64,000 nucleotides of DNA, from assembly GCA_038205745.1 (NCBI GenBank), contig JBBRBM010000005.1:2194-66193 (forward strand), read 5' to 3'. The notes under the pieces are model-generated. The model was not told where the DNA came from. It worked only from the letters and a program-made list of their open reading frames with translations, and ran no database searches. Numbering within the stretch: position 1 is the first letter of the stretch; every line of letters begins with the position of its first letter. Position numbers and translations under genes: made by a program. This stretch comes from Verrucomicrobiota bacterium. Lineage in GTDB: Bacteria > Verrucomicrobiota > Verrucomicrobiia > Limisphaerales > SIBH01. Positions 1-64,000 of the stretch are shown in pieces.

Positions 1-131
1 CCGCGTGTTCCTGAGCGGGAATCGAACGATCATCTTCGACTGAGTCATCGCCGTCGCGAGGCAGGTTTCATCGAAGCTTGCCACTGCGGATGAAAACTCC
101 TACTCGTTCCGCCGAACAGCGGTTCATTTCT

Positions 132-896
132 ATGCTTCAAGGAAAATTCGGAATTGTCTTCGGTGTCGCCAATAAACGCTCCATCGCCTGGGCCATCGCG
201 CAGGCGTGGTCCAAAGCCGGAGCGAAGCTCGCCTTCACGTTTCAAGGCGACCGGCTGAAGGATAACGTCGAGGAACTCGCCAGCACGTTCGGCACTGACA
301 CGCTGATCATGCCATGCGACGTGACGAAGGACGAAGACATCGCGCGCGTATTCGCCGAAGCCGGCGCGAAGTTTGGAAAGCTGCACCTGATGTTGCACTC
401 CGTGGCCTTCGCGCCGAGAGACGCTTTGGAAGGCAAGTTCGTGAACACGAGCCGCGAAGCATTCCGGATCGCCCATGATGTCAGCGCGTATTCGCTCGTG
501 GCACTGTCGCGCGCCGCGGCGCCGTTGATGACCGAAGGCGGCAGCATCGTGGCGATGAGTTACTACGGCGCGGAGAAAGTCGTGCCGCATTACAACGTCA
601 TGGGTGTTGCCAAGGCGTCGCTTGAAGCCAGCACCCGTTATCTCGCGTATGATCTTGGTCCCCAAAAAATCCGTGTGAACTGCATCAGTGCCGGCCCGGT
701 GAACACGCTGGCCGCCCGTGGTATCAGCGGTTTCGGGGAAATGCTGAAGCACTACGAAGAGCACTCGCCGCTCAAGCGCAACGTGTTGCCCGAGGAACTC
801 GGTGCGACCGGAACGTTTCTCGCCAGCGACGGCGCCGCGGCGATCACGGGGCAGGTGATTTACGTCGATGCGGGTTACCAGATCATGGGGATGTGA
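132..896 (+). CDS. fabI: Enoyl-[acyl-carrier-protein] reductase (NADH), FabI
   Basis: ORF 78..896 trimmed to the ATG at 132 (MLQGKFGIVFGVANKRSIAW...). SDR-type FabI pattern is present: YYGAEKVVPHYNVMGVAKASLE (Tyr-x6-Lys), ISAGP, and the C-terminal YVDAGYQIMGM. Confidence 0.9.
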   Translation: MLQGKFGIVFGVANKRSIAWAIAQAWSKAGAKLAFTFQGDRLKDNVEELASTFGTDTLIMPCDVTKDEDIARVFAEAGAKFGKLHLMLHSVAFAPRDALEGKFVNTSREAFRIAHDVSAYSLVALSRAAAPLMTEGGSIVAMSYYGAEKVVPHYNVMGVAKASLEASTRYLAYDLGPQKIRVNCISAGPVNTLAARGISGFGEMLKHYEEHSPLKRNVLPEELGATGTFLASDGAAAITGQVIYVDAGYQIMGM

Positions 897-903
897 TTGG
901 GGA

Positions 904-1001
904 GTGGACCACGGAAGACACGGAAAACACGGAAACGAAATGCGAGGCGCGGACCAGGACAGTTTTTGGTTTCAGTGTTTTCCGTGTGCTCCGTGGTCCA
1001 C
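904..1001. repeat. Imperfect inverted repeat (27-nt arms) between convergent fabI and mdh; probable bidirectional terminator or REP-like element
   Basis: GTGGACCACGGAAGACACGGAAAACAC (904-930) pairs with GTGTTTTCCGTGTGCTCCGTGGTCCAC (975-1001), with two mismatches. Confidence 0.7.
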
Positions 1002-1085
1002 TCTTTCGTCCTTCGTGACTAGAAACAGAAAGGCACGGACGCCCGTTTCCGGACTCCGTGCCTTTGGTGTCTCTATGGAGAGAAA

Positions 1086-2081
1086 CTACTTGTTGATCAA
1101 CTCCGCGACCAGCGCGCGCTCTTCCTTGAGCTCGTTCACCGTGGCGTCGATCTTCGCTTTCGCAAACTCGCCGATCGGCAAGTCCTGCACGATCTCCCAC
1201 TTCTTGCCGTCGGTGCGGATCGGGTAGGAAGTGATGATGCCCTTCTCGAGCCCGTAGCTCCCGTCGCCATTCACGGCCACGCTGAACCAGTCGCCCGCCG
1301 GCGTGGGCGTGGTGAGTTTACGCACGGTATCGACGACGGCATTCGCCGCGCTCGCCGCGCTGCTGAGCCCGCGCGCTTCGATGATCGCCGCGCCGCGTTT
1401 CTGGACGGTGGCGATGAAATCCTTTTCCAACCATTCGCGATGACCGATCACATCGACGACGGGACGGTTGTTGATTTTCGCATTGAGGAAGTCCGGGAAC
1501 ATCGTGGAGCTGTGATTACCCCAGATGGCGAGGTTGCTCACGGCGGTGACATCGACGGATGCTTTCTTGGCGAGCTGCGTCTTGGCGCGATTCTCGTCGA
1601 GCATGGTCATGGCGAAAAACTGTTCCTTCGGCACTCCCGCGGCATTGCTCATGGCGATGAGGCAGTTGGTGTTGCACGGATTGCCGACGACCAACGTGCG
1701 CACGTCCTTCGCCGCGTTGCGCGCGATGGCCTGGCCCTGGCCGGTGAAGATCTTGCCGTTGATGCCGAGGAGATCCTTGCGCTCCATGCCTTGCTTGCGC
1801 GGCACTGCGCCGACGAGCAACGCCCAGTTCACGCCGCTAAAACCTTCGTTGAGATCGCTCGTGGGCACGCAGCCCTTGAGCAGGGGGAACGCGCAATCCT
1901 CCAGTTCCATGATGACGCCGCCGAGGGCCTTGAGAGCCTTCTCGTCGGGGATTTCGATGAGGTGAAGAATCACGGGCTGGCTCGGACCGAACATCGCGCC
2001 TGAGGCGATGCGGAAGAGAAGTGAGTAACCGATCTGACCGGCGGCACCTGTGACCGCCACACGAATAGGTGAATTGCTCAT
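1086..2081 (-). CDS. mdh: Malate dehydrogenase (LDH/MDH superfamily)
   Basis: ORF 1086..2354 trimmed to the ATG (CAT at 2079-2081), giving [26 protein letters not shown]-binding GAAGQIG is present, along with GNPCNTN and [12 protein letters not shown], which are typical of MDH. Confidence 0.9.
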
Positions 2082-2231
2082 ATTTTGGTCGCGCGAATAT
2101 GGGAGCGGCGAATTTTTCTGCAACGCTGAATTTGTTTTCGGCTCACCACCGGCTGAACCCCCCAAAGGAAAGCCGGAAAGATTTTTCAACTTTTTTGGAA
2201 AGAGTCGCGTTTTTGAAACGTATTTATCTAC

Positions 2232-2747
2232 GTGAGAACGATCATGCCGATGATGGCCGCGACGGACTGCGATGTCCTGGTTCAGGGCGACGAATTTGCG
2301 CCGGATGCCTATCCGCTCGATTTGGCCGATTGGATATCGCCGTCGAAACTTCAATCGCTCGCGCTTCGTCTCGCCCAGCGCGAGTCCAACCGCGTGGAGC
2401 CGGTGTTCTCATTCGGTGACCGGCGCATGTCCAATCCGTGGCGTGTGCTCGCGTTGTGGCTTTATTGCGCGGGGCGCGGTGTTTGCAGCCCGGCGGCGCT
2501 TCGCGATTTCGCAGTGCGCGACAGCCACGCGCGGCAGTTGTGCAACGCCAACCCGCCCTCGATCGAAGTCATTGGCCGTTTCCGCGAGCAGAACCTGCGC
2601 ATCCTGTTGTTCCGCCTCGAAGAACTGCTGGCGACATCGTGCCTGCACACGGAACACGGGACGCCGTTTGCCCGCTGCTTTGAACTTTACGTCACTGGCA
2701 AGGCCCGTGCCGAAGCTGAACGCCGCCTCCGGGCGGGTTATGGCTGA
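2232..2747 (+). CDS. Hypothetical protein with a transposase-N-terminal (DUF772/InsH_N-like) helix-turn-helix pattern and no DDE domain
   Basis: 171-aa ORF. The segment [66 protein letters not shown] resembles the LLxYxYxxGIxSSRxIERxCxxDxAFRxLxGxxxPDHxTIxRFR pattern of IS5/IS1182 N-termini, recognised from memory only. Confidence 0.45.
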
Positions 2748-2911
2748 GCGTTACGCCAACTTTTCAAGGGAGGTTGCTTGCACGCATAAAAACAAGCACA
2801 CATCGCCGGGGACCGTCCCCGGCGATGCTTCTTGTAAAAGCGTTGCCGCATAAGCCTGCGCTGTCTAAGACTCTGCGGCGCTGAAGCAGACTCAGTTGTG
2901 GCGGACGTTGC

Positions 2912-5900
2912 ATGAACCTCGATGAACCCATTGGCCCGGTGGCGCCATCCGGGGCTCCTGTCATTCCCGATCACGAAATGCTCCGTCGCATTGGCGGCGG
3001 CAGCTACGGTGAAGTCTGGCTGGCTCGCAACGTGATCGGCGCGTATCGAGCGGTGAAGATCGTTCACCGCAGCACGTTCTCCGATGCGCGCCCCTTCGAT
3101 CGTGAGTTCAATGGCATCCAGAAGTTCGAGCCCATTTCGCGGTCGCATCCGGGATTGATCCAGGTATTGCAGGTGGGCCGCAACGTGGACGCCGGATATT
3201 TCTATTACGTGATGGAACTGGCTGACGACCAGATCGGCGGCCAGCAATTTCATCCCGAAACGTATTCCGCCCATACGCTCAGCCGCGAAATCATGACGCG
3301 CGGCCGAATCAAATTTGAGGAGTGCATCGACCTCGGCATCGCGCTCGCTGATGCGCTTGGGCACTTGCATGAGCAGGGTCTCATTCACCGCGACCTGAAG
3401 CCCTCGAACATCATCTTCCTCAACGGACGGCCCAAGCTCGCGGACATCGGACTGGTGATCAGTGTGGGCGAAAGCGGCACGATGGTGGGCACCGAGGGAT
3501 TCATTCCGCCGGAAGGCCCGACCTCGCCACAGGCGGACATCTACAGTTTCGGCAAAATTCTTTACGAGCTCAGCACCGGGAACGACCGCAACCTCTTTCC
3601 ATCAGTGCCGGAGATCGTCAGCGATCCCGCCGATGCAGTGCAATTCTCGGAGCTGAACGAGATCGTCACCAAGGCGTGCGCTCCCGTGCCGGCGAACCGT
3701 TACCAGACTGCCACCGCGATGCGCAGCGACCTGGAAATGCTGCGCGCCGGAAAGTCCGTGCGGCGGCTGCGTATTCTCGAGAAGCGGCTCTCGCTGCTCA
3801 CGCGGTTGAGCATCGGCGCCGCCGCGCTGATCCTCATGGCGCTGGCGATCCTCTACGGCGTCAACGCCGCGCGCCAACGGCAGAAGGAATTGCGCGCGGT
3901 CGCTTACATCGAAGGCGGGGCACGTCTGATCGAGGAAGGCAATTACCACGCCGCCCTTCCGTACTTCGCGCAGGCGCTTGATCTTCAGCGCGGTGATCCA
4001 GCGGCTGCGGAACTTCAACGCATCCGCATCGGCATGTTGCTCCGGCAAGGCGTGCAGTTGCTTCAGGTGTGGACCAACGCGCATCCCGTCACGAGCGTCT
4101 CCTTCACAGCCGACGGCAAGCGCCTGTTTCTCTCGCAGGGGAAGTCCGCCAGAATCTGGGACATCGCCTCACACCAGCCAGTCTCTCCACCGTTTGAAAC
4201 TTCTGCCGACATTCAATCGGCAGCATTCAATCCCGATGAATCGCAGGTGCTGATTGCCGCGCGCAGCAGCGCGTATCTTTTCAATGCTGTCTCGGGAACG
4301 AGGACGAAAGTCTGGCGCCTGGGGGCGAAAACAAAATTTGTCACCGCCGCCGCGTTCAGTCCGGATGGAAAATTCGTCGCCCTCGCCTGCGGTGGCGGTC
4401 AGGCGTACGTCCATCGCACCGACGATCCACCGGAGGAACCGTTCCTCAGCCTGATTGGTCACACGGACGATGTGGACGACATCTGCTTTTCCCCCACAGG
4501 TGAGATGTTGGTCACGGCGAGCCGCGACAACAGCGCACGCCTCTGGGACGCTCGTACCGGCCGGCAGATTGGCGAACCGATGATGCACAGCTCGTGGGTT
4601 TACCACGCTGGTTTTTCGCCGAATGGAACTCGCGTCATCACCACGTCACTCGACCGTTCAGTGCGAGTGTGGGACGCGAAATCGCAACAGCTCGCGTTAC
4701 GTCCCATGGATCATCGCGATGGCGTACGTCGGGCTTCCTTCAGTCCCGACAGCACCAAAATTGTTTCCGGCGGGAACGACGAAACGGTTGTCCTCTGGGA
4801 CGCGGCCACGGGCTTTTCCATCGGCGCCAGGATGAATCATGACAAGCCTGTGATGGACGTTGCCTTCGATCAGAGCGGTCGCCGCCTGGCCACCGCAGAT
4901 CACGGCGGCACGATCAAGATCTGGGACATCGAGGCCGTTCCTGCGACCGACATCGGAGACGTTCATTTCAGCGAAGACGCGGCTCGTTACGTGGCCATCA
5001 GCAACAACAGCACGTTCTCGATCTACGCGACGCGATCGAATGCGGTGGTGGCCAAAGACATCCCTCTCGACCATCCAGTGGCGCAAACATTCGTTGCCCA
5101 TGCAGGCGAGCGCTTGTTGTTCGTCGCGAACAATGGTGCCGTCGGGAAATCCATCGCCATGGCCGATGCCCGAAGTGGATTCCGGCCGGGAGACTGGTTG
5201 CCGCTTGGCAACACCTCGGTCATTGAGCCATCGCCGGATGGAAGATTCCTGTTTGTCGTCGATACCGGGAAGAAACTTTCCTATTCGCTTTGGGACATGG
5301 AAGCGGGTCGACGCATCGTCGGGCCGTCGAGCGCGCCTCTGGAGGCTGGAGTTGTATTCACCACCGTTCCAACGAACTTCGCCGTGCTGGGAAATAAGGA
5401 TTTGCAGTTTTTGCAAACGGCGACAGGAACGAAAATCGGCAAGCCCCTCCCACACGAAAGAAGACTGATGCAGGCGCACTTCGGCCGTGACGGCACGCGT
5501 CTGTTGGTGGGTTCGCAGGACGAAACCTTCTCGGCCTGCAATGCGCTGGTCTGGGATTTCCGCTCCGGTAAGAGGTTCGCCGGGCCGTTCGAACACGATG
5601 ACGGTGTGCTCGATGCGCGCTTCAACACCGACGAAACCCTCGTTGTCACCGCGAGTGAAGATCAATACGCGCGCGTCTGGAGCGTCGCTACAGGCCAATT
5701 GCTCATGAGATCGGAGCGGCACGGCGAACAGGTGCGTGCGGCGCAATTCAGCCCGGATGGCCGGGCGGTCATGACGCTGGCGGGTAGCAATACGGTGCGA
5801 ATCATCGAAACGGCAACGGGCTATCCGCTGGCGGCGCCGATGGCGTTCGATGAAATGGTCATGGCCGTTGGTTTTTTTCCGGATGGACGCAGCGTGTGGA

Positions 5901-6274
5901 TTCGCCTGCGCGCGCGGACGCTGGTGGTGGAATTGGTCCGCGTCAGCGAAACGTTTGCCCAGTTGAAAGAAATCATCGGCGCGCTCGGCACCAGTCAAAT
6001 CATGCACGGGCGCGGCGCGTGGAGTGCGGCGGACGCGGCTTCGTGGCGGCGTGCGGCGGATCGCATTGTCGATCCGGCACGGCTGCAGAACTGTCTCGAT
6101 GACCTGCCGCGCTGGCACCAGTTGCAGGCGCAAAAATGGGATGCCAAAGGAAATGGGTTTGCGGCGCGGTTCCACCGACTGCGGCTCAAACAACTCGCCC
6201 CGACCAACTCCGCCTCTCCGGCGCGCCTTGTGGTAAACGATCAGCGCCCGGCCGCTGCTGCAACTACGCCGTGA
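2912..6274 (+). CDS. Ser/Thr protein kinase with one transmembrane segment and a long WD40 repeat region
   Basis: Kinase motifs are present: RRIGGGSYGEVW, AVKIV, HRDLKPSNIIF, ADIGL, GTEGFIPPE. A hydrophobic helix follows (LLTRLSIGAAALILMALAILYGV), then many WD-like units (SRDNSARLWD, SLDRSVRVWD, GGNDETVVLWD, DHGGTIKIWD, SEDQYARVWS). Confidence 0.9.
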   Translation: MNLDEPIGPVAPSGAPVIPDHEMLRRIGGGSYGEVWLARNVIGAYRAVKIVHRSTFSDARPFDREFNGIQKFEPISRSHPGLIQVLQVGRNVDAGYFYYVMELADDQIGGQQFHPETYSAHTLSREIMTRGRIKFEECIDLGIALADALGHLHEQGLIHRDLKPSNIIFLNGRPKLADIGLVISVGESGTMVGTEGFIPPEGPTSPQADIYSFGKILYELSTGNDRNLFPSVPEIVSDPADAVQFSELNEIVTKACAPVPANRYQTATAMRSDLEMLRAGKSVRRLRILEKRLSLLTRLSIGAAALILMALAILYGVNAARQRQKELRAVAYIEGGARLIEEGNYHAALPYFAQALDLQRGDPAAAELQRIRIGMLLRQGVQLLQVWTNAHPVTSVSFTADGKRLFLSQGKSARIWDIASHQPVSPPFETSADIQSAAFNPDESQVLIAARSSAYLFNAVSGTRTKVWRLGAKTKFVTAAAFSPDGKFVALACGGGQAYVHRTDDPPEEPFLSLIGHTDDVDDICFSPTGEMLVTASRDNSARLWDARTGRQIGEPMMHSSWVYHAGFSPNGTRVITTSLDRSVRVWDAKSQQLALRPMDHRDGVRRASFSPDSTKIVSGGNDETVVLWDAATGFSIGARMNHDKPVMDVAFDQSGRRLATADHGGTIKIWDIEAVPATDIGDVHFSEDAARYVAISNNSTFSIYATRSNAVVAKDIPLDHPVAQTFVAHAGERLLFVANNGAVGKSIAMADARSGFRPGDWLPLGNTSVIEPSPDGRFLFVVDTGKKLSYSLWDMEAGRRIVGPSSAPLEAGVVFTTVPTNFAVLGNKDLQFLQTATGTKIGKPLPHERRLMQAHFGRDGTRLLVGSQDETFSACNALVWDFRSGKRFAGPFEHDDGVLDARFNTDETLVVTASEDQYARVWSVATGQLLMRSERHGEQVRAAQFSPDGRAVMTLAGSNTVRIIETATGYPLAAPMAFDEMVMAVGFFPDGRSVWIRLRARTLVVELVRVSETFAQLKEIIGALGTSQIMHGRGAWSAADAASWRRAADRIVDPARLQNCLDDLPRWHQLQAQKWDAKGNGFAARFHRLRLKQLAPTNSASPARLVVNDQRPAAAATTP

Positions 6275-6307
6275 CACGCGCCTCCTGACCCGCTCAAATC
6301 GCGCCAC

Positions 6308-7522
6308 GTGAAACGGGACCTCTCACCTTTCTGGACTTTGTTCATCCTCACCGGATTGAACCTTTTCAATTACCTCGATCGCTTCGTGCTGTCGGTCGTG
6401 TTGTCGCCGCTCCGCCAGGAGTTGAAGATCGACTACGAGCAGGCCGGCACGGTCGGCACAGCCTTCATGCTCGGTTATTTCATCACCGCGCCGTTCTTCG
6501 GCTATCTCGGTGATCGCGCGTCGCGGAAATGGCTGATCGCGGGCGGGATTTTCGTCTGGAGCCTTGGTACCGTGCTCACCGGATTCGCACACAGCTACGG
6601 CGAACTCCTGTTCTATCGTGTGCTCGTCGGTGTCGGCGAAGCCAGCTACGCCACAATCAGCCCGAGCATCATTGCGGACAAATTCGCCGGCACGAAGCGC
6701 AACACGGCCCTGACCATTTTCTACGTCGCCATTCCCGTCGGTGCGGCGCTCGGCAATTTCGTGGGCGGCCAGATCGCGGCCCACGCATCGTGGCGCGAGG
6801 CATTCATCTGGGCGGGCGCGCCCGGCCTGCTGCTCGCGCTGGTGATGTTGCCGTTCAATGATCCCAAACGCGTCGAAGCCGACGCCGGCGCAGCAAAGCC
6901 GGGCGCGCGCGAAATGATGGGATTGCTGCTGACGCCTGCGTATGCGCTCGTCGTGCTCGGTTACACGGCATACACGTTTGCGCTCGGCGGGTTTCAACAT
7001 TGGGGCGCCACATTCCTCCAGGAAGTTCACGGGCTCGATGTCGAGTACGCCGGGAATTTCTTCGGCATCTCGCTCGCCGTATCCGGCCTCGTGGGCACTG
7101 GCCTCGGCGGTATTCTCGCCAGCGCGCTGCAACGCCGCACGCCATCGGGTTACGCGATCGTGCTCGGCTGCTCCGTGGCCGCGGCAGTGCCGGTCGCCTT
7201 CGCCGCGTTCCGGGCGGGAACTCCCGGCGCAGCCATGGCGCTGCTCGCCACTGCCATGTTCCTCCTCTTTCTCTCCACAGGTCCGACCAACACGTTGATC
7301 CTGGAAACCGCGCCCGCCAACCTTCGCGCCAGCGCCATGGCGGTATCCATCTTCACCATTCATCTGCTGGGCGACTTGTGGTCACCGAAGATCATCGGGC
7401 GCGCGGCCAAGACATCCTCCCTCGACCAGGCCATGATGATCCTGCCCGTCGCGCTGTTCATTGCCGCTGCGCTGTGGCTGGCATTGGCGATGCGAATGCG
7501 GCGCGCCAAACCGCAGGCGTAG
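6308..7522 (+). CDS. MFS transporter (Spinster-like subgroup)
   Basis: 404 aa with multiple hydrophobic helices. The N-terminal LNLFNYLDRFVLSVVLSPLRQEL and GYLGDRASRKWL loop, plus VLVGVGEASY, are typical of MFS_1 transporters. GTG start. Confidence 0.85.
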   Translation: MKRDLSPFWTLFILTGLNLFNYLDRFVLSVVLSPLRQELKIDYEQAGTVGTAFMLGYFITAPFFGYLGDRASRKWLIAGGIFVWSLGTVLTGFAHSYGELLFYRVLVGVGEASYATISPSIIADKFAGTKRNTALTIFYVAIPVGAALGNFVGGQIAAHASWREAFIWAGAPGLLLALVMLPFNDPKRVEADAGAAKPGAREMMGLLLTPAYALVVLGYTAYTFALGGFQHWGATFLQEVHGLDVEYAGNFFGISLAVSGLVGTGLGGILASALQRRTPSGYAIVLGCSVAAAVPVAFAAFRAGTPGAAMALLATAMFLLFLSTGPTNTLILETAPANLRASAMAVSIFTIHLLGDLWSPKIIGRAAKTSSLDQAMMILPVALFIAAALWLALAMRMRRAKPQA

Positions 7523-7573
7523 GCTTTTGTTTTGACAGGAGACGACTTCGCGAGTGCTATTCGCCGCACACGT

Positions 7574-8458
7574 ATGAAATCCAAATTTCTTTTCACCATC
7601 GCTCTCGCCGCTGCGTTCCTTGCGAACGTGCGCGCCGAGGTAAAAATTCCTGACGAATACAAGACCGGCGACTTCTTCATCGGCTGCCAGGCTTACACGT
7701 TCAATCGCTTCAGCGCCTTCGAGGCCATCGAGAAGACCGCGCAGGCCGGTGGCAAAGTCATCGAATTTTATCCCGGCCAAAAACTTAGCAAGGAAGAGCC
7801 AACCGTGAAGTGGGACCACAACGCTTCCGAGGAAGTCATCAAGAAGATCGAAGCCAAGCTCGCCGAACACAAAATCAAGGCGGTGAATTACGGCGTCGTC
7901 GGCATTCCGAAGGACGAAGCGCAGGCGCGAAAGATTTTTGCATTCGCAAAAAGGATGGGCATCCGCGCCGTCACCACGGAGTCCACCGACGCGATCGACA
8001 CGATCGAGAAACTCGTGAAGGAGTTCGACGTCATGGTCGCGTTCCACGATCACCCGCGCCAGCCGAAGAACGCCAACTACAAAGTCTGGGACCCGCACTA
8101 CATTCTCGATCTGGTGAAGGATCGCGATCAACGCATCGGCGCGTGCGCGGACACAGGCCACTGGCAGTCGAGCGGATTTAATCCGGTCTATTGCCTGCGA
8201 GTGCTGAAAGGCCGCGTGATCGGCAGCCACATGAAAGACAAAACGGATTATGGAACCCGCTCGACCGACGGCACCGACACGCATGATGTCCCTTACGGCA
8301 CCGGCGTGGGCGAAATCGGGCGCTGCCTCGACGAGCTGAAGAAGCAGAATTTCCAGGGCAACATCTCCATCGAGTACGAGTATAACTGGGACAACAACGT
8401 GGTGGACGCGACCAAGTGCGTGGAGTTCGTGCGCAACCACAAGAGCGCTGCCAAGTAA
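7574..8458 (+). CDS. Secreted sugar phosphate isomerase/epimerase family protein (xylose isomerase-like TIM barrel)
   Basis: ORF trimmed to the ATG at 7574 (MKSKFLFTIALAAAFLANVRA signal peptide). FIGCQAYTFNRFS, VAFHDHP, ADTGHW and GNISIEYEY match the AP-endonuclease-2/xylose-isomerase-like metal-ligand pattern. Confidence 0.75.
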   Translation: MKSKFLFTIALAAAFLANVRAEVKIPDEYKTGDFFIGCQAYTFNRFSAFEAIEKTAQAGGKVIEFYPGQKLSKEEPTVKWDHNASEEVIKKIEAKLAEHKIKAVNYGVVGIPKDEAQARKIFAFAKRMGIRAVTTESTDAIDTIEKLVKEFDVMVAFHDHPRQPKNANYKVWDPHYILDLVKDRDQRIGACADTGHWQSSGFNPVYCLRVLKGRVIGSHMKDKTDYGTRSTDGTDTHDVPYGTGVGEIGRCLDELKKQNFQGNISIEYEYNWDNNVVDATKCVEFVRNHKSAAK

Positions 8459-8499
8459 TCCCATTGCTGCCTGGCTGGTGCCGGCAGAATTTTCAAACA

Positions 8500-8530
8500 A
8501 AGCCCCGGCGTGACGGCCGGGGCTTTTTAT
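8500..8530 (+). terminator. Rho-independent terminator candidate
   Basis: The GC-rich hairpin AGCCCCGGCG-TGA-CGGCCGGGGCT is followed by TTTTTATTTTT, 42 nt after the stop codon at 8458. Confidence 0.65.
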
Positions 8531-8745
8531 TTTTGGTTCGCCTTTCTGCCGTCATCGCCGGGAGCGCAGCGTTGTGCGAGGCGCAACTGCAAGTGGGCGG
8601 CGCGCTGATCGTAAACGTCGACGCGATGGGCAGCCCCACAGGACCGCTGACGAGAATCGCGAACAACGGCACCGTGGGTAGATATTTCGAAGCGCGGGTT
8701 GCCGGGTTCGCCCGGGGCTTTTTCATTTCATGACATCAGCGTCGT

Positions 8746-9801
8746 TTACGCGGGTTCCTGCTGGCTGATGCAGTGGAATGAACCCAATCCCCAGATGAGT
8801 TCCGTGGAATTCACTCCGATCACACGGCGATCGGAAAACTCGCGTTGAAGAATGTCGAGCGCGAGCCGGTCGTTCGCGTGGCGATACGTCGGCACGAGAA
8901 CGATTTGGTTGGCGATGTAAAAATTCGCGTAGCTCGCCGGTAACCGTTGGCCGTCGAATTCGACTTTGCCCGGCATCGGCAGTTCCACGACGCGCAAAGG
9001 CTTCTCGTCCTGGTCGCGCAACGTTTGCAGCCGCCGCAAGTTCTCCTGAAGCAGCGCGTAGTTCTCGTCCACCGGATCGTGCTCGACCACAGTGACGACG
9101 GTGGTTGGATTCACGAAGCGCGTGAGATCATCGATGTGACCGTCCGTGTCGTCGCCGACGATGCCATCGCCGAGCCACAGGATTTTTTTCACACCAAGGC
9201 AATCGCACAGATATTGTTCGATCTGCGCCTTGTTCAACTGCGGGTTGCGATTCGAATTCAGCAGACAAGCCTCGGTAGTCAACAACGTGCCGCGGCCATT
9301 CACCTCGATCGAGCCGCCTTCCATCACGATGCCCGGTGAGAAGAGCGGCAGGTTGCGGAACTTCGCCACATGTTGCGGCACTGCGTCATCGAGATCGAAC
9401 GGCGGATATTTTCCACCCCAGGCGTTGTAGCCCCAGTCAACGACCGCGCGCTCACGATGCCCATTCTGTTCGCGCACGACAAAGATCGGCCCGTGATCGC
9501 GGCACCACGGCTCGTACGCCGGGAAGTGATGGAAGAAAACGTTCCGCTCCGGCGCACCGTGCTTGCGCAGGAGTTCGCGCACCCATGCTTCCATCTCGGC
9601 GTGCCACACGTTGATGTGAACTTCCTCCACCGCCGCGAGGTGCTTGATCAACTCCGCATAGACCGGCGGCACCGTGTCGTATTTGTCTGGAAAGCTGATG
9701 CCCTCCGGCCGCGGCCACGAGAACCACGTTCCGACGTGCGACTCCCACTCGGCGGGCATGCGGTATCCGAGTGAGGCGGGTGTAGGTGATGGCACAGACA
9801 T
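8746..9801 (-). CDS. aguA: Agmatine deiminase (peptidyl-arginine deiminase, Porphyromonas type)
   Basis: Trimmed to MSVPSPTPASLGYRMPAEWE. The family pattern is present: MPAEWE, WGGKY, MEGGSIEVNG, GDDTDGHIDDLTRF, and the C-terminal GSFHCISQQ catalytic Cys. Confidence 0.85.
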   Translation of the reverse strand: MSVPSPTPASLGYRMPAEWESHVGTWFSWPRPEGISFPDKYDTVPPVYAELIKHLAAVEEVHINVWHAEMEAWVRELLRKHGAPERNVFFHHFPAYEPWCRDHGPIFVVREQNGHRERAVVDWGYNAWGGKYPPFDLDDAVPQHVAKFRNLPLFSPGIVMEGGSIEVNGRGTLLTTEACLLNSNRNPQLNKAQIEQYLCDCLGVKKILWLGDGIVGDDTDGHIDDLTRFVNPTTVVTVVEHDPVDENYALLQENLRRLQTLRDQDEKPLRVVELPMPGKVEFDGQRLPASYANFYIANQIVLVPTYRHANDRLALDILQREFSDRRVIGVNSTELIWGLGSFHCISQQEPA

Positions 9802-9847
9802 GAGATTGATGGTCTTCGTTCCCTTCGCGTTCTTCGCGAGACTCCGA

Positions 9848-10789
9848 TCACGGCAACCGTTCACCGCGCGCCGCTTCCATCAGCCGATACCATTCGTCGC
9901 GGGAAAGATGCACCTTCTCGGCATTCGCCGCTTCGCGAATGTGATCGGGTTTCGTCGAGCCGACGATCGGCACGATATTCGCCGGGTGCTTCAGCAGCCA
10001 AGCGAGCGCGATGATCGTGCGGCTCACGCCGTAATCGCGCGCGATTTCGTCCATCGTCTCGCGCAACCCGATGCGCCGCGCGTGATCGGGGCCGTTGATA
10101 TCGATGGGCAATAAATCACTCAGCCGTCCGCCGCCGAGCGGGCTCCAGCCGAGCGGCGTGATTTTCTCGCCCATGCATTGCTCGATCGTGCCGTTTTCGA
10201 AGCAGTCGAGCTTCGCCAGACTGAGTTCAACCTGGTGAACGACGAGTCGCATCGGACATGAACGCTGAAGCAACGCGAGTTGGTGCGGCTTGAAATTACT
10301 CACGCCGAACTCACGAACTTTGCCGGCATCTTTCAAGCGCGAGAACGCGTCCGCCACTTCCTCCGGCTGCATCAGGTAATCGGGCCGGTGCAGCATGAAG
10401 ACGTCGATCGTTCCCACCCCGAGCCGCTTGAGCGACGCCTCGCAGGATTTCGTAATGTGCTCCGCGGAAAAATCGTAGCGATACGGCGAGTCGGGATGCG
10501 GAACGCCTTTGCGACGGATGCCGCACTTCGTCGCGATGACGAGTCGATCGCGGAGGGCAGGGGACTCCTTCAGCACGTCGCCAAAAATCCTTTCCGCGAC
10601 GGAGTCGGCATAAACGTCAGCGTGATCGAACAGCGTGTAGCCGGCTTCGATCGCGGTGCGGATGGCGCGTTGCGCGTTGCTCTCGCGGTCAGCGGTAGGC
10701 TCCGCGCCTTCGGGGCCAAGAATGCGCCAGCAGCCGTAGGCGACGCGGCTTACACGAATTGAAGTGGTGCCAAGCGGGATTGTATCCAT
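9848..10789 (-). CDS. Aldo/keto reductase family oxidoreductase
   Basis: 313 aa. RVAYGCWR, LFDHADVYA (catalytic Asp/Tyr region), IATKCG and MLHRPD are typical AKR motifs. Confidence 0.85.
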   Translation of the reverse strand: MDTIPLGTTSIRVSRVAYGCWRILGPEGAEPTADRESNAQRAIRTAIEAGYTLFDHADVYADSVAERIFGDVLKESPALRDRLVIATKCGIRRKGVPHPDSPYRYDFSAEHITKSCEASLKRLGVGTIDVFMLHRPDYLMQPEEVADAFSRLKDAGKVREFGVSNFKPHQLALLQRSCPMRLVVHQVELSLAKLDCFENGTIEQCMGEKITPLGWSPLGGGRLSDLLPIDINGPDHARRIGLRETMDEIARDYGVSRTIIALAWLLKHPANIVPIVGSTKPDHIREAANAEKVHLSRDEWYRLMEAARGERLP

Positions 10790-10846
10790 CGCGCGCGGAG
10801 GTTAAGACGCAGCCTGCGCCGGTCAAAGTAAAACGTGTCCGATCCG

Positions 10847-13150
10847 CTATGCGCGGCGCCGCAGCAAGAGCCGCAAGCTGTTCGCAACCACGATCACCGT
10901 GCTGCCCTCGTGCCCGATGACGCCCACGGTCAGCGGGATCACCCCCGCCAGCGCGCACGACACGAGCACCACCACGGTGCCGAGTGAAATCACCAGGTTT
11001 TGTCGGATGATGGCTCGCGCCCGGCGACTCAGCCGGAAGGCCGTGAGGAAATTCTCCAAGCGGTCGTGCATCAGCACGATCTCAGCCTGTTCGAGCGCGG
11101 CGTCGGAACCGCGCGCGCCCATCGCCACGCCAACGTCGGCAACAGCGAGGCTCGGCGCATCGTTCACGCCATCGCCGATCATCGCCACGCGTATGCCGCG
11201 TTGCGTGAACTCGCGAATGGCGCTGACCTTTTCCTCCGGCTTCAGTTCGGCGCGCACATCATCCACGTGCAACGCCGTCTTCAAGTGTTCCGCAGAGCTC
11301 TTGCGATCGCCGGTGAGCACGAGTGTTTGCAGACCTGCGGCCCGCATCTGATCGATGACATCGCGCGCCTGCGGACGAATATCATCGCGCAGCGTGACGC
11401 GGCCGACGAGTCCATCGACCGACAACCACACCTCGGAGATGCCAGGCTCAGTTTGCGAGAGCATATCCTCCCGGCCTTCCATGACCCATTCGCGCCGGCC
11501 AAGCTTCACGCGCTTGCCGCTCCACTCGGCCTGCAAGCCCATTCCGGTCACCGACTCGAATTTCTCGAACGCGATCACGCGCAGCCCTTCGTGTTTGCCG
11601 TGTCGCGTCACGGCGCGCGCCAGAGGATGGGTGGAAAGTTTTTCCAGCGAGTATGCCAACTCGGCGACTTCGCCTTCGCGGCCGGCGGGAAAACTTTCCA
11701 CTCGTTCGACCTTCAGTTCCCCCGTCGTCAGCGTGCCAGTCTTGTCCATCGCGACAACGGTCACGTTTGCAAGATTTTCCACCGCCGCGCCGCCCCGAAA
11801 CAAAATGCCGCGGCGGGCGCTCCACGCGATGGCCGCCAGAACCGCGCTCGGAATCGACAACACCAGAGCACACGGCGACGCCACGACGAGCAGCGTCATG
11901 GCTTTGTAGAACGCGCTCGTCTGCGATCCGTCTGTGACAAACGGCGGACGCTTGAGCACGAGCCACCACACGAAAAACATCACCGCCGTGAGCAGCAGGA
12001 TGGCGTAGGTGTAAGTTGTCCCGAATTTGTCGGTGAGCCGCTGCGCCGGTGCTTTGAGGTGTTGCGCTTCCTTGATCAGCCGGATGATTTTTTGCAGCGC
12101 GCTTTCCGAGGCGCCGCGCAACACGGTGACTTCCACGGAACCCCACAAGTTGATCGTGCCCGCGAGCACCGTGTCGCCGATCGCTTTTTCCACTGGCGTC
12201 GCTTCACCGGTGAGATTCGATTCATCACTCGCGGTGGTGCCCTTCACGACCTCGGCATCGACCGGGAACTGATCGCCGGGTTTGATGAGCAGCCGCATTC
12301 CCGCAGCCAATTCGCTGACGGAAACGACTCGTTCCGTTCCGTTCTCGATGACAGTTGCCTCCTTCGGCGCGGATTTGAATAGCGCGGAGATTTCCCGCTG
12401 GGTGCGGCCCATCGCGTAATGTTCGAGCGCGCCGGAGAACGAGAACAGAAACAGCAACGTCGCTCCTTCCGCCCACCCGCCGATCGACGCGCTGCCGACG
12501 GCCACGGCGAGCATCAGGAAATGAACATCGAGTTTGCGCTCCTGCAATCCTTCCCAAATTTCGCCGACGACGAACCACCCGCCGGCGAGGTACGAGAGCA
12601 TGAAGAGAATTTTCGAAGCCGGCGTGCCTCTCAAAAGAAAGGCCGCGAGCCCGAGCGCACCACACAAGATTGCTGCGGCGAGTTGGAACTTCCATTCGTT
12701 GATGTGCGCTTCGTCGTCATCGAGATGCAGTTCGCGCGGGACGAAGACCGGCAGCGGAATGTTTTTCCAACGCCAGAACTTCGGCGCCGTCGCGCAAGTC
12801 TTGCGCGCGATCGTCGTGGCGTTCTCCGTGTGCTGGATGTCGAGCCGCTGTCGCAGCGATGGATCATTCGGCACCGAGCAGAGGTCGCAATTCGTTTCGC
12901 CGTCAAGGAGACCACAGCGCGGTTTCTGGGTGCTCTCGCGCAACTCGCGGATGTTCTCCGTGACGATGCGCTCGATGTCACCGGCGGGCTTGCCGAGTGT
13001 GGCGAGCGAGATCGAGTGGCTTTGCCGGTCGATCTTCACCGCTTCGAGCGACGGCTCTCGTTCCATCGCTTGTGCGACGGTCTGCACGAGGCATCGGCTC
13101 GAACTGCACGTTGATGTTTCTCCCGCCATTGAATTAGAAACTACGGTCAC
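10847..13150 (-). CDS. Heavy-metal translocating P1B-type ATPase (SPC transmembrane motif)
   Basis: DKTGTLTTGE phosphorylation site, NLTGEA actuator motif, GDGVNDAP hinge, HEGSTVIVVANSLRLL. The TM motif is VVASPCALVLS (SPC rather than CPC). The N-terminus is Cys-rich (STCSSSRC; CGLLDGETNCDLC). Confidence 0.9.
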   Translation of the reverse strand: MTVVSNSMAGETSTCSSSRCLVQTVAQAMEREPSLEAVKIDRQSHSISLATLGKPAGDIERIVTENIRELRESTQKPRCGLLDGETNCDLCSVPNDPSLRQRLDIQHTENATTIARKTCATAPKFWRWKNIPLPVFVPRELHLDDDEAHINEWKFQLAAAILCGALGLAAFLLRGTPASKILFMLSYLAGGWFVVGEIWEGLQERKLDVHFLMLAVAVGSASIGGWAEGATLLFLFSFSGALEHYAMGRTQREISALFKSAPKEATVIENGTERVVSVSELAAGMRLLIKPGDQFPVDAEVVKGTTASDESNLTGEATPVEKAIGDTVLAGTINLWGSVEVTVLRGASESALQKIIRLIKEAQHLKAPAQRLTDKFGTTYTYAILLLTAVMFFVWWLVLKRPPFVTDGSQTSAFYKAMTLLVVASPCALVLSIPSAVLAAIAWSARRGILFRGGAAVENLANVTVVAMDKTGTLTTGELKVERVESFPAGREGEVAELAYSLEKLSTHPLARAVTRHGKHEGLRVIAFEKFESVTGMGLQAEWSGKRVKLGRREWVMEGREDMLSQTEPGISEVWLSVDGLVGRVTLRDDIRPQARDVIDQMRAAGLQTLVLTGDRKSSAEHLKTALHVDDVRAELKPEEKVSAIREFTQRGIRVAMIGDGVNDAPSLAVADVGVAMGARGSDAALEQAEIVLMHDRLENFLTAFRLSRRARAIIRQNLVISLGTVVVLVSCALAGVIPLTVGVIGHEGSTVIVVANSLRLLLRRRA

Positions 13151-13220
13151 ACTATCGCATGGCTGGGCGGGAATTGGGAATTCTTAAGCGTGGATTGAAT
13201 CAAGCCCGCGTGGGGCGGCA

Positions 13221-14186
13221 TCAATTCAAGCCGCTGGCTTGCTTCGCCCGGGACAATACCTTCGAGTTGATCGCGCGCGCGCGCTCCGCGCCTTCGCGCA
13301 GCACCTGGTGAACGTAGTCGAGGTTCTCGGCCAACTCCGCGCGGCGAGTCCGGGCGGTGGCGAAGTAATTCCAGTAATGCTCGAACAACGCTTTCTTCAA
13401 ATCGCCGTAGCCGTAGCCGCCTGCGCGCAAACGATTCTCGATGTCGGCCGCAACTTCAGTCGGCGCGACGAGTTTCAAAAGTTGGATCGCGTTGTTCTTC
13501 TCGGCGTCCGGCTTGGGCTCGGCGGGTGAACGCGTGTCGGTGAGGATGCTCATCACCTTTTTGCGCAGCGCCTTTTCGTCGCCGAAAATCTCGATGGTGT
13601 TGCCGTAGCTCTTGCTCATCTTCTGCCCGTCGGTGCCGGGCACGACCGCGACGTCCTCGCGAATCATCGGTTCGGGAATGACGAACGTCTGGCCGTACGA
13701 TTCGTTGAACTTGATCGCGATGTCGCGCGTGACTTCCACGTGCTGCTTTTGGTCGCGGCCCACCGGAACGATGTTCGAGTCGTAGAGCAGGATGTCTGCG
13801 GCCATCAACACCGGGTAGGCGAACAATCCGTGGTTCACGGGAATACCCTTCGCGACCTTGTCTTTGTAGCTTGTGCATTTTTCCAACAGGCTCATGGGCG
13901 TGAGCGTGGAGAGAATCCACGCCAGTTCCGTGTGCTCCGGAGTGTCGGACTGCAACCAAAACACCGAGCGTTTCGGGTCAAGCCCGCAGGCGAGGAAATC
14001 AAGCGCGACATCGAGCGAGTTCTTCCGGCGTTGCTCCGCGTCGAAGAGCGACGTCATGGAGTGATAATTGGCGATGAAGTAAAACGCCTCGCCCTTCTCC
14101 TGAAGCTCGATCGCCGGGCGCATCATCCCGAAATAATTTCCGAGATGCAGCGCGCCGGAAGGTTGAATGCCCGACAGAATTCGCAT
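13221..14186 (-). CDS. trpS: Tryptophan--tRNA ligase
   Basis: Trimmed to the ATG (CAT at 14184-14186), giving MRILSGIQPSGALHLGNYFG (HIGH-type motif). KMSKS is present (GQKMSKSYGN), with the class-Ic TrpRS pattern VPVGRDQKQHVE. Confidence 0.9.
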   Translation of the reverse strand: MRILSGIQPSGALHLGNYFGMMRPAIELQEKGEAFYFIANYHSMTSLFDAEQRRKNSLDVALDFLACGLDPKRSVFWLQSDTPEHTELAWILSTLTPMSLLEKCTSYKDKVAKGIPVNHGLFAYPVLMAADILLYDSNIVPVGRDQKQHVEVTRDIAIKFNESYGQTFVIPEPMIREDVAVVPGTDGQKMSKSYGNTIEIFGDEKALRKKVMSILTDTRSPAEPKPDAEKNNAIQLLKLVAPTEVAADIENRLRAGGYGYGDLKKALFEHYWNYFATARTRRAELAENLDYVHQVLREGAERARAINSKVLSRAKQASGLN

Positions 14187-14230
14187 GGCGCGAGACGGTA
14201 ATGGAATTTGAAATGCAGGGAAGCAGGAAT

Positions 14231-14364
14231 GTCTCGCGAACGTGCCCCCGGCATCCTGCCGGGCGGAGTAGGCGCCAGATCGAGCAGCGCTTCCTACTTT
14301 CTCAATCGCGACCCGGCAAGATGCCGGGGGCACGTTGTGTCGGCCGTCGCGTTCTTCGCGAGAC
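14231..14364. repeat. MITE/REP-like palindromic element in the trpS / dehydratase divergent intergenic region
   Basis: The left arm GTCTCGCGAACGTGCCCCCGGCATCCTGCCGGG (14231-14263) pairs with the right arm CCCGGCAAGATGCCGGGGGCACGT...TTCGCGAGAC (14312-14364). An inner small hairpin AGTAGG...CCTACT is also present. Confidence 0.7.
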
Positions 14365-14395
14365 AACTTCATCCGGTTCTGCTTAAACGCTGTCG

Positions 14396-14827
14396 ATGAA
14401 TGACGTTCTCTCTGTCGCACTGGCTTCGCTTCCGCATGGCCCGGAGTTTCGCTTCATCGACAAACTGACGGCGCTCGACCCCGGCAAGAGCGGCGCGGGC
14501 GAATACACCTTGCGCGGGGACGAGCCGTTTCTGCGCGGACATTTCCCCGGCCAGCCGATCATGCCGGGCGTCTTGCTCGTGGAAGCGGGCGCGCAACTTG
14601 CCGGCGTCGTCGCGCAGTGTGATCCCGTTGTTCCGCCGCTCGCTGGCTTGAAACTCACGGCGATTCGGAACGCGAAGATTCTCGGCGCTGCTTCACCGGG
14701 GGAACTGATTCAACTCGAGGCGCGCGTCACCGGTCGCATGGGGAATCTGATTCAAGCGCACGTCACGGCGCAAACCGCAGGCCGAGTCCAACTCAATGCA
14801 GACGTCGTCTTGAGCGGTGACGTTTGA
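14396..14827 (+). CDS. Hotdog-fold 3-hydroxyacyl-ACP dehydratase (FabA/FabZ family)
   Basis: 143 aa. The segment FRFIDKL...FLRGHFPGQPIMPGVLLVEAGAQLAG matches the catalytic His and PGVL pattern of FabZ-like dehydratases. Confidence 0.7.
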   Translation: MNDVLSVALASLPHGPEFRFIDKLTALDPGKSGAGEYTLRGDEPFLRGHFPGQPIMPGVLLVEAGAQLAGVVAQCDPVVPPLAGLKLTAIRNAKILGAASPGELIQLEARVTGRMGNLIQAHVTAQTAGRVQLNADVVLSGDV

Positions 14828-14860
14828 GCGAAACTCGCTTCGGCGAGAAACGTGGACAGG

Positions 14861-14900
14861 AAAAAACGAGCGGCGGTATTGAACCGCCGCTCGTCTCGGA
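14861..14900. terminator. Bidirectional hairpin terminator between the convergent dehydratase and rpsT genes
   Basis: AAAAAACGAGCGGCGG-TATTGAA-CCGCCGCTCGTCTCGGAAAA forms an 11-bp GC-rich stem with A/T-rich runs on both sides. Confidence 0.6.
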
Positions 14901-14914
14901 AAACCGGATTGAAA

Positions 14915-15178
14915 TTACTTCAGCGCCGCAAGACGCACCGTGAGGCGCGACTTCTTGCGATTGGCCGTGCCGCGATGGATCACGCCGACCTTGGCCGCTT
15001 TGTCGAACGCGGAGAGCGTGTCCTTCAAAGCGGTGACGGCTTCGTCTTTCTTGCCACCTTTGACGGCGGCGTTGTAGCGCTTCTCAAGCGACTTGAGCCG
15101 GCTCGTGAGACTGCGGTTGTGCGCCTGTTTACGGGCGCTATTGCGCATGCGGCGTTCAGCGGATTTCGTGTTCGGCAT
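14915..15178 (-). CDS. rpsT: 30S ribosomal protein S20
   Basis: 87 aa. MPNTKSAERRMRNSARKQAHNRSLTSRLKS... is the canonical basic S20 N-terminus, and the HRGTANRKKSRL tail matches. Confidence 0.9.
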   Translation of the reverse strand: MPNTKSAERRMRNSARKQAHNRSLTSRLKSLEKRYNAAVKGGKKDEAVTALKDTLSAFDKAAKVGVIHRGTANRKKSRLTVRLAALK

Positions 15179-15270
15179 AAAAAATCAGGCGCGCAAGGTA
15201 TCGGAACGAACGCCGTTGTCAACGGAGCAAAAAGGAAAGCAAGGCGGCGGACTTTTCCTGATTTAACTTT

Positions 15271-15413
15271 CATTAGCACCCGGCTTCAGCCGGGTGTTGT
15301 TGCGTTTCCAGGGAGTAGAGCCGCTTCAGCGGATTCGTTCGGTGTCGCAAAACCGCTGAAGCGGTTGAAGTTCGTGGCGAATGCGAACACCCGGCTGAAG
15401 CCGGGTGCTAATG
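15271..15413. repeat. 143-bp MITE/REP-like element with 28-nt terminal inverted repeats and nested inner hairpins
   Basis: CATTAGCACCCGGCTTCAGCCGGGTGTT (15271-15298) pairs with AACACCCGGCTGAAGCCGGGTGCTAATG (15386-15413), a perfect reverse complement. The inner pair is GCCGCTTCAGCGG / ACCGCTGAAGCGGT. Confidence 0.8.
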
Positions 15414-15609
15414 AGAATGTCCTGGCCCCGGGGTTAGCTTCACTTTCTTTACAACTCCTCCGCCGGACAGTTTCGACGTTCTTCGCACAACGCAAAACAG
15501 CCATTAGAAGGTATCTGGTGTTACCACCCTCTTTGTATTGAGTTTCATTGCCGCCTTTCGCGCCTGCAAAAGCTCACGAGTGGAGAGTGGTTTTGTCCGG
15601 ACTCCAAAC

Positions 15610-16959
15610 TCACGCCTCGATCGCGTAAGCCTTGATCTTGTTGTAGAGCGTCTGGCGTCCGATGCCGAGGCGCTTGGCGGTTTCCAGCTTGTTGCCGCGC
15701 GTCTCTTTCAATACCTGCAAAATGGTATTGCGCTCCATCGCTTCCATGAGCGTGAAGTTGGAACTCAATTCAGTGGTCTCGGCGGCGGCGGATTCAACAT
15801 TGATCGTGAGGTCTGCGGTGTCGATGACTTTGCCCTCGGACATGAGCACGGCGCGTTGCACCTCGTTCTGTAGCTGGCGCACGTTGCCCGGCCAATCGAA
15901 GCGGCGCATGGCTTCAGCCGCCTGCGGTGTGAAGCCGGTGATGACGCGGTTTGCCTGCGCGGCGAAGCGTTTCAAGAATGCGTTTCCCAGCGGAATGATG
16001 TCTTCGCGGCGCTCGCGCAATGGCGGCAGAAACACCGAGATCGCACTGATGCGGTAATACAAATCCTCGCGCATCTTTCCGTCTTTGATCGCCTCGGCGG
16101 GAACACGATTGGTCGCCGCAATCACCCGGCAGTCGATCTTGTAACTCGTCTTGCCGCCGACGGGACGCACTTCTTTTTCCTGCAGCACGCGGAGCAACTT
16201 GCTCTGTGTGTCGATCGGCATTTCGGAAAGTTCGTCGAGCAACAACGTGCCGCCTTCGGCCTGGCGGAACAGACCTTCGCGGTCGGCTTGCGCGCCGGTG
16301 AACGCGCCTTTCACGGAACCAAAGAGTTCGCTTTCGATCAACTCACGGGGCAACGCCGCGCAGTTCACCTTGATGTTCGGGCCCTTGCTGCGCGGGCTCA
16401 ACGCATGGATCAGATCGGCGATGACTTCCTTGCCCGTGCCGCTCTCGCCCGTGATCAGGATGGAAACATCGCTCGGAGCGACGCGTTCGATCGTACGCAC
16501 GACCTGCTTCATCATCGGGCTCTGGAAAATCGGTGAAGATCCGCCGCTCATCGTCGAGAGCGCGCGACGCAACGCACCGTTCTCTTCGTTGATCTGCTTG
16601 TGCTCCAGAGCGCGCTCGACTTGAAGCTTCAGCGTGCTGGCGTCGAACGGCTTGCTCTGAAAATAGTAGGCGCCACGTTTCGTTGCCTCGACGGCGGCTT
16701 CAATCGATCCATGGCCGGTGAGTACGATGACCTCGGCTTCGGGCCAGGTCTTTTTGAGTTGCGGCAGCAGAGCGAGGCCATCGGCGTCGGGAAGCTTCAG
16801 GTCCAGGAGAATGACATCGGGTTGCCCGCTGGCGTACAGGGTTTCAAGCGTGGCGGCATCGGCGGCCTCGGTGACGTCGCAGCCGTTCTTCTCGAGGATT
16901 GTCCTGACGAACTCGCGGATGACGGCCTCATCGTCCACGATCATGACCTTTGGCTTCAT
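15610..16959 (-). CDS. Sigma-54-dependent response regulator (NtrC/AtoC family enhancer-binding protein)
   Basis: Receiver domain (VMIVDDE, DVILLDLKLPDADG). AAA+ Walker A GESGTGKE, GAFTGA loop, ESELFG. C-terminal Fis-type HTH (RGNKLETAKRLGIGRQTLYNKIK). Confidence 0.9.
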   Translation of the reverse strand: MKPKVMIVDDEAVIREFVRTILEKNGCDVTEAADAATLETLYASGQPDVILLDLKLPDADGLALLPQLKKTWPEAEVIVLTGHGSIEAAVEATKRGAYYFQSKPFDASTLKLQVERALEHKQINEENGALRRALSTMSGGSSPIFQSPMMKQVVRTIERVAPSDVSILITGESGTGKEVIADLIHALSPRSKGPNIKVNCAALPRELIESELFGSVKGAFTGAQADREGLFRQAEGGTLLLDELSEMPIDTQSKLLRVLQEKEVRPVGGKTSYKIDCRVIAATNRVPAEAIKDGKMREDLYYRISAISVFLPPLRERREDIIPLGNAFLKRFAAQANRVITGFTPQAAEAMRRFDWPGNVRQLQNEVQRAVLMSEGKVIDTADLTINVESAAAETTELSSNFTLMEAMERNTILQVLKETRGNKLETAKRLGIGRQTLYNKIKAYAIEA

Positions 16960-17717
16960 AGTTTCTTGCTGCCCAACGCTGCTTTCACAAACGCCTTGAA
17001 GATTCCCAGATGTCCACCATATCGGTCGAACAGCCGCTCGGGATGAAATTGCACGGCCAGGAAAAACGGGAGCACTTGCGCCGCGTCTGGTTTCAATTCC
17101 ATGGCTTCGATGATTCCGTCCGAACTGCGTGCCGTCACTTCAAATGGTTCCGCGATCCGTTCCACGGCCTGATGATGCGAGCTGTTCACACCGAGCTCTG
17201 ACTTTGTTGCGATTTTCCACATCAGAGAACCGCGAGTCAATGCCACTTCATGAACGCAGTCATTCTTCTTGTCCATCCGCCGATGGTCGATTGCACCGCT
17301 GACCTGCGCTTCGATGTCCACCACGAGCGATCCGCCGAAGGCAATATTGACGAGCTGGTGGCCGCGACAAATGGCCAGCAGCGGCTTGTGCTGGCGGAAG
17401 GTTTCTTCGATCACCATCAACTCGAAGAGGTCGCGCGCGGCGTCCACTCCGGTCACGGTCTCGCGAATCCTGGCGCTCACCTTCGCGTCGTATAACTCCG
17501 GTTGGATGTCGTCACCGCCGGTCAGCATCACGCCGTCGCAACGCGCCACGGCCTCTGCCACGAACTTTTTCTCCGCGATACAGGGCGTCACCCACGGCAA
17601 CCCGCCGCCGGCGCGCACCGCCAGAGAATACTTGTTCGACAAGCTGATCGAGTTGTCCTCGAACTCGACGCCGTTCTGCTGCGTGCTGGGCGTGACGAGG
17701 ATCAGCGGGGACTTCAT
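16956..17717 (-). CDS. Class I glutamine amidotransferase / gamma-glutamyl-GABA hydrolase family (peptidase C26, PuuD-like)
   Basis: LLAICRGHQLVNIAFGG (nucleophile Cys elbow), VNSSHHQAV, VQFHPE. The stop overlaps the start of the response-regulator gene by 4 bp. Confidence 0.8.
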   Translation of the reverse strand: MKSPLILVTPSTQQNGVEFEDNSISLSNKYSLAVRAGGGLPWVTPCIAEKKFVAEAVARCDGVMLTGGDDIQPELYDAKVSARIRETVTGVDAARDLFELMVIEETFRQHKPLLAICRGHQLVNIAFGGSLVVDIEAQVSGAIDHRRMDKKNDCVHEVALTRGSLMWKIATKSELGVNSSHHQAVERIAEPFEVTARSSDGIIEAMELKPDAAQVLPFFLAVQFHPERLFDRYGGHLGIFKAFVKAALGSKKL

Positions 17718-17720
17718 GGC

Positions 17721-17990
17721 CTAAACTTTTGCGTCGGGAAATCGCTGCAATATGGTGCGCCGGACATTGTCTTCCTCCTCGGGACGAACGAGTCGTCGAT
17801 TGATGCGCCGTCGCACCCCGTCGAGCAACTCGATCCAATCTTCCAGCGGCGGTTCGTCCTGCTCCTCCCAGTCGTCGAACCGCTTGTTGCGCTTGTAGAA
17901 GAGCCAGCGGTTGCCCACGTGATGCGCGTAGACCTGAACGGGTTCACCGCTCTCATCCTCGCGCTTCCAACTGATTTCTGCTTTGGCCAT
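17721..17990 (-). CDS. Small acidic/basic hypothetical protein (89 aa), first gene of the PuuD-like / sigma54-regulator operon
   Basis: ATG-initiated ORF that ends 3 nt before the PuuD-like start. The composition is protein-like, and I recognise no family. Confidence 0.5.
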   Translation of the reverse strand: MAKAEISWKREDESGEPVQVYAHHVGNRWLFYKRNKRFDDWEEQDEPPLEDWIELLDGVRRRINRRLVRPEEEDNVRRTILQRFPDAKV

Positions 17991-18044
17991 TTATGTGGTT
18001 ACAGGTTGAATGTTGAAGGTTGCAGGTTCATGAACCTGCAGCGT

Positions 18045-18542
18045 TCAACTGGGTATCGTCTTCGGCTCCGCCAATTCCACGCTCGCCACCGCCATCGCTG
18101 CGATCCCTTCGCCGCGCCCGATGAAGCCGAGCAACTCGTTCGTGGTCGCCTTCACCGAAACGCGATTCACGTTGACGCCCAGCGCCTCGGCAATGTTCTC
18201 CTTCATGTGCTGCACGTGCGGCGCGATCTTCGGCGCCTGCGCGATCAACGTCGCATCGATATTCACGATGCGTCCGTCGCGGAACGAAATCTGGCGCGCA
18301 GCTTCTTCCAAAAACACCTTGCTCGGAACGTTCTTCCAACGCGGGTCTGTGTTGGGGAAAAAATGTCCGATGTCCGATTCCCCAATCGCGCCGAGCACCG
18401 CGTCACAGATCGCGTGCATCAACACGTCGGCGTCCGAATGGCCGTCGAGTCCTTTGCTGTAAGGAATTTCCACACCGCCGAGGAAAAGTTTTCGCCCCTC
18501 CACCAACTGATGCACATCGTAGCCGATGCCCACATGATTCAT
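18045..18542 (-). CDS. ispF: 2-C-methyl-D-erythritol 2,4-cyclodiphosphate synthase
   Basis: GIGYDVHQL, GHSDADVLMHAICDAVLGA and ATTNELLGFIGRGEGIA are canonical IspF motifs. Confidence 0.92.
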   Translation of the reverse strand: MNHVGIGYDVHQLVEGRKLFLGGVEIPYSKGLDGHSDADVLMHAICDAVLGAIGESDIGHFFPNTDPRWKNVPSKVFLEEAARQISFRDGRIVNIDATLIAQAPKIAPHVQHMKENIAEALGVNVNRVSVKATTNELLGFIGRGEGIAAMAVASVELAEPKTIPS

Positions 18543-18593
18543 CGCGCGCAGTATAGAAACGTCGCTCGGTTTACCAAGTGATTTCCGGGAGTG

Positions 18594-18676
18594 GTGTCTC
18601 GCGAAAATCGCGAAGGCGGCGAAGGAAAGTGTCGATTCGAAATACCTTCGTTTCCTTCGCGTCCTTCGCGGGACAC
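18594..18676. repeat. Imperfect inverted repeat built from CGCGAAGG/CCTTCGCG units in the ispF / folE divergent intergenic region
   Basis: GTGTCTCGCGAAAATCGCGAAGGCGGCGAAGGAAAG faces CCTTCGTTTCCTTCGCGTCCTTCGCGGGACAC. A related TTCTTCGCGAGAC motif recurs at 9826-9843 and 14351-14364. Confidence 0.6.
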
Positions 18677-18725
18677 CGTTTTCCGCGCTGGACGCTCACA
18701 CCACCTTCGGCGACTTTCGCGATCG

Positions 18726-19301
18726 ATGACGCAGCGAGAGAAAGACGAACTGGCCGGACTCGTCCGCCGGCAAATGGAATTGCTTGGCGAAAATCCGAAG
18801 CGCGAAGGACTGCGCCGGACGCCGACCCGGGTCGCAGAGGCAATGGAATTTCTCACCAGCGGTTACTCGCTCAATCCGAACACGGTGCTCAACGACGCCC
18901 TGTTCGAAACCAAGTCCGACGAGATGGTGATCGTGAAGGACATCGACTTCTACAGTCTCTGCGAGCACCACATGCTGCCGTTCTTTGGCAAATGCCACAT
19001 CGCTTACATCCCGCGCAAGAAGGTGATCGGTCTTTCGAAGCTGCCGCGCGTCGTGGATGTTTTCGCGCGACGTCTGCAAATCCAGGAGCGCATGACTTTT
19101 GAAATCGCGCAGACCGTAAAGAAGCTCATCAACGCCCAGGGCGTCGGTGTCGTCATCGAGGCGCAGCACCTGTGCATGATGATGCGTGGTGTGCAGAAAC
19201 AGAATTCTTACGCGATCACCTCGGCCATGCTCGGCGCCTTCCGCAATGACCCGCGGACGCGCTCGGAGTTTTTGAATCTCATCCAGCATTGTCGCGGGTA
19301 A
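18726..19301 (+). CDS. folE: GTP cyclohydrolase I (FolE type 1)
   Basis: Trimmed to the ATG at 18726 ([11 protein letters not shown]...). [26 protein letters not shown] and QERMT are canonical FolE motifs. Confidence 0.92.
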
Positions 19302-19306
19302 ACGGA

Positions 19307-19390
19307 GAGTGAGTGAGTAAGTGGGTAAGCCAGTGAGTGAGAAGATGCGCCCCCTCCCACTTACTCACTCACCGGCTCACCCACTTACCC
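19307..19390. repeat. GT-rich / AC-rich short-unit inverted repeat downstream of folE (terminator-like)
   Basis: GAGTGAGTGAGTAAGTGGGTAAGCCAGTGAGTGAG is followed by CCCACTTACTCACTCACCGGCTCACCCACTTACCC. GTGAGTGAGTAAGTGGG has its exact reverse complement in the second half. Confidence 0.55.
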
Positions 19391-19409
19391 TTCGCGTCTT
19401 CGTGCCTTC

Positions 19410-19814
19410 GTGGTTAATTGCCCCGTGAGCAATAGCGTTCGCATCGACAAATGGCTCTGGGCAGTGCGCCTCTACAAGACGCGCACCATCGCCGCGACGG
19501 CCTGCAAGAACGGGAAGGTGCTCGTCGACGATCAGCACGTGAAACCTTCACGCGATGTTCATGTGGGCGAGATCATCAAGGCGAAGACCGGCGACATCAC
19601 GCGCACCGTCCGGGTGATCGGGTTGATCGACAAACGCGTCGGCGCTCCGGTTGCCCGCGAACATGCGGAAGACCTCACGCCACCGGAGGAATTCAACAAA
19701 CCACGCGACCCGAATTACTCGCGAGGACTCGTGCGACCGAAAGGCTCCGGCCGGCCGACGAAGAAGGAGCGGCGGGAGATTGATTCGTTGGAGACTGACG
19801 GCTCCCAATCTTAA
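19410..19814 (+). CDS. RNA-binding S4 domain protein (Hsp15/HslR-like)
   Basis: VRIDKWLWAVRLYKTRTIAATACKNGKVLVDDQHVKPSRDVHVGEII matches the S4 alpha-L motif. The start is uncertain (GTG at 19410 or GTG at 19425). Confidence 0.75.
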   Translation: MVNCPVSNSVRIDKWLWAVRLYKTRTIAATACKNGKVLVDDQHVKPSRDVHVGEIIKAKTGDITRTVRVIGLIDKRVGAPVAREHAEDLTPPEEFNKPRDPNYSRGLVRPKGSGRPTKKERREIDSLETDGSQS

Positions 19815-19917
19815 TCCTATTCGTAATCGTATTCTTCATCTCTCCTCCGCCGAACCGGCAGAAAATTGAGAATACGAGTAGGATTACGATTACGAACCCG
19901 ATCGCGTCGTTTTCGAC

Positions 19918-20310
19918 TCAACTCTTCTTTCCGTAAATCTGCTCCGGCGTCTCCAACTGCGGCTCCGTGGTCTTGAACGTCGCGCCGTCGCCCTCGATGG
20001 AGCGGAAGAAGCAGCTCTGGTAACCCTCGTGACAAGCCGCGCCAATCTGTTCGACCTTGATCAGCAGCGTGTCGCCGTCGCAATCGAACGCGATGTCTTT
20101 CACCTGCTGCGTGTGGCCGCTCGACTCGCCCTTCATCCAATACTTCTGGCGTGAGCGGCTCCAGAAATGGGTCTTGCCGGTCTTCACAGTGGATTCCAGC
20201 GAGGCGCGATTCATCCATGCCATCATCAACACGCGCCCGGTGGAGGCTTCCTGGATGATCGCGGGGATCAATCCGTTCGAGTCAAACTTCAGCTTGTCGT
20301 AGAAACTCAT
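19918..20310 (-). CDS. hisI: Phosphoribosyl-AMP cyclohydrolase
   Basis: [42 protein letters not shown] and [26 protein letters not shown] are canonical HisI motifs. Confidence 0.92.
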
Positions 20311-20375
20311 GAGCCGCGCAGATTACCGGTCGCGTTTGCGAATGCAAGGCGCTCACTCACGGCGCGTGACGCAAG

Positions 20376-20732
20376 TCACTTCTTCGGCAGGAACGTGAAT
20401 GCCACCGCCGCCATGATGCAGGCGAACGCGGCGATATGGTTCCACTGAATCTTCTCCCGCAGATACGTGACCGCGAAGACCATGAACACGATCAGCGTGA
20501 TCACCTCCTGCATGATCTTGAGCTGCGTGGCGGAATAGACCGTGTTGCCCCAACGATTCGCCGGCACCATGAGGATGTATTCGAAGAACGCGATGCCCCA
20601 ACTCGCGAGGATGACGATGACCAGCGGTTTGTCTTTGTGCTTCAAGTGACCGTACCACGCGAAGGTCATGAACACGTTGGAGGCGACCAGCAAGAGAATG
20701 GGCGTGAGCCGTGACGTAGTGACTGAATCCAT
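20376..20732 (-). CDS. Small DMT-superfamily membrane protein (DUF486-like)
   Basis: 118 aa with four hydrophobic helices. NVFMTFAWYGHLK and SATQLKIMQEVITL resemble the DUF486 family (from memory). Confidence 0.7.
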   Translation of the reverse strand: MDSVTTSRLTPILLLVASNVFMTFAWYGHLKHKDKPLVIVILASWGIAFFEYILMVPANRWGNTVYSATQLKIMQEVITLIVFMVFAVTYLREKIQWNHIAAFACIMAAVAFTFLPKK

Positions 20733-20791
20733 GCGGCAACGAGCTATGCGACGCGCCGGAGCAAGTCAACGTCAAGGCACTGCCACAGAGT

Positions 20792-22192
20792 TCAGCGCTC
20801 GATGCAGAACGTGATGTCGTAGTTCGTCTGCACGCTGTTCGTGCGCGTGACGCCGCCGTTGTCCACGCCATCGGAGCCGACGCTGTAAACCATGAAGCCG
20901 GTCGGCAGAGCCTTGAGACGAAGAGGTTGCGGCACAATTGGATCACGCGGCAATGGCGTCGTCGGTAATACGCCGTTGTGAGAAAGGCGATACTGTTCGA
21001 CTGAGATCGCAGCCTTTAATGCGGCGATTTTCGCGCGTCCTTCGAAATCTGCTGTGACCGCTTTACCAAGGCTTGGCCCCAACACCATGCTACCGAACCG
21101 GCTGTTGATAGTGAGGGCGTATTCCAGATTATTCTTCTGAACCTGTGCCTGCAATTCCTGCGGCTCCTTCGTCCAATCGATCCCTGCCGGCCAGAGTTGC
21201 AGATAGCGAAGGTAATCGTCGTCCGTGTAGAGAGGTCGCCGCGTCTTGATCTGTTCCCAAACTCGCTCCCACACGGGTCTGGTATTTTGGCCGGCCATGA
21301 GATCTTCTGACGCCCCTGATTTGGCCCATTGGAAGTAGAAAATCATCATGCAACGCTCTACGCGAAAGCAGTCCCGCAAATCCTCCGAGCGCTCATCATA
21401 GATCGCCTTTGAGATGCGTTCGAGTTGTTCGTCGCTGAAGTGAGCACGATTGAGCGCACGTTCCGTCACGTCGCACATCTGGTTGTCCAACGCGTGCCGG
21501 ATCATGTGTTGCACCAACCCGCCGGCGTACGGCAGCGCATGATTAAAGCGAAAGCCTTGAACGATGAACTGCGCCGCCGCTTCTGAGTCGCCGCGTTCCG
21601 CCGCAGCGATCGCGTGCGCGCTGATTGTGTGGCTCAGCGAACGAGCGGCGAGAAAATTGACTCCAATGCCTGTCTTTCGATTCGTGAAACCGAGACTCCA
21701 GTGCATTGGAAAGGTCGCGTCCGCAGGAACGTTCGTTGGAAGCGCCGTGGCGATCGCCGCGGTCACTTCGCAGAAAGCAATCAACTGCGTCATTACGTTT
21801 GCGTCGATCGGCTGTCTCGCCGGAAAGAAGTTTCCCGCAACGATGGGAGTTGCGGTCGGCACGCGATTGTTCGTTGCGATGGCGAACGCGGCTGCGTAAA
21901 TGGGCAGCGCATCATTCGCGGGAGTCGGATCGGGAAATCTATTCGCGAGATCATCAGTGGTGATTGGTTCTCCCGAAGCCTTTAATTCCGCCAGCCGTTG
22001 CTTGATCAGCTTTTCGGTCTTCGATTCCCGCCTTGCCGCCCACACGAGCAGCACTCCCACGACGACCACGAACAGTGCGCCGTAAAAGACGGGGGTTCGG
22101 AAACGATGACGTGGCGCGGACTCGTTCACGCGATGATCGTAAAGACGTTGCGCCGACACGCAATGCCGGACAAAGCTGTCCGCGCCCCGCAA
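20792..22192 (-). CDS. Membrane-anchored hypothetical protein
   Basis: 466-aa ORF that begins 8 nt after the glpD stop. N-terminal TM helix VFYGALFVVVVGVLLVWAA. The C-terminal ...GFMVYSVGSDGVDNGG recalls pseudopilin-like tails. No family assigned. Confidence 0.6.
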   Translation of the reverse strand: MRGADSFVRHCVSAQRLYDHRVNESAPRHRFRTPVFYGALFVVVVGVLLVWAARRESKTEKLIKQRLAELKASGEPITTDDLANRFPDPTPANDALPIYAAAFAIATNNRVPTATPIVAGNFFPARQPIDANVMTQLIAFCEVTAAIATALPTNVPADATFPMHWSLGFTNRKTGIGVNFLAARSLSHTISAHAIAAAERGDSEAAAQFIVQGFRFNHALPYAGGLVQHMIRHALDNQMCDVTERALNRAHFSDEQLERISKAIYDERSEDLRDCFRVERCMMIFYFQWAKSGASEDLMAGQNTRPVWERVWEQIKTRRPLYTDDDYLRYLQLWPAGIDWTKEPQELQAQVQKNNLEYALTINSRFGSMVLGPSLGKAVTADFEGRAKIAALKAAISVEQYRLSHNGVLPTTPLPRDPIVPQPLRLKALPTGFMVYSVGSDGVDNGGVTRTNSVQTNYDITFCIER

Positions 22193-22199
22193 AACCGAT

Positions 22200-23711
22200 T
22201 CAGCACAGGAGATACGAACTCGCGACCGCCTGGAACGATTTCACTTGGTCGCTCGCCCACGCTGCGTCGCGATTCAATTCCACCGCCATCAGCTTCGCCA
22301 CAATGGGTGCGGTTTCGATCGCGGCGCGTGCGTCGAGGATGAGCATCCGCGTGCGGCGTGAGAGAACGTCTTCGACGTTGCGCGCCATGGTTTGACGGCA
22401 CGCGTGGACAACATCGGCGGCACGATACGGGAAGCGCGGATGCAATGGAGTGTTCCAGTCAGAATTGGCGCGTGCGAGTTGCTTCACATCTGCGTCGTTT
22501 CCCGAATGCAGCAACAATTCAGTTGTGCGCGATACACTCGCGGCGAGCCCGGCCTGCTCTGCGGCTTTGTTCACGACGTCTTCGCCCATGCGCCGATACG
22601 TCGTCCATTTCCCGCCGGTGATGGTGATGAGTCCCGAGGACGAAACGATCATCGTGTGATCGCGCGACAGCTTCGATGTGTTGCGCGCCGCGCCTGATTT
22701 CACGAGCGGACGCAGTCCGGCGAATGCGCTGAGCACGTCGCTCTCACTCGGCGCGCGGTTGAGATAAATGTTCGCGTGTTCGAGAAGAAACTCGATTTCT
22801 TGCGCGAGCGGACGCGGCTCCAGCACGGCTCCGTTCACCGGCGTGTCTGTGGTGCCGACCAATACATGACCTTGCCACGGAATGGCGAACAGCACGCGAC
22901 CGTCCGCGGTCTTCGGAATCATCAACGCGCTTTCGCCGGGCAGGAACGAGCGATCGAGCACGATGTGTGCGCCTTGGCTCACCGTCAGCATCGGTTCGCA
23001 CTTCGCGTCGTCGCATTGCCGCAAGTTGTCCGTGAATACGCCGGTTGCATTGATCACGGCGCGCGCGCGAATTTGGAACTCGCGACCGCTTTCCGCATCC
23101 ACCGCAATCGCGCCGACGACCTTGTCGCCCTCTTTGAGAAACGACTCCACGCGCATGTAGTTCGCCGCGAAGCCGCCGAGATCGAACAAAGTTTGCGCGA
23201 GGCAAACGGCGAGGCCGGCGTCGTCGAACTGGCCATCGAAGTAACGCACTCCACCGCGCAGCTTGTCGGCGCGAACCGTCGGGAGTTCCCGAATTGTTTC
23301 GTCACGTGAAATAATCTTGGAAGGACCGAGACTGAACTTCCCAGCCAGTGCGTCATACATCTTCAGCCCGATGCCGTAGCACGGCGCGTCGAGCATCGAG
23401 TAAGCCGGCACGATAAACGATTGCACACGCGCGAGGTGCGGCGCGTTGCGCAACAGCAGGGCACGCTCGTGCAACGATTCGCGCACGAGCGAAATGTTTC
23501 CCTGCTTCAGGTAGCGCACGCCGCCGTGAACCAGCTTCGTGCTGCGGCTCGATGTTGCGTTGGCGAAGTCGTGTTGCTCGACGAGCAGTGTGCGGTAGCC
23601 GCGCGAGGCTGCATCGACGGCGGCGCCGAGACCGGTCGCACCGCCGCCGATGACGAGCACGTCCCACCGTTCCCCGCTCGCGAACGCGTTGATCGCGTTT
23701 TCGCGATTCAC
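22200..23711 (-). CDS. glpD: FAD-dependent glycerol-3-phosphate dehydrogenase
   Basis: DVLVIGGGATGLGAAVDAASRGY (FAD-binding fold), STKLVHGGVRYL, and length and organisation typical of GlpD. Confidence 0.9.
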   Translation of the reverse strand: MNRENAINAFASGERWDVLVIGGGATGLGAAVDAASRGYRTLLVEQHDFANATSSRSTKLVHGGVRYLKQGNISLVRESLHERALLLRNAPHLARVQSFIVPAYSMLDAPCYGIGLKMYDALAGKFSLGPSKIISRDETIRELPTVRADKLRGGVRYFDGQFDDAGLAVCLAQTLFDLGGFAANYMRVESFLKEGDKVVGAIAVDAESGREFQIRARAVINATGVFTDNLRQCDDAKCEPMLTVSQGAHIVLDRSFLPGESALMIPKTADGRVLFAIPWQGHVLVGTTDTPVNGAVLEPRPLAQEIEFLLEHANIYLNRAPSESDVLSAFAGLRPLVKSGAARNTSKLSRDHTMIVSSSGLITITGGKWTTYRRMGEDVVNKAAEQAGLAASVSRTTELLLHSGNDADVKQLARANSDWNTPLHPRFPYRAADVVHACRQTMARNVEDVLSRRTRMLILDARAAIETAPIVAKLMAVELNRDAAWASDQVKSFQAVASSYLLC

Positions 23712-24817
23712 TTGGGGGAGACTGCCGCGGACTTGCGGCCAATGCCAAACTGGTCTCCGGCGCGCACCGGCTGGTCGCCGCGAAAGTCGATCTCGAGAAG
23801 CTTCTCGCTTTGCACCGCCGCGCCGGTTTCGTCGGTGAGATGAGCGACGATCTTCTTTGTCACCGTATCAACGATGTCGCCGGTGGAGGGATATGCGAGG
23901 TCGCCTTTGATGGTGAACGTGATCCAGCCCGGTTCATCACGCAGTTCGACGCTGGTCTTTTGCTTCGGCGGATTCGCCGCGGCGTCGAAGATGTGCATGC
24001 GTCGGTTCACGGCGTCGCAGACCCAGATTTCCGATTCATCCGGCGTGAGGCCGACACCGTGACTCGGGCAGCCGTGGCGTTTGGGTTCTCCCTTTTTGAA
24101 ACCATCCACCTCGACGCGGTGAAGAACTTTTCCGGTCGTGATGTCGCCGACTTCGAAGCCGAGCAATTCGTTCACGCAGCAGTAGGCGCGCGTCTGCGCA
24201 GAGTTGACCGTGAACGGCCTGATCGGTGCGCTGAACGGGCCGACCGCGGTATTCGAGGCGTGCGTGCGCGTTTCCGCGATCGTCAGCCAGGGCGAGCGCA
24301 GCCCGGCGAGATAAGCGCGCGCACCGTCGGCGCCATAGACTGTGTTGTGGGCTCCAGAGTTCGGCGTGATTTTTGTAATGCGTTCGCCGGTCATCGCATC
24401 CACCACGTTCCAGTGCGGTCCTTCCAACGACGGCACGTAAATGATTTTTCCGTCTGGCGAGATGGACATGCGATCGCAGCCGCCGGGCAACGACTTCTCC
24501 CACACGATCTTCTCCGTCACAAGGTCGAGGCACGTCATGGTGCGCGTGGTGGTGATGTAGATGCGTTTGGTGACGGCGCTGGCGCAAACGCCTTTCACGT
24601 TGAGCGGCTTGCCTTCGGTATCGACACCGGAAGTCTTGATGCGCTTCACGAATTTGTGCTTGTGATCAATGTCAAACACGAGCAGCCCGTGACCGCCGTA
24701 CTCGAGATAATTGCGAACGCCTGGCGTCGCCACGTAGAGCAGTCGCCGCTCACTCTCGGCGGACTGAAGTTGGAACGCGCACAACAGAACAACGATGGCT
24801 GACAACAAGCGTTTCAT
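23708..24817 (-). CDS. Secreted beta-propeller protein (YncE/lactonase-like repeats)
   Basis: Signal peptide MKRLLSAIVVLLCAFQLQSA. Repeated strand patterns (LYVATPG, RIYITTT, IIYVPS, RAYLAG, EIWVCD) are typical of 7-bladed propellers. 4-bp overlap with glpD. Confidence 0.65.
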   Translation of the reverse strand: MKRLLSAIVVLLCAFQLQSAESERRLLYVATPGVRNYLEYGGHGLLVFDIDHKHKFVKRIKTSGVDTEGKPLNVKGVCASAVTKRIYITTTRTMTCLDLVTEKIVWEKSLPGGCDRMSISPDGKIIYVPSLEGPHWNVVDAMTGERITKITPNSGAHNTVYGADGARAYLAGLRSPWLTIAETRTHASNTAVGPFSAPIRPFTVNSAQTRAYCCVNELLGFEVGDITTGKVLHRVEVDGFKKGEPKRHGCPSHGVGLTPDESEIWVCDAVNRRMHIFDAAANPPKQKTSVELRDEPGWITFTIKGDLAYPSTGDIVDTVTKKIVAHLTDETGAAVQSEKLLEIDFRGDQPVRAGDQFGIGRKSAAVSPK

Positions 24818-24870
24818 GGATTGCCGAAAAAATGCTCGTCAACTTCCCCACCGTAAAGGAAACAAATCCC

Positions 24871-25659
24871 ATGCACACACCACTTCTCGGCGCGGTCGCC
24901 TCGTTGCTCCTTGCCGGCGCGAGCTGGGCGGCGGACAAACCGGTGTTTCTGTACAGCCGTTACTTCAATGCCCCTGGCGAGGCGCGTTACTTGCCGGACG
25001 GCAACTACAAGGACCTCCTCCAGCGACTCGAGACGGATTTCACCGTGCGCGTGAGCAGCAATGCCCTCGACGCCGCCTCCCTGCGCGATGTAAACGTCGT
25101 CCTCGTCGCCAATCCCAGCGACAAGGCCGTGGGCGCCAACCCGCCGCCGCACCATGTGGACGCACGGGACATCGCGGAGTTGACGAAGTTTGTGGAACGC
25201 GGCGGCGCCTTGATCGTGATGGGCAACCAGGAGAACCACAATCTCGACGTCGAACATGTGAACGAGTTGCTCAAGCAGTTCGGGATGCAGATGACGAACC
25301 TCTACACCGACGCGAAGTTGCTGCCGATTCCGGCGAGCACCCCGGTGATCGGTGGGTTGCGCTGGGGATATTACACCGGCAATCTTGTCCTGCTCGATGC
25401 TTCGCATCCTGCCAAACCGCGCGCCCTGGTGACCAACGATCTCAGCGTCAAGCCACCCAAGGGCACGCGCGACCAGGCCGGCGTGTTGATGGCGGCGGCG
25501 CGACCGGGCCGCGGCCACGTCATCGCCGTGACCGATGCGGGATGGCTGGCCGACTGGGCGTTCAAGGAAGAAGGCGTGGGCGGGGTGGCGTTGAAGGGCC
25601 AGGACAATTACGAAATCTTCCTGCGGCTGGCGAAGTGGGCGGCGGTGCCCGCGAAGTAG
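24871..25659 (+). CDS. Secreted hypothetical protein
   Basis: Trimmed to MHTPLLGAVASLLLAGASWA (signal peptide). The alternating beta-alpha pattern (VVLVANPS..., GGALIVMGNQ) is compatible with a flavodoxin/GATase1-like fold, but no family is assigned. Confidence 0.6.
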   Translation: MHTPLLGAVASLLLAGASWAADKPVFLYSRYFNAPGEARYLPDGNYKDLLQRLETDFTVRVSSNALDAASLRDVNVVLVANPSDKAVGANPPPHHVDARDIAELTKFVERGGALIVMGNQENHNLDVEHVNELLKQFGMQMTNLYTDAKLLPIPASTPVIGGLRWGYYTGNLVLLDASHPAKPRALVTNDLSVKPPKGTRDQAGVLMAAARPGRGHVIAVTDAGWLADWAFKEEGVGGVALKGQDNYEIFLRLAKWAAVPAK

Positions 25660-25854
25660 GCCGTGTCTTCAAAATGGGCGGGTAGCACAGGCGACTCGCC
25701 TGTGCCGTCCGGCCACTGGCCGGGCGGAATGGAGAAGGCGCGTGGAAAGGCCGCCACAGCGGGGTGGTACTCAGGACGCGCCTCTCCTTCCGCTCGGCGA
25801 GTCGCCGAGCGGAACGGGCGGGTCGCCCGTTCCACCCATTTTGAAGACACGGCC
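25659..25854. repeat. 196-bp MITE/REP-like element with perfect 20-nt terminal inverted repeats and several internal hairpins
   Basis: GGCCGTGTCTTCAAAATGGG (25659-25678) pairs with CCCATTTTGAAGACACGGCC (25835-25854). Internal palindromes are CACAGGCGACTCGCCTGTG, CCGGCCACTGGCCGG, GCTCGGCGAGTCGCCGAGC and GAACGGGCGGGTCGCCCGTTC. The element starts at the last base of the upstream stop codon. Confidence 0.8.
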
Positions 25855-25930
25855 TGGCGCTTCAGGAAATCCGGGGCGCGCCGATGGAGAATGTATTCGT
25901 CACGGTTCAGACGTGGACCGGGCGCCGTTC

Positions 25931-25968
25931 AAGCCCGCCATCCTTTGGATGGCGGGCTTTCCTTTTCT
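25931..25968. terminator. Hairpin terminator between convergent genes
   Basis: AAGCCCGCCATCC-TTTG-GATGGCGGGCTT is followed by TCCTTTTCT on the plus strand. Confidence 0.6.
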
Positions 25969-26010
25969 GGAGGGAAGGGTGGAATCTCACTCGTGAAATC
26001 ACTTCTGGGG

Positions 26011-28690
26011 TCAATCCATCAGCAGCACGCGATAGAACCGCGACGTGTCCACACTGGGGGAGTTGGTGATCGATGTGGTGGAGCCGGTGGCAGTGATGTC
26101 GTTGCCGAGCGTGATCCAGTTGGTTGATTGGATTGTGGAGGTGTATTGCACGCGATAGCGCTTGCCCGAATACGTTGGCCAACGGACGACGACCTGGCTC
26201 GGTGATGTCTTCGCAATGCGCACGGACGGCGCCGCCAAACCCGCCTTCAGTTCCAGGTTAAAATCCATGATCGAGCTGCCACCGCTGCGTTGATGCACTT
26301 CGGCTGCGACGACGTTGTCCCCGACGACGAGGAAATCGGTGGCAGGGAAGGGGCCGCGCAGGAGGAACCACGTCTTGTTCGTGCCTGAAACGCTGCTCGA
26401 CGCCACGGTGCGATAGCCGATCGCGCCTTGCGGCATGTTGTCGCGGAAAACTTCTGCACCGTTCACGTAAACCACCACGCCGTCATCCCGCTGGACGGCG
26501 AAGTTCAAGGCCGTGAAGAGGGAGGGATCTCTAATGGTGAAATGACGGCGGAAGTAAGTCGTGATGTACTTGCTGCTCGAACTCGGGCCGTAGCTGACGA
26601 TCGTGGTTTCGGTGCCGCCGTTGTAGCCGAGTTGCGCGGGGCCGTTCGACCCTCCCGCGTCGGGGAACGCCAAGGCCCGCCACGCGTTGCTTTGATCGGT
26701 GCCCTTGTCGAGATACTTCCAGACGGCGTTGCTGGCGATGATGACGACGTTCGAGAGCCTGCCGCCCGTGACCGGTAACACCGTGGTGACGTTGGTCACG
26801 TTGGAGAGCGGATTGATGTTGTTCGTTTCGTCCAAAGTTTTCAGTGCGACGTAGTAAGTCTTGCCCGAGCCCAAGCCGCTGATCGTGAATGTTTGAATCG
26901 TTCCTGCCGCGGCAGGCAGGGGCTCGCCGATCGACTGGGATGCAGAAGCAAAATTCCCCGCAGTGATCGTGCTCGTGCTGAAACGCACGTCGTAGGCGGT
27001 CGAGGTGAAGTTCAAGTTGTCCGTCGAGCGTTCGACGCGGAAGCCTTGTTCGTTTGTGGCGTTGTCGCGCCACACGAGATTGATCTGGCTGCTCGATACG
27101 GCGGTGGCAACCAGAGCGCTGGGTGCTGCGGGATTGGTCGTGGGTGGCGCGGCTTTAATGAGGTTGAGATAATCTCCAATCGTCCCGCCCACCTGCAAAA
27201 ACTTCATGTCGAGGCGGCTGCCATTCACATCGATCACGACCGAACCGACAATATCGAGCGAGACAAACATGGCGGGATGATTGAGCGATCCACCGGTGGC
27301 ATGGCCTGAGGATCCGGCGACGGTGTAAACAGCGCCCTCGTGCGGCGCGTTTCCGCCCGGCTTCTGGTGCGCGCCGCCTTCGTCCTCCCGTCCGCTGCCA
27401 CCAACTTTCTTCATCGCTTGCGCGAGGGTGCTCGAATAGCCGTAGTGCCCATCCAGCAGGAACGAGCGTTCGTATGAATCTTTGCAGAAGTACCTCTAAG
27501 TCTCGCCGCGGACCGCTCCCTGACGGTCGCGGCTCTTCCGTGAGAGCCGCGACCGTCAGGGAGCGGGAGGATGCACATACTTTCGCAACGATTGCTAGCA
27601 GTGACTGTGACCGCAGAGCACGAGATCAACACCGAAGTCTTCCAAAATCGGCACGATGTTTTCCCGAACCTCAACAAGATCGCCTTCCGCGTCAGAATCG
27701 TGGCTGCCTTTCGTGTACGGCGGGTGGTGCCAGTAGGCGATGATCCATTCCTGCGCCGTGGCTGCGAGATCGGCGCGGAGCCAATTGCACATCGGCCCAG
27801 TCGACAATGTGCTCGACGTGGCGCAGTCGAGACAGATGAAGTGAATGTTCGCGTAGTCGAACGAGTAGTACGCTCCGTCCCGCTCGGCACGCCGCCCGCC
27901 TCACCGTTTTGCGGCAGAGCGGCCCCGGCTCGGCTTCCAGCGCGGGAAAAAGTTGGCGTTGCAGATGATGGAAGATCGTCGTCAGGTCAGCCATGTATCG
28001 CTGACGGTCCGCTGGCCTTGCTGTTCAAACAAACCAGAAATATTCCCCAACAATCCGGGGTTTTGAAATAGGCTGCTGTGTGTACGGATTAGTGAAGTGG
28101 AACGGCGGATGCAGCTTCCTGGACGCAAAGACCACGGGCTGGGAAGATCAAGCTGCAGATGTTTTTCGGGCATCCTCCTGGAAGCGGGCCGAACACCCTC
28201 AATCTCCCGGCGGATACCATGGTTCTGCGGCCGAGCCGGCGAGGTTTTCGGCATCCCGCCGGGGTTTCGCTCCCATGGCCTTTCGTTTGAGCGGAAACAC
28301 GGTTTTTTTGGGGAAAACATTAAGGAGTGGAGTGTGAATTTCCCAAGGTTCTGCGGGAGTTTTCTATGATTCTTCGGAACTTTGCCAAGGTTCCAGAGTT
28401 TCAGTCCATGGTTTGGGGTGCAACCGCATGCGAGAAAACCGTTCCATCCCATGCCCGATGACTGTTTCACAGGAAAGAACGGAAGCACTACATGAAATCC
28501 ACCCTCCATTAGATTACATTTGGCTTGGAAGTGAACGTCCTGCGCGCGATGGACTCCCTGGCACCTCGGAGCCTGATATTTACGAGTTGCAGGCCGGCTT
28601 AAATGGCCGGCCAAATGCCTGATACTCGGAGTCAGTGCCGCTGTTGTAAGCGTTATCGCCAATCGCATGTCGCGCGACAGGCTCAAGTGG
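26011..28690 (-). pseudogene. Disrupted calcineurin-like metallophosphoesterase (purple-acid-phosphatase-like) with FN3, CBM-like and C-terminal FYRV domains
   Basis: Four pieces lie on the minus strand. (1) A decayed N-terminal piece with AIGDNAYNSGTDSEYQ (28646-28690). (2) A central piece ...GAYYSFDYANIHFICLD...WHHPPYTKGSHDSD...LVLCGHSHC* (27595-27900). (3) A 123-bp insert. (4) SYERSFLLDG... continuing into the intact ORF 26011..27414. Pieces 2 and 4 are in the same frame but are separated by two in-frame TAG codons. Confidence 0.75.
27478..27600. mobile_element. 123-bp palindromic MITE-like insertion inside the metallophosphoesterase GHSH/SYER motif
   Basis: Perfect 24-bp stem CCGCTCCCTGACGGTCGCGGCTCT (27513-27536) / AGAGCCGCGACCGTCAGGGAGCGG (27543-27566). 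The outer imperfect IR is TTGCAGAAGTAC / ATACTTTCGCAA. The element lies exactly between codon H (27601-27603) and codon S (27475-27477) of the expected GHSH-SYERS motif. Confidence 0.8.
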
Positions 28691-29144
28691 AAGGCTGCTT
28701 TCGGCAAGAGCTTTCAGAAGGGTGCACTCAGGTCCAATTGGTGCTGAGGCCGAATCGGCACCAGAGATCGAACCTCATGCACATCCGGTATCCGGCCCTC
28801 CATGGTACCGGAAAACGAAGACACTTTTGCTTTGCAGGCGCTGAGAAACGAGTGCGCAAATCCACCGATTCGCCTCACGACGGTAAGCGGGGTGAAACGC
28901 GATTAACCGGGGTGGACAACCGTTCAGTAGGGGCAAGATGCAGAATGTTTCAAAAAAAGTCTTGCCAGCTTGTTACGCGTAGCGCACAAATAACAACACC
29001 CAAAGCATGAATCGAACGTCCAGAACTGTCGTCCTTCGGCAATTGGTTGCCACCTCAAGCGCACCTGTGCTTGTTCACCGCGTCTCCATGATCCTCTCGT
29101 TCCGCTCCTGCTTCGATCTGATACGGAAAAACTGAAAAGGAAGT

Positions 29145-32100
29145 ATGCAAACAAAATACCCAAGTCGCACCGGCACATTTGGAAAAAGCCGTCTGCTTAA
29201 AGCATTCTTGTGTCTCGGCGCCGCCCTCGCGCTGAGCGCCAGTGCAAACGCTGCGATCACGCAGGATATTGCGGCCACCCACATCGCATGGGCGGCCACC
29301 AACGGCATCACCATTGTCAACGGTACGCCGACGACATGGGGGCTCGTTGCGGATTCGACTTCCAGCGGTGGTTTGGTCCTTGAGGAGCAGGGTGCGTCCG
29401 ATACCGCCAACACCGCCAGCACCGCCGAATGGACGCTTGTCTTTAAAACCGCCGGCACGTACCAGCTCTATATCAAGTATCGTCTCAGCCCGTGCTGCGG
29501 TGGCAACAGTTACAAATTTCCCGACTCGTTCAGCGCGACCCCGGTCTATCTTGTCTCGAAGGCAAACGAGAATGGCGCAGGCCCGACGAGCTACACCGTG
29601 CTAAAGGAGCAAGTGCAAAATGGCGGTGCTCTCGCCACGTTCACTGTGTCGCAGGCAGACGTGGATAATGTAACGCCGCTGACCTTCAAGATCGGCACGC
29701 GCGAAGCGGCTGGTATGCGCTTCGACCGTATCATGCTCAGCACTGATACAACCCTCGATACGGCGAACGGTGCTGGATTCAACGCGCTTCCGAACAGTGG
29801 CGCTGGATTAAGCTTCACGGTGCAGCCGGCCGACACGGCCTTGGATGTGGGCCAGAATGCAAGCTTCGCCGCTACCGTTGCGGGTGGCACGTCCCCTTAC
29901 ACTTATCTTTGGTACACAAACGGCATTGCAGACGCGGTTTCTGGTTTGAATCCCACCTACAGCCTGAATGGCGTCACTAACGCGGACAACGGTCGCACGT
30001 TCCAGCTTGTTGTGACGGATGCCGGATCGATTTCCATTACGAGCCGTTTGGCGACATTGACCATCAATCCGATCCATTTTGTCAGTGACTTGGCCGACGT
30101 TACGGTGCCGTTCAGCCAGACGGCCACGCTCTCCGCCACGGTTGTCTCCGGTGCAGCGCCTTACACGTATCAGTGGATCACCAACGGCATCGTGGATCCA
30201 TCCGTTACCGCCGCGAACTATTCGTTGACGAACGTTGGAACGGCTGAAAATGGCCGGACATTCCGCGTCATCGTGACTGATTCCACATCGATCAGCATCA
30301 CCAGCCGGGTGGCGACCTTGACGGTGCTTGAGGCGGCGGGTCGCATCGGTGTGAGCTTCACCGGACGCATTGCCGATAATACCCCGGCGCCCCTTGTAAA
30401 TCCGGGTGATGTTGCGGGTCTTCTGCCGCAGGGCAATTGGAATAACATCAACAACAGCAGCACGTTCGGCGGCGCAAGCGGCGCATTCAACGACGGAAAT
30501 GGAGCAGCGACCACTGTGACCCTCACTTACGACGCGAATGACTCTTGGCATAACGACGGTGCTACCGGCACCCCCAATGAGAAGCTGATGAAAGGCATCA
30601 GCAAGGCTGGCGGTGCCAATCGTAAGAATGTTTACACGTTCAACAATGTTCCTGCCGGATTGTATGACCTGATCGTTTACCTCAACGTCAACGGCGATAA
30701 CCGCATTGGTGACATTTCCTGCGCGGGAGTTACTTACTACTACACCTCACAACACCAATTCGGGGGAACCTTCCTTCAGATTCAGAATCAGAATCCAGCC
30801 GGACCGCGGGATCTCGGCAATTACGTGAAGTTCCGTGTTCTGGCGAATGCCGCGAATCAGATTCCGATGACTTTCATTAACCGTGACGCTAACGACGGCA
30901 TTGGCCTCTCGGGTTTTCAATTGGTTCCTTTGGCCCCGCAACTGGCCATTTCATCCCAGCCTTCCGACGTGTCCAAATATGTGGGACAGAGCGCCAACTT
31001 CTCCGCGAGCGCGGTCTTCGGCACGACGCCTTACACGTACCAATGGTACACTAACGGAGTGGCTGACACGGTCAGCGGTTTGAGTTCCAGCTACAGCATC
31101 GGCGGAACCACCGTGGTTGACAGTGGACGCACCTTCCAGCTTGTTGTCACGGATGCCACCTCGCTCAGTGTGACCACCCGCGTGGCGAGACTGATAAAGG
31201 TGCTGCCGAACAGGGACATCAGCCTCAATTTTGTCGGTCGAAATGCCGGCGGATATCGAATCACGCCGCTGCTTACCGCGGGTGTGGTCCCTCGGACCAA
31301 CTGGAACAACAACGTGGCTTCCGGCGAAATGCCGACTTCCGGCGATAGCCCTGCGCTGAACGATGATGCGAACAATGCCACTCCTGTCACCGTGCATTGG
31401 GAATCCACGGATGGGTGGGATAATAATACGGATTTCAACAACCCGGACGGCAATTACAAGATGATGAAGGGCGAATACAAGGTCGCCAACGGACAGGCGG
31501 GCTTGATTGTGTTCAATAACCTTCCGCCGGAATCGGCGTTTGATTTCTATGCTTACACTGCGGTGAACAACGGCGGTGCCCTCCCCGGTAACGTTCAACT
31601 TAGTCTTTGGGTCACCAATCAGGCGAACCCAGGGTCTGGCACCATTTCGATAACCAACTATTCACGCGAGCCTGATAATTACGGCGGTACTTTTGTGCTC
31701 GCAGAAAATTTCAACCCCGCGGCCAGTTTTCCCGGCGGCAATTACGTTAGAATTACCAACGTCTTCTCCGCCGCGAACGGTACTCTGTTCCTTGGCGTCA
31801 AGCACATTGCGGGCGGCGATGGTGCCGGCATCACTGGCATTCAACTGATCCGTCGCGCTGATATGTCAGTTGCTCCCATGGCGCTTGTAAGCGGCAGCGT
31901 CACTCAAGCACCCAATCCTGCCTTTGAGGGTTCTCCGTTTACGTTGGGCGGCTTCAGCGCTTCGGGAATCGGACCTCGAACTTATCAATGGCAGACAAAC
32001 ACGGCTCACGACGGAAGTGGCACTTGGGTCAACGTTGCTGGTGCGAATGGCGCGACCTTCACAGGCATACCGTTCTTTTCGGAAAGCGGCACCCAGTATC

Positions 32101-35100
32101 GTTTGATCGTCGCGAATAGCTTGAATTCCTTGACCAGCGCGCCCGTGGCGATCCAAGTGGTGCAGGATGTTACCAGTCCCACTTTGGTAAGCGCCTTGGG
32201 CGGTGCAAATCGAACGTCCATCTATTTGACATTCTCAGAGCCGATGCGCGTGCAGGACGCGACCAATCTGGCAAATTATGTCGTGACCAACTCCGCTGGC
32301 GGATCACTGAGCGTTACGGGTGGAGTGGTGCTTGTCGACGGTAAGACCGTCGTTTTGGGGACGGCGTTCCAAGCCGGCGGCGCCCAATACGGAATTGTCA
32401 TCACCGGGATTCGTGACCGCGCGTTCAACCTGAACACGATCACACCAAATCCGACAGTGGCAACGTTTACCAGTTACGATCTGGATTATCTCCCCGGCCA
32501 GGTATTGTTCAGGGCATATAACGTAGGGGCTGGTAATGCAATCGCCCAGTTGACCGGCAATCCGCTTTACCCGAATACCCCTGACTACTCACAACTCATC
32601 AATGCCATGAACAGCCGGGGGGCGAACGACCCGGCGAATCCCGGATTCTACACTGGAAATACCCGTGAAGCTTTCGGCGGAACGATTGCCGGTCATTTCA
32701 TCCCTCCGGCATCGGGCAACTGGATTTTCTACGTTAGCTCCGACGACGATGGCCAATTGGTGATGAATACCAACGGGCCGAGCGCTTCTGGTGCCAGCAT
32801 TGTGCGGTTTGCTCCAGGTTGCTGCCGGGCTCTTGCGAACGGTGCAGATCCTACGCCGCCGATCAGTTTGATCGCCGGGCAAGCTTACTACATCGAAGCG
32901 CAGTATAAGGAAGGAACCGGCGGCGACTACGTGGAAATCGGCGCCCGCCTGCAGGGTAGTACCGCTCCGATCGTTCCAATACCGGCTTCACAATTGGCAT
33001 ACCTGACGAAGATGGCGATTACGCAACCTTTGGCTGATATCAATGTGGAAGAAGCCCACGTCGGCGTGTTCAGCGTCGGTGTTTCGGTGGGCGGCGCCGG
33101 TGGCGTCAGGTATCAATGGGCGCGCAGCACCGACACCAGCGGAACCACCTTTACGAACCTGCCCGGCGCGACAGGTTCGACGCTGGCTGTGGGACCCGTT
33201 TTTGGAGTTAACGACAATGGTTTCAAGTTCCGGGTAGTCGTCAGCAATCCAATCACATCCTTCACAAATATCGCCACGCTCAACGTGATCCCGGATCTCG
33301 CGGCACCGCGTTTGGTTTCGGCGAGTGTTGATAACGCGCTGCGGCAGGTGTTGCTCACATTCAATGAAGCGATGAACACCAATGCAGATGCGTTCCTGGC
33401 GGATCCACTGAGCTACACGTTCCTCGATGCTCAGAGCAATCAATTGAACCTCGACTTTAGCGGAGCGATCACGAGTTCATCGAATGTACTCTTTACCCTC
33501 GTGCCGGGACAGTTGTTGGACAATACCGTATATGGCATTGCAAACCTCTGCTGTATCAGTGATGCGAACTCGAATGCTCTCGATTTCAATTACAGCATTG
33601 CGATGTTCCGCACGCCCACTTACAGCCGCGGCTTCGCGAAGTATGACTTCTACATGGGTTTCGGGGGAACGACAATTCCTGCATTGTTGGCCTTGCCGAT
33701 CTATCCGAACTCGCCAAGCCTGACCTACTACACGAACAACCTCGACTTCCCGCAGACGGTGGTCGTCGGATCGCCAAACGGTTTGGATAATTACGGGCTG
33801 CGTATGTCGGGATTCTTTGTGCCTCCAGTCACGGGCAATTACACCTTCTGGTTCAAGAACGACGACGACGCTCGCTTCAGCATCAGTACAGATGAATCGC
33901 CCGCGAATCTCGTCACCGTCAGGGATTCGGCATGTTGCAGTGGCAATTTTTGGAACCCGGCCACTGTCACCAACCTCGTGGCCGGACGGCGCTACTATTT
34001 CGAAGGGTTGGTCAAGGAAGGCGGTGGCGGAGATTATCTCACCATCGGAGTCAATGAACCGGGTAGCAGTACGACGAATGCTATTACCGGGAAATACATT
34101 GAAGCTGCGGTGACCACGAACTTTGCGCCGAATGCCGGAATCTCGCAACAACCCGTAAACGCCACGGTGGAAGAAAATCACGTCGCTGTGTTCACGGTTG
34201 GAGTTACCAACACGGGTAACTATGCGCCATTCGTCCAGTGGCAGACTAACTTCGGAACCGGCTTTGGGGACTTCCCGGGTGCCATCGGCACCACAGTCAC
34301 GACGCCTCCGCTGCCGTTGGCTGCGAATGGCATCCAGATCCGCGCAAAAGTTTATTTGCCAGGCCTGACCCTGATCAGCACTCCTGCGACAATCTTTGTA
34401 ACTGCGGATACAAACAAACCCCTCGCGTTGTCTGCCGCGTCAGCCAACGGCACTCAGATAGGCGTGCGTTTCTCAGAACTCCTTTCATCGGGAACGGCAA
34501 CCGACACCAACAACTACGCGGTGAACGGTGAACGTCCGCTCTCAGCGACCGTGCGGCCGGAAGGCAGCAATGTTGTTCTCATCGTCGCGACACCCGTCGG
34601 CAAGGAATTCACCGTGGTGGTGAGTAATCTCACCGACATCGCTTCGACACCAAACGTCGTGAGCAATACCACGCTGCTCGGCAAATACTGGATTGATACC
34701 GTCGTTGATATTGGCAACCCGACACCGGCTGGTGTTCACTTCTCCGGCAAGGAAGGTCAAATCGAAGTTGCAGCCGGTGGTGCTGATGTCTGGGGTACCA
34801 GCGATCAATTCACCTATGCTTACTCGTCGCGCACGAACGACTTCGACGTCAAGGTGCGTGTGGATGCTGTGCAGTATATCGGTAACAACTGGACCAAAGC
34901 GGGCATTAACGCGCGGTCATCCACCGACACGAACGCCAGCATGGTCTGGTTCTATCCGACGCCTCCGGAAGGTGGGTCGCACACCTATGAGGGCGCGATT
35001 CGGTACACCAACGGGGTTAACATTGGGGCAGACTTCCAGCCCCGGCCCAACGTTGTCCTGCCTTCGTGGCTCCGCCTCGTTCGCAATGGTTCCGTGTTTA

Positions 35101-35453
35101 GTCCGTACATTTCGACGAATGGCATCAACTGGGATTTGTTCGGCACGAATGCGCCTTACGCGGCTCCTGACCTCCCGGCGGTTCTGCTGGTCGGGCTTGG
35201 AACGGTGTCGCATGTGGATGGAACCGCCGCGACCGCGAAGTATGCTGAGTTCGGCGACACGCATCCCACGTTGTCACTACAGGTGATCGGAACGAACCTG
35301 GTGATCCGCTGGGATGGCACAGGCGAACTTCAATACACCGACAACCTGCCGGCTGCATGGATTCCGCTCCCGGCGGCGAAGAGCCCGTATACGGTGCCTA
35401 TGGATCAGGCGCACCGCTACTATCAAGTGCGGCGTCTGTTCCCGAACCAATAA
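29145..35453 (+). CDS. Giant secreted surface protein (2,102 aa): CBM-like N-domain, Ig-like repeats, two unassigned NWNN domains, SbsA-Ig-like plus PA14 pairs, concanavalin-like domain, C-terminal YYQV domain
   Basis: Signal peptide LLKAFLCLGAALALSASANA. Ig I-set-like units (QPADTALDVGQNASFAATVAGGTSPYTYLWYTNG). PA14-like cores GNWIFYVSSDDDGQLVMN...YKEGTGGDYVEIG and GNYTFWFKNDDDARFSIS...VKEGGGGDYLTIG. LamG/DUF1349-like GGADVWGTSDQFTYAY...NWTKAGINARSS...PSWLRLVRNGSVFSPYISTNGINW. The gene is followed by a strong terminator. Confidence 0.9.
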   Translation: MQTKYPSRTGTFGKSRLLKAFLCLGAALALSASANAAITQDIAATHIAWAATNGITIVNGTPTTWGLVADSTSSGGLVLEEQGASDTANTASTAEWTLVFKTAGTYQLYIKYRLSPCCGGNSYKFPDSFSATPVYLVSKANENGAGPTSYTVLKEQVQNGGALATFTVSQADVDNVTPLTFKIGTREAAGMRFDRIMLSTDTTLDTANGAGFNALPNSGAGLSFTVQPADTALDVGQNASFAATVAGGTSPYTYLWYTNGIADAVSGLNPTYSLNGVTNADNGRTFQLVVTDAGSISITSRLATLTINPIHFVSDLADVTVPFSQTATLSATVVSGAAPYTYQWITNGIVDPSVTAANYSLTNVGTAENGRTFRVIVTDSTSISITSRVATLTVLEAAGRIGVSFTGRIADNTPAPLVNPGDVAGLLPQGNWNNINNSSTFGGASGAFNDGNGAATTVTLTYDANDSWHNDGATGTPNEKLMKGISKAGGANRKNVYTFNNVPAGLYDLIVYLNVNGDNRIGDISCAGVTYYYTSQHQFGGTFLQIQNQNPAGPRDLGNYVKFRVLANAANQIPMTFINRDANDGIGLSGFQLVPLAPQLAISSQPSDVSKYVGQSANFSASAVFGTTPYTYQWYTNGVADTVSGLSSSYSIGGTTVVDSGRTFQLVVTDATSLSVTTRVARLIKVLPNRDISLNFVGRNAGGYRITPLLTAGVVPRTNWNNNVASGEMPTSGDSPALNDDANNATPVTVHWESTDGWDNNTDFNNPDGNYKMMKGEYKVANGQAGLIVFNNLPPESAFDFYAYTAVNNGGALPGNVQLSLWVTNQANPGSGTISITNYSREPDNYGGTFVLAENFNPAASFPGGNYVRITNVFSAANGTLFLGVKHIAGGDGAGITGIQLIRRADMSVAPMALVSGSVTQAPNPAFEGSPFTLGGFSASGIGPRTYQWQTNTAHDGSGTWVNVAGANGATFTGIPFFSESGTQYRLIVANSLNSLTSAPVAIQVVQDVTSPTLVSALGGANRTSIYLTFSEPMRVQDATNLANYVVTNSAGGSLSVTGGVVLVDGKTVVLGTAFQAGGAQYGIVITGIRDRAFNLNTITPNPTVATFTSYDLDYLPGQVLFRAYNVGAGNAIAQLTGNPLYPNTPDYSQLINAMNSRGANDPANPGFYTGNTREAFGGTIAGHFIPPASGNWIFYVSSDDDGQLVMNTNGPSASGASIVRFAPGCCRALANGADPTPPISLIAGQAYYIEAQYKEGTGGDYVEIGARLQGSTAPIVPIPASQLAYLTKMAITQPLADINVEEAHVGVFSVGVSVGGAGGVRYQWARSTDTSGTTFTNLPGATGSTLAVGPVFGVNDNGFKFRVVVSNPITSFTNIATLNVIPDLAAPRLVSASVDNALRQVLLTFNEAMNTNADAFLADPLSYTFLDAQSNQLNLDFSGAITSSSNVLFTLVPGQLLDNTVYGIANLCCISDANSNALDFNYSIAMFRTPTYSRGFAKYDFYMGFGGTTIPALLALPIYPNSPSLTYYTNNLDFPQTVVVGSPNGLDNYGLRMSGFFVPPVTGNYTFWFKNDDDARFSISTDESPANLVTVRDSACCSGNFWNPATVTNLVAGRRYYFEGLVKEGGGGDYLTIGVNEPGSSTTNAITGKYIEAAVTTNFAPNAGISQQPVNATVEENHVAVFTVGVTNTGNYAPFVQWQTNFGTGFGDFPGAIGTTVTTPPLPLAANGIQIRAKVYLPGLTLISTPATIFVTADTNKPLALSAASANGTQIGVRFSELLSSGTATDTNNYAVNGERPLSATVRPEGSNVVLIVATPVGKEFTVVVSNLTDIASTPNVVSNTTLLGKYWIDTVVDIGNPTPAGVHFSGKEGQIEVAAGGADVWGTSDQFTYAYSSRTNDFDVKVRVDAVQYIGNNWTKAGINARSSTDTNASMVWFYPTPPEGGSHTYEGAIRYTNGVNIGADFQPRPNVVLPSWLRLVRNGSVFSPYISTNGINWDLFGTNAPYAAPDLPAVLLVGLGTVSHVDGTAATAKYAEFGDTHPTLSLQVIGTNLVIRWDGTGELQYTDNLPAAWIPLPAAKSPYTVPMDQAHRYYQVRRLFPNQ

Positions 35454-35470
35454 ACAGAAACGATTCACAA

Positions 35471-35500
35471 AGACCGGAGCTTCGGCTCCGGTCTTTTTTT
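35471..35500 (+). terminator. Rho-independent terminator of the 2,102-aa gene
   Basis: AGACCGGAGC-TTCG-GCTCCGGTCT is a perfect 10-bp stem with a tetraloop, followed by TTTTTTT, 18 nt after the stop. Confidence 0.9.
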
Positions 35501-35589
35501 GGGGGGATATGAGAGTTTGCGCCGTATCGTGCCTCATTCCCGGCGGCTCACGTGAACCTGTGTTCAACCATTGCTTTTGCTCTCCGCAG

Positions 35590-36227
35590 CGATGGTTCTT
35601 CAATGCGGCGCGGCAACGGTGCGAAAACTCGGCAACGCTGGAGCACGTAGGCATCGTGAGTGGCGCGGTGTTTACTGACTTCAACGGCGACGGTGCGCCC
35701 GAACTGGTTCTCGCGTGCGAATGGGGGCCGATCCGCATTTTTCAAAATCGCAACGGTCATTTCAGTGAAGTCACCGAAGCGCTGGGGATGAAGAAGTTTC
35801 TCGCGTGCTGGACGGCAGTTACAATTGGTGATTGCGATGGGGATGGCCGTATGGATTTCGATGGCGATGGGTACGAGGACATTTTTCTCGCGAGGAACTT
35901 TTTCGGCACAACTGTCGACACATCGCGCCACGATGAGGTCGTGGTTTGTTGCTGCGCGGTTCAGGCGGAAACATCAACGGCATCAGCGCGGTGCTGCGCC
36001 CTGTATTCGCGGATGGATCTCTGGGAGCTGCGCGGGAGATTCACGCCGGCAGCGGATGGCTTTCACAGGACAGCGCCGTGCAAGTGCTCGCGGGCGCACG
36101 TGAAATCAAAGCGGTGGCTGTGCGTTGGTCGAACGGCAAGGTGACAAGAACCCAAGTGGCGCCAGGCATCACAGAGATCGTGATTGATGCCACCACGTTC
36201 AGCGAATTCCCAATCCCTTCCAGATAA
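35590..36227 (+). pseudogene. Truncated, frameshifted remnant of a CRTAC1-family (FG-GAP/VCBS plus ASPIC/UnbV) protein
   Basis: Frame A reads ...VFTDFNGDGAPELVLACEWGPIRIFQNRNGHFSEVTEALG...IGDCDGDGRMDFDGDGYEDIFLARNFF. Frame B (35946..36227) reads LLLRGSGGN|INGISAVLRP...REIHAGSGWLSQDSAVQVL...VRWSNGKVT. There is no N-terminal half and no plausible start. A frameshift sits near 35930 and an internal deletion is apparent. Confidence 0.65.
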
Positions 36228-37263
36228 ACACGCCGTACGCTGCAACCAGCAGCCAGCCGATCACGCGCGGCAAACTTCCAAACACGCTCACGAAGATGAA
36301 ATGCAGCGCTGCCGCGCCGACGAGGAGCCACACGCCGAGTTGAAAAAAGTCCGGCACGGGAATGGGCCGGAACAGCGCGAAGACGCCGATGCACAGCGGA
36401 ATGCAGATGTGCCCGTCGCCGACTTGCGAGCTGTAGACGACCTCGGGCTGTTTCTGCCACGCGTAGTAGAATGCGAGCAGCGCATTCGGCAGCACCATGA
36501 GCCAGCCGCTCAGCCACCCCAGATGTTTCGCGCTGATGAAGCCGGTGTGCAGCGATTGCACCCACGTCACCAGCCAGTCCGTGCTGACGTAGACGGCATA
36601 CGCACCGGCGATGAGCAGCGCGACGTCGATGAAGAACATGAAACCGAAATGATTCTTCTGTGCATTCGTCTTCAACACTTCGAACACATGGATCACCTGC
36701 CAGAACACGAACACGCCCACGAGCACAAGACCGTCCGCGAAATCGATGCGCCCGTCGCGCCCGAGCGCCCACGTCACCCCGGTGAAAAACGCCGCGGCCG
36801 TGAGCGTGAGCAGCAGGGAGAGGCGGTTCACGCGTTGGGGATCAGCAGTGGTTTTTCCTTTCTTGGCCGGCGCCGCTTTTTTCTTAACCGCGAGCGACAT
36901 GCCCCAGATCGCAGCCGGCAAGCCGATGAGCAGCGTCATGTTTGTCACGTTGTTCACGAGGCAATTCGTCATTACCTCGCGCGAGTTGCCGCCGGATTTC
37001 CCGAGCACGTAGGCGAAGACCAGATTTCCAAGCCCAGAGCAATACGGCATCACCAGCGTTCCGAGTACGGTGCCTTCCATGCCGCTGGCGTTCATCGACT
37101 CGAGCCGCCAGATCATGAGCATCGAGCCAGCCAGAAAGATCATCAGCGCCACCCACGGCGCCCAGTGGCCCGTGCTTTGAATCCAATTGATAACTGCGTT
37201 GTTCAACGAGCGGGAGTTAACCAGTGGAGATGCGCGTCGGCCAAGCGAACAACGTCGCGGCAT
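36199..37263 (-). CDS. Ca2+/cation antiporter (CaCA, YrbG-like sodium/calcium exchanger) membrane protein
   Basis: Two alpha-repeat-like regions are present: GLGNLVFAYVLG...NCLVNNVTNMTLLIGLPA and VLPNALLAFYYA...SSQVGDGHICIPLCIG. The protein has about 10 hydrophobic helices. The start is uncertain; the ATG at 37263 was chosen to avoid the divergent lipoprotein gene. Confidence 0.7.
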   Translation of the reverse strand: MPRRCSLGRRASPLVNSRSLNNAVINWIQSTGHWAPWVALMIFLAGSMLMIWRLESMNASGMEGTVLGTLVMPYCSGLGNLVFAYVLGKSGGNSREVMTNCLVNNVTNMTLLIGLPAAIWGMSLAVKKKAAPAKKGKTTADPQRVNRLSLLLTLTAAAFFTGVTWALGRDGRIDFADGLVLVGVFVFWQVIHVFEVLKTNAQKNHFGFMFFIDVALLIAGAYAVYVSTDWLVTWVQSLHTGFISAKHLGWLSGWLMVLPNALLAFYYAWQKQPEVVYSSQVGDGHICIPLCIGVFALFRPIPVPDFFQLGVWLLVGAAALHFIFVSVFGSLPRVIGWLLVAAYGVFIWKGLGIR

Positions 37264-37315
37264 GGGCAGGAACCTGTGGACGCGCCCGCATGCAACTCGT
37301 ACGGTGACTTCGCCA

Positions 37316-37765
37316 ATGAAGACTTTCTCTCGTCCGCTGGGCGCCGGCTCGTGCGCGAAATGGCTCGTCGCTCTTTGCTGCGTATGGCTTGGGGGTTGTG
37401 CGACTCCCGAAGATTCGCGAGAGACACAGCGCATGTCCGATTACCGCGTGGGGCAGATGTATCAGCTCAAGGTCCCGGCCTTCATCATGGTGAACAACGG
37501 ACTTCTCATGACGGTGGAGGAAGGGCGCGCGCGTGGAGCCACGGAAGCCGAAGTATTTCTTGATCCTGGCACCTTTTTCACGGTTCGACAGATCAAGGTG
37601 ATCAAAGACCAAGACGAGCCGCGCACGGAAATTTACGCTGAGATCAGCTCCGGTCCGAAACGCGGGCGGCTCGTGAATCTGCGCACCGTCTCGGTGGGCG
37701 ACCGCGGGCCGGCTGGCTCCAGCCGCCTGAATGCCGCGGTGCTGGAGCCATTCATGGGACGCTGA
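37316..37765 (+). CDS. Putative lipoprotein
   Basis: Trimmed to MKTFSRPLGAGSCAKWLVALCCVWLGGCATPE, which has an L-G-G-C lipobox. No family recognised. Confidence 0.6.
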   Translation: MKTFSRPLGAGSCAKWLVALCCVWLGGCATPEDSRETQRMSDYRVGQMYQLKVPAFIMVNNGLLMTVEEGRARGATEAEVFLDPGTFFTVRQIKVIKDQDEPRTEIYAEISSGPKRGRLVNLRTVSVGDRGPAGSSRLNAAVLEPFMGR

Positions 37766-37802
37766 ACGGGCAGCGTGCTGTTCATCAGCTCCGAGCGGTT
37801 TC

Positions 37803-38906
37803 TCAGTGCAGGGCGATCGGTTGACTGTCCGCCCCGGCAGACTGAAAGCAGGCGTGCATCACCTGCTGCGTCCTCAGCGACATCTCAGACCAGAGTTCAT
37901 TGAGCTTCCCGGAGAGGATTTGCTTCGTGAAATTCCGAATCATGTTCGTCTCTTGCGATGTTGGGTGGCTGTTGCTGTGCTCCGGAATCGAGATGCGTTT
38001 CCAGTGCGGCTCCATGTCGAAGTCGCAGCCACGAACTTTGTGGACAGCGTTATTCACTTCGAACGCAACTTCAGCGCCGAGAAACGGCGCGACAAAATCT
38101 GAGACGCGCAAAAAACCTTTGGTGCCGGTCACGGTGGCGCATTGTTCCAGCGCCGTGATGAACGAGCAGTAGAAAACCGACGAAACGCCGCCATCGAAGA
38201 ACAGTTCACCGGAGAATTCAGTGGGCACTGGCGCGGCACTGTCCGGCGCGGTGACCTGGCTGAGGAACCGGCCCGTGACGCGGCGTGGCAACTGCCACTG
38301 CATGGTCCACAGCGCGAACCGAATGCAGTACCAGCCGAGATCGCCAAGGCAGCCGTAGGGTTCCATGTCGCTCCGCGCACGAATGTTCTCGGTAAAAAAT
38401 TCCGGCGGCGCGCAGAAGCTGAAGCTCGTGTTGATGCGTTTGATCTCACCGACAGCGCCGCCATCAAGCGCTTCGCGGATGCGAGGCAGCCGCAGGCTGT
38501 GCATGAACATCACGCCGTCGAGAAACTGCACGCGGTTTTGGCGGCACGCGTCGAGCATTTCCCGCAAGTCCTCCACGTTGGTGGCACATGGTTTCTCGCA
38601 GAGAATGTGTTTCCCCGCCGCAGCAGCGCGCAGCACCCAGTCCTTGCGCAGCCCGGTTGGCAGCGGAATGTAGACGGCATCGACATCTTTCGCGGCGAGC
38701 AATTCCTCGTAGCTGCCGAGCGCGCGTGGCAATGAATCCATCGGCACCAGGGCCTGACATTCCGAAATGAATTCGCGAGCGCGCTGCACATCGCGGCTGG
38801 CGACGGCGACGACCGTGCTGTTGCCGGAGTTGTAAATCGCTTTCCAATTCTTCCGCGCGATGTGCGCCGTGCTGAGAATTCCCCAACGAAGTTTGTTCGC
38901 ACTCAT
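37803..38906 (-). CDS. Gfo/Idh/MocA family NAD(P)-dependent oxidoreductase
   Basis: LRWGILSTAHIARKN... Rossmann N-terminus, EKPCATN motif, and a typical length of 367 aa. Confidence 0.85.
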   Translation of the reverse strand: MSANKLRWGILSTAHIARKNWKAIYNSGNSTVVAVASRDVQRAREFISECQALVPMDSLPRALGSYEELLAAKDVDAVYIPLPTGLRKDWVLRAAAAGKHILCEKPCATNVEDLREMLDACRQNRVQFLDGVMFMHSLRLPRIREALDGGAVGEIKRINTSFSFCAPPEFFTENIRARSDMEPYGCLGDLGWYCIRFALWTMQWQLPRRVTGRFLSQVTAPDSAAPVPTEFSGELFFDGGVSSVFYCSFITALEQCATVTGTKGFLRVSDFVAPFLGAEVAFEVNNAVHKVRGCDFDMEPHWKRISIPEHSNSHPTSQETNMIRNFTKQILSGKLNELWSEMSLRTQQVMHACFQSAGADSQPIALH

Positions 38907-39916
38907 GCGCCACCCCCTGGAAGGGAGACCCGCAACGCCGCCGACGAGTAAACGGCTTTATCCACGACACAGCGCGGCTTGCGGCCGCTCATCAATTCAA
39001 TGATCGCGGCCGCCGCGGCGTCGCTGACCTGCCCACCCGTCTCGTAGCTGCACGATGCCTGGTGCGGCGTGATCAGGACGTTTGGCGCGGTTCGCAACGG
39101 ATGATCTTTCGGCAGCGGCTCCGTCACGTAGGCGTCGAGTGCTGCGCCGGCGATCCACTTTTCCGTCACTGCGCGAACAAGCGCCGTTTCATCGATCAAT
39201 GCGCCGCGGGCTGTGTTTATCAGGTATGAACTCGGCTTCATGCGGCGCAGTTGAGCTTCGCCGAGCAAGCCGCGATTTTGTGGCGTGAGCGCGGCGTGCA
39301 GTGAAAGAAAATCACTTTGCGCCACCAGCTCGTCGAGAGAAACGAACTCGATCCCAAGTTTCTGCGCGTCAGGGTGCGGCGCAATGTCGTAGCCGAGCAA
39401 CCGCATTCCGAATCCAGCGGCACGCCGTGCCATCGCCTGGCCGATACGTCCGCAGCCGAGAATGCCGAGCGTTTTGCCGTGAATGTTGTGACCCCACGTC
39501 AGCCTCCACTCGCCGCGTCGCATGATCTCGTGTCCTTCATGCACCCGCCGCGCAACTCCACACAGCAGCGAGAAGGCGTAATCCGCCACCGTCTCGTTCA
39601 ACATGCCGGGACAATACGCGACCAGGATTCCGTTGCGTGTGGCGGCAGGAATATCGATCGCGTCGTATCCGACACCCCAGCGGGAAATCAGTTTGAGCTG
39701 TTTCGCTTGCGGCGAACTCAGCACAGCGTCCGTGAACTTGTCCATGCTCGCGAGCACCGCATCTACGTTCGGCAACACTTGCAGCAATTCGGTTTCCGAG
39801 AGCGGCCCGTGCCGGGGCGGGAAGATGACATTCGCGCCGCTATCGCGCAGGTGCTGCAATGCACTCACGCCGGTTTCATTCATCGTGCGCGCTGTGATGA
39901 GAACGTTCCAGGACAT
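38903..39916 (-). CDS. D-isomer-specific 2-hydroxyacid dehydrogenase (phosphoglycerate dehydrogenase-like)
   Basis: Trimmed to MSWNVLITAR. GILGCGRIGQAMARRA (NAD-binding GxGxxG), LINTARGALIDE and ITPHQAS (catalytic His). 4-bp overlap with the downstream oxidoreductase. Confidence 0.85.
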   Translation of the reverse strand: MSWNVLITARTMNETGVSALQHLRDSGANVIFPPRHGPLSETELLQVLPNVDAVLASMDKFTDAVLSSPQAKQLKLISRWGVGYDAIDIPAATRNGILVAYCPGMLNETVADYAFSLLCGVARRVHEGHEIMRRGEWRLTWGHNIHGKTLGILGCGRIGQAMARRAAGFGMRLLGYDIAPHPDAQKLGIEFVSLDELVAQSDFLSLHAALTPQNRGLLGEAQLRRMKPSSYLINTARGALIDETALVRAVTEKWIAGAALDAYVTEPLPKDHPLRTAPNVLITPHQASCSYETGGQVSDAAAAAIIELMSGRKPRCVVDKAVYSSAALRVSLPGGGA

Positions 39917-40147
39917 GGCGGCGCAGTGTAAACACGGCTGATCGTGGTTCAAGCTCTGGCGCGAGGGAGCAATTGGCACCCACCCGCCTCAAGGAAGATG
40001 ACACAAAGACAGCGGGCCAATGGGGGCATCGCCACGTCGTGCCCGGCCTAACTAGAACCAACTCTCGGCGCTCACGCGCGGTGTTGAATTGATATCGAGA
40101 TCACACGCAGAATCCGATCGTTGGGCCGTGGGAAGCTCTTGAGCCGG

Positions 40148-43100
40148 CTAGAATTCCAATACGCGATAGAAACGGGTGCGTGCGGTGAGTCCATCTTCGA
40201 TGGTCGCAGTGTAGATGTCTGACTGCAGCGTTCCATCAATGGTCCTCCAGGTGGAGAGCACTTCGGAATCGAGCGTCGTCCACTCAGGATCGGAGAGGTC
40301 GTCTTTGTATTCGACCTTGTAAGCACGCCGCGTGAAGCCGTCCCACCTCAGTTGGACCACCTCTCCGTTGACTCGGATGATCGGTGCGATGGTGCCGCGC
40401 GGTTCCATTGGCGCGGGAGTCGGCGCGCCCTCGGCCGTGAATGAAAGCTGATCGACCCATGCGCGATCGTCGCCCGCCACGCCGGAGGTGTTCTTGAAGT
40501 AAGTCCATTCGAGAAACTGCGGGCCGGAACCAAGTGCGATGAAGCGTTGTTCCCAATCCACTTCGCCGGAGACAAATGCTTCGGGAATGTCGTTCACCGA
40601 GAAGACCAGCACGTCCGAGTTTGTCTCCGATGACACTTTCCACCAGAAGCTCAACATGCCGGGTCCGTTCAGCAGCGTTTGCATCGAACTGCTTTGGCTA
40701 TCGCTGACGATTCCGCTCCGTGCGGCATCCACGCCATCGTGAGAGATCACCGCGTGGCCCTCCCATAACGCGTTGCCGTCGGTCGTGAAGGGCAGGTCCG
40801 GCGCGTCCATCGATTCCTCAAGTGTGAGGAGGTGATTGATGGTCAATCGCGCGACCAGACTCGTGACCGAACCCGCGCTGTTGCTCACGACGACGGAATA
40901 GTTGCCCGCCTGAGGTCCGAGCACGTTGAAGAGAGTGAGGTCTGAAGTCGTCGCCCCGCCCACGTTGCCGCCGTCGATGACGACGTTCGTGCCATTGAGG
41001 AACCAGCGATAGTGGAGCGGCGCGGTGCCGCTTGCGACAATGCTGAAGTCCACCGTCTCGAACTCATCCACGATCTGGCTCACCGGTTGGAACAGGATTC
41101 TCGGCGGCTGTGGAGTGGCCGGAGTTGAACCGTTGGGCGTAAAGCTTACTTCATCAACCCAGGCGCGATCCTGGCCTGCGGCGATGGTTGAGTTCTTCGA
41201 ATAGCGCCACTGAATCTCGTGGGCGCCGGAAGGCACGTTGAACAGGATCGGTTGCCACTCGATTTCACCGGAGATGCGGACCTGATCATTCCCGTCCATC
41301 ATCAGGCGGAGAAAGTCGTGGTCTTGCTCGGAGGAAACCTGCCACCAGAAAGTGAGCACGCCCGGGCCGTTCACAGTTGTCTTGATCCACGTATAAGTGC
41401 TGTTGCCGATGGTGCCACTTGCGGCGGCGTCTTCGCCGTCGTGGAAGTCGCTGGCGTGGGTGGACCACGGATTGCCGGTGCCGCCAGTGGTAAACGTGAG
41501 CTGCGGCGCATCGAGCGCTTCGGCGAGCGACGGCCAGATCGTGAGCGAAGCGGTCAGACTTGTGACTGAACCCGCGCTGTTGCTCACCACCACGGAGTAA
41601 GAGCCCGCATGGGAAACCTGAGCGTTCGTAATGAACAATGTGGGGTTCGTCGCACCGCCGATGGGCTGGCCGTTAAACAACCAACGATATCCAAAAGGTG
41701 TCGTGCCCGCGGCGCTCACGGAGAACCCTGCGGTCTCGCCCGCGTCAATGGCGACCGAGGCGGGATGGCCACCGATCGTCGGCGCGACAACTCCGAAGCG
41801 CACCTCATCCACCCACGCGCGATCCTGCCCGACGGCCGTGCTGCCGTTCTTGGTGTAACGCCATTCGATGACTTGAGTGCCGATGCCAATGTTCATCGAA
41901 ACGAGACGCCAGTCCGTTTCACCGGAGATGCGCGCCCGTTCCGTACCGCCGATGAAGAGGAGCAGCACGTCATTGTTTGTTTCAGAGGAAACTTTCCACC
42001 AGAACGTCAAGGTGCCTGGTCCGGTCACCGTCGTTTGCATCGTCGAAGTCCCACTGTTGCCAATCGTACCGCTGCGCGCGGCGTCGAGACCATCGTGAGA
42101 GACGAGCCCGTGCCCGGTCCACGCGGTGTTCACCGTCGTCCAACTCAAGGCGTCGTTGTCGACTGCCTCGGCAAGAGGAAGCAGCGACAAGACTTTGAGG
42201 ACCGCGCTGGTGCTCGTCGTATTTCCGGCGCCTCCATTGATCACGACCCGATAGTTGCCAGCGTCCGCTGGTTGAGCCCCGGCGATGACCAGGTTCGATG
42301 AGCTCGCACCACTGATGCTTCCGCCGTTCACGATGTTCACACCCTCGTGCTGCCATTGATAGGTGAGAGGCGGAGCGCCAATGGCGGTAACGCGGAAGCT
42401 GGCCGTGCCGCCGACATCGATATTTTGGTTGGCAGGCTGCGCTGTGACTGCGGGCGCAAGGAGCCCGAACACGACTTCGTCAACCCAACCACGGTCGCGC
42501 CCTGCGCTGCCGGTCGCGTTCTTCGCGTAGGCCCAACGCAGCACCTGCGATCCTGACCCAATGCTGAAAGTCTGAACCTGCCAATCGACTTCCCCGGAGA
42601 TGCGCGCTTGTTCGACGTTGTTCACGGTGAACGTCAGCCGGTCGTTGTTTGTTTCCGACGACACCTTCCACCAGAAGCTCAGCGTGCCTGGACCAATTAC
42701 AACGGATTGCATCGCGTTCGATCCGTTGTTCGTGATGGCCCCGCTGCGCGCCGCATCAGTGTCGTCGTGCGACACGATCATCTGGCCGACCCATGGCGGT
42801 GAGCCGTTGGTGGTCCAAACCAGATTCGCGATGTCGAGTGCCGTGCTGAGCGGGATGAGTGAAGTCACCGTAAGCAAGGCGTTCGAGCTGACAGCAAACG
42901 TTTCGGGATTGCTGACGCAGAGCGAGTACATGGCGCTGTGCGTGAGTTGCGCGTTGGAGATCACAAGCGTCGTCGTACGCGCGCCGCTGATGCCTGCGCC
43001 GTCCCGGATATCAACTCCGTTCGATCTCCATTGATAATTGAACGGTGCATACCCGGTGGCCGCTGAACTGAAGGTGGCGCGTTCGCCTTGTTCTACAGCC

Positions 43101-46100
43101 AGGCTGACGGGTTGCAACGTGAAGCGCGGCACGGTGGGCGTAAACGAGAATTGATCCACCCAACCGCGATCCTGGCCCGCGACGCCGATGGCATCCTTGG
43201 AATATGTCCACCGCAGGACATGATCGCCTTCCGGCACGTTTGCGATGAGGGTCTGCTGCCATCCGGCTTCGCCGGAGAGTTGCCCAAAGTTGTTATTGTC
43301 CACGGAGAAAGTCAGAAAGTCGTGCGACAGCTCGGATGAAGTTCTCCACCAGAACGCAACGTTGCCCGGTCCGGTGACCGTGGCTTGCATCGATGCGGAT
43401 TTATTGTCACCGATCGCCGGGCTGCGCGCCGCGTCCACGCCATCGTGCGTCACATTCGTCTGGCCGATCCACGGCGGTGTGCCGGTGGCCCAGATGATGT
43501 TCGTCGTATCCAGCGCGGGCGCCAGCGGCAGAACGGGAGCGACGGTGATCTGCGCGTTCGAACTGATGACGATGCCTCCAATATTGCTGACCAGAAGCGA
43601 GTAAGCGCCGCTCTGCGTCAACTGCGCGGCCGTGATGCGCAATGTTGGCGTCGTGGCACCGCTGATGTTGCCGCCGTCGTTCATTGCCACGCCATTGTAG
43701 CGCCAGCGATACATGACCGGCGGAACCGCACGCACGCCCGCCGAGACAATTGTGATCGATCCCACGTCAACCAATTGCGATGGCGGCTGATTGGTAATCA
43801 GGGGCGGCGCGGGAGCGAACGCCACTTCGTCCACGAAAACTTGATCGGTGCCATTGGTGAGCAGTGCGTCCTTGGCGTACTCCCATTGCAACACCGAGGG
43901 ACCCTCGCCGAGCGTGAATGACTTCTGTTGCCACGCAACAGTTCCGGAGATTTGCGTTCGCACGATGTCATTGATCTTGAACTTCAGGAAGTCGGCGTTC
44001 AGTTGAGTGGAGGCGCGCCACCAGAAACTGACCGTGCCCGGACCAGTCAACGTGGTGCGCATCCACGATGTATGGCCGTCATCTGTGTAACCGGGCCGCG
44101 CGCATTGGGTGCCATCGTGACTGCCCGAAGTGGTGCCGATCCACCACGAATAACCTCCCGTTTCCCAAACCCACGCCGGTGTGTTCAATGCCGGAGCCAG
44201 CGGTAACGAAGGATTCACGCGCAGGTAAATCACTTCGCTCAGATGCGACCCGGCCTCGTTCGCCACTTCGCAGATGTAGAAGCCGGTCTTGTCCGGTTGC
44301 GCATTGGATAGGATCAGCTTGGGCGACGTAGTCGCACCCAGCACCGTGGCGCTTTCCGTCAGGTTGGACCCATTCTTGCGCCATTGATAGGTCAAGGGAA
44401 GCGTGCCGGATGCTTCGACGCGGAAGCGCGTGGTGGTCCCCTGTTCAACGATGTTCGTATTCGGCGCGGTGTTCGTTACTTCGGGAGAAATCGCCAGGAA
44501 CTCGAGACGATCGAGCCAGCCGCGATCACGGCCTGCGCTGCCGGATGCGTCCTTATTGTATTCCCAACGCAACAGTGCGCCGTTGGTGGAAATGGGGATC
44601 GAGCGCTGTTGCCATCCGACTTCGCCGGAGATTCTCGCCTGCTCGGCACCGTTGATCAGGAAGCGCAGGTAATCGTGGTTCGTTTCGCTGGACACCTTCC
44701 ACCAAAACGTCAGCGCGCACGAAACGGGCAGCGTCGTTTGCACCCAGTTCGATGCCCGGTTGGCGACCGGCGAGCTTTGCGCGGCGTCGAACTGGTCCTT
44801 TGTTTCCACTGTCTGACCGATCCAGGGAGAATAGCCGCCGGTGAACCACAGGAGATTCGTTCGATCGGTGTCGAGCGCGATGGGTAATGACACAGTCTTA
44901 AACACGCTGAGGAAAACCTGTGTGCTGATATCGAGACCGTAGGCGTTGCGTACCGTCACGTCGTACAAACCGCTCTGTTCGGAACGCACATTGAACAAGC
45001 GCAGCGTGGGTGAGTTTGCGCCCAGAGTGTTGATGTCGTCGCCGAGATTCTGTCCCTCGAACCGCCATTGGTAACTCACGGGCGCCGTTCCAAGCGCGTC
45101 CGTGGAGAACGTCACCGTGACGCCGGGATTCACACTCAGGCTCACAGGTTGCAGAACGAGCAGCGGAGGCGTCGGCGCGTTGTTCGGAATAAAATCCACT
45201 TCATCGAGCCAGCCGCGATCGAGTCCGCTCGTGACGATCGCATCTTTGTTGTAGCTCCACCGCAACGTCAGGTCGCCGGGTGGCAACGGGATCGACAATT
45301 TTTCCCAATCGACGATGCCGGAGATGCGCGCCTGTTCCACACCGTTGATCGAGAAAATCAGGAGGTCCGCATTCGTCTGCGAAGAAACCTTCCACCAGAA
45401 GCGAAGCGTGCCGGGCCCTGTGATGCGGGTTTGGATCCATGCGTTGCTGCCGTTTGCCACCGCGCCGCTTTGAGCGGCAGCTTCGCCGTCGTGGGTCACA
45501 TTCGTCTGCACGATCCACGCGCCCGACGGCGATGTCGTCCATTCGAGATAGGGCGCGTTCACCGCGTCGCCGAGATTCAGCTTCGGCACCACGATCAGTT
45601 GTGCGTTCACGCTGAGGGTCGATCCGCCGGTGTTGCTGACTTCCACGGAGTACACACCCGACTGCTCAGGTTGCACGTTCGCGAGAGTCAACGCTGCGGT
45701 CGCCGTGCCGCTCACGCCATCTCCGTCGATGAGATTCGTTCCATTGAGACGCCATCGAAACGTGAGGGGCGCGCCAGAAGCCGACACGGTGAATGTTACG
45801 TTCGTTCCTTCCAGAACCACCCGGCTGATCGGTTGACTGGTGATCACCGGAGGAGTGAGAACAGTCAATGTGGCGTTGGCGCTCGGCGCATTCCCCACGG
45901 CGTTGCTCACGACCACGGAATAGGGGCCGCCCCGCGCGACCTGAACATTGTTGATCTGCAACGTGGGCGAAGTGGCGCCGCTGATATCGCCGCCGTTGGC
46001 CAGGGCCACGCCATTGAAGCGCCATTGGAAACTCAGGGGTGCCGAACCAGCCGCCGTCGCGCTGAAGGTTGCCGTGCCGCCAAGAGCAATGGATCGATTC

Positions 46101-49100
46101 GTCGGCTGAGTAACAATCGTTGGCAGGGTGCTGATGACCAAGGTCGCCGGAGCGCTCGTGACACTGCCGGCGGCATTCGTGATCACGACGCTGTAGCTGC
46201 CGATGTTCGACGCGCCAACATTGGTGATGCGGAAGTTGGTCGAAGTGACGCCGCTGAGATTTCCGGCGCTAACCAGATTTGTTTCGTTCAACTGCCACTG
46301 ATACGCGAGCGGCGCGGTGCCGATGGCTGAGAGGATAAAGTTCGCAGTGCCTCCAGCGAGCAGGTTCTGGCTCGCAGGCGGGCTCGTGATCACAGGCGCA
46401 GTGATGACGCTCAAGTTCGCCACGCTGCTGGTCACACTGCCGGCAGAGTTCGCCGCCACAACTGCATACGTTCCTTCCGACGCCCCACTGGCGTTGGTGA
46501 TAATAATGTTCGTGGCCGTGACGCCGTTGATGCCGACACCGTTCGCGAGCGGCGCACCGTTAAACAACCACTGATACGTCAGTGGTGCAGAGCCGACCGC
46601 GATCGCGCTGAAGCTGACACTTGCCGGAGCGACGACAGTTCTATTGACCGGTTGAATCGCGAATACCGGCGAAGTCGGCGTGTTCGTGGCGACGAATATG
46701 ATTTCATCCACCCAGCCGCGATCCTGTCCGCCGGAGACGCTGTTATTTTTCGTGTAGCGCCACTCGATGATTTGATTGCCGGCGCCGATCGGCAACAGGC
46801 GCCATGTCCAATCGACTTCACCGAAGGTGCTTGCCTGTTCAGTGCCATTGATGACGAGACGCAGACGATCATTCGTCTCTGACGACACCTTCCACCAGAA
46901 GCTCAGCGTGCCCGGGCCGACGACAGTGGTTTGAAACGAGTTCGTCTGGCTGTTGCCGATGCGTCCGCTGCGCGCGGCGTCGGTGCCGTCATGGCTGACA
47001 CCGGTCTGGCCCACCCACGGCGGATTTCCGTTGGTCGTCCACGTGAGCGACGGAGCGTCGAGCGCTTCGGCGAGCGGCACGAGTTCGGTCACTTGCAGCA
47101 GAGCGTTCGAGCTAAACACGCCGCCAGCGGGATTGCTGACGAGCACGGCGTACGTTCCGCTTTGCGCAGCCGAAACATTGGACACCGTCAGCGTCGCGCC
47201 TGCGGCACCTGGAATATCGACGCCATTCCGCTGCCATTGATAACGCAGCGCGGGTGCCCCGCTCGCGCTGGCGGCGAACATCGCAGTCGCTCCCGGATCA
47301 AGATTCTGATCGAGTGGCTGCGCAGTGATCACCACGGGAGCCGGCGCTACCTGCACCTGATCCACCCAGCCACGGTCCTGGCCGGATGAGATCGAACCGT
47401 TCTTCAAATAGGTCCAGCCCAACGTCTGCGTGCCGGCACCCAAACTGAACGTGCGTTGTTCCCAATCCACTTCGCCTGAGATGCGCATCTGTTCCGTGCT
47501 GTTCACAAAAAACAGAAGACGGTCGTTGCTCGGCTCGGAAGAAACTTTCCACCAGAACGTCAGTGTGCCCGGCCCGCTCACGGTGGTTTCGAACGAGGCC
47601 GTTTGATTGTGCGTGATCGACCCGCTGCGCGCGGCATCCACGCCGTCATGGATCAACAACGCCTGCCCGAACCACGGTGCGTTCCCTGACGTGGTCCACG
47701 TGAGATTTGTGGCCTCCAGCGCGTCACCCAGCAAAACGGCGGGTATCACGTTCAACGACGCAGGCGCGCTCGCCACGCTGCCGCCAATGTTCCCAACGAT
47801 GACCGAATACAACCCCGCCTGAGCCGGCAACACGTTGGACAAAGTCAGCGTGGCCGTGTGCGTGCCGCGAATGAGAGTGCCGTCGGAAAGTGCAATGCCG
47901 TTCAGCAACCATTGATACGAGAACGGTCCCTGGCCAGTCGCTCCGATGGCGAACGTCGCGATTCCGCCTTCGTCCGCATTCTGGTTTGCGGGCTGACTGG
48001 TGATCGCCGGCGGCGTGGGCACATAAACAATTTCATCCACCCAGCCACGATCTAATCCCCCCGTGATGCTGGAGTTTTTGGAATAGCGCCAACGGAAATT
48101 GTGACTGCCGGCCGAGAGATTGAGCGAACGCCATTCCCAATCCACTTCGCCTGAGATGCGGAATTGTTCGTTGCCGTCCAGATACAGGCGCAGGCGATCG
48201 CTCCCCGGTTCCGACGACACTTTCCACCAGAAGCTCAGCGTGCCTGGCCCGACAAATGTGCTTTCGAAGTAAGCCTCGCCACCGTCGGCCACCGGCGCGT
48301 TCTCTCCCGCGTCGAAACCATCGTGAGTCACATTGGTCTGGCAGCGCCATGCGTTCGCGCTGCTGAACTGCCAGTTGAAATCCGCTTCGAGTGATTCAGC
48401 GAGAGAACAGAGCCCGAGCACATCGGCTGAGGCGTCAGCAAAGCTCGTGGGCAAAGCGCGACCGAGCACGTCCACCAAGCGTCGTGCCACGGGCGCATCG
48501 CAGAACGAAACGGGAGTGCTGGCGCGCCCATTGATGACGAGCGCACTCAAACAAACCTGCACGGTTGCCGGCACCGTCGAGGTCAACGTGGTCCCCGGCG
48601 GCAAAGCGATGGTGAATCCGATTCGGCCGCGTGGAGCATCGCTCGTGTTCACGTTCAACGTGGCGTTGGCCCATGTGCCTGCCTGTAGTTTGGCGCTGCG
48701 ATACCTCAGCAGGTTCGTGTCGATACAGATGCTGAAAGCGAGAGTGTTTTCGCCGCCGTGGGGCAGCATCGAAATCGAGAGGCAATTCGTCTGCCCGCCC
48801 GGTATGGCGAGATTCCCGGCTGTTATCGTGCGGACGGCGCTCGCTTGTGAGATCGAGAAATCCTGTTCGCCGATCACGAGCGTAGTGTTTCGAGTGCCAC
48901 CAGTGTTCGGCGCCACGAAGTAAATGACGTTCCCCGATCCTTCGCCCGTTGCCCCGGAAATGATGGTGATCCACGACGGAACACTCGCGACAGTCCAGGG
49001 ACAGCCTGATTCCGTTGAGACAAGTAATTCAGCCACACCACCATCTTCTCCGAAAGCTGCCTCCTCGGCACCGATGGTAAAGAGGCATGGTTTGCCGGAT

Positions 49101-52100
49101 TGAATCACGGTCACTATTTGGCCCGCGACCGTGACTGTTGCAGCGCGCGCTTCGCCTCGTGGATTCTGCGAAATCTGGTAAGTGACATGGCCCGAGCCAA
49201 CACCGTCGAGGCCCGATTCAATCGCGAGCCAGTCGTTCGTGTTGATCACCGTCCACGGGCAGATGCTGCTGGCGCCGATGGTCACGGAACCTGATTGCGC
49301 GAGGTAGGAATGCGTCCGGCTCAGCGGCGACACAGTGTACGAACATGCGCGCTGCGAGACTGTGAAAATCTGACCGTTGATCGTGACGATGCCAGTGCGC
49401 GACGCACCGGCAGGATTCGGCGCCACCACGTAGCTGAAGTTCGCCGTGTTCGTTCCTGAGCCGCCAAGGACCGTGAGCCATGCATTTGTATTCTGCACCA
49501 GCCACGGGCAACCGCTTGCCGTTGTCACCGTGACGGAGCCGGTTTCGGAATTCTCGCTGTGGTTGCGTGCAGTCGAGTTCAACACAAGGTCGCAGTTCGT
49601 TCCCCACTGATTCACGGTGAATACGTCGGTGCCGACGACGAGGTTGCCGCTGCGCCGCCCGAACACGCGATTCTCGCCGATCACATAACTCACCGTGCCG
49701 GTGCTGACGCCGCTCGCGCCGGACGTGATGGTGATCCATGAATTCGTGTTCACGACCTGCCAGGCGCAACCGTCTTTCGTCGTCACCTTGAAGCTGTTTC
49801 CACCCGTGCCGAAGCCGTGAAAGCGATTGGTCGGCGAGAGCGAAATGTTGCACTCCACCGCGTGTTGTCGAATGACGAATCGTTCGTCCCCGATCAGCAA
49901 CGTGCCTTCGCGCTCGGCGAAGATTGGGTTGGGGAGAACGTTGTAGATCACTGTTCCGGGACCGCTGCCAAAATCGTCAGACAGGAGCGTGATCCAGTCG
50001 TTGGTATTCGAAACCGTCCACTGACACTTCGGCCCGACGATTACGTCGATCGATCCGCTGCTGCCGGCGAAACCGTGGAAGCGCGTCAGCGGCGAGAGCG
50101 CGGTCGGGCAGATCGTGATATTTACCGCGACCGGCGCCGAGATCGCGACTGCACCGGCCGGATCGGTCATTCGCGCGCGGATCACGTGCGTGCCGAGAGC
50201 CAGGTATTGATTCGTGAAGACGGAGGACGTGGTCGGGTCCGTGTCGAAGTTGCCGTCCCCATCGAGGTCCCATTCGATTTCGAGCAAGTCCCCGCCGCCC
50301 TCGGAGTCGAACGTTTCAGACGCATCCATCACGATATCCTGTCCGATGCCCGCGACCAGTGGTCGCACGATGATGAAGGGCTGGGGTGAGCGATTGAACG
50401 TGGCCCGCGGGTAAATCAGTGTTTCCGAGTCGCGACGATTTCCTTGTCGATCGAACACGGTGATCGCGTAGCGATTCGTCACTTCAGGATCGAAGTAGGG
50501 AATCGAGAATGATTGCGATGCATTCAATCCGCTCAACACCACTTCCTCCACGACACGCATTTCACTGTCGCGTTCCCACGTCAGCAGCGCGGCGTGCAAC
50601 GCTTTGTCGTCCGCGGCATCGAAGCTGATCTGGAGCAATCCGCGCACGGGAGTTTGCTCGCCGGTGGTCCTCATCGTGAGCGTGGGCGGAGTGATGTCCG
50701 TGGCGAGGCGCCCGGGATTGAGGAACGGATTCACGTCCAGCGCCAGCGCGGAGGCATGGGAAAGCGCGCAGAAATTGTATGGGTAAATCTTCGGATAGAA
50801 CACGCCGCGAATGCCGCGGAAGCCGTAGCCCATGACGTTGCCATTGAAGTTTTCGTCATTGCGGTAATCGGGGTCAAGGCCCAGTGCTTCACCCAGACTA
50901 TGCAGTCCACTTCCCAGCGCCGACGAGCTGATCGCGCTCAACGACACACCTTCGAACCATGGAAATGAAACTTCATCGACGAGCGGGAATGGACCGATCT
51001 CGGGAATGACGAACTCGTGGTACTGCAGAGTGTTCGTGTGGTAGATCGATTGCAGCAGCGCAAGCTGTTCGCTGCCGAGCATCGTCCAGCCGCCATCGCC
51101 CTGGGCGCCGGCGATGCGCGTTCCGAATTGAAAGCTGCCGCTGATCCCGCCGTCCGGGAATTCGATGTGCGTTTCGGGAATAAGCCACCAAATCTGTTCG
51201 GGCGTGCCGACCGGCAGACCGGCGGCGCGGGCTGCATCGAGCACGCGTCCACCGTAAGCATCCCCGCGCAGAAAACTGTCCGTCTCCGACACCGGGAGCA
51301 CGTGAATGAATGGCGTCGCGCCGTCCGCTTCCATTTCCAACGTAAATGTTTTCGGACCAAACCCGTTGCGCTCCATCTGGACGGCGAGCCAGTTCTGATA
51401 GAGCAGCAGCGTCTTGCGCAGCGTGTCGACGGCGTGCGCTTGTGCTGTGCGATTGGACGGGATGATGTATGCGACACGAAGGATCGCGTTGCTCGACCTG
51501 GTCGCAATGTCGATGGGAACGCGGTTCGTCACGGACGTGAATGTGTCTTCATCATCGGGAGTAAACGCGACTGTCAACATCTGCGCATTGCCTGCGGGCA
51601 GCACGGAGCCGGCGGGTGGCGCATAAACAAATCTGCCGGCCACCGACGCTACGGCGTTGAGTTGTACGCTGCTGAGCGGCGCGCCGAAGAGGAGCGGCGA
51701 CGGCGCGGCCCACGTCAGTTTCGGCACACGCTTGCCACCAAGGGTGACGTCTAGCGTGACGCTGTTGCCCGCTGGATTGTATCTCGTGGCGTCGCTTGGA
51801 TTGAAGGCGGCTGTGAGTGTGTACGTGCCGCCGGCGAGAATGGTTCCGAGCGGCGGCGTGAATGCGAAATTGCCTGACGCATTCGCCGTTGCGCTCAATT
51901 GAGTCGCGCTCAACGGCGTGCCTTGTTCGATTGGCGCAGGATTGCTCCACACAATTTGCGGCGTGCCTTTGCCGACGTTGATCGAGGCTGTGCGTGTGGC
52001 TGAATCGTAGTTGTTCGTGTCGCTCGGCGTGAACGTGACGGTGAGAGTTTGATTGTTGCTGACGTCGAGCAGTGTGCCGGAAGGAGGGGCGTAGATGAAA

Positions 52101-53875
52101 TCGCCGGGCACATTTGCCGACGCGTTCAATTGCGTTCTCCCGAGCGGCGTGTCGTAGCTGAGCGGCGCGGGATTCGCCCAAGTGATGACCGGCGTCCCTT
52201 TGAACACCTCGATCGTGACGGTCTGTGTGACCACGTTGAAGTCGATGAGATCGTTTGGCGTGAAGATCACTTTCAGAACCTGTCCGGTGCCGACATTCAG
52301 AATAGTCCCAGCGGGCGGATCATACGCGAACACGCCCGGCGCATTCGCCGAGGCGTTGAGTTGAGTCGCACTGAGAGAGGTGCCGTAGGCGATGGCTTCA
52401 GGATGCGCCCACGTCAGCAACGTGCCCTGCACACGCATGAATGAAGGACCGACATTGTTCGTGGTGAGCGGAGGATGGATTGGCGCGGCGGCAGAAAGTT
52501 GGTCGCAGCCAATGTCTTTCACGCTGGAGCGAACGTCGCCTTCGAAGTCGTTCGTTGCAAAGTTGTAGGAGCCTTGTGCATTTCCGAGCGCCGGACTGCT
52601 GAGGCTGGGGCGCCAGAGACCATCCGCAGTCATGGCGAACAACGGATTGACTCGCGACGTGCCGTCGTTGGTTGTGATCCCCAGCGTCGCGCCAAAGAAG
52701 ATGTTTCCCTGCCACAACAAATTCTCCGGCGTGATGCGCTGATCAATGATCTTGCCAGCCGGTTGCGACACGATGTTGTTCGCGATGACGCAATCGATCG
52801 GCGGCAACGTCGTAACGTTGGTCGCTCCCGCGAGCGTCCCGGACAAGCCAATCACGAACGCGTTGGTGCAGTTCACGAAGGTGTTGAACGCCACCGTCGC
52901 GCGATGGACCTGGAAGTAGCCATTGAGCGGGCTGGACGCCATGCCCTGCATGATCGCAAGCGGGGCGCGGGAGGCAGTGCCGGCGAGATCGACGAAATAG
53001 TTGTTGTACACGGTGTGATCGTCGCCAATGATGCGAACACCGCCGGTGAGAGGCTTGTGATTGCCGAAGAAGTAATTGCCTTCCACCACGCTACCGTTCC
53101 CGTGGCGCAGACAAAGGGAGCCTTCGCATTCGACGAAGGTGTTGTGACGGAAAGTGTTTTCGAGTGATTTGCTGGAGATGATTTCTGCGTCGCCATTGCA
53201 ACGCTCGAAATAGTTCTCCTCCACCGTTGTGCGCGATTCATTGAACGACACATCAGAAGTGCCAATGCGGATCGACTCGCCGCCGTTGACGCCGAGTGCC
53301 GGGCGGAAGCCGAAGTAGTTGCGTGAGATCACGTGATAGTTCGGAGTGTTCGGACGTGCATCGACCCACACCACCAGCGTTGTGCCGGCGTTTGTCTTGC
53401 CGCGGAAATAGCAATACTCCACGCGATTGCTTGCGCCGTAGAGGCCGACCCATTTGGTGTCGGCAGCCATATCAGGCGGATTGTAGTCGATGATCGAGCA
53501 GTTGATCAGGCGGCAATGATTCGCGACGGCTGCACTGGACTCCTGAAATGAAATCACTTCGCCACTGGTGCGATAGCCGTTGGCGAAAACGAGGCCATCG
53601 ACGACAAGATGATTTCCCGAAATGCGAAGGCGCGATTGTCCGGTGAGCTGGACGCGTCCCAGGGTTTGCGCCCGCAATGTGACCGGATGCGACGCCGTTC
53701 CATTGGCCGAGAACAGAATGTCCGCGTCGGCCCAGGCGCCGTCCTGCATCACGATGATGTCGCCGGGTTGTGCCTGCGTGATCGCGGTCGAGAGTTGAAA
53801 CGAATGGGTGACCTGCAATTCGGAAGCCCGCAGCGCGACCGCGAAGAGGAACCAACAACACAAGAAACGTTTCAC
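40148..53875 (-). CDS. Giant secreted multidomain protein (4,575 aa) with an N-terminal PL6 polysaccharide lyase (chondroitinase B / alginate lyase type) domain
   Basis: GTG start with signal peptide MKRFLCCWFLFAVALRA. PL6 hallmarks are NGGESIRIGTS, CNGDAEIISSKS and GSLCLRHGNGSVVEGNYFFG (aa ~20-470, nt 52466-53818). Domain order after that: four Ig-like repeats (51506-52420); an unassigned region (50711-51493); a PKD domain (50117-50389); five BACON-like domains (C.W.V...W.T motif, 48845-50113); a cohesin-like domain (48431-48838); eleven lectin-like/Ig modules (40436-48412); and a C-terminal RFYRV domain (40151-40408). Confidence 0.9.
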   Translation of the reverse strand: MKRFLCCWFLFAVALRASELQVTHSFQLSTAITQAQPGDIIVMQDGAWADADILFSANGTASHPVTLRAQTLGRVQLTGQSRLRISGNHLVVDGLVFANGYRTSGEVISFQESSAAVANHCRLINCSIIDYNPPDMAADTKWVGLYGASNRVEYCYFRGKTNAGTTLVVWVDARPNTPNYHVISRNYFGFRPALGVNGGESIRIGTSDVSFNESRTTVEENYFERCNGDAEIISSKSLENTFRHNTFVECEGSLCLRHGNGSVVEGNYFFGNHKPLTGGVRIIGDDHTVYNNYFVDLAGTASRAPLAIMQGMASSPLNGYFQVHRATVAFNTFVNCTNAFVIGLSGTLAGATNVTTLPPIDCVIANNIVSQPAGKIIDQRITPENLLWQGNIFFGATLGITTNDGTSRVNPLFAMTADGLWRPSLSSPALGNAQGSYNFATNDFEGDVRSSVKDIGCDQLSAAAPIHPPLTTNNVGPSFMRVQGTLLTWAHPEAIAYGTSLSATQLNASANAPGVFAYDPPAGTILNVGTGQVLKVIFTPNDLIDFNVVTQTVTIEVFKGTPVITWANPAPLSYDTPLGRTQLNASANVPGDFIYAPPSGTLLDVSNNQTLTVTFTPSDTNNYDSATRTASINVGKGTPQIVWSNPAPIEQGTPLSATQLSATANASGNFAFTPPLGTILAGGTYTLTAAFNPSDATRYNPAGNSVTLDVTLGGKRVPKLTWAAPSPLLFGAPLSSVQLNAVASVAGRFVYAPPAGSVLPAGNAQMLTVAFTPDDEDTFTSVTNRVPIDIATRSSNAILRVAYIIPSNRTAQAHAVDTLRKTLLLYQNWLAVQMERNGFGPKTFTLEMEADGATPFIHVLPVSETDSFLRGDAYGGRVLDAARAAGLPVGTPEQIWWLIPETHIEFPDGGISGSFQFGTRIAGAQGDGGWTMLGSEQLALLQSIYHTNTLQYHEFVIPEIGPFPLVDEVSFPWFEGVSLSAISSSALGSGLHSLGEALGLDPDYRNDENFNGNVMGYGFRGIRGVFYPKIYPYNFCALSHASALALDVNPFLNPGRLATDITPPTLTMRTTGEQTPVRGLLQISFDAADDKALHAALLTWERDSEMRVVEEVVLSGLNASQSFSIPYFDPEVTNRYAITVFDRQGNRRDSETLIYPRATFNRSPQPFIIVRPLVAGIGQDIVMDASETFDSEGGGDLLEIEWDLDGDGNFDTDPTTSSVFTNQYLALGTHVIRARMTDPAGAVAISAPVAVNITICPTALSPLTRFHGFAGSSGSIDVIVGPKCQWTVSNTNDWITLLSDDFGSGPGTVIYNVLPNPIFAEREGTLLIGDERFVIRQHAVECNISLSPTNRFHGFGTGGNSFKVTTKDGCAWQVVNTNSWITITSGASGVSTGTVSYVIGENRVFGRRSGNLVVGTDVFTVNQWGTNCDLVLNSTARNHSENSETGSVTVTTASGCPWLVQNTNAWLTVLGGSGTNTANFSYVVAPNPAGASRTGIVTINGQIFTVSQRACSYTVSPLSRTHSYLAQSGSVTIGASSICPWTVINTNDWLAIESGLDGVGSGHVTYQISQNPRGEARAATVTVAGQIVTVIQSGKPCLFTIGAEEAAFGEDGGVAELLVSTESGCPWTVASVPSWITIISGATGEGSGNVIYFVAPNTGGTRNTTLVIGEQDFSISQASAVRTITAGNLAIPGGQTNCLSISMLPHGGENTLAFSICIDTNLLRYRSAKLQAGTWANATLNVNTSDAPRGRIGFTIALPPGTTLTSTVPATVQVCLSALVINGRASTPVSFCDAPVARRLVDVLGRALPTSFADASADVLGLCSLAESLEADFNWQFSSANAWRCQTNVTHDGFDAGENAPVADGGEAYFESTFVGPGTLSFWWKVSSEPGSDRLRLYLDGNEQFRISGEVDWEWRSLNLSAGSHNFRWRYSKNSSITGGLDRGWVDEIVYVPTPPAITSQPANQNADEGGIATFAIGATGQGPFSYQWLLNGIALSDGTLIRGTHTATLTLSNVLPAQAGLYSVIVGNIGGSVASAPASLNVIPAVLLGDALEATNLTWTTSGNAPWFGQALLIHDGVDAARSGSITHNQTASFETTVSGPGTLTFWWKVSSEPSNDRLLFFVNSTEQMRISGEVDWEQRTFSLGAGTQTLGWTYLKNGSISSGQDRGWVDQVQVAPAPVVITAQPLDQNLDPGATAMFAASASGAPALRYQWQRNGVDIPGAAGATLTVSNVSAAQSGTYAVLVSNPAGGVFSSNALLQVTELVPLAEALDAPSLTWTTNGNPPWVGQTGVSHDGTDAARSGRIGNSQTNSFQTTVVGPGTLSFWWKVSSETNDRLRLVINGTEQASTFGEVDWTWRLLPIGAGNQIIEWRYTKNNSVSGGQDRGWVDEIIFVATNTPTSPVFAIQPVNRTVVAPASVSFSAIAVGSAPLTYQWLFNGAPLANGVGINGVTATNIIITNASGASEGTYAVVAANSAGSVTSSVANLSVITAPVITSPPASQNLLAGGTANFILSAIGTAPLAYQWQLNETNLVSAGNLSGVTSTNFRITNVGASNIGSYSVVITNAAGSVTSAPATLVISTLPTIVTQPTNRSIALGGTATFSATAAGSAPLSFQWRFNGVALANGGDISGATSPTLQINNVQVARGGPYSVVVSNAVGNAPSANATLTVLTPPVITSQPISRVVLEGTNVTFTVSASGAPLTFRWRLNGTNLIDGDGVSGTATAALTLANVQPEQSGVYSVEVSNTGGSTLSVNAQLIVVPKLNLGDAVNAPYLEWTTSPSGAWIVQTNVTHDGEAAAQSGAVANGSNAWIQTRITGPGTLRFWWKVSSQTNADLLIFSINGVEQARISGIVDWEKLSIPLPPGDLTLRWSYNKDAIVTSGLDRGWLDEVDFIPNNAPTPPLLVLQPVSLSVNPGVTVTFSTDALGTAPVSYQWRFEGQNLGDDINTLGANSPTLRLFNVRSEQSGLYDVTVRNAYGLDISTQVFLSVFKTVSLPIALDTDRTNLLWFTGGYSPWIGQTVETKDQFDAAQSSPVANRASNWVQTTLPVSCALTFWWKVSSETNHDYLRFLINGAEQARISGEVGWQQRSIPISTNGALLRWEYNKDASGSAGRDRGWLDRLEFLAISPEVTNTAPNTNIVEQGTTTRFRVEASGTLPLTYQWRKNGSNLTESATVLGATTSPKLILSNAQPDKTGFYICEVANEAGSHLSEVIYLRVNPSLPLAPALNTPAWVWETGGYSWWIGTTSGSHDGTQCARPGYTDDGHTSWMRTTLTGPGTVSFWWRASTQLNADFLKFKINDIVRTQISGTVAWQQKSFTLGEGPSVLQWEYAKDALLTNGTDQVFVDEVAFAPAPPLITNQPPSQLVDVGSITIVSAGVRAVPPVMYRWRYNGVAMNDGGNISGATTPTLRITAAQLTQSGAYSLLVSNIGGIVISSNAQITVAPVLPLAPALDTTNIIWATGTPPWIGQTNVTHDGVDAARSPAIGDNKSASMQATVTGPGNVAFWWRTSSELSHDFLTFSVDNNNFGQLSGEAGWQQTLIANVPEGDHVLRWTYSKDAIGVAGQDRGWVDQFSFTPTVPRFTLQPVSLAVEQGERATFSSAATGYAPFNYQWRSNGVDIRDGAGISGARTTTLVISNAQLTHSAMYSLCVSNPETFAVSSNALLTVTSLIPLSTALDIANLVWTTNGSPPWVGQMIVSHDDTDAARSGAITNNGSNAMQSVVIGPGTLSFWWKVSSETNNDRLTFTVNNVEQARISGEVDWQVQTFSIGSGSQVLRWAYAKNATGSAGRDRGWVDEVVFGLLAPAVTAQPANQNIDVGGTASFRVTAIGAPPLTYQWQHEGVNIVNGGSISGASSSNLVIAGAQPADAGNYRVVINGGAGNTTSTSAVLKVLSLLPLAEAVDNDALSWTTVNTAWTGHGLVSHDGLDAARSGTIGNSGTSTMQTTVTGPGTLTFWWKVSSETNNDVLLLFIGGTERARISGETDWRLVSMNIGIGTQVIEWRYTKNGSTAVGQDRAWVDEVRFGVVAPTIGGHPASVAIDAGETAGFSVSAAGTTPFGYRWLFNGQPIGGATNPTLFITNAQVSHAGSYSVVVSNSAGSVTSLTASLTIWPSLAEALDAPQLTFTTGGTGNPWSTHASDFHDGEDAAASGTIGNSTYTWIKTTVNGPGVLTFWWQVSSEQDHDFLRLMMDGNDQVRISGEIEWQPILFNVPSGAHEIQWRYSKNSTIAAGQDRAWVDEVSFTPNGSTPATPQPPRILFQPVSQIVDEFETVDFSIVASGTAPLHYRWFLNGTNVVIDGGNVGGATTSDLTLFNVLGPQAGNYSVVVSNSAGSVTSLVARLTINHLLTLEESMDAPDLPFTTDGNALWEGHAVISHDGVDAARSGIVSDSQSSSMQTLLNGPGMLSFWWKVSSETNSDVLVFSVNDIPEAFVSGEVDWEQRFIALGSGPQFLEWTYFKNTSGVAGDDRAWVDQLSFTAEGAPTPAPMEPRGTIAPIIRVNGEVVQLRWDGFTRRAYKVEYKDDLSDPEWTTLDSEVLSTWRTIDGTLQSDIYTATIEDGLTARTRFYRVLEF
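40436..48412 (-). repeat. Intragenic tandem array: 11 lectin-like modules (GPGTLSFWWKVSSE...ISGEVDW...DRGWVDEV), each followed by one or more Ig I-set-like domains; period about 650-700 bp
   Basis: The reverse-complement core TTCCACCAGAA recurs near 40640, 41343, 41995, 42668, 43347, 44019, 44698, 45391, 46888, 47547 and 48222. The 32-mer GACGACACCTTCCACCAGAAGCTCAGCGTGCC is identical at ~42658 and ~46881, and differs at one base at ~48213. Confidence 0.9.
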
Positions 53876-55743
53876 AGGCTCACCTCAAACTGTGCGACCG
53901 CTTGGGTGATGGCTGCGTCCTGGAACGTGATGAAACCGTTCGCATCGGCGGTGTAGCTGGTCGCGATGCCGTTTTTGAAAACATCGTATTTCGTGCCCGG
54001 TGCGAGGTCGCCGATCTTGTACGTGATGCGCGTCGTGCCCGGCCCTGCCTGCGTGAGCCAGCGTTTCGGGAGCAGGGTCGGGATATTCCATGTGGTGATG
54101 GTCACTTTCACGTTTCCCGCATTGGGGATCACATTCAGGTTGCGCATCTGCACGTACGACGTCTTCTCGATTTGAGTGCTCGTGAGCGTGAGTTGGGTTT
54201 CCTTCGCCGTCGCGGTGCTCGCGAGGCCCGTCTCCTCCGGGTCGAAAAGTCGGCCGCTGCTGTCGGAGAAAGTCACGCTGCTGAACAGGTCTACCTGCAT
54301 CGAGAGCGCCGCCTGGTTCCGGACGATGGCCGTGCACGGGGAGTCGGGAAGTCCTTGCAAGCTGAGCGTCACATCGCGTGGCAGCGAATTACTCTCGAAA
54401 CGGTTGCGCAGCCCATTGAAGAAACGGATCGGGCCGCCGTTCGCATCGAAAATATTTCCGGCGAACACATTGTCGTCCGAGACGGTGAGGAAGATGGGCG
54501 CGCCCATGTTGTGGTGAATGCGGTTCCCGACAAAGCGATTGCGCTTGGGGTGGCCATCGTCGCCGGGGAAGGGGAGATCGCCGCCATTGTAGAGGTACAA
54601 ACCAAAGTTCAGCCCGTCACCGAATTCGTTATTCTCGATGACGTTGTCCTGCGCGCCGACGCTGAGACGGATTCCGGCGTTGAAATTCCGCAGGCACACG
54701 TTGCCGCGAACCGTCGTGCGGCGGTTGTCGAACAGCGCCACGCCCGAGTCGCCATTGCCGATGCAGCGATTGTTCTCGATCAATGAGTCATCGCAGTAGC
54801 GGTGCAGCATGATTCCATTCTTGCCGTTCGCCCACGCGACGTTGTTACGGATGATAATGTTGTTGCAGCGCTGCGACGCGATGATGCCGTGCCAGCCGTT
54901 GTGATGGACGTTGTTGCCTTCGATGACGAGGTAGTCGGAGTCGTCGTGCGGGTCGAAGCCATAACCGACGTTGTGATCCAACTCGTTGTCAGTCATTCGC
55001 ATGCCGTAAGCTCCGTAGGAGTACATCCCAAAATAGTTGTGGTGCAGGCGGCTGTGGGTGATGTCGCCGTAAACATTGACGAGATTGTAGAGGTTCGTGA
55101 GCGCGCCGACGTTGACGTGCTTGGGTTCGATCACCTTCCAAACAAGCCCGTAAGCCTCCGCATCGTGCGAGCCGAGGTAGCCCACGTCGCTGTCGATGAC
55201 GTCCATGCGCGACTCGTGCGGAGTAATGCCATCGTCATCGAGACTCGAACGGACACGAATGAACGCGCGGCGCAGGGCGCCAGATTCCGTGTCGGGACCA
55301 TTCGCGTCATCGTCCCACGACGTGATGGAAGTGCTGCGAATGTCCAGTGTGCCCCAGTCAGCGCTCAGGTAAACGAACGCGTTGGACTCCCCGGTGTTGT
55401 TGCTCTGCAAGCGAAGTTCGTTCACGTCGCCGCCGATCTTCGTGCCGTGCAGGAGGAGCTTTCCGCCGTTCTCCACGACGAGGTTGGCGCGCAGGTGCCA
55501 GATGCCGGGCGCGACCTGGGTGAGCGGCGCGCTGGGCATTCCGGTCTTCACATCGCTCAAGGTCACGGTGCCCGGTCCGGTGACGTAAATGCGATAGGAA
55601 CCCTGCGACCAGCGATAGCTGACAGCGAACGCGTGCGTCGAAGATAGCAGGCAACAAACGGCGACTATCCAGCCCAGATGAGCAAGCGGCGGCCTTCCGC
55701 TTTCCCTGTGACGGAAAGCAAAGCGTTTTGATTGTTCGGGCAT
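53872..55743 (-). CDS. Right-handed parallel beta-helix protein, mannuronan C5-epimerase (AlgE/AlgG)-like
   Basis: 623 aa with an N-terminal hydrophobic signal/anchor (LGWIVAVCCLLSSTHAFA). The motif NVGYGFDPHDDSDYLVIEGNNVHHNGWHGII matches the YGFDPH(D/E) catalytic motif of alginate epimerases. Successive PbH1-type repeats follow (NNIIIRNN, SLIENN, TTVRGN, NVIENN). The TGA stop overlaps the GTG start of the giant gene (GTGA). Confidence 0.7.
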   Translation of the reverse strand: MPEQSKRFAFRHRESGRPPLAHLGWIVAVCCLLSSTHAFAVSYRWSQGSYRIYVTGPGTVTLSDVKTGMPSAPLTQVAPGIWHLRANLVVENGGKLLLHGTKIGGDVNELRLQSNNTGESNAFVYLSADWGTLDIRSTSITSWDDDANGPDTESGALRRAFIRVRSSLDDDGITPHESRMDVIDSDVGYLGSHDAEAYGLVWKVIEPKHVNVGALTNLYNLVNVYGDITHSRLHHNYFGMYSYGAYGMRMTDNELDHNVGYGFDPHDDSDYLVIEGNNVHHNGWHGIIASQRCNNIIIRNNVAWANGKNGIMLHRYCDDSLIENNRCIGNGDSGVALFDNRRTTVRGNVCLRNFNAGIRLSVGAQDNVIENNEFGDGLNFGLYLYNGGDLPFPGDDGHPKRNRFVGNRIHHNMGAPIFLTVSDDNVFAGNIFDANGGPIRFFNGLRNRFESNSLPRDVTLSLQGLPDSPCTAIVRNQAALSMQVDLFSSVTFSDSSGRLFDPEETGLASTATAKETQLTLTSTQIEKTSYVQMRNLNVIPNAGNVKVTITTWNIPTLLPKRWLTQAGPGTTRITYKIGDLAPGTKYDVFKNGIATSYTADANGFITFQDAAITQAVAQFEVSL

Positions 55744-55960
55744 GTGACTGATTTCCCGAGTCGCCTGAGCAAGATGCCGCGTATCGAATGGCGATGTGCA
55801 GCCGGCGTTTGTGTGATCCCGAGACGAATTGGCATTTGGTCTCGCGACTCAAGTGCCGCCCCAACGACACTTGCTCACTCAAAGCAACTCGTTCTCCAGA
55901 CTAGAGACTTGGCGCAATGCGGCAATGGGGCTGATCCCGGCACGAAACGAGTGGGTGCGA

Positions 55961-56839
55961 CTACTTAGTTGATTGCCCGATACGCCGGGTCACGCGCATG
56001 TAATGAAACAGATATTGCTGCGCGTAGCCTGCGTTGGGTCCGAAATGTGTGGCAGTAAAGCGCGTCAGGCGTTTGGCCGAGACGCGACGTTTTGGGAAGT
56101 ACAGTTGCTGGAGCGCTTTCATCACCCACACGTCAACAGGGAAGGCTTGTTGGAATCCGTAAGCGAAGAGGAGCACGCAGTTCGCGATCTTGTTGCCGAC
56201 ACCGGGAAGTTTCAAAAGTCCTTCGCGCGCGTCTTCGACGCTGAGTGAATGCAGTCGGTCGAGATCGATTTCCCGGTTCGCGATCATCTTCGCGGTGCGC
56301 AAAAGATTCGGGGCTCGGAAACCCATTTTGCATCCGCGCAATTCTGCCTCCGCGCACGCAGCCAGACGCTCGGCAGTGGGAAATGAGAAGGCGGGTGCGT
56401 GCGCAATGGGAACGACAAGAGAATCGCCGAGGCGCTCGCACAGCAGGGCCACGATCTGCTGGATTTGCACAATCTGTTTCGTCGAAGAAAGGATGAAGGA
56501 TGCCAGGCATTCCCATGGATCCTGCCGCAACAAGCGGAGGCCACGGCACGCCGTGGTGGCGGTGCGCATGGGCTCATCGTCGGGGAAAGTTCGGAGGACG
56601 CTCGGGAGATCGATGTTGATTTGCAGGTAATCCGACAGCCACTGCCAATCGCTTGTAGATGCGGCGGTGTCGGCGAAAATGCCTGCGTCACGTTGTTGCA
56701 ATCGAACCCAGCGATGATTCACCACGCTCTCCCACCAGCCGTTGCGCTCGACCCATCGAAACGCCTGGCCCGATTTCAACGTCGCTGCGAGATCATAGTC
56801 GCGTACGGCAAAGCAATGCTGGCACGTGGGATCGAGCAT
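55961..56839 (-). CDS. ogg: 8-oxoguanine DNA glycosylase (OGG1-type, HhH-GPD superfamily)
   Basis: N-terminal TLKSGQAFRW. HhH-GPD region LLKLPGVGNKIANCVLLFAYG...FPVDVWV, with the Lys in GVGNK and the Asp in VDVW. Confidence 0.8.
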   Translation of the reverse strand: MLDPTCQHCFAVRDYDLAATLKSGQAFRWVERNGWWESVVNHRWVRLQQRDAGIFADTAASTSDWQWLSDYLQINIDLPSVLRTFPDDEPMRTATTACRGLRLLRQDPWECLASFILSSTKQIVQIQQIVALLCERLGDSLVVPIAHAPAFSFPTAERLAACAEAELRGCKMGFRAPNLLRTAKMIANREIDLDRLHSLSVEDAREGLLKLPGVGNKIANCVLLFAYGFQQAFPVDVWVMKALQQLYFPKRRVSAKRLTRFTATHFGPNAGYAQQYLFHYMRVTRRIGQSTK

Positions 56840-59061
56840 CAGAGCAAGTCACGGCACGCGAAGATTTGCACCCGGTGCAACACGCGCCCGCGATATACGA
56901 CGGGGAAATGGCCGACTTCAGTGACGGAGGCGAACGATTTCACGATGTCGGGCGGGGCCGGTTCCGCCTTGCTCTTCTGCTGGACGTAGAGCGCGTTCTG
57001 ACCGCGGCGCGTGTCTCGGTACGTCGGCCAGAAATAAAACTGGCTCTTCGGCCGTGGAATGTAGCGCATGTAAACGATGGGCGTGCCGGTCACAGTGGTC
57101 TTCGCCTCCGGCATGTAGAACGAAAGCAAACCTGTCGTGCCGTAATGCCCGCCGATGACGAACGCTGGTGTGCCTTCTGCCGCGAGCCTGGCGTATTCGC
57201 GCGAGACGATCCGCGCCATCGTGTTCCAACCGCGCACGCGCCGAAGCGGATCGACTTTCTCGCGCAGCGGCCCGGCATCGAAATGGGCGCGGAGTTTGTT
57301 CGCCGTGCGGATGAATGGATCGCTTTCGTGCAGCACGGCAACGGCGAAGATTCCAACAAAAATAGAGACGGCGAGCACCGTGCGAATGTGTTTCGATCCT
57401 GCCCGCTCGCGCTCCTCCCAGAACAACACGGCCAGACAAAATAGCGGAATGATCGACGCTGCGATCCAGTTAATCTGAACGGATGAGTGGATGGTGTAGG
57501 CGAGATAGACGAGAAACAGCGGCGCACCCATGGAGAAAAAATAACGGAGCAGCGCCGTGCGGTCGCTGGTGACGTCTCGTCGCCGCCAGATGGCGATCAC
57601 CGCCCAAACCACCCCGATGAAGAAGATCGGATGCATCAACCCCGCCGTGCCTCCGAGAAAGCCGGTGAAGTTCGATGGATTCCATTTCCATCCTTCATCG
57701 AGCTTCGCGTCCGTCGCGACATGTGTGGCCGTGATCCATTGGTGCTGTGAATTCCAGACGATCACTGGCAAGGCGCAAACGACGTTCACGACCAAAGCCA
57801 AATAGGGCCCGGGCTTTCTCAGGTGGACACGCGCCGGCTTCCACAGCGCGAAGAACACTGCCCAGCAAAGCCATTGCAGGAGCGCCGTGTATTTGCTGAG
57901 GAAGGCGAGGCCCATCCACAACCCGACGAGCAGCCAATCGCGAGTTCTTCCCTCGCGCAGTGCGCGCCAACCCGTAGCCATTGCGAGCGTCCAGAAGAGC
58001 ACGAGCAGGGGATCGACGGTCATCAAGGTGGAACCGACCGCGAGCAGTGGCGTGACGTTGACCATCACGACGAGCCAGAACCCGGCGCGGGCATTCACGT
58101 GCCGGGCGAAGAAGCGCAGCATCACGAGGCTGCCGATGGCCGCACAGACGGGAGAAAAAAATCGCACGCCCAGTTCGCGGTCCCCGAACAGATGCGTCCC
58201 GAGCCATTGCACGTAGGCGATGAGCGGCGGCTTGCTGAAATACGAAAGTGCGAGGTGCTTCGACCAAAGCCATTGATACGCTTCGTCCTCGCTCAATTCG
58301 ATGCGACCGCTGGCGAGAAACGCGACCCGGCCCAGAAACAGCAGCGTGATCAGCCCGTAGCCGAGACGGAGCCAATGGGAATCGGGAGTGATGAGCGTTG
58401 AAATTTGAGAGTTGAGAGGTGATTCACGAAGGAGCAGCGAGGGCAATCTCTGTTGCCACACTGGAAAAAATCTTTTGCCGACAAGCCGCCACAACGCATC
58501 CACAGCGAACACGATCGCCGCGCCGTATCCCGCACCGATGATCGCGCTGCCGAGGACATCGCTCGGGTAATGAACGCCGTTGTAGATGCGCGAGAATCCG
58601 ACGGTGCATGCGAGCGGCACCATGAAGCGCAACGTGCGGCGAGAATACATGGCAGCAACCATCGTGGCGGCGAACCAGTTCGTGGTGTGGCCCGAAGGAA
58701 AACTTCCGGAGGTGCTGCAGCCAGCGCGGCGGTAAACGTTGGTCGCATCGAGGGTGCGGCTCTTCTTCATCGGCAGGTTCACTCCGTCCAAAGTGATGCA
58801 TGGGCGCGGCCGCGCGACGGCGTGCTTCATCGAGTTGGTGATCCATCCATCACCGACCGGAATCACGATCGCGAGCATCAGCACACAAAGGCGTCCCCGC
58901 GTGCCGCCGCGCCAGATGGCCGCGATCGCGCAGAGGATCAGCGCCGGCCAGAACCACGCGTTGCCCGCGAAGAACGGCATGAACGAATCGAAGAACGAAT
59001 TCGACAGCGTCCCGTTGATGAAACGGAACAGCGCGACGTCGATCGAAGTGAGCCAGGACAC
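56839..59061 (-). CDS. Fusion protein: N-terminal PAP2 lipid phosphatase plus C-terminal GT-C glycosyltransferase (family 39/83, ArnT/PMT_2-like)
   Basis: GTG start. All three PAP2 motifs are intact: KHAVARPRP, FPSGHTT, SRIYNGVHYPSD. These are followed by SEDEAYQWLWSKHLALSYFSKPPLIAY (the DEAY motif of PMT_2/ArnT-like enzymes) and about 10 further TM helices. Confidence 0.85.
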   Translation of the reverse strand: MSWLTSIDVALFRFINGTLSNSFFDSFMPFFAGNAWFWPALILCAIAAIWRGGTRGRLCVLMLAIVIPVGDGWITNSMKHAVARPRPCITLDGVNLPMKKSRTLDATNVYRRAGCSTSGSFPSGHTTNWFAATMVAAMYSRRTLRFMVPLACTVGFSRIYNGVHYPSDVLGSAIIGAGYGAAIVFAVDALWRLVGKRFFPVWQQRLPSLLLRESPLNSQISTLITPDSHWLRLGYGLITLLFLGRVAFLASGRIELSEDEAYQWLWSKHLALSYFSKPPLIAYVQWLGTHLFGDRELGVRFFSPVCAAIGSLVMLRFFARHVNARAGFWLVVMVNVTPLLAVGSTLMTVDPLLVLFWTLAMATGWRALREGRTRDWLLVGLWMGLAFLSKYTALLQWLCWAVFFALWKPARVHLRKPGPYLALVVNVVCALPVIVWNSQHQWITATHVATDAKLDEGWKWNPSNFTGFLGGTAGLMHPIFFIGVVWAVIAIWRRRDVTSDRTALLRYFFSMGAPLFLVYLAYTIHSSVQINWIAASIIPLFCLAVLFWEERERAGSKHIRTVLAVSIFVGIFAVAVLHESDPFIRTANKLRAHFDAGPLREKVDPLRRVRGWNTMARIVSREYARLAAEGTPAFVIGGHYGTTGLLSFYMPEAKTTVTGTPIVYMRYIPRPKSQFYFWPTYRDTRRGQNALYVQQKSKAEPAPPDIVKSFASVTEVGHFPVVYRGRVLHRVQIFACRDLL

Positions 59062-59187
59062 GCGGCGACGTTAGGCGTTGGTGCTCAAGCGTTGCAAGTG
59101 GGGGAGTCGGGTTGCGCCAATCACCGTGAAGAGAACGCTGACGTTCCGCCTTGCCACTCGCAGACAGAAACTGAAACCCTCCAAAGC

Positions 59188-59997
59188 ATGGACTGGTTCT
59201 ACGCCAACAACGGCCAGCAGGCCGGCCCCGTAACTGAATCCACCCTCGACGAACTCGCCCGCACCGGAGTCATCAAGCCCGACACGCTCGTGTGGCGGCA
59301 GGGCATGGCGAGCTGGCTTCCGTACGCGTCCGCGCGGGGCGGTGCTCCGGCAGTGAACGCACCGCCCGTGTTCGATCAAGCACTGTGGGCCGAGTGCAAC
59401 CATCCCTTCTCGAAAAATGATTTGCTGCGCTTCGACAACGCCTACGTCTGCGCCGGCTGCAAACCAACTTTCATCCAGCGCATGCGCGAAGGCGTCGGTC
59501 CTGTCGGCGGACTTGCGTGGCGCTCGGGAAATCTTCTCGTGATGCGGCGTGAAGCTTCGTTGCCGGACCGGTGCGTGAAGTGCAACTCCGCGGCGGGCGG
59601 TCGCAAGCTGACGCGCAAACTTTCGTGGCACTCGCCGTGGCTTTACTTGCTGATTCCTGTCGGCCTTCTTATTTATGCCATCATCGCCACCATCCTCAGC
59701 AAGCGGGCGCGGATCGAGATCGGATTGTGCGAAGATCACTACAACACCCGCAAACGCGACGTTCTGATTGGTTGGATGTCATTCCTCTTGTCCATCGTGC
59801 TGTTCGTGGCCGCCGGATATTTCAGCAACGGCTGGCTGGCCTTCGCAGGCGTCGGACTGCTGCTCGGCGGGATTATTTACGCTATCGTCCGCACGCCGAT
59901 GATTTCGCCCAAACGTATCGACGACAGCTACGTTTGGCTCAAGGGTGTGACACCCGCTTTCATCGCAGAGTTGCCTGCGTTCCCTGGTCCGAGGTAG
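59188..59997 (+). CDS. GYF_2 (DUF4339) domain membrane protein with zinc-ribbon-like Cys pairs
   Basis: ORF 58453..59997 trimmed to the ATG at 59188 (MDWFYANNGQQAGPVTESTLDELARTGVIKPDTLVWRQGMASWLPY is the GYF_2 pattern). CAGC and CVKC pairs are present, and there are three hydrophobic helices at the C-terminus. Confidence 0.7.
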   Translation: MDWFYANNGQQAGPVTESTLDELARTGVIKPDTLVWRQGMASWLPYASARGGAPAVNAPPVFDQALWAECNHPFSKNDLLRFDNAYVCAGCKPTFIQRMREGVGPVGGLAWRSGNLLVMRREASLPDRCVKCNSAAGGRKLTRKLSWHSPWLYLLIPVGLLIYAIIATILSKRARIEIGLCEDHYNTRKRDVLIGWMSFLLSIVLFVAAGYFSNGWLAFAGVGLLLGGIIYAIVRTPMISPKRIDDSYVWLKGVTPAFIAELPAFPGPR

Positions 59998-60024
59998 AAG
60001 TGCGCGTTCCCAAACGCACCACTC

Positions 60025-60756
60025 ATGAATAACTTCGTGGCCGAACTGATCGGGACCGCGCTCCTCGTCCTCCTGGGCGACGGCGTTGTCGCAAACGTTC
60101 TTCTCAACAAATCCAAAGGCAACGGTGGCGGATGGATCGTCATCACCGCCGGATGGGGCTTCGCCGTAATGGTCGGGGCTTATTCGGTCGGCGCAATCAG
60201 CGGCGCTCATTTGAATCCCGCTGTGACGATCGGTCTGGCATCGATTGGTAAATTCAGTTGGGCAGAAGTGCCGACATACGTCGCGGCGCAAATGATCGGC
60301 GCAATTCTCGGCGCCATCGCCGTCTGGCTCGCATACTTGCCGCATTGGGGAATCACCGAAGACAAAGCCGCCGTGCGCGGCGTTTTTTGCACCGCGCCCG
60401 CAGTGCGCAAGCCGGCACTGAATCTCATCACTGAAATCATCGGCACGATGGTTCTTGTGATCGGTGCGCTGGCGATTCCTTCCACGCGTAATTTGATCGA
60501 AGGCTCTGGTCTGGGTAATGCCCTCGGTCCGCTTCTCATTGGTTTCCTTGTATGGTCGATTGGCTTGTCGCTGGGCGGCCCGACCGGTTATGCGATCAAT
60601 CCCGCACGTGATCTCGGCCCGCGCATCGCTCACGCGCTGCTGCCGATTCCTGGAAAGATCCATTCGGACTGGGGCTACGCGTGGGTTCCAGTGGTTGGCC
60701 CGCTGATCGGAGGAACGCTCGGTGCGTTGCTCTACAAACTGGCGTGGGGTCTTTGA
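60025..60756 (+). CDS. glpF: Glycerol uptake facilitator (MIP/aquaporin family)
   Basis: Two NPA boxes (SGAHLNPAVT and YAINPARDLGPR) and six TM helices. It lies immediately upstream of glpK. Confidence 0.9.
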   Translation: MNNFVAELIGTALLVLLGDGVVANVLLNKSKGNGGGWIVITAGWGFAVMVGAYSVGAISGAHLNPAVTIGLASIGKFSWAEVPTYVAAQMIGAILGAIAVWLAYLPHWGITEDKAAVRGVFCTAPAVRKPALNLITEIIGTMVLVIGALAIPSTRNLIEGSGLGNALGPLLIGFLVWSIGLSLGGPTGYAINPARDLGPRIAHALLPIPGKIHSDWGYAWVPVVGPLIGGTLGALLYKLAWGL

Positions 60757-60825
60757 CCGGAGCGCAGAGTTCCAGCCCTGCACAAACAATCTCAACTCGC
60801 GGAGTTTGAACTCCGCGTTCCAATT

Positions 60826-62307
60826 ATGAAATGCATCCTCGCTCTCGACCAAGGCACCACCAGTTCCCGCGCGATCGTATTCGCTCACGACGGCAGCGTT
60901 CTTTCCGTGGCGCAAAAGGAGTTTCGCCAAATCTTCCCGAAGCCCGGCTGGGTCGAACACGACGCGAATGAAATTTGGGCGACCCAATCGAGCGTCGCTG
61001 CTGAAGCCCTCAACAAGGCGCGCTTCACCGCCAACGACGTGGCCGCCATTGGCATCACCAATCAGCGCGAGACAACCGTCGTGTGGGATCGCGCCACGGG
61101 AAAGCCGATCTGCAACGCCATCGTCTGGCAGGATCGGCGCACCGCGGCAGTCTGCGACAAACTGAAAGCGCGCGGCCTTGCGAAGTCGATCACGCGCAAG
61201 ACGGGCCTCGTCGTGGACGCGTATTTCTCGGGCACAAAGCTCCAGTGGATTTTGAAAAATGTTCCCGGTGCGATGGCGAAAGCGCGCGCGGGCGAACTCG
61301 CCTTCGGCACCGTTGACTCGTGGCTTGTGTGGAATCTTACCGGCGGACGCCAGCACGTCACCGATCCGAGCAACGCTTCGCGCACGATGCTCTTCAACAT
61401 CCACACGGGCGATTGGGATGATGAGTTGCTGAAAATGTTCGGCATCCCGCGCTCGGTATTGCCCGAGGTGCGTGACTCCAGTGAAGTTTACGGTGAAACA
61501 AATCTGTTCGGCAGCGCGATCCGCATCGCAGGCATCGCTGGCGACCAGCAGGCGGCGCTTTTTGGCCAGGTCTGCACCAAGCCTGGCATGGTGAAGAACA
61601 CGTACGGCACTGGCTGCTTCATGCTCATGCACACCGGCGCGAAGCCGATCGCGTCGCGGAATCAATTGCTGACGACTGTGGCGTGGCGTATCGGCGGACG
61701 CACAGAGTACGCGCTCGAAGGCAGCATCTTCATCGCAGGTGCAGTGGTGCAATGGCTGCGCGATGGGCTCGGAATCATTGCGTCGTCGCGCGACGTCGAA
61801 TCGCTGGCCTCGCAGGTGCCGGACAATGGCGGCGTGTATCTCGTGCCGGCGTTTGCGGGACTTGGCACACCGCATTGGGATCAATACGCACGGGGCGCAA
61901 TGCTCGGCCTCACGCGTGGCTCGACGAAGGCTCACATCGCTCGCGCCGCGCTCGAAGGCATCGCGTATCAAGTTGCCGATGTGCTGTACGCGATGGAGCG
62001 CGACGCAAAAATTCGCCTGAAGGAACTGCGCGTGGACGGCGGCGCGTGCGCGAACAATTTGCTGATGCAATTTCAGGCTGACCTGCTCGGCGTTCCTGTC
62101 GTGCGCCCGCGCGTTGCTGAGACGACCGCGCTCGGTGCCGCCTACCTCGCCGGACTCGCCGTCGGTTTCTGGAAAGACAAAAACGAAATCGCGAAGCAAT
62201 GGCAGCAAGACCGAAAGTTCACCTCATCGATGCGCAGTGTGGAACGCAAGCGTTTGACTGCCGGTTGGGACAAAGCGTTGAAGCGGGCGCAACGCTGGGC
62301 GGAATGA
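60826..62307 (+). CDS. glpK: Glycerol kinase
   Basis: [43 protein letters not shown] and VDGGA motifs. 493 aa. Confidence 0.95.
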
Positions 62308-62366
62308 ATGCGCCGAAACGACGCGCCCTAACCTCCATGTTGCAAAGTGGCGCATCTCTGGCGAAA

Positions 62367-62636
62367 ATGACTGCAATGAAACCGGCTTCGATTCTTAAAA
62401 ACGGTACAGTGATTGCACTCCCTCCGCTGACGGCCGTGATCGAGAAGGAAAAGAGCTGGTTCGTTTCGCTGTGCCCGGAACTCGGGGTTGCCAGTCAGGG
62501 AAAGACACAGAACGAAGCCTACTCGATGCTCGCTGATGCGGTTGAAGGTTGGCTCGAAGTTGCGAGTGCAACCGAAATCAAGCGACGGTTGAAGGTGGGC
62601 GCAACTGTCCGGCCGCTCGCTCTGGCAAATGCCTAA
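62367..62636 (+). CDS. hicB: HicB-family antitoxin
   Basis: ORF trimmed to MTAMKPAS. EKEKSWFVSLCPELGVASQGKTQNEAYSMLADAVEGWLE fits the HicB N-terminal pattern. It overlaps hicA by 8 bp. The start is uncertain (62337 or 62367). Confidence 0.65.
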   Translation: MTAMKPASILKNGTVIALPPLTAVIEKEKSWFVSLCPELGVASQGKTQNEAYSMLADAVEGWLEVASATEIKRRLKVGATVRPLALANA

Positions 62637-62871
62637 ACTTCGGCCACTCTCCGCGACCGAAGTCACTCGCATCCTCAAGAGGAATAGTTTCGTTTTCGTC
62701 CGACAGACTGGCAGTCATCTCATCTATCGCCGCGAATTGCCGGGTCAAGACAGCGCCACTGTGCCGGTGCCAAACAAGCGGGAGATTCCCGTAGGGACTT
62801 TGAAATCCATCATCGACTTGAGCGGACTGGATGAAGATATTTTTCGAAAGAAGTTCCCGTCATCCCGGTAA
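62629..62871 (+). CDS. hicA: HicA-family mRNA interferase toxin
   Basis: 80 aa. LSATEVTRILKRNSFVFVRQTGSHLIYRR matches the YcfA/HicA dsRBD-like fold with the conserved GSH. Confidence 0.8.
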   Translation: MPKLRPLSATEVTRILKRNSFVFVRQTGSHLIYRRELPGQDSATVPVPNKREIPVGTLKSIIDLSGLDEDIFRKKFPSSR

Positions 62872-62905
62872 CAATCCAGGCAGTTCGGCTGCATTCGCTG
62901 GATAT

Positions 62906-62940
62906 AAAAACCCCGCTCATCACTGAGCGGGTTTCGAAAA
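62906..62940. terminator. Bidirectional rho-independent terminator
   Basis: AAAAACCCCGCTCA-TCAC-TGAGCGGGTTTCGAAAA lies between convergent hicA and the 62954..63460 gene. Confidence 0.75.
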
Positions 62941-62953
62941 GTTAAGAGCCGGA

Positions 62954-63460
62954 TTATTTCTCGCGCTTGGCTTCCCAGTCGCGGCTCATCGGATCGCCAC
63001 CGTTGCGGCCGGGTGCTTCGATTTTGCCTTTGATGGAGTCGCCATCGACCTTGCCGCTGTATTTGGTCGTGCGCGAATTGCCACCCGCCTCACGCGTGAC
63101 TTCGAAGGAAATCTCGTCGCCCTTGACCTTGCCATTCGAGATCGCAGTCTCGACCGGAGCGGGCGGGGTGGCAGGCGCGGCATCGCCGCCTTGAGCACGT
63201 CGGCCGAACGCCGGCTGTGACAATGTGCCGGTGAGCTTATCGCCGTCAGCCTTCAACGTCAGCGTTGACTTGCGGGGAGTGGCATTCGCCGGAGCATTGC
63301 CGCCCTGGCCGCCACGGCCGCCGGCCGCCTGGGTCCAAGACCACTTGCCGTTGACGTCAGCCTTCTTGGCGTCAGCCGCCTGAACAGGCGCGACAATCAG
63401 GGCAGCGAGAGCAGCGCAACTGATTGCTGTTGTGATTGATGTGAAAAGATTTCTTTGCAT
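62954..63460 (-). CDS. Secreted hypothetical protein with internal GK(V/L)xGD(x)I(S/K) repeats
   Basis: Trimmed to MQRNLFTSITTAISCAALAALIVAPVQA (signal peptide). Repeated units are DGDKLTGTL, GKVKGDEISF and GKVDGDSIKGKIE. No family assigned. Confidence 0.6.
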   Translation of the reverse strand: MQRNLFTSITTAISCAALAALIVAPVQAADAKKADVNGKWSWTQAAGGRGGQGGNAPANATPRKSTLTLKADGDKLTGTLSQPAFGRRAQGGDAAPATPPAPVETAISNGKVKGDEISFEVTREAGGNSRTTKYSGKVDGDSIKGKIEAPGRNGGDPMSRDWEAKREK

Positions 63461-63699
63461 AAACGTTTGTCGAGTTTTCGGTTCCCGTCCCGACGACAAT
63501 GCCACCATGGCAAGGACGAGACGCTTCAAGCCAAAGACGCGTTGCGTGAGAGTGGGTTACGACAATCTTGCGAGGTATTGCTTGCCGGTCCTGATGGCGT
63601 GCGGTTAATTCCCCGCCGCCAGGGCCCATGGAATGCGGACTTACGAACCCCGCCAGGGCCGGAAGGCAGCAACGGTAGTTTGCTCTGCATCCGCCGTGG

Positions 63700-64000
63700 T
63701 CACCCTGGCACTTTCCGCAACCACTCGACCATGCTCGTGATCTGTTTCCGCAATGCCCCGTTGTTCACTCCGAGGCGATACGCGTGATACTCGCCTTTGA
63801 TTGCGTGATGAAAAAAATCTCCGCCTGCACACTGAACGATCAATCCTCCTGCCGCGATATCCCACAAGCGCACGCCCGGTTCCAGATACGCGTCCATGCG
63901 CCCGGTCGCCACGTAAGTGAGTGACAGCGCCGCGCTGCCCATGATGCGAATCTTGCGCACGCGGTGAACGAGATCGTTCATCACCGGGAGCATCTGGTTC
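63700..64000 (-). CDS. Inositol monophosphatase family protein (C-terminal part; the gene continues beyond the window end)
   Basis: IRIMGSAALSLTYVATGRMDAYLEPGVRLWDIAAGGLIVQCAGG matches the IMPase/SuhB C-terminal WD(I/V)AAG motif. The reading frame stays open to position 64000. Confidence 0.8.
   Translation of the reverse strand, partial: NQMLPVMNDLVHRVRKIRIMGSAALSLTYVATGRMDAYLEPGVRLWDIAAGGLIVQCAGGDFFHHAIKGEYHAYRLGVNNGALRKQITSMVEWLRKVPG

Follow-up and report, generated by a model that had tools for sequence, protein, structure and literature searches.

A PA14 ligand-binding domain occurs in the bacterial RTX adhesins MpIBP of Marinomonas primoryensis and MhLap of Marinobacter (PMC5550230, PMC6650083, PMC8092209), in which arrays of Ig-like spacers project a Ca2+-dependent, sugar-binding PA14 lectin domain. 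In the related PA14 domains of Epa proteins, a D-cis-D Ca2+ site coordinates carbohydrate hydroxyls (PMC6650083). Tandem PA14 domains also serve as polysaccharide sensors in the clostridial RsgI anti-sigma factors (PMC6852018). The window analysed here, a 64,000-nucleotide stretch of a contig from a Verrucomicrobiota bacterium, probably of the Pedosphaerales/Limisphaerales type, contains a gene for a protein of 2,102 aa with a layout similar to that of the RTX adhesins. Judging by its domain families, this protein would be, with a probability of about 60%, a Sec-exported, non-catalytic, multivalent glycan-binding protein acting as an adhesin or in substrate capture.

Architecture of the Protein

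The ORF (29145..35453; plus strand, as are all features below unless stated otherwise) is intact and starts with an ATG at 29145. Direct reading of the sequence places a Shine-Dalgarno-like AAGGAAG (29137..29143) 1 nt 5' of this codon. The translation, read by eye, begins with a Sec-type signal peptide (aa 1-36; 29145..29252) possessing a basic n-region, a hydrophobic core and an A-x-A site. The peptide ends in ALSASANA, with cleavage predicted between ANA and AITQ; the next domain starts at 29253. The A-x-A/AITQ junction is kept in the full-length orthologs P0002 and P0073.

The domain map was rebuilt independently using self-comparison, phmmer and iterative profiles (73 homologs). It agreed with the initial annotation in domain order and block duplication, and each boundary was reproduced, off by a few codons at most. 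From the N- to the C-terminus, the signal peptide is followed by a CBM6/35-like domain, two Ig domains, an NWNN domain, an Ig domain, a second NWNN domain, two successive Ig, Big_5 and PA14 blocks, a further Ig and Big_5 domain, a DUF1349-like domain and a tail. PA14, Big_5 and Ig_3 exceed the Pfam cut-offs. Six modules are putative ligand-binding beta-sandwiches (one CBM6/35-like, two NWNN, two PA14 and one DUF1349-like), and nine Ig-type spacers (six Ig_3-like and three Big_5) lie between the binding modules and occupy ~40% of the length. No catalytic domain was found at any threshold in Pfam or NCBIfam, either with the whole protein or with its pieces scanned singly, as had been proposed earlier. 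The protein is unremarkable within its family, which is large but unstudied. Relatives of ~1,000 aa are assembled from the same set of domain types and have no enzyme domains.

Putative Carbohydrate-Binding Modules

PA14 domain 1 (aa 1112-1285; 32478..32999) and PA14 domain 2 (aa 1495-1647; 33627..34085) carry the motifs SSDDDG and KNDDDA, respectively, and each has a vicinal Cys-Cys pair (APGCCRAL in domain 1, SACCSG in domain 2). The previous PA14 assignment holds, the whole protein scoring 43.7 bits with a Pfam cut-off of 24. Scanned alone, domain 2 reaches 32.2 bits and domain 1 reaches 23.8 bits, 0.2 bits under the cut-off; domain 1 is homologous to domain 2 (iE 5e-19). Domain 2 also shows sub-threshold similarity to Pfam GLEYA (24.1 bits, cut-off 26.2). 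Its best PDB sequence matches, as found by phmmer, are Flo5 and Flo1 (E ~8e-4), where GFFVPPVTGNYTFWFKNDDDA is aligned with a 21-residue Flo5/Flo1 segment. The Asp-Asp pair of domain 2 falls on VDDS in Flo5 and Flo1, a motif that in Flo5 is presumably the D-cis-D Ca2+/sugar-binding site. The alignment to Flo5 covers the first Ca2+-binding loop only, as the second loop failed to align.

The N-terminal domain (aa 37-215; 29253..29789) has a conserved vicinal Cys-Cys pair (SPCCGG) and is the best-conserved globular domain across orthologs (77-79% identity). It has no Pfam match and no PDB match by sequence. Its AF2 model (pLDDT 84.8) has a beta-sandwich, CBM6/CBM35-like fold, and the Foldseek search against PDB found the CBM6 2cdp (TM 0.53-0.55 by query, 0.69-0.74 by target), as well as Cry toxin domain III, CBM35 and a GH115 C-terminal domain (E ~5e-5 to 6e-4). 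The "CBM-like" label given to this domain previously is thus valid at the fold level only.

NWNN domains 1 (aa 398-592; 30336..30920) and 2 (aa 691-900; 31215..31844) are copies of an unannotated beta-sandwich whose fold distantly resembles CBM35/CBM6; phmmer (iE 9e-13) and an iterated profile (8.9e-57) relate the two. The family includes 3,095 representative clusters, and its invariant residues are Gly, Trp and Tyr. None of 26 copies has a Pfam match, and there is no PDB match by sequence. For the model of domain 1 (pLDDT 95.2, pTM 0.92), the best Foldseek matches are MiXBM (7ehg) and CBM35 (2vzp, 2w1w), with E ~1e-3 and TM ~0.35 by query and 0.47 by target. No relationship between the N-terminal and NWNN domains is detectable. 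In the models, which are confident, both domain types resemble CBM6/CBM35 modules, the best structural match for each; such CBM-like folds are generic beta-sandwiches and the TM-scores are modest (for the N-terminal domain, 0.5-0.6 by query).

Spacer Domains and Block Duplications

Ig-like domains 1 and 2 (aa 216-307 and 309-394; 29790..30326) match Pfam Ig_3 (2e-13, 51.1 bits, cut-off 30) and iterative profiles, with an internal similarity of 52% in self-comparison. Domain 3 (aa 599-683; 30939..31193) has a profile match and is 54% identical to domain 1. Domain 4 (aa 913-1007; 31881..32165) was found with iterated Ig profiles and aligns with domain 5 (aa 1288-1381; 33006..33287), which, like domain 6 (aa 1664-1753; 34134..34403), was recognised by both self-comparison and iterated profiles. 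The domains described initially as SbsA-Ig-like belong to Big_5, which scores 27 bits for the whole protein and 24.9 bits for domain 1 alone (aa 1008-1111; 32166..32477), the cut-off being 23.6. The divergent Big_5-type domain 2 (aa 1384-1489; 33294..33611) has no match when scanned directly against Pfam and is recognised by an iterated Big_5_1 profile (3.1e-16). Domain 3 (aa 1755-1842; 34407..34670) gives a sub-threshold 15.9 bits in Pfam and 4.8e-20 with the iterated profile.

Self-comparison revealed a duplication of the Ig-NWNN block (aa 325-594 and 615-902) and another of the Ig-Big_5-PA14 block (aa 947-1400 and 1323-1771). The duplicated blocks share 27-54% amino acid identity, and the DNA repeats are only ~70% identical, which makes an assembly artefact unlikely. 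The duplications are real but old. All three known orthologs are collinear with the protein, and we infer that the duplications predate their divergence. They may have arisen by expansion of a widespread ~1,000-aa architecture composed of NWNN, Ig, PA14, Big_5 and DUF1349 or Laminin_G_3, through doubling of the two blocks and the addition of a further Ig-Big_5 unit.

C-Terminal Region

The C-domain (aa 1848-2040; 34686..35264) was called LamG/DUF1349-like in the initial annotation. Its match to DUF1349 is sub-threshold (13.4 bits, E 0.064, cut-off 32.4). Among homologous copies, 8 of 12 match DUF1349 at E <= 0.01, with 18-31 bits when scanned singly, all sub-threshold, and the copies are collinear with profile positions ~35-176. 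No PDB match was found by sequence. Kinship with Laminin_G_3 was rejected, since hhalign gave a probability of 0.1% in comparison with the Laminin_G_3 domains of relatives. Hence, the DUF1349 likeness stands as a remote, consistent similarity and the LamG part of the label is unsupported.

The extreme C-terminus is a conserved tail of ~55 aa (aa 2047-2100; 35283..35444), ...LVIRWDG.GELQ....L...W.PLP....PY.VPM....RYYQVRRLFPNQ, with 70-80% identity between orthologs. No model in Pfam or NCBIfam matches it. The tail HMM matches three ORFs of the window, all of the secreted type: the present gene, a 4,575-aa giant headed by Chondroitinase_B and a phosphoesterase. Of 73 homologs, 38 have the terminal motif [FYW][FY][RK][LVIAM] among their last 14 residues, the background being 0.0012 per 14-aa window. 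The recurrent tail and the unannotated NWNN family are the parts of the protein that merit further study.

Genomic Context and Origin

The gene is followed by an intrinsic terminator (35470..35500), identified by sequence reading and RNA folding. It comprises a 9-bp G+C core stem (~35470-35495; the centroid fold has 12 pairs), a UUCG loop and an overlapping U7 at 35494-35500. The fold energy is -22.4 kcal/mol (z = -4.42), and none of 200 shuffles was as stable, so the terminator described earlier is indeed strong. Downstream lies a decayed FG-GAP/UnbV_ASPIC (CRTAC1-like) remnant of ~230 codons in two reading frames (35455..36198), whose FG-GAP_3 (2.8e-16) and UnbV_ASPIC (2.6e-4) fragments are in different frames. 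Comparison with the intact gene of the relative L001 (tblastx) shows a deletion of ~390 bp and a frame change. The same remnant is carried by the independent contig L061, and its place in the P0002 contig is taken by two intact genes (~1,200 aa). The upstream pseudogene noticed earlier is a disrupted metallophosphoesterase (26011..28000, minus strand) that carries FN3-like domains as well as the C-terminal tail of the present protein (HMM 5.8e-8). It contains stops and a frame change near 27414-27600, and Metallophos (3.7e-8) is found on a stop-ended fragment, out of frame with ORF 26011-27414. Polysaccharide-related genes are located nearby (Chondroitinase_B, a beta-helix/NosD protein and GFO_IDH_MocA).

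The lower GC content, previously noted by eye, can now be quantified. The gene has GC 0.562 and GC3 0.653, against 0.59-0.62 and 0.72-0.80 in most of the 16 other measured genes. The RSCU correlation of 0.895 is low for a gene of such length, two other long genes (13.7 and 3.4 kb) reaching 0.97-0.98. The low-GC stretch (~27.4-36.2 kb) comprises the gene and its decayed flanks. These features, along with the absence of a homolog beside Na_Ca_ex in 59 species-representative related loci, would suit an accessory gene acquired recently on a horizontally transferred island. Such an origin is improbable. Low GC3 is also found in the ortholog L060 (0.611) and in the ASPIC gene of L001 (0.636, against 0.793 for the L001 Na_Ca_ex); it thus characterises the module throughout the clade. 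The block of ASPIC, big gene, ASPIC and Na_Ca_ex is syntenic in the P0002 contig, whose big protein shares 58% identity with the present one; L001 adds only another ASPIC-type gene next to Na_Ca_ex. All relatives and homologs come from Verrucomicrobiota-type MAGs, and no mobile-element genes were seen among the inspected ORFs. The absence from the 59 loci says little because gene order there is unconserved on both sides. Given the low GC3 shared with relatives and the local synteny within a narrow clade, recent transfer is thus unsupported, and the data suggest that the module is specific to the lineage and has long been resident there. The accessory origin suggested in the initial annotation is weakly favoured, the low GC3 speaking for it and the low GC3 of relatives and the P0002 synteny against it.

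The three full-length collinear orthologs, at 58-63% identity, indicate purifying selection, and the 6.3-kb ORF has stayed intact despite the decay of both neighbouring genes. Nevertheless, the gene sits in a decaying stretch of lower GC3 and could be poorly expressed.

Proposed Function

Since only sugar-binding-type and spacer domains are present, with no enzyme domain, a polysaccharide-gripping surface protein seems the most likely assignment. Following Sec export, the protein would be displayed on the cell surface or released from it. The C-terminal tail would be the likely sorting or anchoring element; as it fits no known sorting signal, surface anchoring is speculative. A stalk made of the Ig and Big_5 domains would space the binding modules, and the PA14 domains may bind sugar hydroxyls via a Ca2+ ion that the Asp-Asp (D-cis-D) motif would hold. 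Further specificities may come from the CBM-like and putative ConA-like modules, so that avidity would keep the cell attached to particles of polysaccharide, to other cells or to its own matrix.

Alternatively, the protein might be a structural component of the envelope or matrix (as an S-layer-like protein, a sheath or a biofilm scaffold), in which the beta-sandwich domains would mediate self-assembly or contacts between proteins instead of the specific recognition of glycans. The share of the nine Ig-type domains in the length (~40%), the assignment of Big_5 to the Ig-like family of the S-layer protein SbsA and a conserved tail that could serve assembly or anchoring agree with such a role, as does the location of the P0002 ortholog among large FG-GAP/ASPIC beta-propeller proteins, typically of the extracellular matrix type. 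It is, however, unlikely, given that PA14 domain 2 keeps the Asp-Asp pair aligned with the sugar/Ca2+ site of Flo5, that carbohydrate-binding modules are the best structural matches of both unannotated domain types and that the gene is rare (few orthologs; 0 of 59 related loci), which is unexpected in a core envelope component.

A cryptic glycoside hydrolase or lyase activity in the DUF1349-like C-domain or in NWNN is very unlikely: the C-domain would belong to the concanavalin-like lectin/glucanase superfamily, which has glucanases among its members, the 4,575-aa neighbour combines a Chondroitinase_B head with the Ig-plus-tail scaffold seen here, the rest of the present protein acting, in this reading, as CBMs and spacers as in that giant lyase, and three domain types of the protein have no characterised function, but no catalytic family was matched in Pfam or NCBIfam, the N-terminal and NWNN models best match non-catalytic CBMs, the ~1,000-aa relatives likewise lack enzyme domains and no conserved acidic catalytic pair was identified, the NWNN invariants being those listed above.

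Comparison with Known Systems

DUF1349 (PF07081) is the sole Pfam family recurring across the C-domain copies, with every score under the gathering cut-off, and itself has no established function. The N-terminal and NWNN domains have the beta-sandwich fold in common with CBM6/CBM35 (PDB 2cdp, 2vzp, 2w1w, 7ehg) but lack sequence-level membership (no Pfam CBM, no PDB sequence match), and NWNN is ~60 residues longer. With the PA14/GLEYA N-terminal domains of fungal Flo/Epa adhesins (PDB 2xjp, 4lhl), PA14 domain 2 shares G[FY]F.PP.TG.YTF.F...DD, including the Asp-Asp Ca2+ site, over an alignment of only ~32 residues (E ~8e-4). Unlike these adhesins, the present protein is bacterial and has neither a GPI anchor nor a Ser/Thr-rich stalk.

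As in clostridial RsgI, two PA14 domains occur in one extracellular polypeptide, polysaccharide recognition being the role described for RsgI (PMC6852018). In the present protein, however, the copies are parted by Ig and Big_5 domains, and the polypeptide is far larger and devoid of a transmembrane anti-sigma module.

Compared with the RTX adhesins, the protein has no RTX or HemolysinCabind repeats in the Pfam scan, no type I secretion elements were recognised, and export is predicted via an N-terminal Sec signal peptide. The spacers are of the Ig_3 and Big_5 types, the host belongs to Verrucomicrobiota, the PA14 domain is present in two copies accompanied by NWNN, CBM6-like and DUF1349-like modules, and the C-terminal tail is unannotated. 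Nonetheless, like MpIBP and MhLap, the protein is very large, non-catalytic and modular, with a surface role predicted from its domains, and a single chain carries several different, here putative, ligand-binding modules.

Domain architecture

The ORF at 29145-35453 (+) comprises 2,102 uninterrupted codons, with a Shine-Dalgarno-like AAGGAAG ahead of it at 29137-29143. Residues 1-36 form a predicted Sec signal peptide, read from the sequence as a basic n-region, a hydrophobic core and the junction ANA|AITQ; the A-x-A|AITQ junction is kept in both full-length orthologs. A lipoprotein signal peptide was rejected, because the A-F-L preceding Cys23 does not fit a lipobox.

The domain map was built by three independent routes, namely self-comparison of overlapping fragments, phmmer searches of each segment against 73 homologs and four-round iterated profiles, all of which yielded the same map. 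It includes an N-terminal domain (aa 37-215), six Ig copies (aa 216-307, 309-394, 599-683, 913-1007, 1288-1381 and 1664-1753) and two copies of an unannotated beta-sandwich domain with the working name NWNN (aa 398-592 and 691-900; 30336-30920 and 31215-31844, both +). These are accompanied by three copies of the SbsA-type bacterial Ig-like domain Big_5 (aa 1008-1111, 1384-1489 and 1755-1842), two PA14 copies (PA14_1, aa 1112-1285; PA14_2, aa 1495-1647), a further domain near the C-terminus, called here the C-domain (aa 1848-2040), and a terminal tail (aa 2047-2100; 35283-35444, +). The nucleotide boundaries proposed in the initial annotation agree with this map to a few codons, and the block duplication described there was recovered by self-comparison with E-values of 1e-8 to 1e-23. 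The Ig-NWNN block occurs twice, as does the Ig-Big_5-PA14 block, which is followed by a third Ig-Big_5 pair. The duplications are old, with an amino-acid identity of 27-54%, and the domains are collinear one by one across the three full-length orthologs. An assembly artefact driven by repeats was dismissed, since the internal DNA repeats are no more than 72% identical and the 3′ end of the gene, with the remnant downstream, recurs in an independent metagenome contig.

Vicinal Cys-Cys pairs were found in the N-terminal domain (SPCCGG, approx. 29490-29500), in both PA14 copies (APGCCRAL, approx. 32805-32815; SACCSG, approx. 33930-33940) and in the second Big_5 copy (NLCCIS, approx. 33585-33595), all on the plus strand. 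These pairs are shared by the orthologs and by many of the PA14 copies seen in relatives, and could be vicinal disulfides close to binding sites.

PA14, Ig-like and C-terminal domains

The PA14 label given to two domains from the sequence proved correct at the level of Pfam membership: the whole protein matches PA14 (PF07691) in two stretches with 43.7 bits against a gathering cut-off of 24. Scanned singly, PA14_2 reached 32.2 bits and PA14_1 23.8 bits, marginally below the cut-off, and the two copies are homologous (iE 5e-19). The whole protein also scores above the cut-off for GLEYA (28.9 bits; cut-off 26.2). A search of PDB sequences with PA14_2 found the flocculins Flo5 and Flo1 (E ~8e-4), and in this alignment GFFVPPVTGNYTFWFKNDDDA of PA14_2 pairs with a 21-residue flocculin stretch. 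At the first Ca2+-binding loop KNDDDA of PA14_2 stands opposite ATVDDS of Flo5 and Flo1; no alignment of PA14_2 with Flo5/Flo1 was obtained for the second Ca2+ loop. The Asp-Asp pair of Flo5 is the D-cis-D motif. By alignment, the Asp-Asp pair of PA14_2, D1574/D1575, corresponds to it as a putative D-cis-D Ca2+/carbohydrate-binding motif, and SSDDDG is found at the equivalent place of PA14_1, as judged by internal alignment. In the PA14 lectin domains of Epa adhesins, the D-cis-D motif holds the Ca2+ that coordinates carbohydrate hydroxyls (PMC6650083).

The spacer domains were assigned in the same way. Ig_3 (PF13927) was matched by the whole protein with 51.1 bits (gathering cut-off 30), and all six Ig copies were recovered by iterated profiles. 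The predicted SbsA-Ig-like domains correspond to Big_5 (PF13205), matched by the whole protein with 27.0 bits (gathering cut-off 23.6). Copy 1 scanned singly reached 24.9 bits; copy 3 gave 15.9 bits directly and 4.8e-20 through the iterated profile of copy 1, and copy 2, which has no direct Pfam match, was recovered through that profile at 3.1e-16.

The C-domain is the weakest of the domain assignments. The window copy scored 13.4 bits (E 0.064) with DUF1349 (PF07081), below the gathering cut-off of 32.4. A DUF1349 match at E ≤ 0.01 was found in eight of the 12 homologous copies; those scanned singly align collinearly with the profile and scored 18.0-31.2 bits, in every case short of the cut-off. 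No Pfam match to Laminin_G_3 (PF13385) was found in the protein, and the LamG label was abandoned after hhalign against relatives' Laminin_G_3 domains gave a probability of 0.1%. The profile of the C-domain found only chance-level matches among PDB sequences. Since the DUF1349 scores are sub-threshold yet collinear, and the Laminin_G_3 comparison is negative, only the second half of the earlier "LamG/DUF1349-like" designation was retained, and the domain is called remotely DUF1349-like. It appears to be related to DUF1349 but is not a member by the curated cut-off. Through this sub-threshold similarity, a concanavalin-like jelly roll may be its fold.

The N-terminal domain and the NWNN family

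The N-terminal domain belongs to no Pfam family, and its profile found only chance-level matches among PDB sequences. Its structure was predicted with good confidence (pLDDT 84.8), and the Foldseek neighbours of the model are CBM6, CBM35, domain III of Cry toxins and the C-terminal domain of GH115 (E 5e-5 to 6e-4). With the CBM6 structure 2cdp, the TM score was 0.53-0.55 by query and 0.69-0.74 by target (Foldseek probability 1.00). Thus, the CBM-like character suggested for this domain stands at the level of the fold and not as membership of a CBM sequence family.

The NWNN domain was modelled very confidently (pLDDT 95.2, pTM 0.92). The closest structures are also CBM35 and CBM6 modules, which are distant (E ~1e-3, TM ~0.35 by query and ~0.47 by target); with CBM35 2vzp, TM was 0.34 by query and 0.48 by target (Foldseek probability 1.00). 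None of the 26 NWNN copies has a convincing Pfam match, no CBM family of Pfam matches either the N-terminal or the NWNN domains, and the NWNN profile gave only chance-level matches among PDB sequences. As judged from the models, both kinds of domain resemble CBM6/CBM35 in fold only. They were also considered as possible paralogs, but hhalign showed no relation between them. The invariant residues of NWNN are Gly, Trp and Tyr (G11, G29, W36, W72, G88 and Y116), and the conserved aromatics are compatible with a sugar-binding platform.

A search of 1.84 billion cluster representatives with the NWNN profile yielded 3,095 proteins at E ≤ 1e-3 and 1,498 at E ≤ 1e-10. In the family representatives the domain often lies immediately behind the signal peptide, and some proteins of ~250 aa are hardly more than the domain. 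Each of the nine scanned relatives of ~1,000 aa has some of Ig, PA14/GLEYA, Big_5, DUF1349 and Laminin_G_3, and none of the nine has an enzyme domain. It seems, therefore, that the window protein is an enlarged form of a widespread non-catalytic architecture. NWNN has a very confident predicted fold, thousands of relatives and no family model. It may be a new type of carbohydrate-binding module, and would then help to annotate polysaccharide-degrading PVC bacteria.

The C-terminal tail

The C-terminal ~55 residues are among the best-conserved regions of the protein, with 70-80% identity among orthologs, as compared to 45-79% for the domains. An HMM made from the tails of 34 homologs and searched against the six-frame translation of the window matched exactly three ORFs: the gene under study (35283-35444, +; 1.9e-15), an upstream phosphoesterase pseudogene (26014-27495, −; 5.8e-8) and a 4,575-aa ORF (40151-53884, −; 2.7e-7). 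The N-terminal domains of the three differ. The motif [FYW][FY][RK][LVIAM] falls in the final 14 residues of 38 of the 73 homologs and 48 of the 144 NWNN-family representatives, against a background rate of 0.0012 per 14-residue window, and is usually followed by two to four residues. The window protein itself ends in ...RYYQVRRLFPNQ, without a hydrophobic helix.

Searches of the whole protein with Pfam and NCBIfam gave no match at E ≤ 1 to the T9SS C-terminal domain (PF18962), PEP-CTERM or LPXTG, and the C-terminal 255 aa gave no sorting-domain match in Pfam at E ≤ 10. Because no model matches and the hydrophobic helix is missing, the tail is not a PEP-CTERM, LPXTG or T9SS C-terminal domain. 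A non-exhaustive literature search on C-terminal sorting in Verrucomicrobia gave nothing specific to this tail. Strictly terminal and conserved, the tail recurs in secreted proteins whose N-terminal domains differ, and is a candidate signal for sorting or anchoring, by a logic that would be analogous to that of the T9SS C-terminal domain or PEP-CTERM. The lectin-like protein, the 4,575-aa giant and the phosphoesterase would then constitute one surface-displayed set. A fuller proposal, in which Verrucomicrobiota have an undescribed pathway of surface sorting or attachment that recognises the tail and NWNN is a new family of carbohydrate-binding modules, is tentative, and we regard it as rather doubtful in its entirety.

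Neighbouring genes

The 4,575-aa ORF (40148-53875, −) has an N-terminal Chondroitinase_B head (1.9e-103) and also contains BACON domains and no fewer than 13 Ig_3 stretches; it is a giant polysaccharide lyase that is probably displayed at the surface. Its Ig-plus-tail scaffold is that of the protein under study, so that glycan-active proteins of this organism may share one display system.

The pseudogene reported upstream was recognised as a disrupted metallophosphoesterase (26011-28000, −). Its catalytic Metallophos fragment (3.7e-8) ends in a stop in a frame other than that of the C-terminal part, with stops and the frame change between them; the C-terminal part (26011-27414, −; 467 aa) is otherwise intact and carries FN3-like regions and the tail. 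Beside this ORF, upstream of the gene under study, lies ~1.1 kb without recognisable coding sequence. The strong terminator noted downstream of the gene was borne out by sequence and RNA fold. A remnant of an FG-GAP/UnbV_ASPIC (CRTAC1-like) gene occupies 35455-36198 (+), with ~230 codons in two frames, and has lost ~390 bp relative to the intact gene (1662-2693) in L001, a relative's locus around the exchanger-type gene Na_Ca_ex.

Synteny, composition and origin

The lower GC content perceived by eye was substantiated by the GC and codon-usage profiles. The gene has a GC of 0.562 and a GC3 of 0.653, even along its length. GC3 is ~0.72-0.80 in most of the 16 other window genes measured; two are lower, and one of these is likely to be a mis-called ORF. 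In codon usage, the gene has an RSCU correlation of 0.895, versus 0.97-0.98 for two other long genes. The minus-strand 809-aa ORF at 59779-62208 (GC1 0.71, GC3 0.62, RSCU correlation 0.46, no Pfam match) is probably not the real gene, which may be the overlapping 60826-62307 (+).

The composition had been taken as compatible with an accessory origin, and a recently acquired accessory gene would be one explanation of it, independent of the question of function. Low GC3 is also found in relatives, however: it is 0.611 in the ortholog L060 and 0.636 in the ASPIC gene of L001, the adjoining Na_Ca_ex there having 0.793. On a 41-kb contig, known here from its gene table alone, the order is ASPIC (1,335 aa), ortholog P0002 (58% identical), ASPIC (1,228 aa), ASPIC (1,203 aa) and Na_Ca_ex, so the module, with all three ASPIC genes intact there, is syntenic in a narrow clade. 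Low GC3 characterises the module throughout the clade and is not a sign of recent import, and recent acquisition is accordingly improbable. In the window genome the ASPIC partners have decayed, and the 6.3-kb ORF has been kept intact.

No homolog of the gene was found in 59 Verrucomicrobiota Na_Ca_ex loci, but gene order there is unconserved on either side too, so that this result carries little weight on the question of insertion; only L001 (Na_Ca_ex 86% identical) keeps an adjoining ASPIC gene. A scan of genome contigs for six exact 8-residue words returned no relative, which does not speak for absence, as even the 63%-identical ortholog P0003/P0073 lacks all six words. An independent JGI metagenome contig (L061, project Ga0105047) is 99.6% identical to the window over 3,554 bp, with 13 SNPs and no indels, along a stretch that runs from the 3′ end of the gene through the terminator and the downstream remnant to Na_Ca_ex.

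Relatives of the adjacent Na_Ca_ex gene all belong to Verrucomicrobiota MAGs (Pedosphaera, Limisphaerales, Opitutaceae and others), a few of them evidently under a wrong bin label, and the window is therefore assigned to a verrucomicrobium. Several MAGs with the closest Na_Ca_ex (L001, L002, L003 and L015) bear the labels Candidatus Acidoferrum, Bifidobacteriaceae, Akkermansia or Haliangiales; as the remaining relatives are without exception Verrucomicrobiota, these contigs have probably been binned or labelled wrongly. The ortholog L060 (58-68% identical; contig Ga0170475_127337718) changes from frame 2 to frame 1 at 5011-5185, indicating either a pseudogene or a misassembly. Over the first 1,012 nt of L060 there is no match to the N-terminal domain of the window protein.

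Function and comparison with known systems

The protein combines a Sec-type leader with six putative ligand-binding beta-sandwich modules, which are of four kinds. Nine Ig-type spacers and a conserved terminal tail complete it, and the whole architecture is kept in three orthologs. From the domain content, we consider it to be a multivalent, non-catalytic, adhesin-like glycan-binding surface protein, with a probability of roughly 60%. The protein would be exported and then either displayed at the surface or released. The Ig and Big_5 domains would serve as a stalk, the PA14 domains would bind sugar via Ca2+, and the CBM-like and DUF1349-like modules may contribute extra specificities. Through such multivalency the protein would attach with high avidity to polysaccharide particles, to other cells or to matrix.

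A structural role in the envelope or matrix is the better of two alternatives and is nevertheless unlikely. That the protein is a cryptic enzyme is very improbable, as no catalytic family of Pfam or NCBIfam was matched at any threshold, in accordance with the absence of a catalytic domain claimed at the outset.

Taken alone, the gene encodes one more large uncharacterised adhesin-like protein of an uncultured soil or freshwater verrucomicrobium, which would not surprise a specialist. The leads of wider use are the NWNN family and the terminal tail, the latter being a testable candidate for the poorly understood placement of proteins on the surface of Verrucomicrobiota. If the reading of either is true, sense can be made of many giant metagenome proteins that are now labelled "hypothetical".

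A partial ortholog has already been named "PA14 domain-containing protein" by NCBI. A non-exhaustive literature search on PA14 with Verrucomicrobia, DUF1349 and giant Ig-like surface proteins gave nothing specific to this family. The possibility of a type I secreted RTX adhesin was rejected, because Pfam and NCBIfam showed no HemolysinCabind/RTX match and a Sec-type signal peptide is present. In its proposed mode of action the protein resembles the PA14-bearing RTX adhesins MpIBP and MhLap (PMC5550230, PMC6650083, PMC8092209). However, RTX adhesins have RTX nonapeptide repeats, a C-terminal T1SS signal and no Sec signal peptide, whereas the window protein has a predicted Sec leader and other spacers.
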